DNA of 64,000 bases from an uncultured Conexibacteraceae bacterium (lineage in GTDB: Bacteria > Actinomycetota > Thermoleophilia > Solirubrobacterales > 70-9), in the NCBI GenBank assembly GCA_964464285.1, contig CAYXFL010000001.1, positions 46,897-110,896 of the forward strand, read 5' to 3'. Positions 1-64,000 of this stretch are shown piece by piece (position 1 is the stretch's first letter; each line of letters starts with the position of its first letter). The notes under the pieces are model-generated. The model ran no database searches. It saw only the letters and a program-made list of their open reading frames with translations, and was not told the DNA's origin. The translations under genes were made by a program, and so were the position numbers.

Positions 1-495
1 GCCGCCCGCCCGGCGCACCTGGGGGTGCAGCTTCGACTGGCTGCTGTCGAGCCGGAAGCGGGCGCCGACGGCGACCCGGCGGTCGCGGCCGGCGGCGGCC
101 AGCGGGGCGCGCCCCTTGACCCGGAAGTGGACGAGCTGCACGCGGGCGCGCTTGGCGCCCTTGCGCTTGACGCTGACCCGCAGCAGGTTGGCGCCGTGGC
201 GCAGCCCGTGGTCGGGGGAGACGCGCTGCTTGCGCAGGCGCTTTCGCGGCTGCGACCAGCCGCCGGTCGAGAGCACGCCGTTGAGGCGCACCCGCACGCG
301 GTCGCCGCGCTGGGCGCGGACCGCGACGGTCACCGGGCCCGCTTTGTAGGTGCCGGTGTGCTTGGGGGCGACGACGAGCTTGCCGCGCTTGGCCGCGGGC
401 CGCTCCGGCGCGGCGGCGGAGACGGACGCGGGGAGTGCGACGAGCAGTGCGAGCGCAACCGCGCAGAGCAGCGGCGCCCGCACGTGGACGGGCAT
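1..495 (-). CDS. exported protein, partial (C-terminus beyond window start)
   Basis: Absent from the ORF track because no stop lies in the window. The reverse frame anchored on ATG (complement of 493-495) is open to base 1, with G/C at nearly every third position. The N-terminus MPVHVRAPLLCAVALALLVALPASVSAAAP looks like a Sec signal peptide. Confidence 0.6.
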   Translation of the reverse strand, partial: MPVHVRAPLLCAVALALLVALPASVSAAAPERPAAKRGKLVVAPKHTGTYKAGPVTVAVRAQRGDRVRVRLNGVLSTGGWSQPRKRLRKQRVSPDHGLRHGANLLRVSVKRKGAKRARVQLVHFRVKGRAPLAAAGRDRRVAVGARFRLDSSQSKLHPQVRRAGG

Positions 496-612
496 GGTGC
501 GGAGCGAGCGGAGAATCATCGGCCGGGGAAGCTTCCACACAGGAATTCCTTTCCCTGCCTCGATGGACGCATCTTCGCGCCCGCCGGACGAATTACCGGC
601 CCGGGCTCCCGG

Positions 613-822
613 TCAGACGAAGGGGCGGCGCTGCGGTTCGGCAAGACGGTCGAGCACAGCCTCGAGGTCCTCGGCGACCAGCCCTGTCTCGGGATCGGCG
701 CGGATCTCGACCCGCGTCCCGAAGCCCTTCTCGGCCATCGTCACCTCGACGCCCTCGACCGCGGAGATCAGCTCCGCCAGCTCGGGCTCTGACTTCATCA
801 GCGTCCTCGATGCCTCGATCAT
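613..822 (-). CDS. small acidic hypothetical protein (69 aa)
   Basis: ORF track entry. GC3-rich codons. No family recognised. The start could also be the internal ATG (MKSEPEL...). Confidence 0.45.
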   Translation of the reverse strand: MIEASRTLMKSEPELAELISAVEGVEVTMAEKGFGTRVEIRADPETGLVAEDLEAVLDRLAEPQRRPFV

Positions 823-911
823 CAGCGCCGCTTTCTGCCGCCAGCGCCCCGTTCCTCCCGCAACCTCCAGGTGAAACGGACCGTTCAGGCGCCCCCGGGG
901 GGAGAGAAAGG

Positions 912-963
912 GCGCGCTTCCGACATTGACCCCAGTCAGGTGTGGTCAATGTCGGAAGCGCGC
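912..963. repeat. long hairpin element, copy 1 (20-bp stem, 12-nt loop); core 919-956
   Basis: GCGCGCTTCCGACATTGACC (912-931) pairs perfectly with GGTCAATGTCGGAAGCGCGC (944-963). The 38-nt core 919-956 is the exact reverse complement of 1820-1857. Confidence 0.9.
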
Positions 964-1830
964 TCAGCTCAAACGTGGAGATTGGCAGCGAGTCAGCACG
1001 GGGTGCTGGCGCGGCGGCAGCTCCTGGCGCTGGGGTTCAGCCAGAGCTCAATCGAGCACCGGGTGCGATACGGGCGCCTCCACCCAGTGATGCGTGGGAT
1101 CTACGCGGTCGGCTGGCCGCATCTGCACCGCCAGCGGCGCTGGGCAGCCGCGATCCTGGCCGGAGCGGCGGGCGAGCAGGGTACGCGGTTCCCCACCCAG
1201 CCTTACCTGGGGACAGGCGCCGCGCTCAGCCACCGCAGCGCCGCTGCGCTGTGGGGCATCGGATCGGAGGTGCCCGGGCGAATCGACCTGACTGTCAAGC
1301 GGCGCAACGCCCCAACGCTCGCCGGCCTCCACGTCCGGGCGCGGCCGTCCCTCTCCCCTCTCGCGATCCAGCTTCACGACGACCTCCCCGTCATCAGCCC
1401 CATCCAGACCCTGATCGACCTCGCCACCGAACTCACCCCGATCGAAACCGAGCGCGCCGTCAACGACGCCGACAAGCGCGACCTGATCGACCCCGAGGCG
1501 CTCCGCCTCGCCCTCGGCGATCACGCCGGCGAGCCCGGCGTCCGCCCCCTCCGCGAGATCCTCGACCGCCTCACCTTCCGCCTCTCCGACTCCGACCTGG
1601 AGATCTACTTCCGCCCGATCGCCACTGCCGCCGGCCTCCCCAGCCCGCAGAGCAAACAGTGGGTCAACGGCTTCGAAGTCGACTTCTTCTGGCCCGAGCT
1701 CGGCCTGGTGGTCGAGACCGACGGCCTCCGCTACCACCGCACCCCCTCGGCCCAGAAGCGCGACACCCGCCGCGTCCGCTCCGACCTAGAGCGCGCCGCC
1801 GCGCTGCTCCAGAAGCGCATCCGACATTGA
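949..1830 (+). CDS. DUF559 / Vsr-fold endonuclease-like protein with AbiEi-like N-terminal domain, possibly C-terminally truncated
   Basis: The N-terminus ...HGVLARRQLLALGFSQSSIEHRVRYGRLHPVMRGIYAV resembles the AbiEi_4-type antitoxin-like domain. The C-terminus VDFFWPELGLVVETDGLRYHRTPSAQKRDTRR matches the DUF559 core. The ORF track starts at 871, but I prefer ATG 949. The ATG and the TGA (1828-1830) both lie inside the flanking hairpin repeats. Confidence 0.7.
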   Translation: MSEARSAQTWRLAASQHGVLARRQLLALGFSQSSIEHRVRYGRLHPVMRGIYAVGWPHLHRQRRWAAAILAGAAGEQGTRFPTQPYLGTGAALSHRSAAALWGIGSEVPGRIDLTVKRRNAPTLAGLHVRARPSLSPLAIQLHDDLPVISPIQTLIDLATELTPIETERAVNDADKRDLIDPEALRLALGDHAGEPGVRPLREILDRLTFRLSDSDLEIYFRPIATAAGLPSPQSKQWVNGFEVDFFWPELGLVVETDGLRYHRTPSAQKRDTRRVRSDLERAAALLQKRIRH

Positions 1831-1865
1831 CCACACCTGACTGGGGTCAATGTCGGATGCGCTTC
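1812..1865. repeat. long hairpin element, copy 2 (21-bp stem, 12-nt loop), inverted relative to copy 1; probable bidirectional terminator
   Basis: GAAGCGCATCCGACATTGACC (1812-1832) pairs with GGTCAATGTCGGATGCGCTTC (1845-1865). The loop ACACCTGACTGG is the reverse complement of the copy 1 loop. It sits between the convergent stops at 1830 and 1875. Confidence 0.9.
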
Positions 1866-1874
1866 GGGCGCCGC

Positions 1875-3518
1875 TTAGAAGAACGCGCCGCCCTTGTATT
1901 CGCCGAAGACGTCGCGCATCGCTCCGCAGACCTCGCCGATCGAGGCGTCGGCGGCGAGGGCGGCGCGGATCGGGTGCAGGAGGTTGCCGTCGCCCTGGGC
2001 GACGTCCTTGAGGGCCTGCAGCTTCGCGGTGACGGCGGCCTGGTCGCGGGACTCCTTGAAGGCCTTGAGACGGGCGAGCTGGCGCTGCTCGGCCTCGGGG
2101 TCGACCTTGAGGATGTCGACGTCGTCGACCTGGTCGGTGACGTACTTGTTGACGCCGACGATGATGTCCTGGCCGGAGCGGTAGCGCTCGTGGTAGCTGT
2201 GCGCCGACTCCTCGATCTCGCGCTGCATGAACTCGAGCGCCTCGACCGAGCCGCCGAGCTCTTCGACCTTGTCCATCAGCTCCCAGGCGCGCTCTTCGAT
2301 CTCGTCGGTCAGCGACTCGATGAAGTAGGAGCCGGCGAAGGGGTCGACGGTGTCGGCGACGCCGGACTCGTGGGCCAGCACCTGCTGGGTGCGCAGGGCG
2401 ATCCGGGCGGAGCGCTCGGTCGGCAGGGCGAGCGCCTCGTCGAAGCCGTTGGTGTGCAGCGACTGGGTGCCGCCGGCGACCGCGGCGAAGCCCTGCAGGG
2501 CGACGCGGATGATGTTGACCTCCGGCTGCTGGGCCTGGAGGGTCACCCCGCCGGTCTGCGTGTGGAAGCGGATCTGCTGCGATTTCGGGTTCTCCGCCCC
2601 GAACCGCTCGCCGACGATCTTCGCCCACATCCGCCGCACGGCGCGGAACTTGGCGACCTCCTGGAAGACGTTGTTGTGGCAGTTGAAGAAGAAGGCCAGC
2701 CGGGGCGCGAACTCGTCGATCTTGAGGCCGCGCTCGAGCGCCGCTTCGACGTAGGCGATCGCGTTGGAGAGGGTGAAGGCGACCTCCTGCACGGCCGAGC
2801 AGCCCTTCTCGCGGATGTGGTACCCGGAGATCGAGATCGTGTTCCATTTCGGCACGTTCTCGCGGCAGTACTCGAACAGGTCGGTGGTCAGCCGCATCGT
2901 CGGCACCGGCGGGAAGATGTAGTTGCCGCGCGCCATGTACTCCTTCAGCACGTCGTTCTGGACCGTGCCGCGCAGCTTCTGTGAGGGCACCCCCTGCTCC
3001 TCGCCGACCAGCTCGTAGAGCAGCAGCAGGATCGCGGCGGGCGCGTTGATCGTCATCGAGGTGGAGACGCCGTCGAGCGGGATCTGGTCGAAGCAGATCC
3101 GCATGTCCTCGATCGTGTCGATCGGGACGCCGGTGCGGCCGACCTCGCCGTGGCAGAGCGGATCGTCGGAGTCGCGGCCGAGCTGGGTCGGCAGGTCGAA
3201 GGCCATCGAGAGCCCGGTCGAGCCGTGCTCGATCAGGTAGCGGTAGCGCTCGTTGGTGTCCTCGGGCGAGGCGAAGCCGGCGTACTGGCGCATCGTCCAG
3301 AGCCGGTCCCGGTACATGCCCTCGTGGATCCCGCGCGTGAACGGTGGCGCGCCGGGAACGCCGAGCCGCTCCTCGAGTCCGGGGGCGACGTCGTCGGCGT
3401 CGTAGAGCTGGTCGATCTCGATTCCGGAGTCGGTGAAGACGCGATCGTCGTCGGGACCGACCAGCGGGGCGATCGTGCGGTGCGCCGGCTCGGACGCGGT
3501 GCGGTCAGACGCAGCCAT
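1875..3518 (-). CDS. methylmalonyl-CoA mutase family, catalytic (large) subunit without B12-binding domain
   Basis: Typical acyl-CoA mutase TIM-barrel sequence ([53 protein letters not shown]...). It ends without a DxHxxG cobalamin-binding domain. Start taken at MAASDRT (3518); the ORF extends to 3566. Confidence 0.9.
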
Positions 3519-3697
3519 CGGCAGCAGGATATTGAGGTTCGACGCCCGGCCGCTTCCCGAGCGCAAAACCGGAACCTTGGCTGGCCAGCCGGGTTGTCAC
3601 TGGTAGCGACCGGGACTACGCTCGGTCGTAATCGACTTTGCCGCGAGTCGCTGAAGCGCTGTTCGCAGGGGGCGGCAAAAAAACGGAGGAACCCCCC

Positions 3698-4927
3698 ATG
3701 ATCGAAGCTCAGCCACGCGCGGCTAGGCGGAGAGTCTTGCCTGCCGGCATACTCGCGGCGGCGCTGATCGCGCTGCTCGCATTCGCCCCCCTCGCTTCCG
3801 CAAGCCCCGACCCGATCGGCAGCGGCAGCACCAAGGTCACCCTCAACAACGGCTGGACCAAATACCTGAACACCTTCGGGATCAAGATCCAGAAGATCGG
3901 CCCGGCGAAAGTGAAAGGCAAGCAGGTGACGATGCCCGTCACCGGCGGCTCACTCGACCCGCTCACCGGGCTCGGCGAAGTCACCCTCGGCGGCGGCCTC
4001 AAGTTCAAGGCCGGAAAGAAGACCGCGCCGGTCAAGGCACTGGTGCTCGACACGAGCAAAAAAGCGCTGTTCGCGAAAGTCGTGAACAAGAAAGTGAAGT
4101 TCGCCAGCATCGCCGGCTGGTCGTTCGCCCGCAACGGCTTCGGCACCAACCTGACGGTGAAAAACCTGAAGCTGACCAACGCGGCCGCCAGCCAGCTGAA
4201 CAAGAAGCTCGGCTACGCGAAGGGCAAGCCGAAGCCGTTCCTCAAGAACAAGGTGATCGGCAAGGCGAACGCGGAAGCGCAGCCGACCACGGTCGCCGTG
4301 ATCCCGAGCGGCAACGCGACCCTGTCGCTGAGCAAAGAGGCGCTCGAAAAACTGGCGAAAGTCGGGCCGACGGTTGAAGCCGCCCCGGGTGTGTTCGTCA
4401 ACCCGTTCGCGGTGAAACTGGCGACGGTCCCGCCGACCACGATCACCAACCCGGGCCCGCCGCCGACCGTGGCGTTCCCGATCTCGGGCGGCACGATGAG
4501 CCCGACCGGGACCTCCGGCGTCCTGCAGACGATCGGCGGCCTCACCCTCACCCAGGACCTGGAAGCGGCCGGGCCCAACGGCGCGGGCCAGACGACCCTG
4601 ACCATGGGCAACATCTGGATCGACCTGGGGACCAAACAGGCCTCGGTCGAAGTGACGATCACCAACCCGAAAACGCCCGCGGCCAACCTCGGGAACCTCG
4701 GGCGGGCCTCGATCGCCGACTTCGTGGTCGGTCCGGTGACGATCGACGCGGCGACCCGCACGGTCAGCGTCGCCAACGCCTCCGCCACCCTGCAGGCGGT
4801 GACCGCGGAGACGCTGAACTCGGTGTTCATCAAACCGATCGAAAACGTCACCAAAGCACCTGACGACGTCCAGTTCGCCGCCGGCGACCCGCTGGGCACC
4901 TTCTCCTTCACCGCCCAGACGCAGTAG
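3698..4927 (+). CDS. exported protein with two internally similar beta-rich halves (HtaA-like is only a guess)
   Basis: A GGAGG lies 8 nt upstream of ATG 3698. Signal peptide LPAGILAAALIALLAFAPLASASP. The remainder is Lys/Thr/Gly-rich. Confidence 0.7.
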   Translation: MIEAQPRAARRRVLPAGILAAALIALLAFAPLASASPDPIGSGSTKVTLNNGWTKYLNTFGIKIQKIGPAKVKGKQVTMPVTGGSLDPLTGLGEVTLGGGLKFKAGKKTAPVKALVLDTSKKALFAKVVNKKVKFASIAGWSFARNGFGTNLTVKNLKLTNAAASQLNKKLGYAKGKPKPFLKNKVIGKANAEAQPTTVAVIPSGNATLSLSKEALEKLAKVGPTVEAAPGVFVNPFAVKLATVPPTTITNPGPPPTVAFPISGGTMSPTGTSGVLQTIGGLTLTQDLEAAGPNGAGQTTLTMGNIWIDLGTKQASVEVTITNPKTPAANLGNLGRASIADFVVGPVTIDAATRTVSVANASATLQAVTAETLNSVFIKPIENVTKAPDDVQFAAGDPLGTFSFTAQTQ

Positions 4928-4954
4928 CTCCGGGCAGCGAAGAGATCCGAAGAG

Positions 4955-4979
4955 GGCGGCCCTGCGGGGCCGCCTTTTT
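4955..4979 (+). terminator. rho-independent terminator
   Basis: GGCGGCCC-TGCG-GGGCCGCC followed by TTTTT, 28 nt after the stop at 4927 and between convergent genes. Confidence 0.8.
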
Positions 4980-5001
4980 CATGCCGCGGACTGGAGGTGG
5001 A

Positions 5002-5949
5002 TCAGTCGGAGGCGCCGACGAGACGCTCGACGCCGCTCTGGTCGATCGTCCGGCGCAGGCCGTCGGAGAGGGCCACGGTCGGTTCCCAGCCGAGCAGGTC
5101 GCGGGCGCGGCCGATGTCGGGGCGGCGCTGCTGCGGGTCGTCGGTGGGCAGCGCCTCGTAGACGATCTCCGAACGTGAGTCGGTCACCTCGATCACCGAC
5201 TTGGCCAGTTCGAGCAGGGTGAACTCGTCCGGGTTGCCGACGTTGACCGGGGTGTGGACGTCGGACTCGGCGAGCGCGACGATGCCGCGGATCAGGTCGT
5301 CGACGTAACAGAAGCTGCGCGTCTGGCTGCCGTCTCCGAACACGGTCAGCGGCCGGTCCTGCAGCGCCTGGCGCAGGAAGGTCGGGATCGCGCGGCCGTC
5401 GTGCGGGCGCATCCGCGGGCCGTAGGTGTTGAAGATGCGGACGATCGCCGTGTCGACCCCCTGCTGGCGGTGGTAGGCCATCGTCAGCGCCTCGGCGTAG
5501 CGCTTCGCCTCGTCATAGACGCCGCGCGGGCCGATCGGGTTCACGTGGCCCCAGTAGTCCTCCTTCTGCGGATGGACCTGGGGGTCGCCGTAGACCTCGC
5601 TGGTCGAGGCGATCAGGAAGCGGGCGCGCTTGAACTTGGCGACGCCGAGCATGTGGTGGGTTCCGTGCGAGCCGACTTTGAGCGTGTGCAGCGGCAGCCG
5701 CAGGTAGTCGATCGGGCTCGCCGGCGAGGCCAGGTGGTAGACGAAGTCGACGTCCTCGGGAACGTCGACGTAGTTGGTGATGTCGACGTGGCGGAAGTCG
5801 AACGCGTCGTCGCGGATGTGGTCGACGTTCTCCAGCGACCCCGTCTCCAGGTTGTCGAGGCAGATCACCCTGTGCCCCTGGCCGAGCAGGTGCTCGCAGA
5901 GGTGGGATCCGAGGAAGCCGGCGCCGCCGGTGACCACGCAAGTGCTCAT
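5002..5949 (-). CDS. uxs: UDP-glucuronate decarboxylase (UDP-xylose synthase)-like SDR
   Basis: [13 protein letters not shown] Rossmann motif, YDEAKR catalytic Yxxx[15 protein letters not shown], and overall UXS-like length. Start at MSTCVV (5949). Confidence 0.8.
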
Positions 5950-6130
5950 CGCGGCCGATGCTATCGGCCCTTGCGGGAAGCGCACGCCTTCGTGCGCTTC
6001 CACCGCTCGCTGCAATTTCCGAACTTTCCGGATCGGTCCGTTCCAGAAAGGGGGGAGAGAACGCCCACCGCTGAGCTTTCGGTGGCATGTTTGCTACAGA
6101 GAGGTTTATTGCCCAGGGAGGGGCACAGCG

Positions 6131-7465
6131 GTGAACGAGGGTTGTGGACAGGGGGAGGGCGCCGGGCCGGCGCTGGAGCTGGACGCCGTGGGGGCGGCGC
6201 AGCCGGAGGGGGCGGAGGCGGCGGCGCGCAAGCGGGCCGCCGTCGAGACCTACTCGCGCCACGAGGAGACGCTGCGCCGCCAGGCGCGCCGCTTCTCGCT
6301 CTGCGCGGACGACGCCGACGACGCGCTGCAGCGGGCGCTTGAGATCCTCCTGCGCAAAGCGCCGACGACCGACGCGCGCGAGCTGATTCGCTGGACGCAG
6401 ACCGTGGTCAAGCACGAGGCGCTGGCGATCCGGCGCGAGCGCGAGCGGCTGCTCGGCGGGCCCGCGGGCGCCGACGGCGAGGAGGTCGACTGGGTCGCGC
6501 TGATCCCGGCCGAGGGCGCCGGCGTCGACGAGCGGGTCGAGCGGCGCGAGGCGATCGCCCGCAGCCGCGAGGCGCTGCAGGCCCTGAAGCCGCAGGAGCT
6601 GCGGGCGCTGAGCCTGCTCGCCGAGGGCTACTCCTACCGGGAGATCGGCGAGATGACCGGGTTCTCGCAGACCAAGATCAACCGCTGCCTGGCCGAGGGG
6701 CGGGAGCGCTTCCGCAGCCTGATTGCCCGCAGCGAGGACGGCAGCCGCTGCGCCGAGCTGCGGCCGCTGCTCTCCGCGTTCTGCGACGGCGAGGCCGGCG
6801 CCGCCGAGGAGCGGGAGCTGCGCGAGCACCTGCGCGCCTGCACCCACTGCCGCGCCACCCTGCGCGCCTACCGGGCGGTCCCGGCCGCGGCCGCGGCGCT
6901 GGCCCCGGCCCTCCCCCTGCACCGTTCCCTGTTCGAGCGCGCCCACGACGCGGCGCTCGGGCTCGCCGCCCGCTTCGGCGGCGGGGGCGGCGACAGCGCG
7001 CTCTCGGGGGTCGCCGCCTCGGGCGGCTCGCGCGGCGCCGGCATGGCGGTGCTGGCGAAGGCGCTCGCGGTCTGTGCCGGGACCGTCGGCGGCGCCGCCG
7101 CCTGCGCGGCGACCGGGGTGATCCCGGCGCCGCTGGCGCTCGACTCCGGCCGCGAGGAGCCGGCGATCGAGCGGCCGGCCAAGCCGCGCTCCGCCGCTGC
7201 GGCCGCGGCGACGGCAAGCGAAGCGCCGGCGGCCCCCTACGAGCCGGAACCGGCGACCGCCGAGCCGCAGCCGACCGCGGCGCCGGCCGAGCAGCGCAAG
7301 CAAGAGGCGCTCGCGCCCTCGCCCGAACCGGCGCCGGAGCCGGCCGCCGCGAGCGGCGCCGTCGAATACACGCCGCCTCCCCCGCCGCCGGTCGCGAGCA
7401 GCCCGGCGCCGAGCTCCGGGGGCGGCGGCTCCGCAGGCGACCCGGCCGGGGAGTTCGGGCCGTGA
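6131..7465 (+). CDS. single-chain ECF sigma factor fused to a ZAS-type anti-sigma domain, one TM helix and a Pro/Ala-rich tail
   Basis: GGGAGGGG precedes GTG 6131. Sigma region 2 (DDADDALQRALEILLRK) and region 4 (LSLLAEGYSYREIGEMTGFSQTKINRCL) are present. They are followed by the HLRACTHC (HxxxCxxC) motif, the TM segment GMAVLAKALAVCAGTVGGAAACAATGVI and a P/A-rich C-terminus. Confidence 0.8.
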   Translation: MNEGCGQGEGAGPALELDAVGAAQPEGAEAAARKRAAVETYSRHEETLRRQARRFSLCADDADDALQRALEILLRKAPTTDARELIRWTQTVVKHEALAIRRERERLLGGPAGADGEEVDWVALIPAEGAGVDERVERREAIARSREALQALKPQELRALSLLAEGYSYREIGEMTGFSQTKINRCLAEGRERFRSLIARSEDGSRCAELRPLLSAFCDGEAGAAEERELREHLRACTHCRATLRAYRAVPAAAAALAPALPLHRSLFERAHDAALGLAARFGGGGGDSALSGVAASGGSRGAGMAVLAKALAVCAGTVGGAAACAATGVIPAPLALDSGREEPAIERPAKPRSAAAAAATASEAPAAPYEPEPATAEPQPTAAPAEQRKQEALAPSPEPAPEPAAASGAVEYTPPPPPPVASSPAPSSGGGGSAGDPAGEFGP

Positions 7466-9576
7466 GGCAGGCGCCGCCGATCCTCAAGCGCCTGCTCGCG
7501 GCCTGCGCCTGCCTGGCGTCGGTCGCGCTCGCCCTCGCGGCGGGCGCGGCGGGCGCGGCCGAAGCGCGACTTGCGAGCCTGAACGTGAACGACGAGAGTG
7601 CCGACTGGTACCCAAGGAGCGACTTCGTGCTGCGATGGAGCTACACCCCGCCGGCCGTGGACACGAGGATCGTCCTCACCGGCTTCGGCTACCGCCTGCT
7701 CGACCCCGATGGGCACGAGATCGCACAGGATGGCGTCGCAGCGGACGCCCGCCTGACCACGGTGAACCTGCGCGCTTCGGCGCTGGGCGTGGCGCCGAGA
7801 CCCGGCTTCTACACAGTCGAGCTCTGGGCCCAAGAGCGACAGGGGCAGGACGCGGTGAACCCGGCGACAAGTGGCCCGCCGCTGACCAGGACGTTCGGCT
7901 TCGACGACGTCCGCCCCGGGCCGGCGGCCCCGGTGCCGGTCTCCGCCTGGGTGCGCGGCGACGAGGAACCCGTGCTGCGGATCGCCCACCCGGCGCAGCC
8001 GCGGCCGGTCTCGGGCATCCGCGGCTACGCCTTCTCGGTCCGTCAGGACTCGCCGGCGGCTCCCTGCGCCGGCGCCGCGCTCTGCAGCGAGCAGGAGACC
8101 GACCTGCGCGGCGGGATCGGCGACGACGCGATCCGGCTCGGGCTGCTGCCCGAGGGCCGCCACCACGTCAGCGTGGTCGCCGTCTCCAACGCCGGGCTGC
8201 GCTCCGCCGTCGCCGCGACCGCGGTCGTCGGCGTCGACGCCTCGCCGCCGGACATCGCCCTCGACGGTGTCGGCGGCGGCTGGTCGGACCGGCCGGTGAT
8301 CGTGCACGCGCGGGCCGGCGACTCGCTCTCGGGGATGCGCGCGGACGGGGTCACCGGGCCGCGGACGACGCTGGTCCTCGACGGCGGCACCCCGGTCCTC
8401 GCCGCAGGCAGCGAGGTCGCGATCACGGTCAGCGGCAGCGGCGTCCACCAGGTGGCGGCGAGCGCCCGCGACGCGGCCGGCCAGGTCCGCGGTGAGGACA
8501 GCGGGGTGCCGCCGGTTACCGGGCTCGTGCGGATCGACGAAACGCCGCCGCGGCTCGCCTTCGTCCGCGGCGGCGACCCGGCGGCGCCGGAGCTGATCGA
8601 GGCGACGGTCGCCGACCCCCACTCCGGCCCGGCCGCACGGGGCACGATCGCGGTGCGCCGGCTCGGTTCCGGCCAGCCGTTCGAGCCGCTGTCGACCGTC
8701 GCCGGCGAGGGCCGGCTGAGCGCCCGCTGGGACTCCGACGCCCACCCGGACGGGAGCTACGAGTTCCGGGCGACCGGCTACGACCGCGCCGGCAACGCGG
8801 GCAGCTCCGGGTCGCGCGCCAGCGGCACCGCGATGGTCCTGCTCAACCCGGTCAAGGCGCGCACCGCGGTCCGCTTCGGCTTCGGCGGGCGGCGCCTGAT
8901 CTGGCACCGCTGCGTGCGCAAGGGCGAGGGGCGGCGCTGCCGGCGCGAGGTGGTCGAGTCCTTCGGCCGGCGCCCGGCCAGCCGGACGGTCCCGTACGGG
9001 CAGCGGCTGCAGGTCGCCGGCCGGCTCGAAACCGCCGCCGGCGCAGCGCTCGGCGGGCGGCCGGTCGAGCTGGTCGAGACGTTCGCGCCGGGGTCCGGGA
9101 TCGAGAGCCGGGTGACCCGGCTGGAGACCGCCGCCGACGGCGGCTTCCTCGCCCGCCTCTCCCCCGGTCCGAGCCGCCGCCTCGAGGCCCGCTTCCCCGG
9201 CAGCCCACTGCTCACCCGGGCCACCAGCCCCGCGCTCGAGCTCGGCGTCCGCAGCCTGGTGCGGCTGCGCGCCTCGACCGCGTACGCCGCGGTCGGCGGC
9301 GCCCCGGTCGTGTTCAGCGGCCGGGTCGGCACCAGCGAAGCGCGCATCCCCGCCTACGGCCGCCCGGTCGGGCTCCAGTTCCGCCTGCCCGGCGCGCCCT
9401 GGACCGAGTTCCGCACCGTCCAGACCGACGCCCAGGGCCGCTTCCGCTTCCCCTACTCACTGAGCGACGACGACAGCCGCGGCGTCCGCTTCCTCTTCCG
9501 CGCCTACGCCCCACCCCAGCCCGGCTGGCCCTACGAGTCGGCGGCATCGCTGCCGGTCGCGGTCACGGGCCGGTGA
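7462..9576 (+). CDS. large exported hypothetical protein (704 aa)
   Basis: The GTG start overlaps the sigma-fusion stop (GTGA). Signal peptide LLAACACLASVALALAAGAAGAAEA. The sequence looks repetitive, beta-rich and Ig-like. Confidence 0.7.
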   Translation: MRQAPPILKRLLAACACLASVALALAAGAAGAAEARLASLNVNDESADWYPRSDFVLRWSYTPPAVDTRIVLTGFGYRLLDPDGHEIAQDGVAADARLTTVNLRASALGVAPRPGFYTVELWAQERQGQDAVNPATSGPPLTRTFGFDDVRPGPAAPVPVSAWVRGDEEPVLRIAHPAQPRPVSGIRGYAFSVRQDSPAAPCAGAALCSEQETDLRGGIGDDAIRLGLLPEGRHHVSVVAVSNAGLRSAVAATAVVGVDASPPDIALDGVGGGWSDRPVIVHARAGDSLSGMRADGVTGPRTTLVLDGGTPVLAAGSEVAITVSGSGVHQVAASARDAAGQVRGEDSGVPPVTGLVRIDETPPRLAFVRGGDPAAPELIEATVADPHSGPAARGTIAVRRLGSGQPFEPLSTVAGEGRLSARWDSDAHPDGSYEFRATGYDRAGNAGSSGSRASGTAMVLLNPVKARTAVRFGFGGRRLIWHRCVRKGEGRRCRREVVESFGRRPASRTVPYGQRLQVAGRLETAAGAALGGRPVELVETFAPGSGIESRVTRLETAADGGFLARLSPGPSRRLEARFPGSPLLTRATSPALELGVRSLVRLRASTAYAAVGGAPVVFSGRVGTSEARIPAYGRPVGLQFRLPGAPWTEFRTVQTDAQGRFRFPYSLSDDDSRGVRFLFRAYAPPQPGWPYESAASLPVAVTGR

Positions 9577-9631
9577 ACGACGAGCGCCCCGGGGGTCCGG
9601 GGCGCTCGGGTCCTGCGGGATGTCAGGTCGC

Positions 9632-10159
9632 TTACCTGAACGACGGGAGCTGGCCGGCGACCGAGCCGACGAGGTCCTGGGCGCGGCTGCCCTGCTCCTC
9701 GATCGCGCGGCGCACGCGCTGCTCGACGTCGTCGCGGTTGCGCTTGATCGTGCTCTCGACCGTCTGCTGGCGCTTGCGGGCTTCGCGCTCGACCCGGGTG
9801 CGGGTCTTGCGGGCCTCGGTGGTCGCCTTGCGGCGGGCGCTGCTGCCGCGACGCTCGGTCCGCTTCAGCGATTTGCGCAGCTGGGTGCGGTAGGCCTTGA
9901 TCTGCTTCTCGGCGCTGCTGCGGCCGGTCCACGGCTCGACCAGGTCGGTGACCCGGTCGCTGACGCTGAGCACGACGCCGACCGGGAAGTCGACGGCGCT
10001 TTCGGCGGCGGTGAGGACCTGGTTCTTCTCCGCGGCGGCGGCGCGCTTGCTGGCTTTGGCGCTCGCGCCAGCGGCTTTTTTGGCTTCCGTGGTCGCGCGT
10101 TTCGCCTGCGTTTTCGGTTTGCTGGTTTTGCTGCTTTTGGTGCTTTTGCTCTCTGCCAT
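9632..10159 (-). CDS. Lys/Arg-rich basic coiled-coil protein (HbhA-like / nucleoid-associated-like)
   Basis: The N-terminal KSTKSSKTSKPKTQAKRATTEAKKAAGASAKASKRAAAAEK low-complexity tract is followed by a long charged helical region. Similarity to the HbhA family is judged by eye only. Confidence 0.65.
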   Translation of the reverse strand: MAESKSTKSSKTSKPKTQAKRATTEAKKAAGASAKASKRAAAAEKNQVLTAAESAVDFPVGVVLSVSDRVTDLVEPWTGRSSAEKQIKAYRTQLRKSLKRTERRGSSARRKATTEARKTRTRVEREARKRQQTVESTIKRNRDDVEQRVRRAIEEQGSRAQDLVGSVAGQLPSFR

Positions 10160-10210
10160 GAAGTTGAGTGATCCCTTCGAGTTTTCGTTTGCCTGCCTCG
10201 GGCGTTCCCG

Positions 10211-10245
10211 AGTGTAGCGAACATATGTTCCACGAACACACGTTC
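10211..10245 (-). promoter_or_regulatory. tandem LexA-type (Cheo/SOS) boxes overlapping a candidate promoter
   Basis: CGAACATATGTTC (10218-10230) and CGAACACACGTTC (10233-10245) both fit CGAAC-N4-GTTC. On the minus strand a TACACT -10 candidate (complement of 10211-10216) lies just downstream of box 1. The site is 52-86 nt upstream of ATG 10159. Confidence 0.6.
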
Positions 10246-10307
10246 TTAAACGCCTTTCACCGCCTGGTTACAGGGGCGCCGCAGAGACCGCGAGATCGAG
10301 GCGCGGC

Positions 10308-11153
10308 TCAGACCGACTGCGCGGCGAGCACGGTCGCCAGGCCCGCCGCGCTGCTGGCGGCGGCGATCGGGTAGCGCGCGGCGAGGTCGAGCTGCGCCTC
10401 GGCCAGCGGGATCTCGCCGAAGGCGACCTCGCCGCCGGCCTCGCGCACGAAGAGCTGCGCGGCGGCGGCGTCGACCGAGCGGCAGGGGCGCAGGCTCAGC
10501 ATCGCGTCGAAGCGGCCCGTGCCGACGTAGGAGGCGGTGATCGCGATCGAGCCGACCACGCGCAGGCGGTAGGCGCGGCCCTCGAGCGCGGCGAGCACCG
10601 GCTGCGACCACTGCGGCTCGGCCGACTCCAGCCCGACCACCTCGAGCCGCTCGGCCGCGGGGGCGACCCGGGCCGGGACCGCGTGGACGCCGCCGGCGGC
10701 GTCCACGCGGCCGGCCGTCGCCCCCGCCCCGCGCTGCGCGACGAACTCCTCACCGGCGCCGAAGTCGTGGACGAAGCCGAGCTCGACGTCGGCCATCGAG
10801 GACCCGGAGGCGACCGCGATGCTGAGGCTGTGGGAGGGGATCGTGCGGCGCGCGTTGAGCGATCCGTCGATCGGGTCGACCACCACCCGGACCGGGCCGC
10901 CGCCGTTGAAGGCGGCCTCGCCGCGCTCCTCGGATACGGCGACGAAGGCGGCCCCCTGGGCGGCCAGCGCCTCGAGCTCGGAGAAGACCACGTCCTCGCA
11001 TTCGCGGTCGATCACCAGGGTGCGGTCGCCGCCCTCGCCGACCCCCTCGTAGACGGTGCGCTCGGCGCTGCTGGCGCTGGCCGCGAAGATCGCTCGCTGG
11101 GCGGCCACCGAGCGGCGGCAGATCCCCAGCCAGTCCGCGGAGAGAACGTCCAT
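10308..11153 (-). CDS. inositol monophosphatase / FBPase-family phosphatase
   Basis: This is the C-terminal 281 aa of the 1154-aa track ORF. Motifs SEERG, VVVDPIDGSLN and GSIAITASYVGTGRFDA are typical of the IMPase fold. Start at MDVLSADW (11153). Confidence 0.8.
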   Translation of the reverse strand: MDVLSADWLGICRRSVAAQRAIFAASASSAERTVYEGVGEGGDRTLVIDRECEDVVFSELEALAAQGAAFVAVSEERGEAAFNGGGPVRVVVDPIDGSLNARRTIPSHSLSIAVASGSSMADVELGFVHDFGAGEEFVAQRGAGATAGRVDAAGGVHAVPARVAPAAERLEVVGLESAEPQWSQPVLAALEGRAYRLRVVGSIAITASYVGTGRFDAMLSLRPCRSVDAAAAQLFVREAGGEVAFGEIPLAEAQLDLAARYPIAAASSAAGLATVLAAQSV

Positions 11154-11186
11154 CGGCCGGATCGTATGGCGCGCTAGCGTTGGGCG

Positions 11187-14129
11187 ATGCGCGACCCACG
11201 TCCAACCGCCGCCGCCCCGCCCGGCGAGCGCGTCGCCGCGCACGGCGAGGGCCCGCTGCTGATCGTCGGCGCGCCGGGCACCGGCAAGACCGAGCTGCTG
11301 GCCCGGCGCTTCGCCAACCTGGCCGCCGCCGAGGGCAGCGACCGGGTGCTGATGATCGGCTCGACCCGGGCCACCGCGACGCGCCTGCGCGAACGCGCCG
11401 AGGCGCTCCTGCGCGGGCCCTTCGAGGAGCTCTGGATCGGCAGCTGGGACACGCTCGGCGAGCGGCTGCTGCGCGAGCACTCCGAGGCCGCCGGCCTCGA
11501 CCCCTTCTTCGACGTGCTCGGCCCGGCCGAGCGGCTGGCGATGCTGCTCGACCGGCTCGACCAGCTGCCCCTGCGCCGCCACGAGATCCGCGGCAACCCG
11601 GCCGGCCTGCTGGCCCGGCTGCTCGCCCGGATCGACGCGCTGAAGGCGGACTCGACCGGGCCGACCTCGCTGGAGCGGCGCGCCCGCGCGGCCGAGGAGG
11701 CGGCGCGCAACGAGGCCGAGCGCGAGGCGGCGCGGCGCGAGCTCGAGTTCGCCGAGCTGTTCAGCGCCCACGACCGCATCCTCGCCGACGCCGGCAGCCT
11801 CGACCGCGGCGACGTCTTCCTGGCGCTCGAGTGCCTGCTGGTCGAGCGCCCCGACGTGCGGGCCGAGCTCGCCGCCCGCTTCCGCTTCCTGATGGTCGAC
11901 GAGCTCGAGGAGGCGACCGCCGCGCAGCGCACGCTGCTGCGCTCGCTCGCCGCCGACAACCAGAACCAGCTGTTCGTGCTCGAGGACGACAGCGAGGCCG
12001 AGCTCTGGTTCCGCGACCTCCACCCCGACGGCGAGGTCGTGGTGCTGGAGCGCCGCTTCCGCGATCCCGAGCTCGGCTTCTGGAGCTGCGAGAACGAGCG
12101 CGCGCAGGCGCAGGCGGTGGCCCGGGCGGCCGAGCAGCAGCTGGCGACCGGGACCGCGCCGGAGCAGATCTGCGTGCTGTTCGCCGACCCGGCGACCCAG
12201 GGCGGCGCGGTCGCCGCGGCGATGGAGGAGCGCGGCATCCCCTTTCACCTGGCCGGGGCGACGGCGCTGTTCCAGCGGCCCGAGGTGCGCGACGCGATCG
12301 CCTGGCTGCGGGTGCTCGCCGACCCCGGCGACTCGGCGGCGGCGGCGCGGGCGCTGACCCGGCCGCCGATCGAACTGCGCTCGGGCGACCTGGCGCGGCT
12401 GACCACGATCGCGCGGCGGCGCAAGCTCGACCTCGTCGCCGGCTGCGAGGCGGCGCTCGAAAGCCCCCAGTTCCAGCCCGAGGCGCGCGAGCGCTTCCAG
12501 TCCTTCCTGCGCCTCTACAACGCCGCGGCGGGGGCGATGGAGGAGCGCCGCGCCGACGTCTTCGTAAGGCGCCTGGTCGAGAACGTAGGGTTGCGCCGCC
12601 AGCGCCTCTTCGCCGCCCAGCCGGAGGTCGCCGAGCGGCTGCTCGGGCTCTCGCGCCTGGCCGAGCTGGCGACCGCCTGGGCGCGCCGCGAGCCGCACGG
12701 CTCGACCCGCGGCTTCGTCGCTTACCTGAGCGCCGTCGCCGAGGCCGGGGTCGAGCCGGTCGAGGGCGAGGACCCGCGCTCGCGCGGGTCGGTCCAGGGG
12801 ATGGCGGTGGAGGCCGCGAAGGGGATCGGGTTCGACCACGTCTTCGTGCTCGGGCTCGAGCACGAGCGCGACTGGTCGGGGATCGGCTGGCCGGCCCGCG
12901 ACGGGCTGGTGCTCTCGCGGCTGCGCCGCGGCGGCGAGAGCGAAGCGCGGCCGGCGCGTCACTTCGAGCAGGCCCTGGCCAGCGCCGAGGGGGTCGAGGA
13001 GCTGCACGAGGAGGAGCTGTTCGGGCCGGCCGAGGGCCTGCACGCGACCTACCGCCAGCTGCGCGAGCAGGTGCTGGAGGCCTCCTGGAAGGCGGGCCGC
13101 GAGCTCTCCGAGCCGCGCCTCGACACGGCGATCGACGTGAACCGGGCGATCGCCCGCTACCTCGAGCTGCTGAAGCTGGCGGCGCTGGCCCAGCGGCCCG
13201 GCGAGGAGGGCACCGCGGAGGCGATCCAGGCGGTCAACGGGCTGCTGCGCCAGGTGGCGACGCCCGAGCAGCAGGCCGAGCTCGACGCCTCCTCGCTCGA
13301 CTCCTACCTGCTCGGCTCGGAGAGCGAGCGCGGCCGCCGGCTGGAGCTGGTCGCGGCCCGCGAGGAGCCCTCGCTGGCGGCGTTCCTGCCGCGCCGCGGC
13401 GACGGCATGCTCAGCCTCTCGGCCTCCGACCTGACCCTCTACCTGACCTGCCCGCTGAAGTACAAGTTCGCCCGCGTCTTCGGGATCCCGCAGGAGCCGA
13501 CGATCAACCAGCGCTTCGGGATCCTGATCCACAACGTGCTCGAGCGCTTCCACAAGGAACCGCCGGAGGAGGGCGAGGACGGGCTGCGGGTGCTGAACCG
13601 GCTGTTCGAGGCGGGCTGGCGGCGGACCGGGTTCGGGAGCAGCGACGACGAGCTGCAGTTCCGCGACCGCGCCCGGGAGGCGCTGCGGCTCTACTGGGAC
13701 CAGGAGCGGGTCGCCGAGGGCGAACCGGTCTGGCTGGAGCGCAAGTTCGACTTCAAGGTCGGCGAGCACCACGTGCGCGGCCGGGTCGACCGGGTCGACC
13801 GCCTGCCCGACGGCGACTACGAGCTGATCGACTACAAGACCGGCGAGCGCAAGAGCGCCGAGGAGCTGGAGAGCGACCTGCAGCTCGCCCTCTACCGGCT
13901 CGCCGCCCGCGAGGCCTGGGAGGTCGAGGCGAGCGCCGGCTCCTACTACTACGTGCTCGACGGCGACAAGGTCGCCGCGCCGACCAGGCCCGACGACGCG
14001 GAGCGGGTCGAGCGCACCGTGCTCGGGGTCGGCGAGGGCATCCTCAGCCAGGACTTCGAGCCGCGGCCCTCACCGAGCGTCTGCTCCTGGTGCGACTACC
14101 GGCTGATCTGCCCCGCGGCCGAAGCCTGA
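11187..14129 (+). CDS. UvrD/AddB/AdnA-like helicase-nuclease with a degenerate SF1 motor and a C-terminal PD-(D/E)XK nuclease carrying a Cys cluster
   Basis: Walker A GAPGTGKT is intact. Motif II reads VDELEE, motif III is degenerate (LEDDSEAEL), and motifs V/VI are weak or absent. The nuclease core is GRVDRVDRL...ELIDYKTG...QLALY, with YLTCP plus C-terminal CSWCDYRLICP resembling an AddB/Cas4-type Fe-S ligand set. Confidence 0.8.
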   Translation: MRDPRPTAAAPPGERVAAHGEGPLLIVGAPGTGKTELLARRFANLAAAEGSDRVLMIGSTRATATRLRERAEALLRGPFEELWIGSWDTLGERLLREHSEAAGLDPFFDVLGPAERLAMLLDRLDQLPLRRHEIRGNPAGLLARLLARIDALKADSTGPTSLERRARAAEEAARNEAEREAARRELEFAELFSAHDRILADAGSLDRGDVFLALECLLVERPDVRAELAARFRFLMVDELEEATAAQRTLLRSLAADNQNQLFVLEDDSEAELWFRDLHPDGEVVVLERRFRDPELGFWSCENERAQAQAVARAAEQQLATGTAPEQICVLFADPATQGGAVAAAMEERGIPFHLAGATALFQRPEVRDAIAWLRVLADPGDSAAAARALTRPPIELRSGDLARLTTIARRRKLDLVAGCEAALESPQFQPEARERFQSFLRLYNAAAGAMEERRADVFVRRLVENVGLRRQRLFAAQPEVAERLLGLSRLAELATAWARREPHGSTRGFVAYLSAVAEAGVEPVEGEDPRSRGSVQGMAVEAAKGIGFDHVFVLGLEHERDWSGIGWPARDGLVLSRLRRGGESEARPARHFEQALASAEGVEELHEEELFGPAEGLHATYRQLREQVLEASWKAGRELSEPRLDTAIDVNRAIARYLELLKLAALAQRPGEEGTAEAIQAVNGLLRQVATPEQQAELDASSLDSYLLGSESERGRRLELVAAREEPSLAAFLPRRGDGMLSLSASDLTLYLTCPLKYKFARVFGIPQEPTINQRFGILIHNVLERFHKEPPEEGEDGLRVLNRLFEAGWRRTGFGSSDDELQFRDRAREALRLYWDQERVAEGEPVWLERKFDFKVGEHHVRGRVDRVDRLPDGDYELIDYKTGERKSAEELESDLQLALYRLAAREAWEVEASAGSYYYVLDGDKVAAPTRPDDAERVERTVLGVGEGILSQDFEPRPSPSVCSWCDYRLICPAAEA

Positions 14130-14164
14130 GCCGCCGCCGGGCGCGGCCCGGCTAGATTGGCGCC

Positions 14165-15031
14165 GTGGACCTCGAGGTGGTGATCGTCAGCCACGGCGCC
14201 GAAGCGCTGCTGCGCCGCACCCTGCGCTCGCTCGCCGAGCAGCCGCCGGCGACGGCGGCGATGCGGGTCAGCGTGGTCGACAGCGGCAGCCCCGACGGCA
14301 CCCCGGACATGGTCGAGCGCGAGTTCGGAGAGGTGCGGCTGCTGCGCCGCGCCAACATCGGCTTCTCGGCCGCCAACAACGCCGTCCTGCGCGACAGCGA
14401 GGCCGACGCGGTGCTGCTGCTCAACCCCGACACCGAGGTCTACGCGGGCGCCCTCGACGCGGCGCTGGCGCGGCTCGCGGTCGACCCGCGGATCGGCATG
14501 GTCGGGGTGAAGCTGGTGACCGAGTCGGGCGAGCTCGACCACGCCTGCAAGCGCTCCTTCCCCACCCCGCTCGCCGCCCTCGCCCACTTCACCGGGATCG
14601 GCCGCGGCGCCGACGCGCCGGGGGCGCTGAGCCAGTACCGGGCGACCGCGCTCGGCGACGACGAGCCCGGCGAGGTCGACGCGGTCAACGGCGCCTTCAT
14701 GCTCTGCCGGGCCGAGGCGGTGCGCGAGGTCGGCCTGCTCGACGAGGGCTACTGGCTCTACATGGAGGACCTCGACTGGTGCCACCGCTTCTGGGACGCC
14801 GGCTGGAAGGTCTTCTACGAGCCGGCCGGCACCGTCCTGCACGTCAAGGGCGGCTCCAGCGGTGGCCGCCGGGCGCTGCGCCAGGAGGTCGCCTTCCACC
14901 GCGGCATGGGCCGCTTCTACCGCCGCTTCGACGCCCCCGGGCACAACCCCCTGCTGAACGCCGCGGTCTATGCCGGGATCGGCGCCAAACTCGCCACCAG
15001 CCTCGCGATCAGCGCCACCCGCCGGGGGTAG
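14165..15031 (+). CDS. GT2 glycosyltransferase (WbbL/rhamnosyltransferase-like)
   Basis: VVIVSHG..., VVDSGSPDGT, NIGFSAANN, LLLNPD and YMEDLDWCHR are typical of the GT-A/GT2 fold. Confidence 0.8.
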   Translation: MDLEVVIVSHGAEALLRRTLRSLAEQPPATAAMRVSVVDSGSPDGTPDMVEREFGEVRLLRRANIGFSAANNAVLRDSEADAVLLLNPDTEVYAGALDAALARLAVDPRIGMVGVKLVTESGELDHACKRSFPTPLAALAHFTGIGRGADAPGALSQYRATALGDDEPGEVDAVNGAFMLCRAEAVREVGLLDEGYWLYMEDLDWCHRFWDAGWKVFYEPAGTVLHVKGGSSGGRRALRQEVAFHRGMGRFYRRFDAPGHNPLLNAAVYAGIGAKLATSLAISATRRG

Positions 15032-15041
15032 GCCGGGGCGC

Positions 15042-15081
15042 CTATCGAGTTATGCACCTATGGGCATGCATAACTCGATAG
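15042..15081. repeat. AT-rich perfect 15-bp inverted repeat (possible bidirectional terminator or protein-binding site)
   Basis: CTATCGAGTTATGCA (15042-15056) and TGCATAACTCGATAG (15067-15081) flank a 10-nt spacer. The repeat lies between convergent stops at 15031 and 15098, has no T-tract, and is conspicuously AT-rich for this DNA. Confidence 0.5.
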
Positions 15082-15097
15082 CCCGCCTGAGCCGGGC

Positions 15098-16699
15098 CTA
15101 CGGTGTCTCCGGCGGGTGGCGGGTGATCGCGGAGGAGCGGCCCTGGGTGGCGAGGGTCCAGCGCGAGCGGCGGGTGAAGATCGGGCCGGTCTTGACGCGG
15201 TCGGTCCTGCGGACGAGCAGGAAGCAGGCGAGGGCGCCGAGCAGGGCGATCCCGCCGGCGGCGAAGTAGGTGACCTGGAAGGCGACCACGTGGGCATCGA
15301 TCACGGTCGGGACGATCGTGTCGGCGAGCTGACTCTCCGGCAGGTGTTTGATCCCCGACTGCTCGGCTTCGATGATGACGTCGCGAGCCGCCGCTTCCTG
15401 GTCGGGGGTCGGGTGCAGGCCGGCGGAGGCGATTTTGTCGCGGATGTGGCCGAAGTTGACGCCGAGCTCGACCGCGGTCAGGATCGCGATCCCGAAGGCG
15501 CCGCCGAACTGCTCGGAGGTGTTGATCATCCCCGAGGCCTCGCCGCCGTCCTCCGGCGGCACCGCGGTCAGCCCGGTCGGGTCGTTGACGGTGAGCACGA
15601 TGCCAAGGCCGAGGCCCTGCAGCAGCAGGCCGGGAATCAGCGCGAGCGCGCTCTCCTGGGTGACCGAGACGGCCAGCACGACGCCGGACGCGGCGAGCAC
15701 GAGGAAGCCGGCGACCAGCGGCCAGCGGCCGCCGAAGCGGTCGAAGGCACGGCCGGCCAGCGGGCCGGCGAGGATGATCGGGATCGTCGCCGGGATCAGC
15801 GCGATCCCGGCGGTCGCCGGCGAGACGCCGACCACGAGCAGGAGGAAGAACGGGGTGAGGAAGCCGAGCCCGAGCTCGACCATCCCGGCGAGGAACTGGC
15901 TGATGTTGGCGGCGAGGAAGTTCTCGTGGCGCAGGAGCCGGAACTGGATCATCGGGTTCTTCGCCCGGCGCTCGATCACGACGAAGACCGGGAAGAGCAG
16001 GACGCCGACGACGATCGGGACCACCGTCTGCGGTTCGCCCCAGCCTTCGGTCGCCCCCTGGCTGAGCCCGAAGACGAGCGCGCCGATCGCCAGCGCGAAG
16101 GTCGTGACCCCTGGCAGGTCGAGGTCGCGGGGCGCGCCGGGGTCGGGGTCCAGGCGCGGGGTCGCGCGCAGGGTGAGGAAGATCGCGAGCAGCGCCAGCG
16201 GCACGTTGACGAGGAAGACGAGGCGCCAGTCGATCGAGGTGAGCAGGCCGCCGAGCACCGGCCCGAGCGCGGCGAAGAAGGCCGAGGCGCCGGCCAGGAT
16301 CCCCAGCGCCTGGCCCTTCTTCTCGGCCGGGAAGACGGCGCTGACGATCGCCAGCGCGGTCGGCATCATCAGCGCCGCCCCGGCGCCCTGGAAGGCGCGG
16401 GCGGCGATCGCGAACGGCATGTCGGGCGCCGCCCCCATCGCCGTGGTCGCGACGGCGAACAGGACCGCGCCCCAGAGGAAGACGCGGCGCAGCCCGAAGA
16501 GGTCGCCGAGCCGGCCGCCGAAGACCATCAGCGCCGCCAGCGGCAGGATGTTGGCGGTCATCAGCCACTGCCCCTCGGAGACGCCGCCGCCGAGGTCGTG
16601 GATCGCGTCGGGGCTGGCCAGCGGCACGGCCGTCTGGTCGACCAGGATCATCGAGCTCGACAGCGTCATCGCCGCCAGCGTGATCCTGGCCTTGTTCAT
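15098..16699 (-). CDS. MFS transporter, DHA2 (14-TMS, EmrB/QacA-like)
   Basis: GGRLGDLFGLRRVF (MFS motif A-like), about 14 hydrophobic segments, 533 aa. It starts 4 nt after the rmlC stop. Confidence 0.8.
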   Translation of the reverse strand: MNKARITLAAMTLSSSMILVDQTAVPLASPDAIHDLGGGVSEGQWLMTANILPLAALMVFGGRLGDLFGLRRVFLWGAVLFAVATTAMGAAPDMPFAIAARAFQGAGAALMMPTALAIVSAVFPAEKKGQALGILAGASAFFAALGPVLGGLLTSIDWRLVFLVNVPLALLAIFLTLRATPRLDPDPGAPRDLDLPGVTTFALAIGALVFGLSQGATEGWGEPQTVVPIVVGVLLFPVFVVIERRAKNPMIQFRLLRHENFLAANISQFLAGMVELGLGFLTPFFLLLVVGVSPATAGIALIPATIPIILAGPLAGRAFDRFGGRWPLVAGFLVLAASGVVLAVSVTQESALALIPGLLLQGLGLGIVLTVNDPTGLTAVPPEDGGEASGMINTSEQFGGAFGIAILTAVELGVNFGHIRDKIASAGLHPTPDQEAAARDVIIEAEQSGIKHLPESQLADTIVPTVIDAHVVAFQVTYFAAGGIALLGALACFLLVRRTDRVKTGPIFTRRSRWTLATQGRSSAITRHPPETP

Positions 16700-16703
16700 C
16701 AGC

Positions 16704-17252
16704 TCACCAGGGGAGGGAGTCGGCGATCTCGGAGAGCTTCGGGGCGCTCTGGTCGCGGGCCGAGAGCTGCGGGTCGGCGACGCCCCAATCGACCCCGACC
16801 TCGGGGTCGTCCCAGGCGATCCCGGCCTCGGTCGTCGGGTCGTAGACGCTGGAGACCAGGTAGCAGACGTCGGCCACCTCGCTGAGCACGACGAAGCCGT
16901 GCGCGAACCCGACCGGGATGAAGAGCTGGCGGTGGCGCTCGTCGTCGAGCACGTGCCCCTCCCACTGCCCGTAGGTGGGTGAGTCGCGGCGCAGGTCGAC
17001 GGCGACGTCGAAGATCTGCCCGCGCGCGCAGCGCAGGAGCTTTGCCTGGCCCGGCTCGGTCTGGAAGTGCAGGCCGCGCAGGATGCCCTGGCCCGAGCGC
17101 GAGTGGTTGTGCTGGACGAACTCGGGCTCGACCCCCTGCGCCGCCCAGGCCTCGTGGCTGTAGGTCTCGACGAAGAAGCCGCGCTCGTCGCCGTGGACCT
17201 GGGGCTCGAGCAGGACGACCCCGTCGAGCTTGGTCGCGAGCCGCTCGGGCAT
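16704..17252 (-). CDS. rmlC: dTDP-4-dehydrorhamnose 3,5-epimerase
   Basis: DERGFFVETY, GILRGLHFQ, KLLRCARGQIFDVAVDLR and FIPVGFAHGF are canonical RmlC cupin motifs. Confidence 0.93.
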   Translation of the reverse strand: MPERLATKLDGVVLLEPQVHGDERGFFVETYSHEAWAAQGVEPEFVQHNHSRSGQGILRGLHFQTEPGQAKLLRCARGQIFDVAVDLRRDSPTYGQWEGHVLDDERHRQLFIPVGFAHGFVVLSEVADVCYLVSSVYDPTTEAGIAWDDPEVGVDWGVADPQLSARDQSAPKLSEIADSLPW

Positions 17253-17258
17253 CGGTCC

Positions 17259-18245
17259 CTAGCCCCCCAGCGCCTTCCCGTACTGCTTTTCGTAGTACTC
17301 CCGGTACTCGCCGGAGCGGATCGGCCCCCACCAGTCCTCGTTGTCGCGGTACCAGGCGACGGTTTTCTCGAGCCCCTCGGCGAAGTGGACCTGGGCCTCC
17401 CAGCCGAGCTCGTCGCGCAGCTTCTGCGAGGAGAGCGAGTAGCGGCGGTCGTGGCCGGGGCGGTCCTTGACGTACTCGATCAGCGACTCGTCGGCGCCGG
17501 TCAGCTCGATCACCCGCTGCACCACCTCGAGGTTCTCGCACTCGTCGGGCCCGCCGACGTTGTAGGCCTCGCCGGGGCGGCCGTTCATCAGCACCGCGTG
17601 GATGCCGCGGCAGAAGTCCTCGACGTAGAGCCAGTTGCGGACCTGCTTGCCGTCGCCGTAGATCGGCAGCGAGTCGCCGTGGATCGCGTTCAGGACCATC
17701 AGCGGGATCAGCTTCTCCGGGTACTGGCGCGGGCCGTAGTTGTTCGAGCCGCGCACGATCGAGGCCTCGATCCCGTAGGTGTGGACGTGGGCGGAGACGA
17801 GCAGGTCGCCGGCCGCCTTGGTCGCCGAGTAGGGCGAGGAGGGGTCGAGCGGCGAGGTCTCGGTGAACGAGCCCGACTCGATCGAGCCGTAGACCTCGTC
17901 GGTGGAGACCTGCAGGTAGCGGGAGACGCCGAGCTCGCGGGCGGCGTCGAGCAGGGTGCCGGTGCCGATCACGTGGGTGCGGGCGAAGGCGTCCTGGTCC
18001 TCGATCGAGCGGTCGACGTGCGACTCGGCGGCGAAGTTGACGACCGCGTCGACGCCCTGCATCGCTTCGCGGACGACGGCCGGGTTCTCGATCCCGCCCT
18101 CGATCAGTGTGGTGCCCTCGGGCAGGTTCTCGCGCCGGCCGGCGTAGGTGAGCTTGTCGAGGACGACGACGTCGTGCTCGGTGCCGGCGATGCGGACGTA
18201 GGTCGAGCCGATGAAACCGGCGGCGCCGGTCACCAGGAGCTTCAT
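17259..18245 (-). CDS. rmlB: dTDP-glucose 4,6-dehydratase
   Basis: MKLLVTGAAGFIGS, STDEVYG, YSATKAAGD and DRPGHDRRY. The start at 18245 overlaps the rmlD stop (ATGA). Confidence 0.93.
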   Translation of the reverse strand: MKLLVTGAAGFIGSTYVRIAGTEHDVVVLDKLTYAGRRENLPEGTTLIEGGIENPAVVREAMQGVDAVVNFAAESHVDRSIEDQDAFARTHVIGTGTLLDAARELGVSRYLQVSTDEVYGSIESGSFTETSPLDPSSPYSATKAAGDLLVSAHVHTYGIEASIVRGSNNYGPRQYPEKLIPLMVLNAIHGDSLPIYGDGKQVRNWLYVEDFCRGIHAVLMNGRPGEAYNVGGPDECENLEVVQRVIELTGADESLIEYVKDRPGHDRRYSLSSQKLRDELGWEAQVHFAEGLEKTVAWYRDNEDWWGPIRSGEYREYYEKQYGKALGG

Positions 18246-19090
18246 GAGGTTTCCTCCCCTTTGCGTTGGGCCAGATAGCCGGCCAGCCCGTCCTGCCAGG
18301 AGGGCAGCCGGATCGCGTGCTCGCGCTGGCTGGTCAGGGCCGAGAACGGCGGACGTGCCGCCGGCCGGCCGAATTCCTCGGTCGAGACCGAGAGGACTTT
18401 GCAGTCGACCTTCGCCTGCTCGAAGATCTCGCGCGCGAACTCGTACCAGGAGCACTGCCCGGCGGCGGCCATGTGGTAGATCCCGAACTCGGGTCCCTCG
18501 ATCAGCCGCACGATCCCGTAGGCGAGATGCCAGGTGTAGGTCGGCGAGCCGATCTGGTCGCGCACGACCAGGACCTCGCTCTGGCCGTCGGCCAGCCGCA
18601 GCATCGTCTCGACGAAGTTGTTGCCGCCGGCGCCGAAGAGGCCGGCCGAGCGGACCACGAAGTGGCGGCTGTTGGCGGTCGCGGTCGCCTCCTCGCCGGC
18701 CAGCTTGGTGCGGCCGTAGGCGGAGAGCGGGGCGGGCTGGTCGCTCTCGACGTAGGGCTCGCCCTTGGCCCCGTCGAAGACGTAGTCGGTGGAGACGTAG
18801 ACGACGCTGGCGCCGACCGCGGCGGCCGCCGCGGCGACGTTGCCGGCGCCGGCGCCGTTGACCGCGAGCGCCTCGGGCTCGGCCGTCTCGGCCCCGTCGA
18901 CGTCGGTCCAGGCGGCGCTGTTGATCACCACGTCGGGCCGCTCGAGCTCGATCTTGCGGCTGACCTGCGCGGCGTCGGCGACGTCGAGCTCGGTGCGCCC
19001 GAACCCGACCACCTCGTGGCCGGCGTTGCCGGCGGCGAGCATCAGGTCACGGCCGAGCATCCCGGCGGCCCCGGTGACGAGGAGCTTCAC
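18242..19090 (-). CDS. rmlD: dTDP-4-dehydrorhamnose reductase
   Basis: MKLLVTGAAGMLG, STDYVFDG, YGRTKLAGE and VRDQIGSPTY are typical RmlD motifs. Confidence 0.92.
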   Translation of the reverse strand: MKLLVTGAAGMLGRDLMLAAGNAGHEVVGFGRTELDVADAAQVSRKIELERPDVVINSAAWTDVDGAETAEPEALAVNGAGAGNVAAAAAAVGASVVYVSTDYVFDGAKGEPYVESDQPAPLSAYGRTKLAGEEATATANSRHFVVRSAGLFGAGGNNFVETMLRLADGQSEVLVVRDQIGSPTYTWHLAYGIVRLIEGPEFGIYHMAAAGQCSWYEFAREIFEQAKVDCKVLSVSTEEFGRPAARPPFSALTSQREHAIRLPSWQDGLAGYLAQRKGEETS

Positions 19091-19150
19091 GCGAAGGTCA
19101 CTTTGGGCGGACAGTCCTGCATTCCGGGCACAGTAGTGATTGCGCCCGGC

Positions 19151-20422
19151 TCAAGCGACGAAGGACCAGAGCGCGAACTGGGCCGTGAGCGCCCCCATCG
19201 CCGCGGCGGAGACGGCAACCGCGGCCGTCGTCGCCCGGCGCCGCTCGCAGACCACCGCCAGCCAGATGAAGACCGGGAAGAGCACGGCGACGAAGCGCGG
19301 CACCGACCACAGCGGCGTGCCCGGCGCCTGCGACATCAGCAGCGGCAGCAGCGAGACGAGGACCCAGGCTCCGTAGGCGGCCGGGAGGATGCGCAGCGCC
19401 CCGACCCCGCCGACGACGGCGAAGGCGAAGAACGCAAGCCCGATCAGGTTGAGGTAGGCGTGAGTTCCCGCGGCGGTGCCCTCGGCGAGGTCGCCGATCG
19501 CGATCCCCGCCTCCCGCACCCCGGCCCAGGCGCCGTTCAGGGGGTCGACGGTCTGGCGGCCGAACACCTCCTGCGCGTCGAGCCAGGCACTCGCGTCGCC
19601 GACCGCGAAGTGCAGGTAGAGGCTGAAGGCGAGCAGCCCGAGCGGCGCCAGCGCCAGCCAGGCCAGGTCGGGGCGCAGCGGGTAGCGCGGCCGCCAGCCG
19701 CGCCGCGGGCCCGGCTCACGATCGGAGCGCGGCCCGTACAGGTAGAGCAGGGCGACCGGGACGACGAGCAGCAGGCCCGGCGCGCGGACCGCCGAGGCGA
19801 GCGCGAGGACGAGGCCCGCCACCGCCCAGTGGCCGGTTCGGGCGGCCAGGAAGGCGGCGACCGCGAGCAGCAGGAAGAGCGACTCGGAGTAGGGGATGCC
19901 GTAGAAGAACGCGGCCGGGAAGAAGGCGAGCAGGAGCAGCGCCGGCCGCGCGTAGCGGGCGCCGAGCTCGATCGCGATCAGCCGGTGCAGCAGCGTGAGC
20001 GCGGCGAAGAAGCAGGCGAGCGAGACCGCGTAGGCGACGATCAAGACCAGGGCGGGGCTGGCCGCGAAGCCGCTCAGCAGGTGCACCGCGCCGGGGAAGA
20101 GCGGGAAGAAGGCCGCCCGCCGGTCCTCCGCCGGCAGGCCGGGCTGGCCTTCCGCGTAGCCGTCGACGGCGATCGTCAGGTAGTGCAGGCTGTCCCACTT
20201 CGCCAGCGGCGCGAAGGTGACGTCGAGCAGGTTGGTCGCCGGCCAGGCGGCGAACGGGTGCGCGAGCTGGTCGTAGACCGGCTCGGCGGCAAACGGCAGG
20301 GCGGCGAGGACGACCCAGGCGGCGACCGCGAAGACGACCAGGCGGCTGGTCCAGAAGACCCGCCAGGCTTCCCCGGCGCTCTCGCGCCAGTCCCAGCTGA
20401 TCCTCCCCCACCAGCCCTTCAT
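19151..20422 (-). CDS. polytopic membrane glycosyltransferase, PIG-V/GT76-like (GT-C fold)
   Basis: WDSLHYLTIAVDGY ... AFFPLFP resembles the PIG-V mannosyltransferase signature. About 10 TM segments. It sits between rmlA and rmlD. Confidence 0.6.
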   Translation of the reverse strand: MKGWWGRISWDWRESAGEAWRVFWTSRLVVFAVAAWVVLAALPFAAEPVYDQLAHPFAAWPATNLLDVTFAPLAKWDSLHYLTIAVDGYAEGQPGLPAEDRRAAFFPLFPGAVHLLSGFAASPALVLIVAYAVSLACFFAALTLLHRLIAIELGARYARPALLLLAFFPAAFFYGIPYSESLFLLLAVAAFLAARTGHWAVAGLVLALASAVRAPGLLLVVPVALLYLYGPRSDREPGPRRGWRPRYPLRPDLAWLALAPLGLLAFSLYLHFAVGDASAWLDAQEVFGRQTVDPLNGAWAGVREAGIAIGDLAEGTAAGTHAYLNLIGLAFFAFAVVGGVGALRILPAAYGAWVLVSLLPLLMSQAPGTPLWSVPRFVAVLFPVFIWLAVVCERRRATTAAVAVSAAAMGALTAQFALWSFVA

Positions 20423-20440
20423 TCGGCCCCCGCAGGCGGT

Positions 20441-21520
20441 CTAGACGATTTTGATCTCGGAGCGGTCGCCGACCAGCAGGCGGAGGGTTTTCGGAACCCC
20501 GTCGGAGCGGGTCAGCTTCACGTTGCGACCCAGCAGGCTGGCCTCCATCCGGGTGCCGAGGTCCTCGACCACCGAGCCGCTGAGGATGATCGAGTGCTCG
20601 ACCTCGGAGCGGCGCACGTGGACGCCCTCGCCGATCGAGGTGTAGGGGCCGATGTAGGCGTCCTCGATCTCGGCGCCGGCGCCGATCACGGCGGGGCCGC
20701 GGACGACCGAGCGGTGCAGCTTGGCGCCGGGCTCGAGCACGACCCGGCCCTCGACCCGGGAGTCCTCGTCGACCTCGCCCTCGACCGAGGTCTGCAGCTC
20801 CTCGAGGACCAGGCGGTTGGCCTCGAGCATGTCGGCGAGCTGGCCGGTGTCCTTCCACCAGCCGCGCACCACCTCCGACTGGACCGGGCGCCGGTCGTCG
20901 ATCAGCTTCTGGATCGCCTCGGTGATCTCGAGCTCGCCGCGCCAGGAGGGCTCCAGCGAGCGGGCGGCCTCGAAGATCGAGGTGTTGAAGAGGTAGACGC
21001 CCACCAGGGCGAGGTTCGAGGGCGGGTCTTTGGGCTTCTCGATCAGCCGCACGATCCCGCCGTTGCCGTCGAGCTCGGCGACGCCGTAGGACTGCGGGTC
21101 GTCGACCGGGGTGAGCAGGATCAGCGCCTCCGGCTCGTCGGCGCGGAAGGTCGAGACGAGGCCGCGCAGGCCGTCGCGCAGGAGGTTGTCGCCGAGGTAC
21201 ATGACGAACGGCGAGGAGCCGATGAACGGCTCCGCGGTCAGCACCGCGTGGGCGAGCCCGGCCGGCTTGTCCTGGACGATGTAGGTGATCTCGGCGCCGA
21301 ACTGGGAGCCGTCGCCGGCCGCCTCGCGGATCTCCTCGCCGGTCTCCGGGGCGATGATGATCCCGATCTCCTTGACGCCCGCGTCGACCAGCGCCTCGAT
21401 CCCGTAAAACAGCACGGGCTTGTTGGCGACGGGCACGAGCTGCTTCGCCGAGGTGTGGGTGATGGGGCGCAGGCGGGTGCCGGCGCCGCCGGAGAGGATC
21501 AGTCCCTTCAGGGGCTCCAT
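20441..21520 (-). CDS. rmlA: glucose-1-phosphate thymidylyltransferase (long form with C-terminal LbH domain)
   Basis: This is the C-terminal 359 aa of the 669-aa track ORF. It has the GLILSGGAGTRLRPITHTSAKQLVPVANKP nucleotidyltransferase signature, followed by a hexapeptide-repeat-like tail. Confidence 0.9.
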   Translation of the reverse strand: MEPLKGLILSGGAGTRLRPITHTSAKQLVPVANKPVLFYGIEALVDAGVKEIGIIIAPETGEEIREAAGDGSQFGAEITYIVQDKPAGLAHAVLTAEPFIGSSPFVMYLGDNLLRDGLRGLVSTFRADEPEALILLTPVDDPQSYGVAELDGNGGIVRLIEKPKDPPSNLALVGVYLFNTSIFEAARSLEPSWRGELEITEAIQKLIDDRRPVQSEVVRGWWKDTGQLADMLEANRLVLEELQTSVEGEVDEDSRVEGRVVLEPGAKLHRSVVRGPAVIGAGAEIEDAYIGPYTSIGEGVHVRRSEVEHSIILSGSVVEDLGTRMEASLLGRNVKLTRSDGVPKTLRLLVGDRSEIKIV

Positions 21521-21556
21521 GCGAGGCTGCAACCCTACCCACTGCGGAAAGGTGCT

Positions 21557-22486
21557 GTGCGCGCGACGGTTTACATCCCAAACTTCGAAGGCGAGCGCTG
21601 GCTCGGCCGGGCGCTGGCGAGCCTGCGCGAGCAGAGCCGCCCAGCCGACGTGGTCGTGGTCGACAACGGCTCCGCCGACGGCTCGATCGAGCTGGTCCGG
21701 ACCGGGTTCCCGGAGGTGCGGCTGCTGGAGCTGGGGAGCAACCTCGGCTTCGGCGCGGCGCTGAACCGGGCGGTGGCCGCGCACCCGGCCGAGGCGATCG
21801 TGCTGTTCAACAACGACGCCGCCGCCGAGCCGCGCTTCCTCGAGGCGCTGCTCGCCGGGCTCGGCGCCGGGATCGACTCGGTGGCCGGGGTGCTGACCCA
21901 GGAACGCGACCCCGGCCTGATCGACTCTGCCGGCGTGGTCGCCGACGCGACCCTGATGGGGTTCGACCACCTGCACGGAGAGGCGGCCGAGGCGGCGCTG
22001 GCGGCACCGGACCCGCTCGGCCCGACCGGCGGCGCGGCGCTCTACCGCGGCGACGCCTTCGCCGCGGTCGGCGGCTTCGACGAGCGGATCTTCCTCTACT
22101 ACGAGGACCTCGACCTGGCCCTGCGGATCGCCGCCAACGGCGGCCGCTGCCGGCTCGCCGGCGAGGCGCGCGCGATCCACGCCTACTCGGCCAGCCTCGG
22201 CGCCGGCTCGGGCCGCAAGTACGAGCGCACCGGCTGGAGCCGCGCCTACATGCTGCGCCGCTACGGCGTCATGCGCGACCCCCACCTGGCGCTGCGCGCG
22301 CTCGCCTGCGAGGGAGCCCTCTGCGCCGGCCAGCTGCTCAGGGACCGCACCGCCAAGGGCGTCACCGGACGGCTGCGCGGCTGGCGCGACGCGGCCGGGC
22401 TGGCGCGACGCGACGTCGACGGTGCCCCGCTGCTCGACCTCAGCGCCCACGAGGCGCTGGCCCTGCGGCGACGCCGTCGGGGCTAG
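21557..22486 (+). CDS. GT2 glycosyltransferase
   Basis: This is the C-terminal part of the 1406-aa track ORF. Motifs VVVVDNGSADGS, NLGFGAALN, LFNNDA and YYEDLDLALR. In-frame GTG at 21557; the start is uncertain by a few codons. Confidence 0.75.
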   Translation: MRATVYIPNFEGERWLGRALASLREQSRPADVVVVDNGSADGSIELVRTGFPEVRLLELGSNLGFGAALNRAVAAHPAEAIVLFNNDAAAEPRFLEALLAGLGAGIDSVAGVLTQERDPGLIDSAGVVADATLMGFDHLHGEAAEAALAAPDPLGPTGGAALYRGDAFAAVGGFDERIFLYYEDLDLALRIAANGGRCRLAGEARAIHAYSASLGAGSGRKYERTGWSRAYMLRRYGVMRDPHLALRALACEGALCAGQLLRDRTAKGVTGRLRGWRDAAGLARRDVDGAPLLDLSAHEALALRRRRRG

Positions 22487-22495
22487 CGCGCTGGC

Positions 22496-22915
22496 CTAGC
22501 GCGCGATCCGCGCAAAGAGACGACGGGCGGCGCCGCGCGGGCCGGAGCGCAGGTGGGCGACGGTCGCGGCGAGCTCGGCGTTGTCGGCCTCGAGCTGGGC
22601 GACGTGGGTGCGCAGCTGCTCGATCGCGCCGCGCTGCTCGCGCTGGCCGGCCAGCGCCTCCTGGAAGTGCGCCTCGATCGCGTCGCGTTCGGCGATCAGG
22701 CGGGCGAGACGGCGCGAGGCCGGCATCGAGTCCTGGCGCGGAGCCTGGCTGCGGCCCGTGCTGAGGCTGCGGACTTCAGCGGCGAGGCGGGTGTTCACGC
22801 GCAGCAGCTCCTCGACCCGGCGGTCCTCGTCGGCCGGGGGCCCGGGAGCGGCCGGCGGCGCGGCGGCGGCCGGCTCGGCCGCGGGCCGGCTCAGCTCGGG
22901 GCCGGAGCTATCCAT
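22496..22915 (-). CDS. small coiled-coil protein with P/A-rich N-terminus
   Basis: Heptad-like sequence EELLRVNTRLAAEVRSL ... AIEQLRTHVAQLEADNAELAATVAHL. It overlaps the 3' end of the upstream GT gene by 25 nt. Confidence 0.5.
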   Translation of the reverse strand: MDSSGPELSRPAAEPAAAAPPAAPGPPADEDRRVEELLRVNTRLAAEVRSLSTGRSQAPRQDSMPASRRLARLIAERDAIEAHFQEALAGQREQRGAIEQLRTHVAQLEADNAELAATVAHLRSGPRGAARRLFARIAR

Positions 22916-24816
22916 CGCGTGCGCCGTGTCCGGTTGCGCGAGACCGATTCGGCCCAGCCGTGGTCCTGCAGCTCCTGGCCGTGGCCGCGCAGGACCGAGC
23001 CGGGCAGGACCCGGTAGCGGGCGAGACGCTCGGGGACGACGGCGCCGAAGCGGCCCTCCTGGCGCAGCCAGCGGTAGAGCTCCCAGTCGGAGTGCATCGA
23101 GCCCTCCGGCCCGTAGTGGTAGCCGAGCTCGGTGAACAGGCGGCGCGGCAGCATCGCCAGCGTGTCGCCGTCCCAGTTGCGATCGTCGTCCTCGACCACG
23201 CCATTTCCGAGCGCAGCGTAGCCGTGTTCGGGCGGCATTTCCTCACCATTTTCGTCGATCATCCGCAGCCAGCAGGTGACGTAGGAGAGGTCCGGGCGGG
23301 CCGCGTAGGCGCGCAGGGCGCGCTCGACGAAGCGCGGCTCGAGCAGGTTGTCGGCGTCGAGCATGACCAGGTACTCGCCGCGGGCGAGGACGGCAGCGAG
23401 GTTGCGGGCCGAGGACTCGCCCGCGTTGGCCTGGGTGACGACGGTGACCCGCGGGTCCTCGGCGAGCTCCCCGAGCACCGCGTCGGCGGGCGCGAAGGAG
23501 CCGTCGTTGACGACCAGCACCTCGAGCAGCCGGTGGGTCTGGGCGAGCGCCGAGCCGACCGCCTCGGCGACGAAGCGCGAGGCTCCGTGGTAGGGCACGA
23601 TCGCGCTGACCGCCGGCTCCGCGACCGGCGTCAGAACCGCGCCCGGGCGGGGCGCCGGGGCGGGCGGCAGCGGCTGGGCGCCGCGCGCCGCGCCGAGCTC
23701 GACCGCGAGGCCGTCGTAGGCGGCGAGCGTGCGCGCCGGGTCGGCGAGCCGGGCCGCGTGGGCGGCGATCGCGCCGTCCGCGCGCAGGCGCTCGAGCCGC
23801 TCGGGCGCGGCGAGCAGCGGCGCGAGGGCGCGGGCGAGCGCCCGCGGCCCGAAGTCCTCGGCGAGCCAGCCGGTGACGCCGTCGACGACCAGCTCGGTGT
23901 GGCCGCCGACCGGCGTCGCCAGCAGCGGCAGGCCGGCGCCCAGGGCGAGCTCGCCGACCTCGCTCGCGGCCTGCACCCGGTCGGCGAGGACGACCAGGTC
24001 GGCAGCGGCGAGCAGCGCCGCGCCGCCGTCCCCGGGCTGCTCGAGCACCCGCACCCGCGGGTCCTCGTCGGCCATCGCCGCGAGGCTCTCGCGCACCGAC
24101 TGGCCCATCGTCGCGGTGCGGGTGTCGGCGCCGGCCAGGGTCAGCTCCCAGCCGTCGTGGTCGAGCGAGAGACAGGCGGAGAGCAGGTCGAGGACGCCGC
24201 GCGAGCGGCGCAGCTCAGCGAGGCAGAGGATGCGCAGCGGCCCGCCCGGGGACGGCCGCGGCGACGGCGGCGGCGACGGCGGCGGCGACGCGGCGGGCGG
24301 CACGCCGGCGCGCAGGCCGATCGCCGGCGCAGCGGCGCCGTAATAGCGGCTGTAGAGGGCGAGCGTGTCGCCGCCGGCGGCCAGCAGGCGGTCGGCCCCG
24401 GAGAGCTGCCAGCGCTCGAGCTCGGCCGCGCGCCGCTGCTCGGGCAGGCCGATCAGGCCGTCGTGGAGCGCCCGCAGCTCGGCGCTCGGCGCCGCCCGCA
24501 CGCCGACCGCGGTGGCCGTGAGCAGCGGGTCGCCGGTCTGCCGCGCCTGCAGCGCGACGAAGCCGAGCGGCTCGCCGTCGCGGACCTCGAGGTAGTCGGG
24601 GCCGCGCTCGCCGTAGTGGGCGCGGATCGCCTCCATCACCCCGGCCGCGCGCCGGTGCCCCTCGCCGCAGAAGGTGAGGGCCAGCGCCTCCTCGCTCGGC
24701 TCGGCCGGCGGCTCGACCACGACGACCTCGTGCGCGCCGCCGAGCAGCGCCGCCAGGCGCCGGACGCTCGCGTCCCCCGGCCGCCCCTGCCCCGGCGCGA
24801 CCAGGCAGATCCTCAC
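22891..24816 (-). CDS. bifunctional glycosyltransferase: N-terminal GT-B (GT4-like) fused to C-terminal GT2
   Basis: The GT4-like part reads LLATPVGGHTELVVDGVTGWL. The GT2 part reads VSAIVPYHG..., VVNDGS and VMLDADN. A (PPPS)n linker joins them. The GTG start overlaps the upstream stop. Confidence 0.8.
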   Translation of the reverse strand: MRICLVAPGQGRPGDASVRRLAALLGGAHEVVVVEPPAEPSEEALALTFCGEGHRRAAGVMEAIRAHYGERGPDYLEVRDGEPLGFVALQARQTGDPLLTATAVGVRAAPSAELRALHDGLIGLPEQRRAAELERWQLSGADRLLAAGGDTLALYSRYYGAAAPAIGLRAGVPPAASPPPSPPPSPRPSPGGPLRILCLAELRRSRGVLDLLSACLSLDHDGWELTLAGADTRTATMGQSVRESLAAMADEDPRVRVLEQPGDGGAALLAAADLVVLADRVQAASEVGELALGAGLPLLATPVGGHTELVVDGVTGWLAEDFGPRALARALAPLLAAPERLERLRADGAIAAHAARLADPARTLAAYDGLAVELGAARGAQPLPPAPAPRPGAVLTPVAEPAVSAIVPYHGASRFVAEAVGSALAQTHRLLEVLVVNDGSFAPADAVLGELAEDPRVTVVTQANAGESSARNLAAVLARGEYLVMLDADNLLEPRFVERALRAYAARPDLSYVTCWLRMIDENGEEMPPEHGYAALGNGVVEDDDRNWDGDTLAMLPRRLFTELGYHYGPEGSMHSDWELYRWLRQEGRFGAVVPERLARYRVLPGSVLRGHGQELQDHGWAESVSRNRTRRTRWIAPAPS

Positions 24817-25781
24817 GCCCCGGCCGTCCTCGCCCCGAGCCAGCGCCGCGCCCGTCCCGGGTCGCCCTCGCGGCGCAGGCGGCGGCGCTCGCCGAGCAGC
24901 CGCGGCAGCCAGCGCAGCCCTTCCAGCTTGCCGCGGGCGGTGGCGCGGAAGCGGCGCTCGGTGGCCGCCCTCGCCAGCGCCCCGACCTCGACCGCGGCGA
25001 TCCGCGGCAGCGCCGACGCCGGCATGAACTTGGCCTGGGTGGCGAGCCGGTTGCGGGCGACGAGCCGCGCGTTCTCCGCCCCGGGGCGCTCGAACCCGGC
25101 CTGCCAGGAGGCGTTGCCGACATGCCAGACGACCGCCTCGGGCACGTAGGCGAAGCGCCAGCCGGCGATCCGCGCCCGCACGTTCAGGTCGACGTCCTCA
25201 TAGAAGGAGACGTAGCGCTCGTCGTAGCCGCCGAGCGGGGCGGCGAACAGCTCGCGGCGCAGCAGGCAGGCGGCGCCGCAGACGCCGAAGACCTCGTGCT
25301 CGCGCAGGTGCCCGGGGGCGAGCGGCTCCCCCGCCCCCTCCTCGAGCGCCCGGCCGTCGGCGCTGAGCGCCTGGCCGACGCTGTAGACGCGGGCCGCGTC
25401 CGGGTCGCGCCGCTCCCCCTCGAGCTGCAGGATGCGCGGCTGCGCGCCGCCCAGCTTCGGGTCGGCGGCGAGCGCCGCCGCGAGCGCCGCCACGCAGCCC
25501 GGCTCCAGCGCGGTGTCGACGTTCAGCACCAGCACCGCCGGCGCCTTCACCCGCGCCGCGCCGAGGTTGACGGCGGCGGCGAAGCCGCGGTTCTCCGCCA
25601 GCCGCAGGCACTGGATCCCGCGCTCCTCCACGTACTCCGCCGAGCCGTCGGTCGAGCCGTTGTCGACGACCAGCAGCTCCAGCTCGCCGCCCTGGCCGGC
25701 GAGCGAGTCGAGGCAACGCGGCAGCAGCTCGACCGAGTTCCAGCTCGGGATCACAACCGCGACGGAGGGAGACGAGCTCAT
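24813..25781 (-). CDS. GT2 glycosyltransferase
   Basis: VAVVIPSWNS, LLVVDNGSTDGS, NRGFAAAVN, VLNVDT and FYEDVDLNVR. Start at MSSSPS (25781). Confidence 0.85.
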   Translation of the reverse strand: MSSSPSVAVVIPSWNSVELLPRCLDSLAGQGGELELLVVDNGSTDGSAEYVEERGIQCLRLAENRGFAAAVNLGAARVKAPAVLVLNVDTALEPGCVAALAAALAADPKLGGAQPRILQLEGERRDPDAARVYSVGQALSADGRALEEGAGEPLAPGHLREHEVFGVCGAACLLRRELFAAPLGGYDERYVSFYEDVDLNVRARIAGWRFAYVPEAVVWHVGNASWQAGFERPGAENARLVARNRLATQAKFMPASALPRIAAVEVGALARAATERRFRATARGKLEGLRWLPRLLGERRRLRREGDPGRARRWLGARTAGA

Positions 25782-25846
25782 CGGGTGCAAGCCTGACAGG
25801 TAAACCGCCGCTCGCCCCACCCGAATCTGAAGGTAGCCTCCACCCC

Positions 25847-26734
25847 GTGAGCACCGTGGAAAAGTCCGGCAAGGGGCCGGCGACCCAGCTCGACCCCCTG
25901 CCGATCTACATGAACGCCCGCGCGGTCTTCGCCGACTGCTACCTGCTCGGCGAAGGACTGGAGATCGGCCCCCTGCACCAGCCGCTGGCGATCCCGGCCC
26001 ACGCCAAGGCCAGCTACGTCGACCGGATGACGGTGCCGGACCTGCGCCGCGAGTACCCCGAGCTGACCGACTGGAACCTGACCGAGGTGGACATCGTCGA
26101 CGACGGCGAGACGCTGGCGACGATCGCGCCGGAGAGCCAGGACTTCATCGTCGCCAACCACTTCCTCGAGCACACCGAGAACCCGATCGGGACGATCGAG
26201 ACGCACCTCGGCAAGCTGAAGCCCGGCGGCGTCCTCTTCTACGCGGTCCCCGACAAGCGCTTCACCTTCGACTTCCGGCGCCCGGTCACCCCGCTCGAGC
26301 ACATGGTCGCCGACTACGAGCAGGGGCCGGCCGCCTCGCGCGCCGGGCACTACGAGGAATGGTGCCGCTACGTGGTCGAAGAGGGCGGCCTGCGCAGCTC
26401 CGACGAGGAGCCCCCGGAGGAGTGGATCGCCGCGCACGCGAAGGCGCTCGACGAGGACTCCTACTCGATCCACATGCACGTCTGGACGCAGGCCGAGTTC
26501 ATGCGCCTGATCCTGGAGCTCCGCGACCGGCTCGACGAAGCCTTTGACGTCGAGGCGGCGGCGCGGGTGGGGATCGAGTTCATCGTCGTCCTGCGCAAGC
26601 GCGGGCCGCTGCCGGTGCCCGGCAACGCTCCACCACCGCCGCCGCGCTGGCGGGTGCTCGCCTCGCGCGCCAAGCACGGTCTGCTGAAGGCGCGGAACGA
26701 GCTGCGCCGGCGGAGGCGACCATCGGCGCCGTGA
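25847..26734 (+). CDS. class I SAM-dependent methyltransferase
   Basis: GLEIGP..., FIVANHFLEHTENP and LKPGGVLFYAVPD. Its stop overlaps the wzt GTG start (GTGA). Confidence 0.7.
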   Translation: MSTVEKSGKGPATQLDPLPIYMNARAVFADCYLLGEGLEIGPLHQPLAIPAHAKASYVDRMTVPDLRREYPELTDWNLTEVDIVDDGETLATIAPESQDFIVANHFLEHTENPIGTIETHLGKLKPGGVLFYAVPDKRFTFDFRRPVTPLEHMVADYEQGPAASRAGHYEEWCRYVVEEGGLRSSDEEPPEEWIAAHAKALDEDSYSIHMHVWTQAEFMRLILELRDRLDEAFDVEAAARVGIEFIVVLRKRGPLPVPGNAPPPPPRWRVLASRAKHGLLKARNELRRRRRPSAP

Positions 26735-27966
26735 CCGGCCCGGGCGCCGACGCGCCGCTGGCGATCGAAGCGCGCGGCCTCGAGAAGACGTTCCACATCC
26801 CGACCCACCGGGTCGACTCGCTGAAGGAGCGCATCGCCCACCCGTTCGCACAGCAGGACGTGCGGGTGCTGCGGGTGCTCGACGACGTCTCCTTCGACAT
26901 CCACCAGGGGGAGTTCTTCGGGATCGTCGGCCGCAACGGCTCGGGCAAGAGCACGCTGCTGAAGCTGCTCGCCAGCATCTACCGGGCCGACGCCGGGACA
27001 ATCCGGATGGCCGGCCGCCTGGCGCCCTTCATCGAGCTCGGGGTCGGCTTCAACCTCGACCTCACCGCGCGCGAAAACGTCGTCCTCAACGGGGTGATGA
27101 TGGGCCTGACGCCACAGGAGACGCGGGCGCGCCTCGACGGCGTGATCGAGTTCGCCGAGCTCGAGGACTTCGCCGACCTGAAGCTGAAGAACTACTCCTC
27201 GGGAATGCTGGTCCGGCTCGCCTTCTCGGCGATGCTGCAGGTCGACGCCGACGTGCTGCTGATCGACGAGGTGCTGGCGGTCGGCGACGCCGCCTTCCAG
27301 CAGAAGTGCGCTGACGCCTTCCGCGAGATGAAAGAGGCCGGCAAGACGATCGTCCTGGTCACCCACGAGATGTCGACGGTGGAGACCTACTGCCACCGGG
27401 CGATGCTGATCGACGGCGGTCGGATCCGCCAGATCGGCGACCCCGGGGAGATCGGCCGCGAGTACCTGCAGCTGAACTTCGAACGCGGCAGCCCCGAGGA
27501 CCACGCCACGGCGCTCGGCGGCAGCGAGGAAGTGCGGCTGCTCGAGGCCTGGATCGAGGATGCGCAGGGCGAGCGGGTGGAGAACCTCGAACACGGCGTG
27601 CGCTTCCGCCTGCGGGCGCGTCTGGAGGTGCTGCGCGACAGTCCCGGCGTCGGCATCGCCTTCAGCGTGACGAACGCCGACGGGGTCCCCGTCTTCGAGC
27701 TCGCCGCCCCGGTCGTCGACGGCGTGCGAGCGCACCCGCCGCGGGTCGGCGAGGAGCTCGAGGTCAACGCCGAGATCGAGAACCTGCTCAACCCGGGCCG
27801 CTACTTCGTCCACGTCGGGGTCAACCGGGCCGAGCCGCAGCCCGGCGTGGCCCTCTACGTCCACAACGCGCTCGACTTCGTCGTCTTCGGCACCGGGGGC
27901 GCCGGCGGCATGGTGACGCTGCCGCACGAGATCAAGGCCTGGGCGCAGGACGGGGGGTCGCGATGA
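26731..27966 (+). CDS. wzt: polysaccharide ABC exporter ATPase (Wzt/TagH-type) with C-terminal beta-rich extension (Wzt_C-like)
   Basis: Walker A GRNGSGKST, signature YSSGMLVRLAF, Walker B LLIDEVLAVGD. About 160 extra C-terminal residues. Confidence 0.9.
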   Translation: MTGPGADAPLAIEARGLEKTFHIPTHRVDSLKERIAHPFAQQDVRVLRVLDDVSFDIHQGEFFGIVGRNGSGKSTLLKLLASIYRADAGTIRMAGRLAPFIELGVGFNLDLTARENVVLNGVMMGLTPQETRARLDGVIEFAELEDFADLKLKNYSSGMLVRLAFSAMLQVDADVLLIDEVLAVGDAAFQQKCADAFREMKEAGKTIVLVTHEMSTVETYCHRAMLIDGGRIRQIGDPGEIGREYLQLNFERGSPEDHATALGGSEEVRLLEAWIEDAQGERVENLEHGVRFRLRARLEVLRDSPGVGIAFSVTNADGVPVFELAAPVVDGVRAHPPRVGEELEVNAEIENLLNPGRYFVHVGVNRAEPQPGVALYVHNALDFVVFGTGGAGGMVTLPHEIKAWAQDGGSR

Positions 27967-28817
27967 GCGAGCCGCCACGACCGATCGGACCGCTGCGCGA
28001 GGTGACCGGGCCGTCGGCGCTCGGCGGCGGCACCCAGCGCTTCTTCAGCCTGCTCTGGCTGCTCGGGGTGACCGAGTTCAAGCGCACCTACTTCGGCACC
28101 GTGCTCGGCTACATCTGGTCGCTGATCCGGCCGCTGGCGCTGTTCGGAGTGCTGCTCTTCGTCTTCACCAAAGTCTTCAAAATCGGCGCCGAGCTGCACA
28201 ACTACCCGGTCATCCTGCTGCTCGGGATCGTCCTCTACACGCTCTTTCAGGAAGCGACGCAGAACGCGGTCACCTCGGTCGTCCAGCAGGAGGCGATCGT
28301 CCGCAAGACCCAGTTCCCGCGCCTCGCGATCCCGCTCTCGACCGTGCTCACCAGCTGCTTCAACTTCGGGCTCAACCTGGTCATCGTCCTGGCCTTCATC
28401 CTCGCCTGGGGCGTCGACCCGACCTGGACCTGGCTGCTCTTCCCGTTCGCGGTCCTGGCGCTCGGGACGCTCACCTGCGCGATGAGCATGATCCTCTCGG
28501 TCCTCTACGTGCGCTTCCGCGACATCGCGATCATCTGGGTCGTGCTCGCGCAGGTGCTCTTCTACGCGACCCCGGTCCTCTACCCGATCGAGTTCCTCAA
28601 GGACGAAACGATCGAACGCATCCTGATGCTGAACCCCCTGGCGGTGATCTTCCAGCAGGTGCGCGTCTGGGTGATCGAACCAAGCGCCCCGACCGCCACC
28701 GAAGTGACCGGGGGCGGCATCTACCTGCTGCCGGCCGCGCTGATCTTCGTCGCCATCTGCATCTACGCGGTCTGGGTCTTCAGACGCGAGGCACCGCGGA
28801 TCGCCGAGGACATCTAG
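27963..28817 (+). CDS. wzm: ABC-2 type polysaccharide exporter permease (Wzm/TagG-type)
   Basis: Six hydrophobic segments, ABC-2 family appearance, ATGA overlap with wzt. Confidence 0.88.
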   Translation: MSEPPRPIGPLREVTGPSALGGGTQRFFSLLWLLGVTEFKRTYFGTVLGYIWSLIRPLALFGVLLFVFTKVFKIGAELHNYPVILLLGIVLYTLFQEATQNAVTSVVQQEAIVRKTQFPRLAIPLSTVLTSCFNFGLNLVIVLAFILAWGVDPTWTWLLFPFAVLALGTLTCAMSMILSVLYVRFRDIAIIWVVLAQVLFYATPVLYPIEFLKDETIERILMLNPLAVIFQQVRVWVIEPSAPTATEVTGGGIYLLPAALIFVAICIYAVWVFRREAPRIAEDI

Positions 28818-28856
28818 CGCGGTCGCCGCGGGACGGGGGTGCTTCGAGGGCTCTTT

Positions 28857-28906
28857 CGCGCTCGCGACATTGAGGCCCCCAGAGGGGCCCTAATGTCGCG
28901 AGCGCG
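28857..28906. repeat. imperfect 23-bp-stem hairpin sharing a CGACATTGA core with the 912/1812 elements; likely bidirectional terminator
   Basis: CGCGCTCGCGACATTGAGGCCCC - CAGA - GGGGCCCTAATGTCGCGAGCGCG, with two mismatched positions. It lies between convergent stops at 28817 and 28940. Confidence 0.75.
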
Positions 28907-28939
28907 ATTTGGGACGCCCTCTCCCCGGCCTCGGACGGC

Positions 28940-30595
28940 CTAGCCGCCCGGCGGGCAGACGTGGGCGGGTTGGGTGGCGTCGAGTCGCAGGCGCCAGGGG
29001 CGCTGGACGGAGTCGCGGGGGATGCGGAGGACGGTCACCGCGCCGCCCGGGAGGTCGGCGAGCTCGACCGGGCGGGCGCCATTGCCGAAGCGGTACAGCT
29101 CGAGGGTGGCGTCGGGTCCTGGGGTCAGCTCGATCCGGGTGAGGCCGGGAGCCAGCGCCAGCTCGGTGCCGGCGCCTGGGGCGAATGGGACGCAGGCGCT
29201 GGAGGCGCCGGCCGCGCCCGCGCGCGGGCGGGTCGCGGCCGTGATCGGCAGCGCCGCGGCAAGCGTCTCGTCGGCCCAGCGGCGGGCCCGGGGGCCGGCC
29301 GCGGCGACCTCGGCCGGCGAGTAGGCCGGCGATCCGTACTCGTCGGCGGCGCTCAGGTAGGGACCGGCGAAGACGTTGATCAAGGTCGGGGTACCGGTGA
29401 TTTCCGGGTTCATCTGCAGGACCGGATCGACGGCCCGGCGGGCGATCTCCACCGCCCCGAGGTCGGCGCGGGTCAGTTCCGCCTGCCGCTTCAGGATGCG
29501 GTTCCCGGCTTCCAGCTCGGTGACGTTGATCGCGACCGCGAGCGCGGTCAAGAGCGCCGCCAAGGCCAGGGCCGGGCGGCTGAGGCGAACGCCCTGGAAC
29601 ACGTTCGCGAGGATCAGCAGCACGAAGATTGCGCCGGCGTAGAGGTAGCGGCTGGCGGTCGGCGAGCGGCCGGCGACGTCGTTGAACGCGGTCAGGAACC
29701 AGCTCGAGCCGGCGATCGCGAGCACCGGCCAGAGGCCCGGGTGAAGACGCGGCCCGCGCCAGACGCGGTAGGCGATCGCGAGGCAGAGGAAGACCGCGAC
29801 GAGCCGGTCCCAGAGCAGGCCCTCGACCTGGTTGAACGGGTTGCCGCGGAACTGGAACACGGCCCCCGCGGCGGCGGCGACCTCGTCGGCGACGAAGCGC
29901 GGCGAGCTCAGCACGTTGCCGGCGGTCATGTTCGAGCCGGCGTCGGCCCCCCAGCCGAAGTACCAGACCGCGAACAGGGCGACGGGGACGCCGACCACGT
30001 AGGCGCGGCGCAGCCAGGCCTCCCGCGGCCCGACCAGGATCGCCACCGCCCCGCCGAGCAGGAAGGGCAGCCCGAGGCTGGAGAAGCCGAGGCCGAGGGT
30101 GAGCAGGAGACAGGCGGCGAGGTCGCCCCAGCGGTCTTCGCGTTCCAGCGCCAGCAGCGCCGCCAGGCCGCAGAGGACGGGGCCGACGAAGGTGATCTCG
30201 AACGGCCACAGCAGCACCTCCCAGGCCGGCCCGAGGGTGAGCACGACGATCGCCGCGAAGAGCGCCAGCCAGGGCCCGACGCGGCGCTTGACGTAGACGT
30301 AGAGCACCGCCGAGGTGGCGAGGAGGAAGATCCCGAGGAGCACGTATTCGGGCATCGCCGAGCTCATCCCGAAGAGCCGCAGGATCACCTGCTCGAAGAG
30401 CACCGGGAAGAGGATCAGGTGCTCGTTGTGCGGCTGCAGGAAGGCGTCGAGCGAAGGGTCGCGCCGGTTCATCAGCAGCGCCCAGGTGTCCGCGTAGAAG
30501 GTCAGCTTCGAGGCCCACGCCAGGGTCACGGCGAGCACCGTGAGCTGGGCCGCGACGAGGAGCAGAACCGGCGCGTTTCGGGCGATCCTCTCCAC
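28940..30595 (-). CDS. polytopic membrane protein with C-terminal extracytoplasmic domain (GT-C-like candidate)
   Basis: This is the C-terminal 551 aa of the 908-aa track ORF. GTG start at 30595 (VERIARNAPVLLLV...). About 11 TM segments followed by a soluble tail of roughly 150 aa. Confidence 0.6.
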   Translation of the reverse strand: MERIARNAPVLLLVAAQLTVLAVTLAWASKLTFYADTWALLMNRRDPSLDAFLQPHNEHLILFPVLFEQVILRLFGMSSAMPEYVLLGIFLLATSAVLYVYVKRRVGPWLALFAAIVVLTLGPAWEVLLWPFEITFVGPVLCGLAALLALEREDRWGDLAACLLLTLGLGFSSLGLPFLLGGAVAILVGPREAWLRRAYVVGVPVALFAVWYFGWGADAGSNMTAGNVLSSPRFVADEVAAAAGAVFQFRGNPFNQVEGLLWDRLVAVFLCLAIAYRVWRGPRLHPGLWPVLAIAGSSWFLTAFNDVAGRSPTASRYLYAGAIFVLLILANVFQGVRLSRPALALAALLTALAVAINVTELEAGNRILKRQAELTRADLGAVEIARRAVDPVLQMNPEITGTPTLINVFAGPYLSAADEYGSPAYSPAEVAAAGPRARRWADETLAAALPITAATRPRAGAAGASSACVPFAPGAGTELALAPGLTRIELTPGPDATLELYRFGNGARPVELADLPGGAVTVLRIPRDSVQRPWRLRLDATQPAHVCPPGG

Positions 30596-30652
30596 GGGGG
30601 GCCGGAAGTGTACCGCCGGTCCGGAGGGGGTTCCTGAGTACACTGCGCCCCG

Positions 30653-31633
30653 ATGGCCGAACAGGCAACCTCGACCGAGGCCGCCCGCCAGGAGCCCTCG
30701 GCGCCCGAGTACGGCGCCAGCTACTTCGCCAACTACTGGGGCGGCGGCGGACCCTATGAGCGCAACGAGCGCTGGCTTGAGTTCTTCGGCAAAGTCGCCG
30801 AGGGCCTGGTCCGCGACCTGCACCCGTCGAGCGTGCTCGACGCCGGCTGCGCGATGGGCTTCCTGGTCGAGGAGCTGCGCAAGCGCGGCGTCGACGCGAG
30901 CGGCGTCGACGTCTCCGAGTACGCGATCTCCGCGGCCCACGAGTCGGTCGCCGAGCACGTCCGGGTCGGCTCGCTGAGCGAGCCGCTGGGCCGGCGCTAC
31001 GACCTGATCGTCTGCATCGAGGTGCTCGAGCACGTCCCCGCGGCCGAGATCGACCGGGTGCTCGACAACCTCGGCGTCGCCAGCGACCGGCTGGTGATCT
31101 CCACCACCCCGGGCGACTTCGGCGAGGCCACCCACCTCAACGTGCAGCCGCCCGAGTACTGGTCGGCGAAGCTGGCCGAGCGCGGCTTCGCCCGCGACCT
31201 CGACCGCGACCTCAGCTACGTCTCCCCCTGGGCGGCGCTCTACGTGCGCGAGGACGAGGCGAACGTGCTGGAGACGGTGCGCCGCTACGACCGCAGCTGG
31301 TGGCGACTGCGCAGCGAGGCGAGCGAGGTGCGCAAGGCGCTGCTCGCCTCCCAGCAGAAGATCGCCGAGCTGGAAGCGAGCCCGGCGCCCGAGCCGCAGG
31401 CCGAGCTGAGAGCCGAGCTCGAGAACAGCAACGAGGAAGTCCTCCGCCTGCGCGACCTGCTGATCGCCAAGGAGATCGAACTCGGCGCCGCCAGGGGCAA
31501 GGTGGCCGAGCTCGAAGACCGCTGGGAACGGATCGTCGGGGTCAAATCGAACTTCGAATCGAAAGTCCCCCTGCTCGGGACCATGCTGCGGCTGCTGCGA
31601 TGGCCGCTGCGGCTGCTGCGGGGACGGCGCTAG
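30653..31633 (+). CDS. SAM-dependent methyltransferase fused to a C-terminal coiled coil (WbdD-like architecture)
   Basis: VLDAGCAMGFLV (motif I) and DLIVCIEVLEHV. From about residue 215 the sequence is heptad-rich: WWRLRSEASEVRKALLASQQKIAELE...LRLRDLLIAKEIELGAARGKVAELE. Confidence 0.75.
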   Translation: MAEQATSTEAARQEPSAPEYGASYFANYWGGGGPYERNERWLEFFGKVAEGLVRDLHPSSVLDAGCAMGFLVEELRKRGVDASGVDVSEYAISAAHESVAEHVRVGSLSEPLGRRYDLIVCIEVLEHVPAAEIDRVLDNLGVASDRLVISTTPGDFGEATHLNVQPPEYWSAKLAERGFARDLDRDLSYVSPWAALYVREDEANVLETVRRYDRSWWRLRSEASEVRKALLASQQKIAELEASPAPEPQAELRAELENSNEEVLRLRDLLIAKEIELGAARGKVAELEDRWERIVGVKSNFESKVPLLGTMLRLLRWPLRLLRGRR

Positions 31634-31637
31634 CGCC

Positions 31638-33287
31638 GTGGCGGCGCCCCGCTTCTCGATCCTCACCCCCGTCTACGAAACCCCGGCGGGCGTGCTGGGC
31701 AAGATGATCTCCTCGGTGCGGCGCCAGAGCGACGGCGACTGGGAGCTCTGCCTGGTCGACGACGGCTCGGCCGAGCCGCACGTGCGCGCCCTGCTCGACG
31801 AGGCCGCCGCCAAGGACGCGCGCATCCACGTCGCCTACCGCGAGCAGAACGCCGGCATCGTCGCCGCCTCCAACGACGCGCTGGCGATGGCCCGGGGCGA
31901 GTTCGTCGCCCTGCTCGACCACGACGACATGCTGCACCCCGACGCGCTCGCCCACGTCGCCGAGGCGATCGACTCCCGCCCCGCCGTCGACTACGTCTAC
32001 ACCGACGAGGACAAGATCGACCTCGGCGGCCGCCACTCCCAGCCCTTCTTCAAGCCCGACTGGTCGCCGGAGCGGATGCGCACGCAGATGTACACCTGCC
32101 ACTTCAGCGTCCTGCGCCGCGAGCTGGTCGAGCAGGTCGGCGGCTTCGATCCCGACTACGAGGGGTCGCAGGACTGGGACCTGGTCCTGAAGGTGACCGA
32201 GCGGGCGCGCGAAGTCGTGCACGTGCCGCGCGTCCTCTACCACTGGCGGATGATCGCGACCTCGGCGGCGAGCGGCGGCGAGGCGGTCAAGCCGTACGCC
32301 TTCGAAGCCGGCGCCCGCGCGGTGCAGGCGCACTGCGAGCGGATCGGGCTGCCGGCGCTGGTCGAGCGCGACCCCGAGGACTCCGGCGTCCTGCACCTGC
32401 GCCCGCGGCTGCGCGAGCAGCCCGCGGTCAGCATCGTGATCCCGACCGCGGGGCAGGTCCGCGACGTCCGCTTCAAGCCGACCGTGCTGGCGGTCAACTG
32501 CGTGCGCAGCATCGTCGAGCGCTCCAGCTACGAGAACTACGAGGTCGTCTGCGTGGTCGACGACCTGGTCAGCGCGGCGGTGCGCGAGGAGCTGCTCGCG
32601 GTCGGCGGCGAGCGGATCCGGCTGGTCGAGTTCGAGGGACCGTTCGACTTCTCGGCGAAGATCAACCTCGGCGCCGTGCGCAGCGCGGGCGAGCACCTGC
32701 TGCTGCTCAACGACGACATCGAGGTGATCGAGCCCGACTGGCTGGAGCGGCTGGTGATGTACAGCGCCCACGAGGGGATCGGCGCGGTCGGCGGCCGCCT
32801 GCTGTTCGGCGACGGCCGGCTCCAGCACGTCGGGATCGGGTTCGACGACGGGCTGCCCGGCCACACCTACCGCCTCTTCCACGGCGAGTTCCGCGGCTAC
32901 GCCAACCACGTCTGGATCGCCCGCGACTGCCTCGCCGTGACCGGCGCCTGCCTGATGACCCCGCGCGCGGTCTTCGAGGAGGTCGGCGGGCTCTCGCGCG
33001 AGCTCCCGGTCAACTTCAACGACGTCGACTACTGCCTCAAGGTCTGGGCCTCCGGGCGGCGCATCGTCTACGACCCCGACCTCGTCCTCTTCCACTTCGA
33101 GTCGGCGACCCGCGACCCGGTCGTGCAGGCCTGGGAGAAGGAAATGCTGGTCGACCGCTGGGGGTCGATGGTCGCGACCGACCCCTACAACAACCCGAAC
33201 CTCAAACGGGGGCGGCCGCGGATCTCGTCGTTCGCGAGCTGGGCGCGTCGCCGGACTCCCCGTCTGCGTCAGCTGCTTCCGGCCTAG
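31638..33287 (+). CDS. dual-domain GT2 glycosyltransferase
   Basis: There are two GT-A modules. The first has FSILTPVYE.., LVDDGS, LLDHDD and EGSQDWDL. The second has VSIVIPT..., LLLNDDIEV and NFNDVDYCLK. Confidence 0.85.
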   Translation: MAAPRFSILTPVYETPAGVLGKMISSVRRQSDGDWELCLVDDGSAEPHVRALLDEAAAKDARIHVAYREQNAGIVAASNDALAMARGEFVALLDHDDMLHPDALAHVAEAIDSRPAVDYVYTDEDKIDLGGRHSQPFFKPDWSPERMRTQMYTCHFSVLRRELVEQVGGFDPDYEGSQDWDLVLKVTERAREVVHVPRVLYHWRMIATSAASGGEAVKPYAFEAGARAVQAHCERIGLPALVERDPEDSGVLHLRPRLREQPAVSIVIPTAGQVRDVRFKPTVLAVNCVRSIVERSSYENYEVVCVVDDLVSAAVREELLAVGGERIRLVEFEGPFDFSAKINLGAVRSAGEHLLLLNDDIEVIEPDWLERLVMYSAHEGIGAVGGRLLFGDGRLQHVGIGFDDGLPGHTYRLFHGEFRGYANHVWIARDCLAVTGACLMTPRAVFEEVGGLSRELPVNFNDVDYCLKVWASGRRIVYDPDLVLFHFESATRDPVVQAWEKEMLVDRWGSMVATDPYNNPNLKRGRPRISSFASWARRRTPRLRQLLPA

Positions 33288-34950
33288 GCCGCAGGGCGAG
33301 GAAGGCGAAGCCGCCCAGCGCCAGGGCCGCGAGCAGCGCCGCCTGCGGCGAGAAGACGCTGCCGGCGGGCGGGTCGAGCGACGGCGCGTAGAGCGCCAGG
33401 CTGAGCAGCGAGGCGATGCCGACGTACCAGGTCGCGAAGCGCGGGTAGACCGCCCGCATCCCGACCACCGCGCCGACGATCCCGAGCAGCGGCAGCAGGT
33501 AGCTGCTGACGTGCTTGATCGTGCGGTCCTCGGCGTTGCCGAAGAGGAGCAGGCCCCAGATCACGGCGCCGAACGCGAAGACCGCGAAGCAGGAGAGCGC
33601 CAGCCTCCACTCGGCCGGCTCGGGGCTGCCGCGCCGGCGCGCCCAGGCGAACGCCATCAGCACCGGGCCGAGCAGCAGCAGCCCGAGTCCGGGCACGATG
33701 TAGAAGAACTGGATCGCGCGCAGCGAGCGCGCCACCTGGCCGGGCTCACCGGTCTCGATGCTGGCGCGCAGCCCGTCGACCATCGGCTCGCCGCCGGACA
33801 TCGTCGCGAAGTTCTGCCACTTGTTCTCGATCGTGCCGCCGACCCCGGCCTCCTCGTAGCCGTCGACGATCGTCTCGAGGACGCCGCGGTCGTCGATCTC
33901 GGTGAAGCCGCCCAGGGTCCACTTGGTCAGGCGGTCGCCGGGCGGGTCGCCGTATTTCTGGTACGCCGACCAGGAGCCGACGAGGACGAGCCCGACCGCG
34001 GCGGCGACGCCGAGCCAGCGCCAGCTCGGCATCCCGCGCCAGGCGGCGACGATCGCCAGGGGGACGATCCCGAAGACGCTGGAGCCGTGGCCGAGGTAGG
34101 CGAGCGCGGCGAGCGCGGCGACCAGGGCCGCGGCCCAGAGCTTGCCGCGCAGCTCCTCCCAGAGCGGGGTGAGGACGAGAGCGGCGAGCGCCACCAGCAG
34201 CGCCGCCGGCAGCAGCTTCGGCCAGACGTAGAACCCGTTGACGATCGCCAGGTCGCTGAGCAGGACCGCGACCATCGCCAGGCCGCGGGTCAGCGGCCGC
34301 ACCCGGGCGGCGAGCAGCAGCGCCCAGAGGCCGACGATCCAGAGCTGCTGGAGCAGCACCCCCATCACCTGGTAGTCGAGCTGGTCGGCGCGCCAGCCGA
34401 ACGGGCGCTGGCTGAGCGCGTAGCCGACCTGCAGCGGCGGTCGGTCGCTGGAGAGCCAGCCGGCGTAGTCGGGCGGGGTGCCGTTGTGACCGTGCACGGC
34501 GAACCATTCGGTGAAGTGGAGCGGCAGGTAGTTGTCGCCCGGCAGGGTGTGCGAGAAGCGCGACATCGCGGTCACCATCGGGTCGGTGGCACCGCCGTGC
34601 ACGAAGCCGAGGAAGAGGACGAAGGCCGAGCCGAGCGCCCAGAGCCCGAGCGGGACGGCGAGGCGCCAGAGCAGATCCCGGTCGAGCTCCCACCGGTACA
34701 GCGACCAGCCGGCCAGGAGGAGTGACCCGAGGAGGACGAAGAAGGCGTACGTCTCGCCGAGCCCGCGGCTGCCGTAGAAGGTCCAGAACCCGAGCAGGCC
34801 GAGCAGGCCGCTGACCGCGAGGCCGATCGCGAGCAGCACCGGGACCTGCCGCACACCCTGCCGGGCCGCGAACAGAACCGCCGCGGCGAACGGCAAACCA
34901 GTCAGCAGCAGATGCTTCGCGAACAGCAGGAGCATGTCGCTGGAGTCCAT
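33202..34950 (-). CDS. polytopic membrane protein (GT-C-like candidate)
   Basis: 582 aa with at least 12 hydrophobic segments. The 3' end overlaps the convergent GT2 gene by 86 nt. Confidence 0.6.
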   Translation of the reverse strand: MDSSDMLLLFAKHLLLTGLPFAAAVLFAARQGVRQVPVLLAIGLAVSGLLGLLGFWTFYGSRGLGETYAFFVLLGSLLLAGWSLYRWELDRDLLWRLAVPLGLWALGSAFVLFLGFVHGGATDPMVTAMSRFSHTLPGDNYLPLHFTEWFAVHGHNGTPPDYAGWLSSDRPPLQVGYALSQRPFGWRADQLDYQVMGVLLQQLWIVGLWALLLAARVRPLTRGLAMVAVLLSDLAIVNGFYVWPKLLPAALLVALAALVLTPLWEELRGKLWAAALVAALAALAYLGHGSSVFGIVPLAIVAAWRGMPSWRWLGVAAAVGLVLVGSWSAYQKYGDPPGDRLTKWTLGGFTEIDDRGVLETIVDGYEEAGVGGTIENKWQNFATMSGGEPMVDGLRASIETGEPGQVARSLRAIQFFYIVPGLGLLLLGPVLMAFAWARRRGSPEPAEWRLALSCFAVFAFGAVIWGLLLFGNAEDRTIKHVSSYLLPLLGIVGAVVGMRAVYPRFATWYVGIASLLSLALYAPSLDPPAGSVFSPQAALLAALALGGFAFLALRPRPEAADADGESGDAPSSRTTRSAAAPV

Positions 34951-35027
34951 CGGCGCGCTAGGTTCGCATATCCATCAGCATCCGCAGGCCGCGATCAACC
35001 GCTTAATCAAGGAGCAAATCGCCCCAG

Positions 35028-35675
35028 ATGAACTACGAGCGTCTCTACACCTACCGATTCCGCGACATCGACCAGGACGGCCGGCTCGCCGTCTGGGGTG
35101 AGATCGCGCCGCACGTGCACGGCATCATGGGCAGCCCGCAGAAGGTGCTCGACCCGGCCGCCGGGCGCGGCGAGTTCATCGGCAAGGTGCCCGCCCGCGA
35201 GACCTGGGCGGTCGACGCGGTCAGCTACGACGAGGCGGCCCACAAGCCGGACACCAAGGTGATCACCTCGATGATCATGGACGCGGAGCTGCCGCAGGGG
35301 CACTTCGACGGCGTCTTCGTCTCCAACTTCCTCGAGCACCTCTACGACCAGGAGGCGATCTCCGCCTTCCTCGAAAAGATGCACGGACACATGGAGCAGG
35401 GCGGCCGGATCGCGATCATGGGGCCGAACTACCGTTACTGCTCCGACGAGTACTGGGACTGCGCCGACCACTACGTCGCGCTCACCCACGTGGCGATCGG
35501 CGAGCACCTCTACGCCGCCGGCTTCGAGATAGAGCGCACGATCCCGCGCTACCTTCCCTACTCCTTCCGCGGCATCCTGCCGCCCTCGCCGACCCTCACC
35601 CGCACCTACCTGAAGACCCCGCTCGCCTGGAAGCTGCTCGGCAAGCAGTTCCTGGTGATCGGGCGCAAGGACTGA
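35028..35675 (+). CDS. class I SAM-dependent methyltransferase
   Basis: VLDPAAGRGEF (motif I-like), VFVSNFLEHL and GGRIAIMGPN. Confidence 0.7.
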   Translation: MNYERLYTYRFRDIDQDGRLAVWGEIAPHVHGIMGSPQKVLDPAAGRGEFIGKVPARETWAVDAVSYDEAAHKPDTKVITSMIMDAELPQGHFDGVFVSNFLEHLYDQEAISAFLEKMHGHMEQGGRIAIMGPNYRYCSDEYWDCADHYVALTHVAIGEHLYAAGFEIERTIPRYLPYSFRGILPPSPTLTRTYLKTPLAWKLLGKQFLVIGRKD

Positions 35676-35683
35676 CGGAGCCC

Positions 35684-37807
35684 CTACCGGCGCGGCACCA
35701 GGCGGACGAGTTCGAGGCCCGAGGGGTCGACCCGAACCGGGACGAAGCGGAAGCGCCGCTGCAGGACGTCGAGCGCCGCGAGCTGAATCGAGAAGAACTC
35801 CGGCTGCGCGCCGGGCACCGGCGGGGAGGGCTCTGAGGTGAGCAGGACGGTTCCGGCGGGCACCCGCTCGGCGGCTGCTTCGACGCGCTCCCCGCTGGAC
35901 TCGATCAGGTCGTCCTCGGCGGCGTGTGAGATCGGCAGGACGTTGCGGCGGTCGGCGTCGAGCAGGATCTGCGTGGTCAGGTCCGAGCCGGCGATCACCA
36001 GCGCCGGCTCGCCCGGCGGCAACTGCTCGGCCAGCAGCGCCGTCCCGACCGGGACACGGGGGTCCAGCACGGGGTTGTCGGCCATCGCGCCCACCGCGCT
36101 GCCGAGCGTCCCCCCGCCCGGGGCGAGCAGCCCGAGGGCGGTGGATCCCCGCTTCGCTTCGAACGCGGGCCAGGCGGCGACCGCGATCATCGCCATGCCC
36201 AGCGCCAGCGCGCCGGCCGCCCCGGTGCGCCACCACGATCTCCCGGCCAGCAGCACCTGCATCCAGAGCGCGCAGATCGCGACCACGGGAACGAGCAGGA
36301 CGAGCAGGTTGTTGGGGTGGGAGCGGCCCAGGTAGTAGGTGAAGGCGAGGATCGCGAACCCGGTGAAGCCGGCGAGCGCCGTCCGCATCGCCGGCGCGAG
36401 CGCGGCGGGGGACGCGCGCACCAGCCAGAGCAGCATCACCGCGCTGGCGAACAGCACCGCCGCCATCAGCGGCCCCGCCGAGAAGAACTGGATCGAGACC
36501 TGCGAGAGGCCGTCGACCGAGTAGAGCGTCAGGTACTCGACGTACGGGCCCCAGTCGAGGTGCCCGCTCAGCACCAGGGTGGCGAGGCTGAAGGCAGCGA
36601 ACGCGGCGGCGCTGACGGCGAGGCCGACGAGGGCGGCGCGGAGGACGCGGCGGCCGGCGCCGTCCCCGGCGGCCAGCGCCTCGACCAGGACCAGGGCGCC
36701 GAAGGTCCCGGCGGCGTAGGCGAAGGTCTCGAGGCTCCAGACCGCGGCCAGCGCCAGCAGCGCGAGCACGGCGATCCGGCTGGGCCGCGCCAGGCGGGGG
36801 GCCGTCGCCCCGAGGACCGCGGCGAGAACCATCAGGTAGGGAATCCCGAAGCGCAGCGGCGAGGTGCTCGGGAAGACGACGTAGGCGTCGAGCGTGGCGA
36901 ACAGGTTGCCCAGCGCGGCGACCGCGATCGCGATCATCGTGAGCAGGAAGCCGAGGCCGGCCAGGCGCAGGATCGCGTAGACGCAGAGGTACAGGAGCGC
37001 GGTCAGGATCACGACGCCGAGCGCCAGCGTCCCGAACCCGATCGGGACCACCTTGAAGGCCAGGCCGAGCGCGTCGATCAAGCCGACGCCGTACTGCGAC
37101 CAGGCGGTGCCCACCATCGCCTGACCGTGGGCGACGTCGTTGGCCGGGCCGAGGAAGTAGAGGTGGTGGATCCAGAGGTTGCCCGAGTAGGGCACGAGGC
37201 CGGGGAGCTGGACCACGACCAGGACGATCGCCACGCAGGCGAGCAGCTCGAGCGCGGCGCGCGCCGTTCGCGACAGGGAGAGGGGGCGGCGCAGCCGCAG
37301 CGCCAGAACCGCGAGGGTGGCCAGGGCCAGGGCCGGCAGCAGCGCCGCGGGCTCCAGCGCACCGCGAGGCACGAACAGCAAGATCACGAAGACGGCCGAG
37401 AGCACGCTGACCACGCGCGCCAGCTCGCGCTCGCGGTCGTCCGGGTCGACCCAGAGCCGGGCGGCGAGGAACGGCGCACCCAGTGCGACCAGAGCCGCCA
37501 GCGCTAGAACGGCGTGGTGGAGCGCGTCGCCGGCACCCGTGCGCCGCACCAGGAAGGCGAGCGCGAGCGCGAGCAGGCCGACCGCGAGGCCGCGGGCCGC
37601 GGCCGCCGGCGCCGCGGCCGCGAGAACGCGCTCCTGACGGGCGGCGAGGAGCAGGCCGCCGGGAAGGGCCAGCGCGAGCACCAGGGCCCAGGCGCGGGTC
37701 TCGCTCGACTTCGACGCGCCGGCGGCGAGCACCAGCAGGCCGACCGCGAGGATCGCGAGGGCAGCGCAGGCAAGCAGGCGCAGAGCTCCGGCGTCGAGTG
37801 CCGCCAT
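35684..37807 (-). CDS. large polytopic membrane protein with C-terminal soluble domain (GT-C-like candidate)
   Basis: An AAGGAG lies just upstream of ATG 37807 (MAALDAG...); the track ORF extends to 37885. It has many TM segments and a C-terminal soluble region of about 130 aa. Confidence 0.6.
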   Translation of the reverse strand: MAALDAGALRLLACAALAILAVGLLVLAAGASKSSETRAWALVLALALPGGLLLAARQERVLAAAAPAAAARGLAVGLLALALAFLVRRTGAGDALHHAVLALAALVALGAPFLAARLWVDPDDRERELARVVSVLSAVFVILLFVPRGALEPAALLPALALATLAVLALRLRRPLSLSRTARAALELLACVAIVLVVVQLPGLVPYSGNLWIHHLYFLGPANDVAHGQAMVGTAWSQYGVGLIDALGLAFKVVPIGFGTLALGVVILTALLYLCVYAILRLAGLGFLLTMIAIAVAALGNLFATLDAYVVFPSTSPLRFGIPYLMVLAAVLGATAPRLARPSRIAVLALLALAAVWSLETFAYAAGTFGALVLVEALAAGDGAGRRVLRAALVGLAVSAAAFAAFSLATLVLSGHLDWGPYVEYLTLYSVDGLSQVSIQFFSAGPLMAAVLFASAVMLLWLVRASPAALAPAMRTALAGFTGFAILAFTYYLGRSHPNNLLVLLVPVVAICALWMQVLLAGRSWWRTGAAGALALGMAMIAVAAWPAFEAKRGSTALGLLAPGGGTLGSAVGAMADNPVLDPRVPVGTALLAEQLPPGEPALVIAGSDLTTQILLDADRRNVLPISHAAEDDLIESSGERVEAAAERVPAGTVLLTSEPSPPVPGAQPEFFSIQLAALDVLQRRFRFVPVRVDPSGLELVRLVPRR

Positions 37808-37936
37808 CGGCTCCTTCCGCGCTGGCCGGGCCACCTTCTTCGCGCCACTGGTCCGGTACCGAACAGATGCCGTATCGATCGCCAAGCGCGCAACCCTATA
37901 GGGATCGCCGGTAACCTCCCCGAGCGCTCGAACGAC

Positions 37937-38692
37937 TCAGATCGGGCGCTTCAGGGTTGGCTCGCGCACCTGGTAATCCCCCCGGCTGAGGGTCATCTCG
38001 AGCCACACATAGAGGGTGATGAAGAGGTAGCGGCTGCCCATCTCCTTCATCTTCAGCTTGGCGACGCCGGTGGTGCGGTTGGTCCAGTTGGTCGGGATGA
38101 CCTCGTAGGAGTGGCCGCGGACGATCGCCTTCAGCGGCATCTCGACCGTGAGGTTGAAGTGCTTGGAGAGCAGCGGCTGGATCGTTTCGACGACCTCGCG
38201 CCGGTAGGCCTTGAAGGCGTTGGTGGTGTCGTTGTAGCGGTGGCGGAAGAGGATGCGGATGAACTGGTTGGCGAGCCGGTTGACGTAGTACTTGAGCCGC
38301 GGGTAGTCGTGGACCTGGGCGCCGGGGACGAAGCGGGAGCCGAAGGCGCAGTCCCAGCCCTCTTCGAGCAGGGCGTGGTAGCGAACCAGGTCCTCGGGGT
38401 TGTCGGAGGCGTCGGCCATCACGATCACGACCGCGTCGCCCTCGAAGACGTCGAGGCCGGCGCGGATCGCCATCCCGAAGCCGCGCTCGTAGTGGGAGCG
38501 GTGGCAGCGCACCCGCGGGTTCTCGGCCCCGATCGCGTTGACGACCGCTTCGGTCGAGTCCTCGGAGTCGTCGTTGACGACGATCACCTCGTAGTCGATC
38601 GAGCCGCGCTCCAGCGCCGCGACGACGCCTTCGACCGTGGCCCCGACCGACCCCTCCTCGTTCTGGGCCGGCATCACCACCGAGAGCTTCAT
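37937..38692 (-). CDS. GT2 polyprenyl-phosphate glycosyltransferase (DPM1/GtrB/ArnC-like, soluble form)
   Basis: LSVVMPAQNEE, VIVVNDDSEDST, GFGMAIRAGL, VIVMADASD and NAFKAYRREV. Its ATG 38692 overlaps the vapC stop (ATGA). Confidence 0.8.
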   Translation of the reverse strand: MKLSVVMPAQNEEGSVGATVEGVVAALERGSIDYEVIVVNDDSEDSTEAVVNAIGAENPRVRCHRSHYERGFGMAIRAGLDVFEGDAVVIVMADASDNPEDLVRYHALLEEGWDCAFGSRFVPGAQVHDYPRLKYYVNRLANQFIRILFRHRYNDTTNAFKAYRREVVETIQPLLSKHFNLTVEMPLKAIVRGHSYEVIPTNWTNRTTGVAKLKMKEMGSRYLFITLYVWLEMTLSRGDYQVREPTLKRPI

Positions 38693-39078
38693 GATGAGTG
38701 GAGCTCCAGACCTGGGAGTGCGGTGCAGATGCGCTCGAAATCCGCGTCGAAGCTCCAGAGCCTGTGGCCGCCCCGAGCAGCCGCAACCGCGATCACCAGA
38801 TCGGTCAGAGGAAGGGTCTGCCCTTTGCCGCGCAAGTCGGCGGCAACGGTTCCCACTTCCCTCCACGAGTCCGCGTCCAGCTCGGCCCAGGGAAGCGAGG
38901 CGAGGGTCCCCCACATCCGTTCCGCCACATCTCCCTTGGCCCCGGCCAGGAGCTCCGCCGCGACCGGTCCGCAGGTCGCCACTTCACCGCCATCCAGCAG
39001 GGCGGCGAGCCCTGCGGCACGTCCAGCCGATCCACGGCGGGAGAACTCGATCCAAACGGAGGTATCCGGAAGCACCAC
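38689..39078 (-). CDS. vapC: PIN-domain ribonuclease toxin VapC
   Basis: VVLPDTSVWIEF ... LPLTDLVIAVAAARGGHRLWSFDADF shows the PIN acidic residues (D near the N-terminus, TD, D-x-D-F at the C-terminus). GTG start at 39078, 4 nt after the vapB stop. Confidence 0.8.
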   Translation of the reverse strand: MVLPDTSVWIEFSRRGSAGRAAGLAALLDGGEVATCGPVAAELLAGAKGDVAERMWGTLASLPWAELDADSWREVGTVAADLRGKGQTLPLTDLVIAVAAARGGHRLWSFDADFERICTALPGLELHSS

Positions 39079-39082
39079 AGGT

Positions 39083-39286
39083 TCAGATCCGGCGGTCCGC
39101 CGCGCGCATTTCCGCGGACGCGTCTTCGATCTCGATCTTGCCGGCGTTCTCGAGCAGCCAATCGACGGCGCCGCGCCGCACATGGTCGACGATCGCCGCT
39201 TCGACAGCCTTGGTCTTGGTCTCACCCGGGTGGCGCGCCATGAGCGCGTGCATGAGGCGATCATCGAGGTCGAGCGTGGTTCTCAT
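39083..39286 (-). CDS. vapB: VapB-family type II antitoxin
   Basis: The MRTTLDLDDRLMHALMA N-terminus is the typical signature of this antitoxin family. 67 aa, immediately upstream of the PIN gene. Confidence 0.8.
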   Translation of the reverse strand: MRTTLDLDDRLMHALMARHPGETKTKAVEAAIVDHVRRGAVDWLLENAGKIEIEDASAEMRAADRRI

Positions 39287-39302
39287 GCCATAAATATGGC
39301 AT
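39285..39302. promoter_or_regulatory. AT-rich palindromic operator candidate overlapping the vapB start codon
   Basis: ATGCCATA-AA-TATGGCAT is a perfect 8-bp inverted repeat. It lies in the 43-nt gap between the upstream SDR gene and vapB. Confidence 0.5.
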
Positions 39303-39329
39303 ACGCATTTCCAGCGACCAAGCGGCCCT

Positions 39330-40403
39330 CTATGCCGGGGCCGCCGTCCAGCGCTCGAGGTTCTGCTCGTACATCTCCTGGAGGATCTCCTCGATCCCGT
39401 AGCGCAGCTCGAAGTCCGGGTAGTCGGCTTCGAACGGGGCCAGGTCGGAGATCCACCAGCGGTGGTCGCCGATCCGCGGCTCCTCGCCCATCTCCCACTG
39501 CAGCTGGCGGCCGGCGACCCGCTCGCAGACGTCGATCGCCTCCAGCATCGAGCAGTTGGAGAAGCGGCCGCCGCCGATGTTGTAGACGGCGTGGGCGCGC
39601 GGCGCCTTGCGGAAGGCGTCGAAGGCGGCGATCAGGTCGGCGCTGTGGATGTTGTCGCGGACCTGCTTGCCCTCGTAGCCGAACACCGTGTACGGGGTGC
39701 CGGTGACGGTGCACTTCATCAGGTAGGCGAGGAAGCCGTGCAGCTTCGCGCCGGCGTGCTGGGGGCCGGTCAGGCAGCCGCCGCGGAAGCAGACGGTGGG
39801 CATCTCGAAGTAGTACCCGTACTCCTGCACGAGCAGGTCGGCGGCGGCCTTCGAGACCCCGAACAGCGAGTGGGTCGCGGTGTCGATCGACATCGAGGTG
39901 TCGATCCCCTTGTAGTAGGGATGGTCCTCGGGCAGCTCCAGCCGCTTCTCCAGCGACTGCAGCGGCAGCCGGTTCGGCGTGTCGCCATAGACCTTGTTGG
40001 TCGAGCAGAAGATGAACGGCGCCTCGAGGCAGTGGGCGCGCGCCGCCTCGAGCAGGTTGAGGGTGCCGTTGGCGTTGACGCCGAAGTCGGTCTGCGGGTC
40101 GCTCGCGGCCCAGTCGTGCGAGGGCTGGGCGGCGGTGTGGACGACCAGCTCGATGTTGCCGGCGTGCTTGGCGAAGATCCGCTCGACCGCGGCGGTGTCG
40201 CGGATGTCGGCGTTCTCCCAGTGGAAGCTGGAGTGCTCGGAGACCAGCCGCTCGGTCACGTGCGAGGTCGAGGACTCGGGGCCGAAGAAGCTGGCCCGCA
40301 TGTCGTTCTCGATCCCGACCACGTCGAAGCCCTCGGCGATGAAGTGCTCGACCGCCTCGGAGCCGATCAGCCCCCCCGCTCCCGTGATGATCGCAACCGG
40401 CAT
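39330..40403 (-). CDS. NAD-dependent sugar epimerase/dehydratase (extended SDR; CDP-paratose 2-epimerase-like by eye)
   Basis: [29 protein letters not shown] (YxxxK equivalent region) and [15 protein letters not shown]. Confidence 0.75.
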
Positions 40404-40430
40404 CTCGCTCGCTCTCTCTTCTCAGTTGGC

Positions 40431-41498
40431 TTAGACGTTCAGCGCGGCCGCGATCCGCTCCGGATCGGAGGCCACCCACGCGTGTATATCGGTCAACACC
40501 TGCCGGGCGCTTCGACGCGGCCGCCACCGGTCGAGCTCGAACAGCCGCGCGCAGTCGGACAGGTAGATCGGGACGTCGCCCTGGCGCGTCTCCAGGACCG
40601 GCTCGATCGGCACCTCGTTGCCGGTCAGCTCCTGGCAGATCGCCGTCGTCTCCTGCAGCGAGAGCGAGCACTCGCGGCCGCCGCCGACGTTGACGGTGCG
40701 CCCGTTCCACTCCTCCGGGGCGAGCAGCTGGCGCTCGACCAGCTCGACCAGGTCCTCGACGTGGAGCAGGTCGCGGACCTGCTTGCCGGTGCCGCCGAAG
40801 CCGATGTAGGTGAGCGGCTTGGAGAACTGGTGGGCGAGCATCCAGTGGGTGAAGACCCCCTGGTCGACCTTGCCCATCTGCCAGGGGCCGGCGATCACGC
40901 CGCAGCGGTCGATCACCGCGGGCACCCCGAGGGCGCCGCGGAACTCCTCGATCAGCAGCTCGGCGGCGAGCTTGGTCGCCCCGTAGAGGGTGCGCTCGCC
41001 ATCCAGCGGGAAGGCCTCGGAGATCCCGGCCGGGGAGACCCCCGGCAGCGCCTGCTCGGCGGCGATCTCGAACCGCGTCTCCGCCTCCTCGAGCTCGATC
41101 TCGAGCTGCGGGGCGACCGGGTAGACGCGGCTGGTCGAGAGGAAGACGAGGAAGGCGCCGTCGCGGCGGGCCAGCTCGAGGCAGTTGTAGGCGCCGGTCA
41201 GGTTGGTGTGGACGAGGTAGCCGGTCTCGCCGTCGACACCGCTCATCACCGAGGGCTCGGCCGAGCACTCGATCAGGGCGTCGATCGTCCCCAGCTTTGC
41301 CAGCTCCTGCGGCTCGCGCACGTCGCCGCGCACGAACTCGACTCCGGCCTCGGCCAGGCGCGGCAGGTTCAGTTCGGAGCCGCGCCGGTAGAGGTTGTCG
41401 AAGGCGACGATCTCCCAGTCAGCGTGGCGCTCGGCCAGCGAGACCGCGAGGTTCGAGCCGACGAACCCGGCGCCGCCGGTGATCAGGAGGCGCTTCAC
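40431..41498 (-). CDS. NAD-dependent sugar epimerase/dehydratase (extended SDR)
   Basis: LLITGGAGFVGSNL, STSRVY and YGATKLAAE (YxxxK). GTG start at 41498. Confidence 0.8.
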   Translation of the reverse strand: MKRLLITGGAGFVGSNLAVSLAERHADWEIVAFDNLYRRGSELNLPRLAEAGVEFVRGDVREPQELAKLGTIDALIECSAEPSVMSGVDGETGYLVHTNLTGAYNCLELARRDGAFLVFLSTSRVYPVAPQLEIELEEAETRFEIAAEQALPGVSPAGISEAFPLDGERTLYGATKLAAELLIEEFRGALGVPAVIDRCGVIAGPWQMGKVDQGVFTHWMLAHQFSKPLTYIGFGGTGKQVRDLLHVEDLVELVERQLLAPEEWNGRTVNVGGGRECSLSLQETTAICQELTGNEVPIEPVLETRQGDVPIYLSDCARLFELDRWRPRRSARQVLTDIHAWVASDPERIAAALNV

Positions 41499-41528
41499 GG
41501 CGAGGGACGCTACCTGACCCGCTCCCGC

Positions 41529-43499
41529 CTAACTTCCCCCACCGGTGGCCGAGGGTTTCGGCAGCAGGAATTCGTAAGCGCCGACCGAGGCCGCGGTCTC
41601 GAAGTTGTCGAGCACGTAGTTGGTCAGCGGCGTATCGGGAGCCGGTTCGCCGTGCAGGTAGGGAGCCGCCAGCTCGTCGTTGCGGATCGCGCAGGGCTTC
41701 GGCGAGGCGCTCAGGTCTTCCACCGCCTGCCGCTGCTGGGCGTCGTCGAGCGCGCTGAACCAGGCGTTCGGTGGCTGCGGCCGCGGCGCCGGCAGCTCCG
41801 ACCACAGGTACATGCTGCCGACGGTTGGGAAGCCGATGAAGGTCGTGCACCCGTTGGCGCGCAGGAGGCCGACCAGGCGCTCGTAGCTTTCCGCCGTTTC
41901 GGGGGGGACCCGCATCAGCGACGCGCCGGGCAGGTCGAGCTTCGCCAGGCTGCGGTGGTTGTTGATCGCGGTGGCGCCGGGCAGCAGGACCGCGACCAGG
42001 ACGAAGAGCCCGGCCAGGGCGACGCCAGCCACCGTCAGCGTGCCGGCCAGCCGCCGCGCCCGCTCGCCGGCGCCGCCGGCGAAGACCGCGCGCAGCTCGG
42101 TCGTCGCGTCGGCCAGGCAGAGCGCCCCGACGGTGACGAAGCTGACCGAGGCGATCCCAAGCTGGCTGCCGGGAACCGGGTAGACCTGGAGGGTCTCGGC
42201 GACCGCCAGGGCCGGCAGCAAGACGCGCAGGAAGCGCTTGTACTGGGTCTCCTCGACCCCGGCCGGCGGGATCACCGCGATCCAGGCGAGCAGCATCGGG
42301 ACGATCACCGGGTTGGCGCTGGAGGGGTTGAGCCCGACGACGACGATGTGGGCGACCGTTAGCCAGATCGCCAGCCCGGCCAGCGCCCGTAGCAGCGCCG
42401 ACCAGAGCGCCGGACGGCCGTCCGGGCTGCGCAGGACCCGGGTCGCGACGAACGAGGCGGCGAGCGCGCCGACCGCCCAGGTCAGCACCGTCACCTGCGG
42501 GAACGGGGTCTGGCCGAGCAGCAGATCGCGGATCCCGAGCGCCTTGGTGATGATCCCTTCGTAGGCGTCGCCGAGCGAGGGACCGGTGAGCAGGAGGACA
42601 AGGACGATCGCGACGATCGCGACCGCGAACCCGGCGACGCCGCCGAGCAGGACGCGGAGCAGCGGCCGGTCAGGGCCGGTCGGCCGCAGCGGCCGGGCGG
42701 CGACCAGCACGCTGCCCAGCGCCAGCATCACCAGGAGCGTCAGTTCACGCGCCCAGCCGAGGTCGAGGTCGCGGTTGATGACGGCCAGCGGCAGGGCCAG
42801 GAGGGCCGCGCCGACCAACCAGCGGACCCAGGCCCGGCCGGCGAACGGCCAGGCCGTGAAAGCGGCGGCCGCGACCGCGGCGGCGATCGCGAAGATGCCA
42901 AGGTTGACCTTGGTCAGGAGCAGCGCCGCGAGCAGCGCTCCGCACCCGGCCCCGAGCCAGAGCGGCCGCTTCGAGGGCCCGCGGACGGCCAGCAGGGCGA
43001 AGGCGCCGAGCAACAGGACGCAGAGACCCTGGGGGTGCATGGGCTCGTTGGCGAGCACCCCGAGCGAGCCGAAGGCGGCGACCATGGCGGTCAGACCGAG
43101 CGGCAGGCTGCGGGTCAGCCGCTGGGCGGCGAGGCCGAAGAGGAGGCTGGTCCCGACCCAGACCAGGAGCACCACGGTGCGCGAGGAGTCGGTGCTGACG
43201 TCGAGCCCGAACAGCGAGAAGAGGCCGCCGAAGAACTCGTAGTAGAAGGGGCCGTAGACCGACCAGACGTCACGGTAGAGCGGGTCGCCGTCGAGGAAGG
43301 CACGCAGGGTGATCAGCAGAGTGCCCTCGTCGTCGTAGGACGCGAAGGTGGTGAAGATCGTGAAGTAGGCGGTGACCGTGGCGGCGATCGCGACCACCGC
43401 GTAGGCGGCCACCGAGGTCAGCTCGGGGTTGCGATCGGCCAGCTCCTGAATGCGGCCAAACGGCTTCTCCGGCCGGGGCTGTCCTGAGCGCTCGGTCAC
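41529..43499 (-). CDS. large polytopic membrane protein, GT-C-like (acidic DDE motif in first loop)
   Basis: 656 aa. FASYDDEGTLLITLRAF follows TM1, resembling the GT-C D/E-x-D/E loop. At least 13 TM segments and a C-terminal soluble domain. Confidence 0.6.
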   Translation of the reverse strand: MTERSGQPRPEKPFGRIQELADRNPELTSVAAYAVVAIAATVTAYFTIFTTFASYDDEGTLLITLRAFLDGDPLYRDVWSVYGPFYYEFFGGLFSLFGLDVSTDSSRTVVLLVWVGTSLLFGLAAQRLTRSLPLGLTAMVAAFGSLGVLANEPMHPQGLCVLLLGAFALLAVRGPSKRPLWLGAGCGALLAALLLTKVNLGIFAIAAAVAAAAFTAWPFAGRAWVRWLVGAALLALPLAVINRDLDLGWARELTLLVMLALGSVLVAARPLRPTGPDRPLLRVLLGGVAGFAVAIVAIVLVLLLTGPSLGDAYEGIITKALGIRDLLLGQTPFPQVTVLTWAVGALAASFVATRVLRSPDGRPALWSALLRALAGLAIWLTVAHIVVVGLNPSSANPVIVPMLLAWIAVIPPAGVEETQYKRFLRVLLPALAVAETLQVYPVPGSQLGIASVSFVTVGALCLADATTELRAVFAGGAGERARRLAGTLTVAGVALAGLFVLVAVLLPGATAINNHRSLAKLDLPGASLMRVPPETAESYERLVGLLRANGCTTFIGFPTVGSMYLWSELPAPRPQPPNAWFSALDDAQQRQAVEDLSASPKPCAIRNDELAAPYLHGEPAPDTPLTNYVLDNFETAASVGAYEFLLPKPSATGGGS

Positions 43500-43548
43500 G
43501 AGCGGGGCAACTTATCGCGTCGTACCCGATTCGCTAGGGTGCCCCCGG

Positions 43549-44358
43549 ATGTCGCGCATGAACGCAAGCGAGCGGGAGCGCTACGCCGACGCGATCCGCC
43601 GGACGATCATCGACCAGTCCTACCGGGCAGGGGTGGGGCACATCGGCTCCGCGCTCTCGATCGCCGACCTCGTCGCCGCCGTGATCGGGGGTGCCGCGGG
43701 CGCCGACGTCGGTGCTGACCGCGATCGGGTCGTCCTCTCCAAGGGCCACGCGGCGCTGGCGCTGTACGCGGCGCTGCATCACGACGGCCGGCTCGAAGAC
43801 GGCGCGATCGACACCTACTGCGGCGAGGGCACGCTGCTCGGCGTCCACCCCGAGCACGGTCTCGAGGGGGTCGACTTCTGCACCGGCTCGCTCGGCCAGG
43901 GCCTCTCGCTCGGCGCCGGCGCCGCGCTCGCCGGCAAGCGCCACGGCTCCGGCCGGCGGGTCTTCGTGATCATGAGCGACGCCGAGCTCAACGAGGGCTC
44001 GACCTGGGAGGCGGTGATGTTCGCCGCCCAGCACCGGCTCGACAACCTCCACCTGGTGATCGACCTGAACGGCCAGCAGGCGCTCGGCTACACGCCCGAC
44101 ATCCTCGACCTCGGCGCCGTCGAGGAGAAGCTCGCCGCCTTCGGCTGGAGCGCCGAACGGGTCGCCGGGCACGACCAGGAGGCGCTCGGCGCGGCGCTTG
44201 CGAAGAGCGCACCCGGCCAGCCCCGCGCGCTGGTCGCCGAGACCACCTTCGGCTACGGCGTCTCCTTCATGGAGTCCGAAATCAAGTGGCACTACCTGCC
44301 GCTCGACGAGCAGACCTACGCCACCGCCTGCTCCGACCTCGAGGCGGCGGCCGCATGA
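43549..44358 (+). CDS. transketolase, N-terminal (ThDP pyrophosphate-binding) subunit
   Basis: GHIGSALSIADL, LSKGHAALALYA, GSLGQGLSLGAG and VIMSDAELNEGSTWEA are canonical for the transketolase N-terminal section. Confidence 0.88.
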   Translation: MSRMNASERERYADAIRRTIIDQSYRAGVGHIGSALSIADLVAAVIGGAAGADVGADRDRVVLSKGHAALALYAALHHDGRLEDGAIDTYCGEGTLLGVHPEHGLEGVDFCTGSLGQGLSLGAGAALAGKRHGSGRRVFVIMSDAELNEGSTWEAVMFAAQHRLDNLHLVIDLNGQQALGYTPDILDLGAVEEKLAAFGWSAERVAGHDQEALGAALAKSAPGQPRALVAETTFGYGVSFMESEIKWHYLPLDEQTYATACSDLEAAAA

Positions 44359-45278
44359 GGAACGAGTTCGTCGCGGAGCTGGTCGAGCTCGCCGAGGCCG
44401 ACGAGCGGGTGATGCTGCTGACCGGCGACCTCGGGTTCATGGTCCTCGAAGAGTTCGAGCGGCGCTTCCCCGACCGCTTCATCAACTGCGGGGTCGGCGA
44501 GCAGAACATGCTCGGCGTGGCAACCGGGCTGGCCGAGGCCGGCTTCGTCCCCTTCGCCTACTCGATCGCCACCTTCTCGGCCCTGCGCCCCTACGAGTTC
44601 ATCCGCAACGGCCCCGCCCTGCACGACCTGCCGGTGCGGATCGTCGGGGTCGGCGGCGGCTTCGACTACGGCCACAACGGGATCACCCACTTCGCCCTCG
44701 AGGACTACGCGGTGATGCGCGCCCAGCCGGCGGTCGCGACCGTCGCCCCGGCCGACGCGGCGCAGGCGCGGACCGCAGTGCAGGCGACCGCGAACCACGC
44801 CGGGCCGATCTACTACCGGGTCAGCAAGCGCGGCGACAGCCTGCCCGGCCTCGACGGCCGCTTCGAGCTCGGCCGGCTCGAGCTCCTCCGCGAGGGCGCC
44901 GACGCGGCGATCCTCGCGATCGGCTCGATCGCCCACGAGGCGGTCGCCGCCGCCGAGCAGCTCGCGGCCGCCGGCATCGAGGTCAGCGTCGCCCTCGTCT
45001 CCTCCTTCAACCCGGCCCCGATCGAGGAAATCTCCGCCCTGCTCGCCGGCGTCCCCGCGGCGCTCACCGTCGAGGCCCACTACCGCAACGGCGGCCTCGG
45101 CTCGCTGGTTGCCGAGACGATCGCCGAGCAGGGCCTCGAGTGCCGCCTCCTGCGCGCCGGCGTCGAGACGATGCCGCGCGGCGAAGCCGGCTCCCAGGCC
45201 CACCTCGAGGACCGCCACCAGCTGACCGCTCCGCACCTCGCCGAGCGCCTCCAGCGGGTCCTCAGCCTCAGTGCCTGA
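44355..45278 (+). CDS. transketolase, C-terminal (pyrimidine-binding plus C-terminal domain) subunit
   Basis: FINCGVGEQNMLGVATGLA, FSALRPYEFIRN and GITHFALEDYAVMR. ATGA overlap with the N-terminal subunit gene. Confidence 0.88.
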   Translation: MRNEFVAELVELAEADERVMLLTGDLGFMVLEEFERRFPDRFINCGVGEQNMLGVATGLAEAGFVPFAYSIATFSALRPYEFIRNGPALHDLPVRIVGVGGGFDYGHNGITHFALEDYAVMRAQPAVATVAPADAAQARTAVQATANHAGPIYYRVSKRGDSLPGLDGRFELGRLELLREGADAAILAIGSIAHEAVAAAEQLAAAGIEVSVALVSSFNPAPIEEISALLAGVPAALTVEAHYRNGGLGSLVAETIAEQGLECRLLRAGVETMPRGEAGSQAHLEDRHQLTAPHLAERLQRVLSLSA

Positions 45279-45331
45279 ACCGGGCTGCGTCACCGGCGCG
45301 TACCGGGATGACGACGGATAGGCTCCGCGCG

Positions 45332-46354
45332 ATGAAGATCTCCGCAGTCATCGCCTGCTACCGCGACGAGCCGGCGGTCCCGATCATGCACGAGCGCCTG
45401 GTCGCCGCCTTCGCCGAGATCGGCTGCGAGTACGAGATCATCTTCGTCAACGACGGCTCGCCCGACGAAGCGGGCCGCGTGCTCGCCGAGCTGGCCGAAC
45501 GGGACCCGGGCGTGGTGGTGATCAACCACGCGCGCGCCTTCGGCTCCCAGAGCGCCTTCACCTCGGGGATGAGGATCGCCACCGGCGACGCCGTGGTGCT
45601 GCTCGACGGCGACCTCCAGGACCCGCCGGAGATGATTCCCAAGTTCGTCGAGAAATGGCGCGAGGGCTACGACGTGGTCTACGGCAAGCGGGTCCAGCGC
45701 GAGGCACCGCGGCACATGCAGCTCTTCTACAAGGGCTTCTACCGCGTCTTCAAGCGGCTCGCCTACGTCGACGTCGCGGTCGACGCGGGGGACTTCAGCC
45801 TGATCGACCGGCGCGTGGTCGACGCGATGAACGCGATGCCCGAGTCCCACCGCTTCCTGCGCGGGCTGCGCGCCTGGGTCGGGTTCAAGCAGATCGGCGT
45901 GCCCTACGTCCGCCCGGAGCGGATGTTCGGCACGACCACCAACAGCTTCCGCAAGAACATGGGCTGGGCGCGGCGCGCGATCGTCTCCTTCTCCTACGCC
46001 CCGCTCGACCTGATCACCGGCGTCGCCCTGGTGGTCACCGCCGCCTCCTTCGTCAGCCTGATCGTGCAGCTTGCCCTGCGCATCGCCGCGCCCGGCACGG
46101 CGCCGCCGGGGATCACCACGCTGATCGTCATCGTCCTCTTCCTCGGCGGCATCCAGCTGCTCTGCCTGGCGATCATCGGCACCTACCTCGGGCACATGTA
46201 CGAGGAGGTGAAGCGCCGGCCGGCCTTCGTGGTCGAGTCGGTGCTCAACCGGCCAGAGGGCCAACCGGCGCCGGGCCACGGGGGGGTTGCCCAACCGCCG
46301 TCGCCGTCGCCGTCCAGCCCAGGCAGTCCACCGAGCCGTCCCGGCGCAGGCTGA
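45332..46354 (+). CDS. GT2 polyprenyl-phosphate glycosyltransferase (GtrB/ArnC-type with two C-terminal TM helices)
   Basis: ISAVIACYRDE, IIFVNDGSPD, VLLDGDLQDPPE and two C-terminal TM segments. An alternative ATG lies at 45308. The P/S-rich tail overlaps the convergent gene. Confidence 0.85.
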   Translation: MKISAVIACYRDEPAVPIMHERLVAAFAEIGCEYEIIFVNDGSPDEAGRVLAELAERDPGVVVINHARAFGSQSAFTSGMRIATGDAVVLLDGDLQDPPEMIPKFVEKWREGYDVVYGKRVQREAPRHMQLFYKGFYRVFKRLAYVDVAVDAGDFSLIDRRVVDAMNAMPESHRFLRGLRAWVGFKQIGVPYVRPERMFGTTTNSFRKNMGWARRAIVSFSYAPLDLITGVALVVTAASFVSLIVQLALRIAAPGTAPPGITTLIVIVLFLGGIQLLCLAIIGTYLGHMYEEVKRRPAFVVESVLNRPEGQPAPGHGGVAQPPSPSPSSPGSPPSRPGAG

Positions 46355-47072
46355 GCCCGCCGACCAGGGCGAGGCCGGCGACCAGCGGCGAGAGCAGCAG
46401 CGCCGCCAGCCGCCGCGGGCCGAACCCGCCCCCGGGCGGGAGCAGCGCGGGCAGCAGCAGCGCCATCGCCTTGTAGGCGGCGACGGTGAGCTCGTTGCCG
46501 CGCGCGGTCACCACCGGGTCGCCGAAGCCGTTGCCCTCCAGCATCGTGCGCAGGCTCGAGGGGGTGAAACGCCAGTAGTCGTGTGGCACGTAGTGCCAGC
46601 GGGCGGCGAAGGGCACGGTCAGGATCAGCCGCCCGCCCGGACGCAGCACGCGCCGCGCCTCGGCGAGGAAGGCGGACGGTTCCGGCACGTGCTCGAGCGT
46701 CTCGGTCGCCAGCACCAGGTCGACCGCCGCGTCCTCGACCGGCCAGGTCTCGCCCTCGAAATACTCGGTGTCGGGCACGTCGTAGCCGAACGCCTCGCGG
46801 GCCAGGACCGAGTCGATCGCCCGGTAGCTGGCTGTCGCCGGGACCAGCGGCCGGTAAGGCTGGGCACCGGCGCCGACGTCGAGCACGACCCCGCGCGCGT
46901 CGCCCAGCTCGCACCTCAGATCGGCCCAGATCGACGCCGCCTGCAGGTCGAAGCGGCGGCGCGCAGCCGCGGTCAGGCGCCCACGCAGGCCCCGCCCGCC
47001 GTGGAAGCCGGGTGGCTGCCAGGGCTCGGCGCTGCGGTGGACGAGGTTCTCGCGCTGGGCCCGCTCAGGCAC
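46245..47072 (-). CDS. class I SAM-dependent methyltransferase with C-terminal hydrophobic tail
   Basis: VLDVGAGAQPY (motif I), LVLATETLEHV and LRPGGRLILTVP. GTG at 47072 overlaps the upstream stop (GTGCCTGA). Confidence 0.7.
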   Translation of the reverse strand: MPERAQRENLVHRSAEPWQPPGFHGGRGLRGRLTAAARRRFDLQAASIWADLRCELGDARGVVLDVGAGAQPYRPLVPATASYRAIDSVLAREAFGYDVPDTEYFEGETWPVEDAAVDLVLATETLEHVPEPSAFLAEARRVLRPGGRLILTVPFAARWHYVPHDYWRFTPSSLRTMLEGNGFGDPVVTARGNELTVAAYKAMALLLPALLPPGGGFGPRRLAALLLSPLVAGLALVGGLSLRRDGSVDCLGWTATATAVGQPPRGPAPVGPLAG

Positions 47073-47997
47073 GTACGCCCCAGGCGAGCATGTTGCCGAC
47101 GGGGACGGTGAGCGGGCGGGCGGCCAGCCCGCTGCGCTCCAGTCCCCTCGACAAACCGCCGGCCAGCCGCTCGGGGAGCGGGGCCAACCTCGCCCAGTAA
47201 CGCACCGGGTAACGGTTGCGGATCGGCTCCTGGCCGACCTCGCGAAGTTCGCCGCGCCGCAGGAGCTCGGCGATGCTCTGGGGGGAAAAGAGCTGCATGT
47301 GCTCGACGTCCATGATCGGCGACCGCATACCCAGGGTGCGGTTGATCCATGCACGGCGGTTGTGGCAGACGATCGCCAGGATCCCGCCCGGCTTCAGCAG
47401 CTCGGCCGCGGCGGCGACGAAGGCGGCCGGGTCGGGCACGTGCTCGATCGTCTGGAAGCAGGTGATCAGGCTCAGCGTGCCGGGCTCGCGCAGGCCGGGG
47501 CGGAAGACGTCGTGCTCGATCAGCGGCGCGATCTCCGGCGCCGCCTCTTCGATCGGCGCGGTCGAGGGCTCGACCCCGCCGACCGCGGTGAAGCCGAGCC
47601 GCAGCAGCTCGGCGAGGAAGGCGCCCTCGCCGGTGCCGACGTCGATCGCGCCGTCGCGGTCGGGCAGGCGCCCCAGCAGCGGGGCGAGCGCGTCGGCGTA
47701 GGTGCGGGCCGCGAAGCGGGCCTCCTCGCCGCTGTCGAAGGCGGCCGCCTCATAGGCACCGGCCAGCGCCTCGGGGGCGGGCAGCGGGCTCGCGTAGGCG
47801 AGGTCGCAGTCGGGGCAGCGGACCAGCCGCAGGCGCATCCGCTCGGGCCGCTTGCGGGAGGCGAAGGCGTGCTCGCCGAGCGCCTCGAGGTCGAGCCGCT
47901 GGGTCGCGAAGAGGTCGGCGTCGTCGCGCGAGCCGCAGATCGGGCAGGCGCGCTCGGTCATCTGCCCGAGCAGGTCGGAGGCGGGGCCGGCGCTCAC
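47065..47997 (-). CDS. SAM-dependent methyltransferase with N-terminal Cys4 zinc-ribbon
   Basis: CPICGS...CPDCDL zinc ribbon, followed by IDVGTGEGAFL (motif I), ITCFQTIEHV and LKPGGILAIV. Confidence 0.75.
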   Translation of the reverse strand: MSAGPASDLLGQMTERACPICGSRDDADLFATQRLDLEALGEHAFASRKRPERMRLRLVRCPDCDLAYASPLPAPEALAGAYEAAAFDSGEEARFAARTYADALAPLLGRLPDRDGAIDVGTGEGAFLAELLRLGFTAVGGVEPSTAPIEEAAPEIAPLIEHDVFRPGLREPGTLSLITCFQTIEHVPDPAAFVAAAAELLKPGGILAIVCHNRRAWINRTLGMRSPIMDVEHMQLFSPQSIAELLRRGELREVGQEPIRNRYPVRYWARLAPLPERLAGGLSRGLERSGLAARPLTVPVGNMLAWGVRA

Positions 47998-48086
47998 GGG
48001 CGCCAGGATATGGGATCGCGGCGGCTCTCTAATATTGCCGCCGTGCGCGGGGAGAGCCCAGAGACCTCAGACGCGGTCGGCGCCCG

Positions 48087-49058
48087 GTGAGGGCGGTCGT
48101 CACCGGCGCCGGCGGGTTCGTCGGCGCCAACCTCGCCTCCTCCCTGCTGGCGGCCGGCCACGAGGTGGTCGCCTGGACCCACCCGGGCGGCTCGGAGTGG
48201 CGCCTCGACCACCTGCGCGGCGAGCTCGAGGTGGCCCCGGTCGAACTGCTCGACCCGGAGGCGATCGAGGCCGGCGTGAAGAGCGCCCGACCCGACTGGG
48301 TCTTCCACCTCGCCGCCCACGGCGCCTACTCCTGGCAGCGCGACGCGGAGCGGATCCTGCAGACCAACCTGGTCTCCACCGTCCACCTGCTGGCGGCCTG
48401 CCAGCGCCACGGCTTCGAGTCGTTCGTCAACGCCGGGTCCTCCTCGGAGTACGGGTTCCAGGACCACGCTCCGAAGGAGTCCGAGCTGCCCGAACCGAAC
48501 AGCGACTACGCGGTGATGAAGGCGGCCGCGACCCTGCACTGCCGCTTCGTCGCCCAGCGCGACGACGTCCACGCCGTCACCCTGCGCCTCTACTCCGTCT
48601 ACGGCCCCTGGGAGGAGCCCGGCCGGCTGATGCCGACCCTGGTCGCCCGCGGCCTCGAGGGCGGGCTGCCGCCGCTCGTCTCCCCCGACACCCCGCGCGA
48701 CTACATCAGCGTGCGCGACACCGACCGCGCCTTCCTGCAGGCCGCCGAACGCACCGACCTCGAGCGCGGCTCCGTCTTCAACATCGGTTCCGGCCGCGAA
48801 ACGAAGCTGCGCGAGGTGGTCGAGGTGTGCCGCGCCGAGATGGGCGTCGAGGCGGAGCCCGAGTGGGGCACCGAGCCGCCCCGCGCCTGGGATGCCGCGG
48901 TCTGGGTCGCCGACCCGGCCCGCGCCCGCGAGAGCCTCGGCTGGCAGGCCGAGGACGACCTCGCGACCGGCTTCGGGGCGCTGGCCGAGTGGCTGCGCGA
49001 GCACCGAGAGCTCTGGGGCCGCTACGAGATCGGGACGGCGGGCGCGGTCGGCGGCTAG
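48087..49058 (+). CDS. NAD-dependent sugar epimerase/dehydratase (extended SDR)
   Basis: VVTGAGGFVGANL, GSSSEYG and YAVMKAAAT (YxxxK). GTG start. Confidence 0.8.
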   Translation: MRAVVTGAGGFVGANLASSLLAAGHEVVAWTHPGGSEWRLDHLRGELEVAPVELLDPEAIEAGVKSARPDWVFHLAAHGAYSWQRDAERILQTNLVSTVHLLAACQRHGFESFVNAGSSSEYGFQDHAPKESELPEPNSDYAVMKAAATLHCRFVAQRDDVHAVTLRLYSVYGPWEEPGRLMPTLVARGLEGGLPPLVSPDTPRDYISVRDTDRAFLQAAERTDLERGSVFNIGSGRETKLREVVEVCRAEMGVEAEPEWGTEPPRAWDAAVWVADPARARESLGWQAEDDLATGFGALAEWLREHRELWGRYEIGTAGAVGG

Positions 49059-50245
49059 CGGCGGCGCAGGCGGGTGGTGAGGGCGCGCAGCGGCGCCGTC
49101 ACCCGCCAGCTGAAGGTGTTCTCGTAGCTGTGGCGCAGCTTGCCCTCGACCACCCGGCCGTAGGCAGCCCGCTGCTCCTCGGCCCGCTCCTCGGCGTCGA
49201 GGAGCTCGTCGCGCAGCTTCACGTTCTCGTGGCTGAGCGCGTGGACTTCGGCCCGCGCCCGCCACTCCAGGCGCACCAGGCGCGCCATCTCGTCGAGCGC
49301 CTCGCGCGAGCGCGCGGGCGGCGATCCGAGCCGGCCCAGCAGCCCGACCAGCTCCTGCGCGTGGACGTTGGCGCGGTGGTGGGCGATCACGAGGTCGTGG
49401 TTGACCGGCCCCATCGCGGCCGAGTAGCCGCCCAGGTCCTCGGCCAGGCGCTCGCCGTCGACGATCGTGCGCCCGTTGCGGGCGGCGATCCCGTCCGCCT
49501 CGATCGCCGCGTAGCTCTCGGCGGTGACCCAGCCGTCGCCGCCGTTCCAGTCGTAGACGTAGGCGGCCCGGCCGCAGGCCATCGCCTCGAGGATCGAGCG
49601 GCCATAGCCGATCACGAGGTCGGCGTCGTTTAGGGCCGAGCGCGGGTCGCTCGACTGGCCGCCGATCCCGCCCAGCCGGACCAGCTCGATCCCGTTCGCC
49701 GCGCAGGCCCGTTCGAGCAGCGCCAGCCGGTCGGCAACCGGGGTGTTGCTGAGCAGCAGCGCCCGCCGCGGAACCTCGGACAGGGGGTTGCGCGAGGTGA
49801 AGCGCTCGGTGTCGATCGGCTGCCGCAGCCGCACCACCTCCGGCGCCATTGCCAGCGAGCGCAGCCGCGCGGCGACGCGGTCGTTGAGCGCCACCGCGAT
49901 CTGCACCGCGCCCTCGAGCTGCGGCGGCGACTGCACGTCGAAGCTCTCGCTGTGGGCGACGAAGAGCTGCGGCAGCGCCGGCAGCAGCCGCGCGAGCTGG
50001 TGGGAGACGGCGGCATCCTGGACCAGCGCCGCGTCGCACTCCGCCGGCAGCCCGGTCTCATCGACGACCACGATCCCGCGGTCGGTCGCCGGCTTCACCC
50101 CGACGCCGCCCTCGGGGGCGAAGAGGACGACCTCGTGACCGAGCCGGTCGAGCTGCTCGGCCACCGTGAGCAGGTAGGACTCGCTACCGCCTAGACCGAG
50201 ATGGCTGGTCGCGAGGACGAGCTTCACTTTTGTGAGCGTACCCAC
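49055..50245 (-). CDS. GT-B (GT4-like) glycosyltransferase with C-terminal coiled coil
   Basis: GLGGSESYLLTVAEQLDRLGHEV and GRSILEAMACGRAAYV. The C-terminus reads RLEWRARAEVHALSHENVKLRDELLDAEERAEEQ. The start is uncertain (GTG 50245 or 50227). Confidence 0.65.
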   Translation of the reverse strand: MGTLTKVKLVLATSHLGLGGSESYLLTVAEQLDRLGHEVVLFAPEGGVGVKPATDRGIVVVDETGLPAECDAALVQDAAVSHQLARLLPALPQLFVAHSESFDVQSPPQLEGAVQIAVALNDRVAARLRSLAMAPEVVRLRQPIDTERFTSRNPLSEVPRRALLLSNTPVADRLALLERACAANGIELVRLGGIGGQSSDPRSALNDADLVIGYGRSILEAMACGRAAYVYDWNGGDGWVTAESYAAIEADGIAARNGRTIVDGERLAEDLGGYSAAMGPVNHDLVIAHHRANVHAQELVGLLGRLGSPPARSREALDEMARLVRLEWRARAEVHALSHENVKLRDELLDAEERAEEQRAAYGRVVEGKLRHSYENTFSWRVTAPLRALTTRLRRR

Positions 50246-50301
50246 TTCTTTGGTACGAAATGGGGCCGGTTCCGGGATCGCCGCTCGACTATGTTTCGCC
50301 C

Positions 50302-51945
50302 ATGCAGAGGGGGGCTGCAGCGTGCGGGGCGCTGGGGAGATACGACCCCGGACGGGTGGAGCGGATGGCCGCGCTGTGCGGCGGCGAGGCTCCGCGACCG
50401 GTGCACACGGACGAGAGCTCGATCCTCTTCCTCGACCGCGAGCCACTGCGCTGGCAGGGAGCCCGCGGCCACGGGCTCGCCTGGCTCGGCACCGACGCCT
50501 GGAACGACACCCGGCCCGACGACTGGAAGGGAGCCGCCCGGGCCGGCGCCAACGGGCTGGTGATCGAGGGGCGCAAGCGCTTCCTGCACAGCTCGGTGAG
50601 CGGCCTGGCGCCGCTCTACTGGCTCGACGACGGCGGCGCGACCTACTTCTGCTCGCGCCTGGACCCGCTGGTGCGCGCGGCCGGCCGGCGCTTCTCGCTC
50701 GACTGGGAAGCCTGGGCGGCGATCATCGCCCTGCGCTTCCCACTCGGCCAGCGCACCCCGTTCGCCGAGGTGCGGCGGCTCGAGCAGTTTGCGACCCTGG
50801 GCCGGCGCCTCGGCCGCGGCCGCTCGCGCTCGCACCGCTGGCCCTGGGCCGAGGTCGAGCCGCTCGCCGGGCTCGACGCCGCCGCCGACGCCGCCGTGGA
50901 GGGCATGCGGCAAGCGCTCGCCGGCGTTCCCGCCGGGGTCGTCTGCCCGCTCAGCGGCGGCCGCGACTCGCGGATGCTGTGCGCGATCCTCGCCGCCGAC
51001 GGGCGCGCCGGGGGAGCGATCACCGCCGCCGACGACGAGGGGGAAGCGATCGAGGAGGACCTGGCCGCGGCCGTCGCCGGCTACTACGGCCTGCCGCACG
51101 AGCGGCTCGCCGGCGCGGCCGCCGACTACCGGGCCGACTGGGAGGAGCGGGCACGAAGGGTCGAGCACCAGTTCGTCGACCACGCCTGGCTGATGCCCGC
51201 GGTGCGGCGCCTGGAAGGCGACCCGGCGCCGCTGCCCGACGGCTTCGGGATCGACATCTTCGTCCAGTCCGAGCGCCACTTCAATCCGCCCGAGGCGCTC
51301 TACGCGACGGACGGACGCGCCGCCGCCCTCGCCCTGCTCGAGGCGCTGCGCCGCTACGGCGCAACCCAGATGGCGCTCGCGCCCGAGTTCCGCGAGCCGC
51401 TGCTGGAGCGCGTCCGCGACCAGTTCCTCGCCGCGGTGCGACCGCTCGAGGGCCACCCGTCCCAGAACGTACTCTCGGTCTACGCGACCCGCTCGCGCCG
51501 CGGCGTCGGCTCCTACGCCGCCGGGCTGTGGGGCGACGGCGGCCAGGTCCTCGCCCCCGGCGCCGGCGACGAGGTCGTCTGCGCGACCCTCTCGGCCAGC
51601 CAGCGCGAAAAAGACGACGGCCGCCTCTACGAGGCGATCTTCGCCCGCATCGCCCCCGATGTCGGCCGCCTGCCCTCGACCACCAACACCGCGCGCAGCG
51701 GCCCCGCCCTGCCGCGCCGCTGGCGCTCGCAGCCGGCGCTGGAGATGCACCGCGAGCTGCTCGCCGAGGGTCCGCTGGCACCCCACCTCTCAGCCGAGCT
51801 GCGGGCCTGGCTCGAGCGGCCCGGCGGCGCCGAGCTGCCCGGCGACCTGCGGCTGGGGATGGAGGGTGTGAGCCTGTTGCACAGCTGGTGGCGGCGCTAC
51901 CGCGACCTCCTCTCCCCCACCGACGCCACCGCCCTCCGCGGCTGA
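50302..51945 (+). CDS. asparagine synthetase B-like PP-loop ATP pyrophosphatase lacking the N-terminal Cys nucleophile
   Basis: SGGRDS PP-loop at 50953-50970. The N-terminus MQRGAAACG... has no Met-Cys Ntn glutaminase start. Overall AsnB-like length. Confidence 0.65.
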   Translation: MQRGAAACGALGRYDPGRVERMAALCGGEAPRPVHTDESSILFLDREPLRWQGARGHGLAWLGTDAWNDTRPDDWKGAARAGANGLVIEGRKRFLHSSVSGLAPLYWLDDGGATYFCSRLDPLVRAAGRRFSLDWEAWAAIIALRFPLGQRTPFAEVRRLEQFATLGRRLGRGRSRSHRWPWAEVEPLAGLDAAADAAVEGMRQALAGVPAGVVCPLSGGRDSRMLCAILAADGRAGGAITAADDEGEAIEEDLAAAVAGYYGLPHERLAGAAADYRADWEERARRVEHQFVDHAWLMPAVRRLEGDPAPLPDGFGIDIFVQSERHFNPPEALYATDGRAAALALLEALRRYGATQMALAPEFREPLLERVRDQFLAAVRPLEGHPSQNVLSVYATRSRRGVGSYAAGLWGDGGQVLAPGAGDEVVCATLSASQREKDDGRLYEAIFARIAPDVGRLPSTTNTARSGPALPRRWRSQPALEMHRELLAEGPLAPHLSAELRAWLERPGGAELPGDLRLGMEGVSLLHSWWRRYRDLLSPTDATALRG

Positions 51946-51970
51946 CCGCGCGGGCGCCAAACTGTGGCGC

Positions 51971-52633
51971 ATGTCTCGACCGACGGATCGCGACGCCCCC
52001 GCCGCGCCGCTCCCGGGTGAAGCCCATCTCTGGCTCGCCGACCTCGATGCGGCGGCGGAGCCGCCGGACGGGGTGCTGAGCGCGGCCGAGCGCGAACGCG
52101 CCGCGGGAATCCGCGCGGCCGTCGACGCCCGTCGCTGGGCGACCTCGCGCTGGGCGCTGCGCGAGGTCCTCGCCCGCTACCTCGGGGTGGCGGGGAGCGC
52201 GATCGAGCTGGCCCGCGGCGAGCACGGCAAGCCGCGGCTGGCCGCCGCCCCGGCGCCGCTCGAGTTCAACCTCAGCCACTCGCACGGGCGCGTCCTGGTC
52301 GGGGTCGCCGCCGCCGGCCAGCCGCTCGGGGTCGACATCGAGCGGATCGTCCCGCGGCGCGACTTCCTCGCGCTCGCCCGCCGGGCGCTCGGCGAGGCCG
52401 AGGCCGAGGCGATCGCCGCCGCCCCGCAGGAGCGCCGCGCCGGCCTCTTCTACGCCGCCTGGACCGCCCACGAGGCGCACCTGAAGTGCGGCGGTGGCGG
52501 CTTCGGCGTCGCCGCCCCCACGGGCACGCCGGGCGCGCGGCCGGTAGACGTCGGTGACGGCTACGCGGCGGCCTTCGCGCTCGCCGCCGCCGGCGACCCG
52601 CGCGGGCGGCTCTACCGGCTCGACCTGCGCTGA
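51971..52633 (+). CDS. Sfp-type 4'-phosphopantetheinyl transferase
   Basis: HGKPRL, FNLSHSHG, GVDIERI and WTAHEAHLK are the canonical Sfp/EntD family motifs. Confidence 0.8.
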   Translation: MSRPTDRDAPAAPLPGEAHLWLADLDAAAEPPDGVLSAAERERAAGIRAAVDARRWATSRWALREVLARYLGVAGSAIELARGEHGKPRLAAAPAPLEFNLSHSHGRVLVGVAAAGQPLGVDIERIVPRRDFLALARRALGEAEAEAIAAAPQERRAGLFYAAWTAHEAHLKCGGGGFGVAAPTGTPGARPVDVGDGYAAAFALAAAGDPRGRLYRLDLR

Positions 52634-53349
52634 GCGAGGCGCAGCCGCGGCACCCGCCAGATCGCCTCGGCGACGATCGCGGCGTTCATCTTCGAGCTGC
52701 CGCGCTGGCGTTCGTGAAAGGTGATCGGCACCTCGACCACGCGGCCGCCCAGCCGGATCGCGCGGTAGGTCATCTCGACCTGGAAGGCGTAGCCCTTCGA
52801 GTCGACCGCGTCGAGGTCGATCGCCTCCAGCAGCTCGCGGCGGAAGCACTTGAAGCCGCCGGTCAGGTCGCGCACCCCGACCCCGAGCACCGCCCGGGCG
52901 TAGACGCTGCCGCCGCGGCTGACCGCACGCCGCAGCGGCCCCCAGTCGCCGATCCCGCCGCCGGGCACGTAGCGCGAGCCGATCGCCAGGTCGGCCTCGG
53001 CGCTGGCCGCGAGCAGCCGCGGCAGGTCGGCCGGGTCGTGGGAGAAGTCGGCGTCCATCTCCAGCACCAGGCCGGCTCCGGCGGCGAGCGCGTGGCGGAA
53101 GCCGGCGATGTAGGCGGGGCCGAGCCCTTCCTTGCGCGGCCGGTGCAGGACCTCGATCGCCGGCTCGGCGGCGGCCAGCCGGTCGGCGAGCTCGCCGGTG
53201 CCGTCGGGGGATCCGTCGTCGACGACCAGCACGCGGGCGCCGGCAGGCAGGTGGGAAATCGCCGCCGCCAGCAGCAACTCCAGGTTGTCTGCCTCGTTGT
53301 AGGTGGGAAGGACCAACCAGGCAGGTCCGCGAGCGCCGACGTCGGACAT
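52612..53349 (-). CDS. ppm1: polyprenol-phosphate mannose synthase (Ppm1/DPM1-type GT2)
   Basis: VLPTYNEADNL, VVDDGSPDGT, GLGPAYIAGF, EMDADFSHDP, TGGFKCFRRE and GYAFQVEMT. Confidence 0.85.
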   Translation of the reverse strand: MSDVGARGPAWLVLPTYNEADNLELLLAAAISHLPAGARVLVVDDGSPDGTGELADRLAAAEPAIEVLHRPRKEGLGPAYIAGFRHALAAGAGLVLEMDADFSHDPADLPRLLAASAEADLAIGSRYVPGGGIGDWGPLRRAVSRGGSVYARAVLGVGVRDLTGGFKCFRRELLEAIDLDAVDSKGYAFQVEMTYRAIRLGGRVVEVPITFHERQRGSSKMNAAIVAEAIWRVPRLRLAQRRSSR

Positions 53350-53357
53350 CTCGCACG

Positions 53358-54935
53358 ATGCTATTAGCTACCTTGAAACCGGTGATTCGGATCGCGACGG
53401 CAACCGCCGTCCTACTCGCGCTGGTGGGGACCGGTAGCGCAGGGGCGGCCTCCCTGCAGCAGGTCGGCGTCTTCGACCAGCCGATCCACGTCACCTCCGC
53501 CCCCACCGACCCCGACCGCCTCTTCGTCAGCGAGCGCCGCGGCAAGGTGAAGGAAGTCCGCGGCGGCGTGGTCACCCTGCTCGCCGACCTCAGCGGAGCG
53601 GTCGGCTGCTGCGCCGGCGAGACCGGGCTGCTCTCGATCGCGATCGCCCCCGACTTCGCCACCAGCGGCCGCTTCTACGCCTTCTACACCGGCTTCGAAG
53701 GGGAGATCCGGGTCTCGGAACTGACCGCCGGGCCGGGCGGCGCCCCGCTCTCCTCGCTGCGCCCGGTGCTGCAGATCCCCCACCCCGGCCAGAACAACCA
53801 CTACGGCGGCCAGCTCCAGTTCGGGCCCGAAGGCCTGCTCTACGTCTCCACCGGCGACGGCGGCGGCCAGAACGACGAAGGCCACAACGCCCAGAACCCG
53901 GAAAGCCTGCTCGGCAAGATCCTGCGGATCGACCCGCGGCCGGCCGGCCTCGCCCCCTACTCGATCCCGGCCGGCAACCCGTTCGCCGGCGTGCCCACGT
54001 ACGACCCCGCGATCTGGAGCCTCGGCCTGCGCAACCCCTACCGCTTCTCCTTCGACCGCGAAGGCAGCGCGATCGCGATCGGCGACGTCGGCCAGGACGG
54101 CCGCGAGGAGGTCGACTACGCGCCCGGCCCCGCCGCCGGCAAGGGCGCCAACTACGGCTGGAACTGCATCGAGGGCATCCTGCCCGGCCCGGCGACCGAC
54201 CCCCGCTGCGCCGAGGTGCCGCCCGGCGGCTTCACCCCGCCGCTCTTCGACTACGGCCACAACGAAGCGGGGATCGGATCGCGCTGCGCGATCGTCGGCG
54301 GCTACGTGGTCCGCGACCGCGCCCTCGGCAGCCTCTTCGGCCGCTACCTCTACGGCGACTACTGCGGCGAAGACCTGCGCTCCTTCGACCCGGCGAACCC
54401 GCGCGGCACCGACCGCGCCGAGTACGTCGGGCTCGGTCGCCAGCTGACCTCGTTCGGCGAGGACTCCTGCGGCCGCCTCTACACCGCCCAGGCCGGCGAA
54501 GCCTCCCAGGGCGGCGGGCGCGTCGCGATGCTGGTCGGTGAAAACGGCGCCAACGCCTGCAAAGAGGCGGCGCCGCGCAGCTTCTCGATGGTCGGGATCA
54601 AGGCCCAGAGCCGCAAGCTGAAGAAGCGCACGCGCGCCTCGATCACCGCCTGGGTCTCCCCCTGCGCCGGCCGCCGCGGCGAGCCGGTGAAGCTGATGCG
54701 CGGCCGCACCCACCTCGGCACCCGCCGCCTCGACCGCGCCTGCACCGTCCGCTTCCGCCCCCGGATCACCCGCCGCGCCAACTTCCGCGCGACGATCGCC
54801 GAAGACGCCAACTACGTCGCCGCCACCTCACGCAAGCTCAGCGTCGTGATCCGCCACGCCAAGGGCGCCAAGAAGCCCCGCAAGCACTCCCGCGGCACGC
54901 GGCGCTGGGCCATGGCCCGGCCCTCGATGGGTTAA
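53358..54935 (+). CDS. secreted PQQ-dependent (soluble aldose/sorbosone) sugar dehydrogenase-like beta-propeller with basic C-terminal extension
   Basis: A signal peptide is followed by GLLSIAIAPDF, NHYGGQLQFGPEGLLYVSTGDGG, GLRNPYRFSFD and GDVGQDGREEV. About 130 extra C-terminal residues are rich in R/K. Confidence 0.75.
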   Translation: MLLATLKPVIRIATATAVLLALVGTGSAGAASLQQVGVFDQPIHVTSAPTDPDRLFVSERRGKVKEVRGGVVTLLADLSGAVGCCAGETGLLSIAIAPDFATSGRFYAFYTGFEGEIRVSELTAGPGGAPLSSLRPVLQIPHPGQNNHYGGQLQFGPEGLLYVSTGDGGGQNDEGHNAQNPESLLGKILRIDPRPAGLAPYSIPAGNPFAGVPTYDPAIWSLGLRNPYRFSFDREGSAIAIGDVGQDGREEVDYAPGPAAGKGANYGWNCIEGILPGPATDPRCAEVPPGGFTPPLFDYGHNEAGIGSRCAIVGGYVVRDRALGSLFGRYLYGDYCGEDLRSFDPANPRGTDRAEYVGLGRQLTSFGEDSCGRLYTAQAGEASQGGGRVAMLVGENGANACKEAAPRSFSMVGIKAQSRKLKKRTRASITAWVSPCAGRRGEPVKLMRGRTHLGTRRLDRACTVRFRPRITRRANFRATIAEDANYVAATSRKLSVVIRHAKGAKKPRKHSRGTRRWAMARPSMG

Positions 54936-54951
54936 GGGCGCTATAGCGCCC
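54936..54951 (+). terminator. stem-loop immediately after the stop codon (no T-tract)
   Basis: GGGCGC-TATA-GCGCCC is a perfect palindrome starting 1 nt after the TAA at 54933-54935. Confidence 0.4.
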
Positions 54952-54999
54952 GCAAGGCATCGAGCGCAAAATTCCAACGGACTTCGGAGCGCTTCGTTG

Positions 55000-55126
55000 G
55001 GAGGGGTCGGTGGTGTCCTTCGTACGAGCGGCGTTAGCGATTCGCCCAACTGCGCATCTCGGACGGGAGGGTTGCGATCCAGGCGAATTCGCCCAGCGAA
55101 GGTAGAAGGACACCACCGACCCCTCC
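55000..55126. repeat. 127-bp element bounded by perfect 22-bp inverted repeats (MITE-like or structured RNA candidate)
   Basis: GGAGGGGTCGGTGGTGTCCTTC (55000-55021) is the exact reverse complement of 55105-55126. The 83-nt interior contains the direct repeat ATTCGCCCA (55040 and 55086 regions). Confidence 0.7.
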
Positions 55127-55179
55127 GGCGGAAACCCCCCGAAGCACGCCGTCCCGCGGACGGCCTGTCCAGCCCCGCC

Positions 55180-56322
55180 TTAGGGCCGCGGCTTGCCGCG
55201 GCTGATCTTCACGAACGCGTGCCAGGCCGGCTTCGGCTTGAACCCGCTGCCTTCGCGGAAGAGACCGACCGAGTCGCAGAAGCTGCACGAGTCCTTGAGG
55301 TCCTTCCACGAGAACCAGTAGGCCGCTTTCAGGTTGAGGCGACCGCGGTTCTCGAGCATGTACGTGTAGGAGTCGCGCAGCTGCTTGACCTGACCGCGCG
55401 GGCCCTGCTCGAAGGCGACCTGCTGGAAGTTGTTCTCCGACCCCCAGCCAAGCTCGGTGATGTAGAAGCCGGGACGATCGCGGCTTTCCCTGGTCACCTG
55501 GTGGATCTCCTCGACCATTTCCTCGAGCGATTCCGCGTCGACCGAGTAGGGGTGCAGGGAGATCGAGTCGAAGCGGTTCTTGATCCCGGGGTAGCGGTAG
55601 AGCTGTTTGAGGAACTCCGCCGCGTCCATCCCTTTCGGGCCTTTCTGCTTCGGTTCGCCGAACAGGCCGCTGAGCATCACGTTGGCCTTCGGGTCGACCG
55701 ACTTGATCGCCGCCCCGGAGATGTTGATCAGGCGCGCGTAGCGCGGCACCGAGACGGGGTAGGCGAAGTAGAAGAAGTTGACCTCGTTCCAGATCTGCCA
55801 GTCGCGGATCGGCTGCGGCCGGCGGATCGCTTCGCTTTCGTAGGAGACGACGCCGGGAGCGCGCTCCGCCCAGAATTTGCCGCCCGGGCCGTAGCGGCCG
55901 ACCAGCGCCTTGAGGAACCGGGTCCAGTTGCCGCGCTGGCGCGCGTTGTCGACCGGCAGCCGCCGTTCGTCGCGGTTGAGCCAGCGCGGGGTGCCGTAGA
56001 CGAAGGGCAGCAGGCGCATCCCCTTGCGGCTCGCCGCCTCGACGATCGGGTCGAGGACGGCCCACTGGTATTCGCCCTTCTCGGTCGGCTGGACCGCCCC
56101 CCAGGGCACCAGCTGGCGGATGCTGCCGATCCCGCCGGCCCGCATGTATTCGAGGTCCTTTTCGGTGAACGCGCTCTGCGGGCCGATCCCGAAGAAGGTC
56201 TTCGGCGCGCGCGGCGGCTGTTTGGCGTCGCCGGGCTTGGCGCCGGCGACGAGCACCGTGGCGGTGGCGAGGACGGCGGTGAGCAGGAGGGCAAGCGGCA
56301 GGTATCTGTTTCGTCTGATCAT
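55180..56322 (-). CDS. secreted clan GH-A (TIM-barrel) glycoside hydrolase
   Basis: Signal/TM segment LPLALLLTAVLATATVLVAG. WQIWNEVN (acid/base NE motif) and FYITELGW (nucleophile E). Start at MIRRNRY (56322). Confidence 0.7.
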   Translation of the reverse strand: MIRRNRYLPLALLLTAVLATATVLVAGAKPGDAKQPPRAPKTFFGIGPQSAFTEKDLEYMRAGGIGSIRQLVPWGAVQPTEKGEYQWAVLDPIVEAASRKGMRLLPFVYGTPRWLNRDERRLPVDNARQRGNWTRFLKALVGRYGPGGKFWAERAPGVVSYESEAIRRPQPIRDWQIWNEVNFFYFAYPVSVPRYARLINISGAAIKSVDPKANVMLSGLFGEPKQKGPKGMDAAEFLKQLYRYPGIKNRFDSISLHPYSVDAESLEEMVEEIHQVTRESRDRPGFYITELGWGSENNFQQVAFEQGPRGQVKQLRDSYTYMLENRGRLNLKAAYWFSWKDLKDSCSFCDSVGLFREGSGFKPKPAWHAFVKISRGKPRP

Positions 56323-56398
56323 CGAGTCGCGCAGGGTAGCGGGCCGGTCCGGTTGGAACCCACCCAAAGGTCGGATGTAGCGGCGGCGGCCCAGGGGG

Positions 56399-56866
56399 TC
56401 AGTAGGTGCCGCCGAGCTTGCGGTGGTCCCAGCTTGCGGTGCGCCTGGCGACGAACTGGATCGCGACCCGCTTCGGCGCCTGCGCCGCCAGCGCCTCCCG
56501 CATCCCGGCGTCGAGCTCGTCGAGGCCCTCCGCATAGCGCAGGGTGAGCTCCTCGGCGAAGCCGAGCACGACCTCGGGGTCGCGGTGGATCACCGCCTCG
56601 GACTCGATCATCGCCCCGCGCAGCTCGCCGTACTCGTGGCCGGTCTCGACCAGCAGCGTCGCCCGCGGGTCGCGTTCGAGGTTGCGCACCTTCTGCGACT
56701 TCGCGTAGGTCCAGATCCAGATCTCGCCGGCGCGGACGACGAACCAGAGCGGCATCGAGTGCGGCCAGCCGTCCGGGCCGAGGCTGGAGACGACGACGAT
56801 CCGCTCCTCCCCGAGCAGCTCCTCCAGCTCGCCCTCGCCGAGCACGATCTGATCGCGGCGGCTCAC
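56399..56866 (-). CDS. pyridoxamine 5'-phosphate oxidase-family (PPOX class, probably F420/FMN-binding) protein
   Basis: Split-barrel family appearance, with GWPHSMPLWFV and C-terminal WDHRKL. GTG start. Confidence 0.65.
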   Translation of the reverse strand: MSRRDQIVLGEGELEELLGEERIVVVSSLGPDGWPHSMPLWFVVRAGEIWIWTYAKSQKVRNLERDPRATLLVETGHEYGELRGAMIESEAVIHRDPEVVLGFAEELTLRYAEGLDELDAGMREALAAQAPKRVAIQFVARRTASWDHRKLGGTY

Positions 56867-56879
56867 CGAGGGCAGTGTC

Positions 56880-57527
56880 TCAGGCGCTGGCCCAGATGCG
56901 GGTGAAGCGGCCGCGGAAGACCTCGACCAGCTCCGGGTCGAGCTGCGTCCCGGCCTCGGCGGCGAGCACGTCGAGGGCGGCCCGGTGACCGATTGCGCCG
57001 CGGTAGGGGCGCTGGGTGGTGAGCGCGTCGAAGGTGTCGCAGACCGCGATCACGCGGGCGCCGAGCGGGATCTCCTCGCCGGCGAGGCCGTCGGGATAGC
57101 CCTCGCCGTCGTAGCGCTCGTGGTGGTGGCGGACGATCGCGGTCAGCTCGGGATCGCCGAGGCCGGCGACCATCGCGGCCCCGATCAGCGCGTGGCGGCC
57201 GACCAGCGAGCGCTCCCAGCCGGTCAGCGCGCCGGGCTTGTTGAGGATCTCGCTGGGCAGCTTGGTCTTGCCGACGTCGTGGATCGCCCCGGCGCGGCGA
57301 ATCCGCCGCCGCTCGGTCCGCGTGAGCCCGAGTACGCGCCCGACCTCGCCCGCGTAGAGGCCGACCCGCTGCGAGTGACCGTAGGTCCCGGGCGCCCGGG
57401 ACTCGAGCGCCAGCACCAGCCGCTCGAGGGTGCGGGCGGTCGGCCCCTGGCCGATCCCGACGCGGCCAAGCAGGCGCTGCCCGATCGGCGGCTCTCCCAC
57501 GAGCGGGGTTTTCAGCAGCGCTTCCAT
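56880..57527 (-). CDS. HD-GYP domain protein (putative c-di-GMP phosphodiesterase)
   Basis: HSQRV, IHDVGK and HHERYDGEGYP are diagnostic HD-GYP motifs. Start at MEALLK (57527); the ORF extends to 57572. Confidence 0.85.
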   Translation of the reverse strand: MEALLKTPLVGEPPIGQRLLGRVGIGQGPTARTLERLVLALESRAPGTYGHSQRVGLYAGEVGRVLGLTRTERRRIRRAGAIHDVGKTKLPSEILNKPGALTGWERSLVGRHALIGAAMVAGLGDPELTAIVRHHHERYDGEGYPDGLAGEEIPLGARVIAVCDTFDALTTQRPYRGAIGHRAALDVLAAEAGTQLDPELVEVFRGRFTRIWASA

Positions 57528-57724
57528 CCAGTCCCTTCGACTCGGCCTCCCAGGCCGCACCGAGCTTCCCACTCAGCGCAGACTGCATCTTGTATCACAG
57601 CCCTACCCAATTCTAGCACTGAATACTCATGCCTTTTTACGGACATGTGTCCATCCGCACACTAACCGTCCCGGCGGTTGCGAAGCGGAACTGGTGCAAA
57701 GGAGGGTACTTGTCTTTGGCGGAA

Positions 57725-60115
57725 TTAGCGGGATCCGCGCGGGAGCAGCTCGAGCTCCTGCCACGGGCCCTCGCCGCACATCGGCTGCGTCCGCCCCTCG
57801 AGCCAGTCGGCCTGCAGGTCGTCGTAGTGGGGGCTGGCGGGGTGGCCGGACTGGCCGGTGAACATCTGCCAGCGCGAGCGGTCCGGGTCGCAGGGGTCGG
57901 CGACGATCCGCCAGCTCGGCGCCCAGACGGCGCGGTAGGGATCGTTTGGGTCGTAGGCGATCTGGCTCACCGTCTCCTGGGCGCCGCCCGCCCGCAGGCG
58001 CCGGTTGAGCAGCTTGCGCAGCAGCGGGTTGGCTTCGCCGAGCGGGTGCGGGAACTCCATCTCGTGCACGCGGCCCCAGCGCCAGGTGCCGGGGTCGGGC
58101 CCGAAGCGCTCCTCGAGGTCGTCGAGGGCGCCGGCCAGCGCCTCCAGCGCCAGCCCCTCCCAGGGCCGGCCGATCAGCTCCGGGTCGGCTTCCTCCCAGA
58201 GCGCCATCAGGTGCGAGTGCCAGCGCCAGGGCGAGGTCGAGTGGGCGGTGAAGCCGTTGTCGGAGCGGTCGAGCCAGCGCTCGCAGAGGTCGCGGTCGCC
58301 GATCGCCGCCCGCGCCACCTCGCGCGCCAGGCGCAGGATGAAGGCCTGGTAGATCGAGCCGGCGACGGTCTCGGTGTCGAGCCGCCCGTCCCAGCTGCGC
58401 AGCCGCTCGATCGCGCTGCGCTCGCGCTGGCCCTGCGGGTGCAGCCGCGCCAGCCGCGCCGCCGCCTCCAGCCCGGGCAGCGAGACGACGTCGGTCTGGA
58501 TCGACTCGAAGCTCTCGAGGTCGTGGCGCTCGCGCTCGGCCAGGCGTTCCTCGATCCGCTTGGCCCGGAACCCGTCGAGGTACTCGCTGGTGATGTGGTG
58601 GGGGTAGTCGTCGCCGACGATCCGGTTGTTGGCGGTGATCAGGTAGCCGCTCTCCGGGTCGACGACCTCGGCCATCTCCGCGTAGGGCACCGTGCCCTCC
58701 CACTCGAACTCGCCGCTCCAGCCCGGCTTCGGCAGGTCCGGGCAGCCGCCGCGGCGGATCGGGATGCGGCCGATCAGCTTGTAGCCGATCGAGCCGTGGC
58801 GGTCGGCCCAGACCATGTTCGAGGCCGGCGCGGTGTGGCCCTCGAGGCGGCGCACCAGGTCCGGCCCGGAATCGATCTCGAGCAGCTCGAACATGCCGGC
58901 GAAGGCGGTCGGCTCGTCGAGCGCCGCCCAGCGCAGCGCCAGCGGCTCGGCCTCGTCGGCACCGAGCGCCGCGTTGACGAGCGGCCCGTGGTGGGTCGAG
59001 CGAATCTCGATCGGCTCCGGCTCGCGCCCCTTCACCGGGATCTCCTCGCGCACCGTCTCGACCGGCAGCCACTCGTCCCCGAACAGGTAGCGGTCGCCCT
59101 CGATCCGCTCGACGAAGAGGTCCTGGACGTCGCCCATCGCGTTGGTGATCGTCCAGGCGACGTCGTTGCCCTGGCCCATGTAGATGCCCGGCATCCCCGG
59201 CAGCGAGGCGCCGCGCACGAAGCGCTCGCCGTGGCGCAGGCTGACCTCGTACCAGATGCCCGGCATGCTCGGGGGCAGGTGCGGGTCGCCGGCGATCAGC
59301 GGCATCCCGGTTTCCGAACGGGCGCCGCTGACCGCCCAGTTGTTGGAGCCGCTGGCCTCGGCGGCGAGCCCCATCGAGCGCCTGACCGCGTCGATCTGGC
59401 CGGCGATCGCGACCCCGTCGCCGCTCCACGCTTCCTGGCTGACGACCGGGTTGCCGCCCGGGTAGGTCGGGTCGAGGCGCGCGGTCAGCTCGGGCCCGAG
59501 CTCGCGCAGCATGTCGGCGCGGACCAGCTCGCGCTCCCAGTTGGTCGAGAGGCCGAAGGCGAGCAGCTTGCCGAGGCTGAGGATGTCGACCGGCTGCCAC
59601 GGCTCCCACTTCAGTCCCAGCAGGCGCATCTCGAACGGCGGCGCCTTCGCCTCGGCGGCGGCCGCGTTGACGCCGGCGCAGAAGCGCTCGAGCTGGGCGC
59701 GCAGCGCCGGGTCGAGCGCCGCCGCCTCGCGCTCGGCGGTGCGCCGGACCCCGAGCGTGCGCAGCAGCCGGTCGATCGGCAGCCCCTCCGGCCCGGCCAT
59801 CTCGCTGACCCGGCCGCGAACCACGCGGCGGTAGAAGTCGAGCTGCCAGAGCCGGTCCTGGCCGTGGCAGAAGCCGAGCCCGTAGTAGAGGTCCTCGCGC
59901 TCGTCCGCCTCGACGTGCGGCACGCCCCAGCGGTCGCGCCGCACCCGCACCCGGCCGGCCAGCCCCTCGAGCTCGATCGCCCCCTTCACCTGCGGCAGCG
60001 CCCGCCGCGCCAGCAGGTGCCAGAGCGTCGCCACCGAGGCGGCGGCGAGCCCGGTTCCGGCCACGCCGGCGAGCACCCCGATCCGCGCCGCCTTGTTGCC
60101 GCTCGAACGTGCCAT
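57725..60115 (-). CDS. penicillin acylase family Ntn hydrolase (S45; AHL-acylase-like)
   Basis: WGVPHV, GFCHGQDRLWQLD and GSNNWAV (the Ser nucleophile created by autoprocessing). 796 aa with an N-terminal TM/signal segment. Confidence 0.88.
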   Translation of the reverse strand: MARSSGNKAARIGVLAGVAGTGLAAASVATLWHLLARRALPQVKGAIELEGLAGRVRVRRDRWGVPHVEADEREDLYYGLGFCHGQDRLWQLDFYRRVVRGRVSEMAGPEGLPIDRLLRTLGVRRTAEREAAALDPALRAQLERFCAGVNAAAAEAKAPPFEMRLLGLKWEPWQPVDILSLGKLLAFGLSTNWERELVRADMLRELGPELTARLDPTYPGGNPVVSQEAWSGDGVAIAGQIDAVRRSMGLAAEASGSNNWAVSGARSETGMPLIAGDPHLPPSMPGIWYEVSLRHGERFVRGASLPGMPGIYMGQGNDVAWTITNAMGDVQDLFVERIEGDRYLFGDEWLPVETVREEIPVKGREPEPIEIRSTHHGPLVNAALGADEAEPLALRWAALDEPTAFAGMFELLEIDSGPDLVRRLEGHTAPASNMVWADRHGSIGYKLIGRIPIRRGGCPDLPKPGWSGEFEWEGTVPYAEMAEVVDPESGYLITANNRIVGDDYPHHITSEYLDGFRAKRIEERLAERERHDLESFESIQTDVVSLPGLEAAARLARLHPQGQRERSAIERLRSWDGRLDTETVAGSIYQAFILRLAREVARAAIGDRDLCERWLDRSDNGFTAHSTSPWRWHSHLMALWEEADPELIGRPWEGLALEALAGALDDLEERFGPDPGTWRWGRVHEMEFPHPLGEANPLLRKLLNRRLRAGGAQETVSQIAYDPNDPYRAVWAPSWRIVADPCDPDRSRWQMFTGQSGHPASPHYDDLQADWLEGRTQPMCGEGPWQELELLPRGSR

Positions 60116-60152
60116 GGCGGCAGTTTAGCCAGGACTGGCCAGGCAGCCAGTT

Positions 60153-60887
60153 TTACTCGCGGAGCTGCTCCGGGAGGCGCCCCTCGTGCTCGAGCTTTTC
60201 GAGGTGGGCCTCCATCGCCATCGCCGCCATCGGCAGCAGCTCGACCGGGACGTCGTTCCAGACGGTGGCGAGCAGCTCGGCGCGGGAGCGCTCGCCGGCG
60301 GCGAGCGCCTCGAGCAGGCGGCGCTCGCGCATCTCGCGGTGCTCGACGTATTCGGCCAGCTTCGCCGCCGGGTCGGTGATCCAGGGGCCGTGTCCGGGCG
60401 CGATCATCTCCAGCGGCTCGGCCTGGAGGCGGCGCAGCGAGCTCATGAAGGCGGCCAGCGAGTTACCGCCGGGCGGGACGATCGTCGAGCCGAGCCCGAG
60501 CACCAGGTCGCCGCTGAAGCAGACGCCGCCGGCAGCGAGGAAGGCGACGTGGTCGGCGGCGTGGCCGGGGGTCGCGACCGCGCGCAGGCCGCCGTGCTCC
60601 TCGCCGTCCTCGGGCAGCACCACCGCGGCGCCGAGCCGGCCGGCCCCGCTCGCGTGGTCGCCGTGCGAGTGGGTGAGCAGGACGGTGCCGATCCCGCCGC
60701 GCTCCGCCGCCGCCGCCTCGATCGCCGCCAGGTGGCCGGCGTCCTCGGAGCCCGGGTCGATCACCACGCAGGGCTCCGCCCCGTAGACGTAGGTGTTCGT
60801 CCCTTCCAGCGTCATCGGCCCCGGGTTCGGCGCCAGGATCCGCAGCACCTCGGGATGCCCCGGTGCCTCTTCGGTCGCTTGATGCAT
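60153..60887 (-). CDS. MBL-fold metallo-hydrolase
   Basis: LLTHSHGDHASG (HxHxDH) and TPGHAADH. Start at MHQATEE (60887). Confidence 0.85.
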   Translation of the reverse strand: MHQATEEAPGHPEVLRILAPNPGPMTLEGTNTYVYGAEPCVVIDPGSEDAGHLAAIEAAAAERGGIGTVLLTHSHGDHASGAGRLGAAVVLPEDGEEHGGLRAVATPGHAADHVAFLAAGGVCFSGDLVLGLGSTIVPPGGNSLAAFMSSLRRLQAEPLEMIAPGHGPWITDPAAKLAEYVEHREMRERRLLEALAAGERSRAELLATVWNDVPVELLPMAAMAMEAHLEKLEHEGRLPEQLRE

Positions 60888-60921
60888 CGAGCCGCCTATA
60901 GCCGGCCTAACGCGACGAGCG

Positions 60922-62973
60922 TCAGTCCGAGACCTCTTTGGCGATCGCGTCGCGGGCGTCCTGGGGTTCGAGCACGACGAGGTCGCCGGCGCCGCGCAGG
61001 ATCTCCCGCACCAGCCAGGGCTTGCCGGCGTAGGGAAGCTCGACAACGACGGCGCCGTCGGCCAGCTCCTCGACCACGGTGCGCTCCTCGCGCAGCCAGC
61101 GCGCCCGCTCCGGCGAGACCCAGACCCGGGCGACCTCGGCGGTCGGCACCTCGCCGTGGGTCATCCAGCCCTCGACCCCGGCGAACTCCTCGACTTCCGG
61201 GCGCGGCTCGAAGCTCTGCTCGGAGAGCGTCGCCTCCTTGATCCGGTCGAGCTTGAAGTGGCGGACGCCCTCTTTGCCGAGGTCGTAGCACTCGACGTAC
61301 CAGCCCTCTTTGCCGTTCTCGAGCCGGTAGGGCTCGACCCGGCGGTCGGTGAGCTGGTCCTCGTTCTCCTTGTAGTAGGAGAGCTCGAGCACGCGGCTCT
61401 TCGCGATCGCGTCGTTGACGAGGCGGGCGACGGCGGCGTCGCCGCCGCCGGTCGGGACGATCTCGAGGCCCTCCTCGGAGGGGTCGTGACCGAGCGCGCC
61501 GACGATTTTCTCGCGGGCGCTCTGCAGGTCGGACTGCGGCAGGTGGTCGCCGAAGAGGTCGATCGCGGCGACCAGCGCCTTCGCCTCCAGCGGCAAGAGG
61601 CGGGCCGGGCGGGCGAAGTTGTCGCCGTAGGGCTGCGAGTCGACCTCGATCTCGTCGCCGAGGATCTCCGCGTAGAGCACGTAGGTGCCGCCGCCGAAGT
61701 TGACCACGTTGAGCAGCTCGACGTCCTCGCGCAGCTCGTCGTCGGTCAGCTCCAGCCGCTGGCGCAGCTCGGCGATCTGCAGCCGCTCGCCCTTTTTCGC
61801 CGCTTCGATCAGCAGGCCGGCGAGGGTGACCAGGCGGGCGAAGCGCTCCGGGCGGATCGCCGCCTCGCCGCGGCCGTTGGAGCGGCCGCGGCGGGGCGCG
61901 TCGCGCAGCGGCCGGTCGACCACCTGGGCCGGCTTGAACCCGTTCTCGTGGCGGTCGCGCAGCAGCGAGACCCGGCTCTCGGCCTCCGCGCGCAGCTCCG
62001 CCGGCTCCAGCACGCGGGCGTTCTGGCGCCAGCGCAGGACCCAGGCGATCAGCTCGCGGTGCGAGGCGTACTCGGTCTCGAACACCTTGCCCTTGCCCGG
62101 CGCCCCGTCGGACTTCTTGGCGTCGCGAAGCTCGCCGTACTCGCCGAAGTCGCGCTCGATCAGCCAGGCGATCCGCTCGCGGATGAAGATCTTCGCGGTG
62201 CCCTGGGTCTCCCCCAGCTGCCAGTCGGCGCGGCTGCCGTAGTCGCGGCGGTCGAAGTTCTCCGGCGGTGAGAAGTCGTGCTCGGCCTTGGACGCATATC
62301 CGACCTTGCCCTGGATCCGCGAGAGCCGGAAGACCCGCACCGCGTCGCGCTCGTGCGAGTGGCCGATCAAGTAGAACTGGCCGCCGCGGAAGACCAGGTG
62401 GAAGGGGTCGACCTTGCGCTTCTCGGTCTCGCCCCGCTCCATCGTGAAGTAGGTGAACTCGATCGTCTTGCGGCGGCTGATCGCGGTCTCGATCTTGGAG
62501 AGGCGCTGGGAGAGGTCGCGGCCGCCGGCGGAGGCGGTCATCGCCATCTCGACCGGGGCGCGCTCGCCCTCGTGCAAGGGGTTGGGATGGCCCCAGGCGA
62601 CCTGCTGCAGGGCCAGGCGCAGCGGCTCCGCGTAGGCGAAGCCGCCGTCGGTGAGCAGCAGCAGCGCGGTCGAGAGCGCCGCCAGCTCGTCGTCGGAGAA
62701 GGAGATCGCGTCGAGGTAGAAGTTCTCCGGCGGCAGCGAGTAGAGCTCGGCCTCGAAGAACCCCTCGCCGGGCTTCTCGACCCCGAGCTGGATCCCGAGG
62801 CTCTCGAGCTCCGCCCGGTCCGCGTAGAAACGACGCGCGAACGCGTCGTCGTTCATGTCGCTATAGCCCTCCACCTCACGCTTGATCTCCAGGGCCGAGA
62901 CTGGGCGGCCCTGGGCCATCAGGAACGAGATCAGAGAGAGCTGGCGGATCAGCTTCTCGGTGTCCTTCGCCAC
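60922..62973 (-). CDS. pafBC: fused PafB-PafC-like transcriptional regulator (two HTH-WYL-WCX modules in one chain)
   Basis: Module 1 has LIRQLSLISFLM... (HTH) and TIEFTYFTMERGETEKRKVDPFHLVFRGGQFYLIGH (WYL). Module 2 has RFARLVTLAGLL... and VLELSYYKENEDQLTDRRVEPYRLENGKEGWYVECYD (WYL). GTG start at 62973. Confidence 0.8.
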   Translation of the reverse strand: MAKDTEKLIRQLSLISFLMAQGRPVSALEIKREVEGYSDMNDDAFARRFYADRAELESLGIQLGVEKPGEGFFEAELYSLPPENFYLDAISFSDDELAALSTALLLLTDGGFAYAEPLRLALQQVAWGHPNPLHEGERAPVEMAMTASAGGRDLSQRLSKIETAISRRKTIEFTYFTMERGETEKRKVDPFHLVFRGGQFYLIGHSHERDAVRVFRLSRIQGKVGYASKAEHDFSPPENFDRRDYGSRADWQLGETQGTAKIFIRERIAWLIERDFGEYGELRDAKKSDGAPGKGKVFETEYASHRELIAWVLRWRQNARVLEPAELRAEAESRVSLLRDRHENGFKPAQVVDRPLRDAPRRGRSNGRGEAAIRPERFARLVTLAGLLIEAAKKGERLQIAELRQRLELTDDELREDVELLNVVNFGGGTYVLYAEILGDEIEVDSQPYGDNFARPARLLPLEAKALVAAIDLFGDHLPQSDLQSAREKIVGALGHDPSEEGLEIVPTGGGDAAVARLVNDAIAKSRVLELSYYKENEDQLTDRRVEPYRLENGKEGWYVECYDLGKEGVRHFKLDRIKEATLSEQSFEPRPEVEEFAGVEGWMTHGEVPTAEVARVWVSPERARWLREERTVVEELADGAVVVELPYAGKPWLVREILRGAGDLVVLEPQDARDAIAKEVSD

Positions 62974-63003
62974 TGGTGCGCAGGATAGTCTGCGGCGCAC
63001 GGC

Positions 63004-63357
63004 ATGGACATCCTGCGCAACCTCTTCGGCAGCCTGACCTCCGGCATTATCCGACTATTGGTGACGGTCGGAATCATCGCCGCGGTCGGCTATTTCATCG
63101 TCAAGCCGACCCTCGACACGACCAATCGGGCGATCGACGGGGCCAACAACGCGTTTCGCGAATCGCTGCAGCCGGGCAGCGCCGGGGTCACCGACGTGAA
63201 AGGGATGATCGAGGGCGTCAACAAGGAGATCCAGCGCGATCTGCGCCGCTCGTTCAAGGTGGCCGAGCGCGAGGGCAACCCGCACCGGCTGATCCGCTGC
63301 ATCAAGCGCGCCAACGGCGACGTCGCGAAAATCCAGCGATGCACGCTGAAATTCTGA
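63004..63357 (+). CDS. small membrane-anchored hypothetical protein (117 aa)
   Basis: The N-terminal TM segment IIRLLVTVGIIAAVGYFIV is followed by a charged soluble part. Divergent from pafBC with only a 30-nt spacer. Confidence 0.55.
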   Translation: MDILRNLFGSLTSGIIRLLVTVGIIAAVGYFIVKPTLDTTNRAIDGANNAFRESLQPGSAGVTDVKGMIEGVNKEIQRDLRRSFKVAEREGNPHRLIRCIKRANGDVAKIQRCTLKF

Positions 63358-63376
63358 GCGGGTAGGGCCTGCCGCG

Positions 63377-64000
63377 ATGGCCGCGCCGACCGCCAGCGAG
63401 GAGCCGCCGCGCGCGCTGCCGCCGGCGCTGGCCGCCGCCACCGTGTTCGTCGCCGCCGGCGCGGTGCTGGTCCTGGAGATCCTCGCGGTGCGGCTGCTCG
63501 CGCCCTACGTCGGCCTCACCCTGGAGACGACGACCTCGATCATCGGCGCGGCCCTGGCCGGGATCGCCGCCGGCGCCGCGCTCGGCGGCTACCTCGCCGA
63601 CCGCACCGACACCCGCCGCCTGGTCGTGATCCTGCTGGTCGCCGGCGGGGCGCTGGCGATGCTGACGCTGCCGATCGTGCGCCTGCTCGGCGAGGCCCTG
63701 CAGGGCGAGGGCGACGCGGCGGCGCTGCTGATCACGGTCGTCGCCCTGGTCCCGGCGGCGGCGCTGCTGAGCGCGGTCTCGCCGGCGGTCGCCCACCTGC
63801 AGCTGCACGACCTGCGGGTCAGCGGCACCGTGGTCGGGCGGCTCTCGGCATGGGCGACGGCGGGGGCGCTGACCGGCACCTTCGGCACCGGCTTCGTGAT
63901 CGTGCCGCTGATCCCGGTCGGCACCGCGGTCCTGCTGACCGGCGGCCTGGTCGCGCTGTTCGGGCTCGGGCTGGCCGCCTGGGGCCGGATCGTGCCGGCC
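63377..64000 (+). CDS. polytopic membrane protein, partial (N-terminal membrane domain as in fused MFS/spermidine-synthase-like proteins)
   Basis: Absent from the ORF track because no stop lies in the window. ATG 63377 begins an open, GC3-rich frame to the window end. VLEILAVRLLAPYVGLTLETTTSIIGAALAGIAAGAALGG resembles the membrane domain of spermidine-synthase-like proteins. Confidence 0.55.
   Translation, partial: MAAPTASEEPPRALPPALAAATVFVAAGAVLVLEILAVRLLAPYVGLTLETTTSIIGAALAGIAAGAALGGYLADRTDTRRLVVILLVAGGALAMLTLPIVRLLGEALQGEGDAAALLITVVALVPAAALLSAVSPAVAHLQLHDLRVSGTVVGRLSAWATAGALTGTFGTGFVIVPLIPVGTAVLLTGGLVALFGLGLAAWGRIVPA

Follow-up and report, generated by a model that had tools for sequence, protein, structure and literature searches.

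Several described systems resemble the locus reported here. YerE, from the yersiniose A pathway of Yersinia pseudotuberculosis, and the YerE-like enzymes ErwE, JanthE, MMAR_2332 and MygE are ThDP enzymes that add a short carbon branch at C4 of an NDP-4-keto-deoxyhexose (PMC12247030). Two-subunit ThDP enzymes of the alpha-keto acid dehydrogenase-like kind, AviB1/AviB2 and KbDH-alpha/beta, place C2 branches on antibiotic deoxysugars (PMC12247030). [quoted passage not shown] SqwGH, the sulfofructose transketolase of the sulfo-TK pathway, is a transketolase homolog adapted to a non-phosphate substrate (PMC9594981); its two gene letters suggest that it has two subunits. GtrA/B/C, ArnC/ArnT and the streptococcal GacI/GacL and PgfS/PgfM are three-component systems that decorate glycans by way of a lipid carrier: a sugar is joined to polyprenyl phosphate by a GtrB-type GT2 and then transferred outside the membrane by a GT-C enzyme.

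Here we analyse a tktN-tktC gene pair from an uncultured actinobacterium of soil, where it lies within a locus for a cell-wall polysaccharide. "The window" denotes the whole stretch of 64,000 nucleotides that was analysed.

Results and discussion

Gene content and layout

Genes were called by third-codon-position GC frame analysis and translation. The features discussed below are:

SDR_c, 39330-40403, minus strand: extended SDR (Pfam Epimerase)
SDR_b, 40431-41498, minus strand: extended SDR (Pfam Epimerase)
GT-C-fold polytopic membrane protein, 41529-43499, minus strand, 656 aa: fold from a predicted structure
tktN, 43549-44358, plus strand, 269 aa: ThDP-binding (PP) subunit of a split transketolase-family enzyme
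tktC, 44355-45278, plus strand, 307 aa: pyrimidine-binding and C-terminal domain subunit of the same enzyme
GtrB-type GT2, 45332-46354, plus strand, 340 aa: polyprenyl-phosphate glycosyltransferase, by similarity
MT1, 46245-47072, minus strand, 275 aa, GTG start: class I SAM methyltransferase
MT2, 47065-47997, minus strand, 310 aa: SAM methyltransferase with an N-terminal Cys4 zinc-ribbon-like motif
SDR_a, 48087-49058, plus strand, 323 aa: extended SDR of the epimerase/reductase type

The tktC start overlaps the tktN stop as ATGA, an arrangement implying translational coupling. The GT2 gene follows tktC after 53 nt and is convergent with MT1 (110-nt overlap), which overlaps MT2 by 8 nt; the GT-C-fold gene is divergent from tktN across a 49-nt spacer. 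Also present in the window are rmlA/B/D, genes for Wzm/Wzt (including a Wzt_C domain), and numerous GT2 and methyltransferase genes. Frame analysis, translation and Pfam domains thus bear out a sequence-only reading of this DNA, which had placed an ATGA-coupled transketolase pair inside a glycan locus. That reading had also described two overlapping methyltransferase genes converging on the tkt/GT2 genes, one of them with a Cys4 motif, and extended SDRs on both flanks (48087-49058 and 39330-41498). The former agrees with the 8-nt overlap and with the cysteines given below, the latter with Pfam and NCBIfam matches. It had the GT2 correctly downstream of tktC, at a spacing of 54 nt that is in fact 53 nt.

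A remodelled transketolase active site

Pfam assigns Transketolase_N to tktN (7e-30) and Transket_pyr plus Transketolase_C to tktC. The closest PDB entries are the two chains of the split transketolase of Carboxydothermus hydrogenoformans, namely the N chain 6YAK for tktN (E 4e-40) and 6YAJ for tktC (E 1e-51). TktN/TktC shares the three-domain fold and the catalytic His/Glu set with this enzyme and with human transketolase, and is split at the same point as the former. The equivalents of His37, His77, His110, His258, Glu366 and His428 (human transketolase numbering throughout) are all kept. In transketolases, His37 and His258 contact the donor C1 hydroxyl.

In contrast to these solved enzymes, the substrate pocket is altered. 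The ThDP motif GDG reads SDA in tktN and SD[A/G] in 78 of 78 relatives. Of the four phosphate-binding residues, tktC has exchanged three (Ser345 for Met, His416 for Gly, Arg474 for Lys), and the former phosphate site is a hydrophobic Gly-Phe-Met-Val. Asp424, the stereo-determining residue that reads the acceptor 2-OH, is Asn in tktC and Asn or Ala across the family. Arg318 (R2) is retained and Lys occupies the position of Arg474, so that the donor or acceptor may still be phosphorylated. The pattern of kept and replaced residues recurs in 72-79 of 79 relatives. It also holds for the best 150 cluster representatives and for 118 of 118 homologs of one distant representative.

Against the best NCBIfam transketolase equivalog the two subunits together score 384 bits, with the cut-off at 488. 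Both also match DXS models (TktC with 113 bits on TIGR00204, dxs), and conservation within Solirubrobacterales is 74-89%. Judged by its residues, TktN/TktC is a non-canonical enzyme and not an ordinary pentose-phosphate transketolase. Its family is large, unstudied and found almost always beside sugar-modifying genes.

Conservation of the neighbourhood

Gene neighbourhoods were compared in 80 loci, which are spread over more than ten phyla of bacteria and of which 54 have full flanks. In all but one of the 80 loci (79/80) tktN adjoins tktC. An SDR_a ortholog lies within 8 kb of tktC in 61 of the 80, and in 47 of the 54 with full flanks. The GtrB-type GT2 is present in 38/80, and GT2, SDR and methyltransferase occur together in 28/80. 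Half of the related loci (architecture B) keep the TK/SDR pair without a GtrB-type enzyme, and carry a short GT2, DUF4915 and a sulfotransferase-like protein in place of the GtrB-type GT2 and the methyltransferases. Not every TK/SDR pair, therefore, is accompanied by a lipid-carrier step. Among the architecture-A loci, i.e. those with a GtrB-type enzyme, 31 of 35 have a polytopic membrane protein near the cassette.

SDR_a is thus coupled to the transketolase pair more tightly than any other enzyme, GT2 included. The expected co-conservation of tktN, tktC and GT2 holds for the first two genes and for GT2 in fewer than half of the loci, SDR_a being the tighter partner. Given its recurrence in dozens of loci from many phyla, the gene arrangement is not due to chance. 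Neither a 4,6-dehydratase nor a nucleotidyltransferase is among the core genes conserved in the closest 80 loci, which implies that the acceptor is supplied from elsewhere in those genomes.

For distant members of the family (CPR and others), five contexts were examined, and each proved to be an NDP-sugar cluster. Encoded in these clusters are DegT aminotransferases, extended SDRs, nucleotidyltransferases, dTDP-sugar isomerases and TylC3-type C-methyltransferases, as well as a PglF-like dehydratase with a PglC-like transferase. SDR_a orthologs stand directly upstream of tktN in two of the five, both CPR loci, and in several loci the TK pair is translationally coupled with neighbouring SDR, DegT or GT genes.

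The cultured Paenibacillus cellulosilyticus carries an extended SDR fused to Transketolase_N (WP_110042955.1), followed by an overlapping TK-C gene. This pair lies on a plasmid, directly downstream of rfbF (glucose-1-phosphate cytidylyltransferase), rfbG (CDP-glucose 4,6-dehydratase) and a C-methyltransferase gene, and the same cluster holds a GT2/GtrA fusion. The fused SDR is of the Arg-Pro type like SDR_a but more distant (25.6% identity to SDR_a).

Accessory enzymes

SDR_a is an Epimerase (Pfam, 9e-46) with GalE 4ZRM, MoeE5 and Rmd as its closest PDB matches. It has S118 and Y150-x3-K154, and the Asp/Glu of dehydratases is absent. Where beta2 would end in an Asp, SDR_a reads T31-H32 (x-R in the family consensus). 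The cofactor is probably NADP(H); this preference and the direction, oxidation or reduction, are read from the sequence.

GT2 (Pfam Glycos_transf_2) has its best NCBIfam matches in PgfS (249 bits) and ArnC (156 bits), both under the cut-off, and its closest PDB match in Synechocystis GtrB (5EKP, E 1e-66), with ArnC at E 3e-39. Hydrophobic segments 231-249 and 264-282 form two C-terminal TM helices. The motif DGDLQDPPE is conserved in 39 orthologs, and the tail past about residue 305 lacks conservation. The earlier assignment as a GtrB/ArnC-type enzyme with two TM helices is confirmed by the 5EKP match and these segments.

MT1 (Methyltransf_11/23) has orthologs in 16 related loci and one hydrophobic segment (222-240), a single C-terminal helix by which it is probably membrane-anchored. 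MT2 (Methyltransf_23, 1.6e-23) has orthologs in 28 related loci; its Cys4 motif (C18-x2-C21 ... C61-x2-C64) is conserved in 27 sequences, and it weakly resembles the TylC3-like C-methyltransferase encoded in the Paenibacillus cluster.

The 656-aa protein has no match in Pfam or NCBIfam. It comprises about 13 TM helices and a soluble C-terminal domain, with an invariant YDDEGT after TM1. Its AlphaFold model (pLDDT 85, pTM 0.88) has a GT-C fold: all top 20 Foldseek matches in the PDB are GT-C enzymes (DPY19, ArnT, AglB, STT3, PglB, AftA). Model and matches agree with the GT-C-like gene suspected from the letters alone, and the enzyme is presumed to transfer a lipid-linked sugar outside the cytoplasm.

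Proposed function and its alternatives

By analogy with YerE and its partner reductase, we propose that the ThDP enzyme and a reductase put a two-carbon unit on an NDP-4-keto sugar, which is then loaded onto a lipid and transferred by the GT-C enzyme; we give this scheme an even chance. In the version that we infer, down to donor, acceptor, regiochemistry, order of methylation and lipid loading, and final acceptor glycan, TktN/TktC would be a split ThDP enzyme of the transketolase family that left central metabolism for sugar tailoring and acts as a unit with SDR_a. It would add a glycolaldehyde-type unit to the carbonyl group of a keto sugar activated by a nucleotide, the likeliest acceptor being an NDP-4-keto-6-deoxyhexose such as dTDP-4-keto-6-deoxyglucose from the RmlA/RmlB encoded in the window. 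SDR_a would reduce the new ketone with NAD(P)H to a C-branched or two-carbon-extended sugar, following the logic of YerE and YerF, the reductase that acts on the branch ketone after YerE. MT2 and/or membrane-anchored MT1 may methylate the sugar, and GT2 would move it onto polyprenyl phosphate. After flipping, the GT-C enzyme may use it to decorate the rhamnose-containing polysaccharide exported by the ABC transporter of the locus.

The distant NDP-deoxysugar clusters and the Paenibacillus SDR::TK-N fusion beside CDP-glucose 4,6-dehydratase lend strong indirect support to a ThDP enzyme that tailors a keto nucleotide sugar. Dedication of the transketolase pair to a glycan pathway, as suggested earlier, is substantiated by the tktN-tktC/GT2/SDR/methyltransferase group, co-conserved far outside this genome, and by the family-wide altered pocket. 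The wider suggestion of an unusual sugar presented on a lipid carrier is supported in part, by this dedication, the pocket, the GtrB-like GT2 and the GT-C fold. It needs amending in that SDR_a, not GT2, is the closest partner and that half of the loci are without a GtrB-type GT2.

The parallel to YerE/YerF, proposed here from genes, is a ThDP enzyme plus reductase acting on an NDP-4-keto-deoxyhexose in a surface-glycan pathway; the Paenibacillus relative even adjoins genes for the CDP-glucose cytidylyltransferase and 4,6-dehydratase, the enzymes that also supply YerE. YerE, however, is a single polypeptide of the decarboxylase (acetolactate-synthase-like) superfamily with pyruvate as donor, whereas TktN/TktC is a two-subunit member of the transketolase family. 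AviB1/AviB2 and KbDH are likewise heteromeric ThDP enzymes giving a two-carbon branch on a keto deoxysugar, but are PDH-E1-type and use pyruvate, and TktN/TktC scores far higher as transketolase than as E1. The miharamycin and amipurimycin enzymes, likened here by description and not by sequence, are split transketolases beside an oxidoreductase in sugar-tailoring clusters. Theirs are nucleoside-antibiotic clusters, whereas the setting here is loci for cell-surface glycans, spread over many phyla, in which a GT-C enzyme and a lipid-carrier GT2 are also encoded. SqwGH differs in being catabolic: it cleaves a free sulfosugar, passes the ketol to glyceraldehyde-3-P, and is without a glycan-biosynthesis context. 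The GtrB and GT-C steps correspond by similarity to the GtrA/B/C-type systems, and the rhamnose polysaccharide and ABC transporter context of the window recalls streptococcal rhamnopolysaccharide. Those systems start from a common UDP-sugar that is ready-made, or from Ara4FN (Arn), whereas the present cassette includes a ThDP enzyme, an SDR and methyltransferases, and no GtrA-type flippase was found within the 64-kb window.

An ordinary transketolase, either the housekeeping enzyme of the pentose phosphate pathway or a paralog boosting pentose or heptose phosphates for the glycan locus (e.g. sedoheptulose-7-P for heptoses), would account for the fold, the full catalytic set and the high conservation in Solirubrobacterales, and split transketolases do serve as functional pathway enzymes in some organisms (6YAK/6YAJ). 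It is nevertheless very improbable. The phosphate-binding and stereo-determining replacements are family-wide, both subunits stay below the equivalog cut-off, and the pair is never beside pentose phosphate genes, extended SDRs and GT2s adjoining it almost always. The Paenibacillus copy is plasmid-borne and SDR-fused, and heptose or pentose activation genes are not conserved nearby. The pair also occurs in Planctomycetota, Alphaproteobacteria and Myxococcota, groups that possess full-length tkt genes. The supply of a pentose or heptose phosphate, offered earlier as the conservative alternative, is specifically unlikely because the phosphate-binding Ser and His and the Asp are lost. A chance or purely regulatory adjacency, with the TK pair functionally unlinked to the glycan genes, is hardly conceivable, being already contradicted by the comparative data: conservation in more than ten phyla, translational coupling in several loci, and the gene fusion.

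Decarboxylative chemistry as in DXS or YerE, in which pyruvate or another 2-oxoacid yields an acetyl, 1-hydroxyethyl or longer branch instead of a glycolaldehyde unit, would fit the DXS matches and the altered donor/acceptor channel, and the characterised sugar-branching ThDP enzymes (YerE-like; alpha-keto acid dehydrogenase-like, e.g. KbDH) all use 2-oxoacids (PMC12247030). We consider it unlikely, as transketolases, not DXS, are by far the best matches and the His37 and His258 contacts to the donor are conserved. Unlikely, too, is that the TK/SDR pair acts away from nucleotide sugars, making a small ketose/polyol or glycolyl-type substituent for later attachment, or modifying the polyprenyl-phosphate-linked sugar after GT2 (cf. 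DprE1/DprE2 on decaprenyl-phosphoribose). The missing dehydratase and nucleotidyltransferase in the core of the nearest 80 loci, the predicted membrane anchor of MT1 (fitting a lipid-linked stage) and the hydrophobic phosphate site favour such a role. SDR_a, however, is of the extended type with a C-terminal domain typical of nucleotide-sugar enzymes, the distant members and the Paenibacillus fusion sit within complete NDP-sugar pathways, and architecture-B loci keep the pair in the absence of a GtrB-type enzyme.

SDR_b and SDR_c are accessories of this lineage alone, their conservation being confined to close relatives in Solirubrobacterales (loci L004, L006, L008 and L065); SDR_c reads F-G-V-S-K where YxxxK is expected.

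Results

Genes were called by third-position GC and translation, a choice made because the window is rich in G+C (~72%). The cassette around tktN and tktC (the TK pair, encoding the two subunits of a split transketolase-like ThDP enzyme) comprises the following features.

Genes of the cassette (window coordinates, strand, assignment)
41529-43499, minus: 656-aa membrane protein, upstream of and divergent from tktN; beyond it two further extended SDRs
43549-44358, plus: tktN, Transketolase_N
44355-45278, plus: tktC, Transket_pyr and Transketolase_C; its start overlaps the tktN stop as ATGA
45332-46354, plus: GT2, Glycos_transf_2 (residues 4-164)
46245-47072, minus: methyltransferase MT1, GTG start
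47065-47997, minus: methyltransferase MT2, overlapping MT1 by 8 nt
48087-49058, plus: SDR_a, extended SDR

Every domain name assigned to the cassette in the sequence-only reading was matched in Pfam and NCBIfam. The Cys4 motif described there for MT2 is present and kept in orthologs, and the gene arrangement is real, except that GT2 begins 53 nt past tktC and not 54. The frames of GT2 and MT1 converge and overlap by 110 nt (window 46245-46354); the C-terminal ~35 residues of GT2 form a Pro/Ser/Gly-rich tail that is variable among orthologs. Of the two further SDRs, SDR_b (40431-41498) has a normal YxxxK motif and SDR_c (39330-40403, minus) reads F-G-V-S-K at the expected site, so that SDR_c may lack the catalytic Tyr.

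Elsewhere the window encodes RmlA, RmlB, RmlD, a GT1-GT2 fusion, several GT2s and methyltransferases, Wzm/Wzt with a Wzt_C domain, and a PIG-V-like GT-C, and the locus is an ABC-transporter-type cluster for a probably rhamnose-containing cell-wall polysaccharide, with several candidate enzymes of extracytoplasmic decoration. The stretch 17259-28817 (RmlB, RmlD, PIG-V-like GT-C, RmlA, GT1-GT2 fusion, GT2, methyltransferase, Wzt with Wzt_C, Wzm) looks like the genes of an ABC-transporter-dependent, probably rhamnose-based polysaccharide, a glycan with a capped terminus. The 669-aa ORF called as RmlA is too long at its 5' end, the true start lying at about codon 311. Two polytopic proteins of 582 aa (33202-34950, minus) and 733 aa (35684-37885, minus), each with at least 12 hydrophobic segments, gave no Pfam match and are possibly extra GT-C-type enzymes of the same locus. 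Also within the glycan locus, at 50260-52633 (plus), the gene of a 561-aa protein that faintly resembles asparagine synthase precedes that of a 4'-phosphopantetheinyl transferase; in one related locus (L002) an NRPS gene adjoins the cassette.

GT2 aligns with Synechocystis GtrB (5EKP) over residues 2-303 (E 1e-66) and with ArnC (E 3e-39), and falls under the NCBIfam equivalog cut-offs for PgfS (249 vs 500 bits) and ArnC (156 vs 529 bits). The near full-length GtrB/ArnC alignment, taken together with the sub-cut-off scores, makes it a GtrB-type polyprenyl-phosphate glycosyltransferase with no named equivalog. Its DGDLQDPPE stretch, the DxD-type motif of the GT-A domain, is conserved in orthologs, and hydrophobic segments at 231-249 and 264-282 bear out the two C-terminal TM helices previously read from the sequence. 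The label "GT-C-like" for the 656-aa gene is likewise backed by an AlphaFold model (pLDDT 85, pTM 0.88) whose top 20 Foldseek matches in the PDB are all GT-C enzymes (DPY19, ArnT, AglB, STT3, PglB, AftA; probability 1.00, TM 0.31-0.48), and by a YDDEGT motif past TM1. Residues Y55-D56-D57-E58 of this motif are invariant among 30 homologs and, on the predicted topology, fit the acidic catalytic motif of GT-C enzymes in the first extracytoplasmic loop. The lipid-carrier/GT-C anatomy of the cassette is well supported.

All three domains of the transketolase fold (PP, Pyr, C) are present in the TK pair (Pfam; best PDB matches are transketolases). Among solved structures, those of the Carboxydothermus hydrogenoformans split enzyme and of human transketolase are nearest, and the residues of the window pair and 79 relatives were mapped onto these two, with human numbering. 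Equivalents of the catalytic residues His37, His77, His110, His258, Glu366 and His/Gln428 are kept in the window pair and in at least 75 of the 79 relatives. The GDG ThDP/Mg motif reads S-D-A in the window and SD[A/G] in the family, with the Asp and the motif Asn retained; its first position is Ser in 78/78 close relatives, and some distant members still read GDG. From published transketolase structures we take Arg318, Ser345, His416 and Arg474 to form the substrate-phosphate site and Asp424 to read the acceptor 2-OH. Within the phosphate site the Arg318 equivalent alone is retained: Ser345 is replaced by Met in 72 of 79 relatives, His416 by Gly in all 79 and Arg474 by Lys in 73, leaving an Arg and a Lys still in place. 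Asp424 has become Asn or Ala in 74/79. Against NF004559 the two subunits score 207.6 + 176.3 bits (sum 384), the cut-off of 488 having been made for the fused protein. When 1.84 billion protein clusters were searched, the best 150 representatives, down to 34% identity, all proved to carry this signature (Gly-Phe/Tyr-x, Gly, non-Asp). So do 118/118 homologs of one distant representative. By its predicted active site, the TK pair is not a canonical transketolase.

The signature does not mark split transketolases in general, because the C. hydrogenoformans PPP enzyme is canonical and two catabolic plasmid-borne split transketolases are patterned differently. These two, on plasmids of Cryobacterium sp. 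(L090) and Phaeobacter porticola (L091), depart from the canonical phosphate-site residues in ways unlike the changes of the glycan clade, and their clusters look catabolic (aldolase, DhaKL, RpiB and a GntR regulator, or ABC transporters and aminotransferases). Among the best 150 cluster representatives, the only domain fusions were fragmentary TK-C/GT2 read-throughs (P0374, P0357), probably artefacts of assembly or gene calling.

The nearest structures to SDR_a are GalE-type 4-epimerases, MoeE5 and GDP-4-keto-6-deoxymannose reductases. The Ser-Tyr-Lys set is present. Ser-Ser replaces the Asp-Glu or Ser-Glu of 4,6-dehydratases and decarboxylases, and with both the RmlB Asp-Glu and the UXS Glu positions so occupied, we rejected a dehydratase or decarboxylase assignment. 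The NAD-ribose-binding Asp of GalE is replaced by Thr-His (family consensus x-Arg). We infer from these residues an NADP(H)-using enzyme of the epimerase/reductase type, most simply a ketoreductase.

A scan with one genome per species yielded 544 relatives, and the best 80 loci were analysed. The nearest tktC homologs (74-89% identity) come from metagenome-assembled genomes of Solirubrobacterales, and the 80 loci also include Gaiellales, Acidimicrobiia, Chloroflexota, Acidobacteriota, Elusimicrobiota, Planctomycetota, Poribacteria, Dormibacterota, Melainabacteria, Nitrospirota, Myxococcota and Alphaproteobacteria. Neighbours were counted by tblastn with the window proteins, requiring at least 40% identity for SDR_a, at least 45% for GT2, and a distance to tktC of at most 8 kb for SDR_a. 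On this basis tktN adjoins tktC in 79/80 loci, and an SDR_a ortholog lies near tktC in 61/80 (47/54 where flanks are complete). A GtrB-type GT2 is near in 38/80, and GT2, SDR and methyltransferase occur together in 28. Clustering of all ORFs yielded two architectures of 35 loci each.

The two architectures among the 80 loci
A (window type): TK pair, GtrB-type GT2, methyltransferase(s), SDR_a; large polytopic protein near in 31/35
B: TK pair, short GT2, DUF4915/TIGR03032, sulfotransferase-like protein, SDR_a; often LPG_synthase_TM or PMT_2 GT-C near

In architecture B (35/80 loci, within L011-L083; e.g. L016:9126-14700) the GT2 measures 237 aa, the sulfotransferase is Sulfotransfer_3-like and the LPG_synthase_TM protein flippase-like. 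A and B are mixed in the tktC tree, in which the whole family stands apart from the canonical split enzyme. Since SDR_a belongs to both architectures and these are intermixed in the tree, the invariant unit is the TK pair plus SDR_a. The cassette is conserved, and the trio with GT2 emphasised in the sequence-only reading represents one of the two frequent downstream sets.

All five examined contexts of distant members (Brennerbacteria, Magasanikbacteria and other CPR/uncultured lineages) are NDP-sugar pathways. DegT aminotransferases and extended SDRs are present in 5/5, and the contexts further hold nucleotidyltransferases, dTDP-sugar isomerases and TylC3-type C-methyltransferases; two show a bacillosamine-like set (PglC-like transferase, TK pair, DegT, PglF-like 4,6-dehydratase). 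The TK genes frequently overlap adjacent SDR or DegT genes, and in two of the five loci an SDR_a ortholog (34-36% identity) lies immediately 5' of tktN. One Brennerbacteria glycan cluster (L084) has two distinct split TK-like pairs (7174-8930 and 12733-14432). In the second the pocket deviates even further, with Trp-His-Val-Lys, Gly, Cys and, at the Arg474 position, Met; this pair adjoins genes for a classical SDR and for a B12-radical SAM enzyme.

A cultured strain, Paenibacillus cellulosilyticus KACC 14175, carries a TK cluster on plasmid NZ_CP054609.1 (L089).

The TK cluster of P. cellulosilyticus, in gene order
1: rfbF, glucose-1-phosphate cytidylyltransferase
2: rfbG, CDP-glucose 4,6-dehydratase
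3: TylC3-like C-methyltransferase
4: L089:10097-12004, WP_110042955.1, 635 aa
5: TK-C, 42% identity to window tktC, signature shared
6: TylF-type O-methyltransferase
7: glycosyltransferase
8: GT2/GtrA fusion

WP_110042955.1 is itself a fusion, of an extended SDR (19-247) with a ThDP-binding Transketolase_N domain (383-612).

Discussion

Transketolase is usually seen as an enzyme of central metabolism. The reading that the TK pair is the housekeeping transketolase of this genome is opposed by indirect arguments: the pocket is altered, the context consists of glycan genes, the pair is on a plasmid and fused to an SDR in Paenibacillus, and it occurs in phyla whose members usually possess a full-length tkt. 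No second transketolase was found by tblastn in the window and all 89 fetched loci. The earlier interpretation, a branched or chain-extended sugar presented on a polyprenyl-phosphate carrier, is partly supported: the dedication of the TK pair to a glycan pathway is well supported and the lipid-carrier/GT-C anatomy stands; the specific chemistry is one that we infer, with good motivation, from analogy. By analogy with YerE of yersiniose synthesis, TktN/TktC would turn a ketol donor into a ThDP-bound two-carbon carbanion and attach it at the 4-keto position of an NDP-deoxyhexose. Candidate donors are a ketose phosphate, hydroxypyruvate and, on the model of DXS/YerE, a 2-oxoacid. SDR_a would then reduce the side-chain ketone, as YerF does. 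In the window the product would be methylated and passed by the GtrB-type GT2 to polyprenyl phosphate, from which the GT-C enzyme would move the lipid-linked sugar onto the exported polysaccharide. RmlA/RmlB of the window could supply dTDP-4-keto-6-deoxyglucose.

A point against the NDP-sugar step comes from the nearest 80 loci, in which batch Pfam scans and tblastn found no recurrent nucleotidyltransferase, kinase, UDP-glucose dehydrogenase or 4,6-dehydratase. RmlB matches there proved to be cross-matches to SDR_a, and the window's own rmlA/rmlB lack conservation in these loci. Alternatively, the TK pair might have a lipid-linked sugar as its substrate, or produce a small substituent. The strongest available indication that the SDR and the ThDP enzyme share one substrate molecule, and that this is an NDP-4-keto sugar, is the SDR::TK-N fusion with its place just behind the enzyme that makes CDP-4-keto-6-deoxyglucose.

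Compared with YerE/YerF, the ThDP enzymes differ in family: YerE belongs to the decarboxylase (ALS-like) superfamily, whereas the window enzyme is of the transketolase family and may work alike. Supply genes for the NDP-4-keto-6-deoxyhexose are adjacent in Paenibacillus and the CPR relatives, but rmlA/rmlB of the window lie ~22-26 kb off. The YerF-like partner would be SDR_a, a predicted reductase that is co-conserved, has a related extended SDR fused to TK-N in one case, and is without dehydratase residues and the NAD-type Asp. Gtr three-component systems have a small GtrA flippase, whereas a crude hydropathy scan found no such small multi-TM ORF in the window; the Paenibacillus cluster has the GT2/GtrA fusion. 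The system would be a variant of two known kinds, sugar branching by ThDP enzymes and lipid-carrier decoration of the Gtr type, and belongs to a large enzyme clade that is uncharacterised.

Split-gene transketolases have been proposed to transfer hydroxyacetyl groups in miharamycin and amipurimycin, their function being "still pending", and further predicted split transketolases of that kind amounted to 13 Streptomyces sequences only (PMC12247030). The sole role suggested for a transketolase in tailoring sugars, that in two nucleoside antibiotics, is unproven. In the open literature searched, on O-antigen, capsule and S-layer loci among others, we found no report of a split transketolase of the present kind in surface-glycan loci, and no characterised member in a glycan locus; a Cobetia CPS paper was discarded as a precedent, since its mention of transketolase concerns central metabolism only.

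The clade described here extends over Actinomycetota, Chloroflexota, Acidobacteriota, Planctomycetota, Bacillota, CPR bacteria and DPANN archaea, and is marked by the Gly-Phe/Tyr pocket, the exchange of the phosphate-binding His for Gly and the loss of the acceptor Asp. A distinct transketolase-like clade, with a diagnostic active-site signature and a conserved SDR partner, is tied to glycan loci in a large part of the bacterial tree. We tentatively suggest, while leaning somewhat against so broad a claim, that this clade and its dedicated extended SDR, acting on NDP-4-keto sugars, constitute a general way, unrecognised until now, of making C-branched or two-carbon-extended sugars for prokaryotic surface glycans. 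If so, many uncultured lineages would display monosaccharides never described, and the clade may offer a lead to cell-envelope sugars as yet unrecorded. The cultured and tractable Paenibacillus strain with the fusion gives a testable entry to ThDP carboligation on nucleotide sugars. For annotation, a simple sequence rule keeps genes of the clade from receiving "transketolase" labels in metabolic reconstructions, e.g. in pentose-phosphate calls for CPR. The fusion protein WP_110042955.1 is labelled in the database merely as "SDR family NAD(P)-dependent oxidoreductase".
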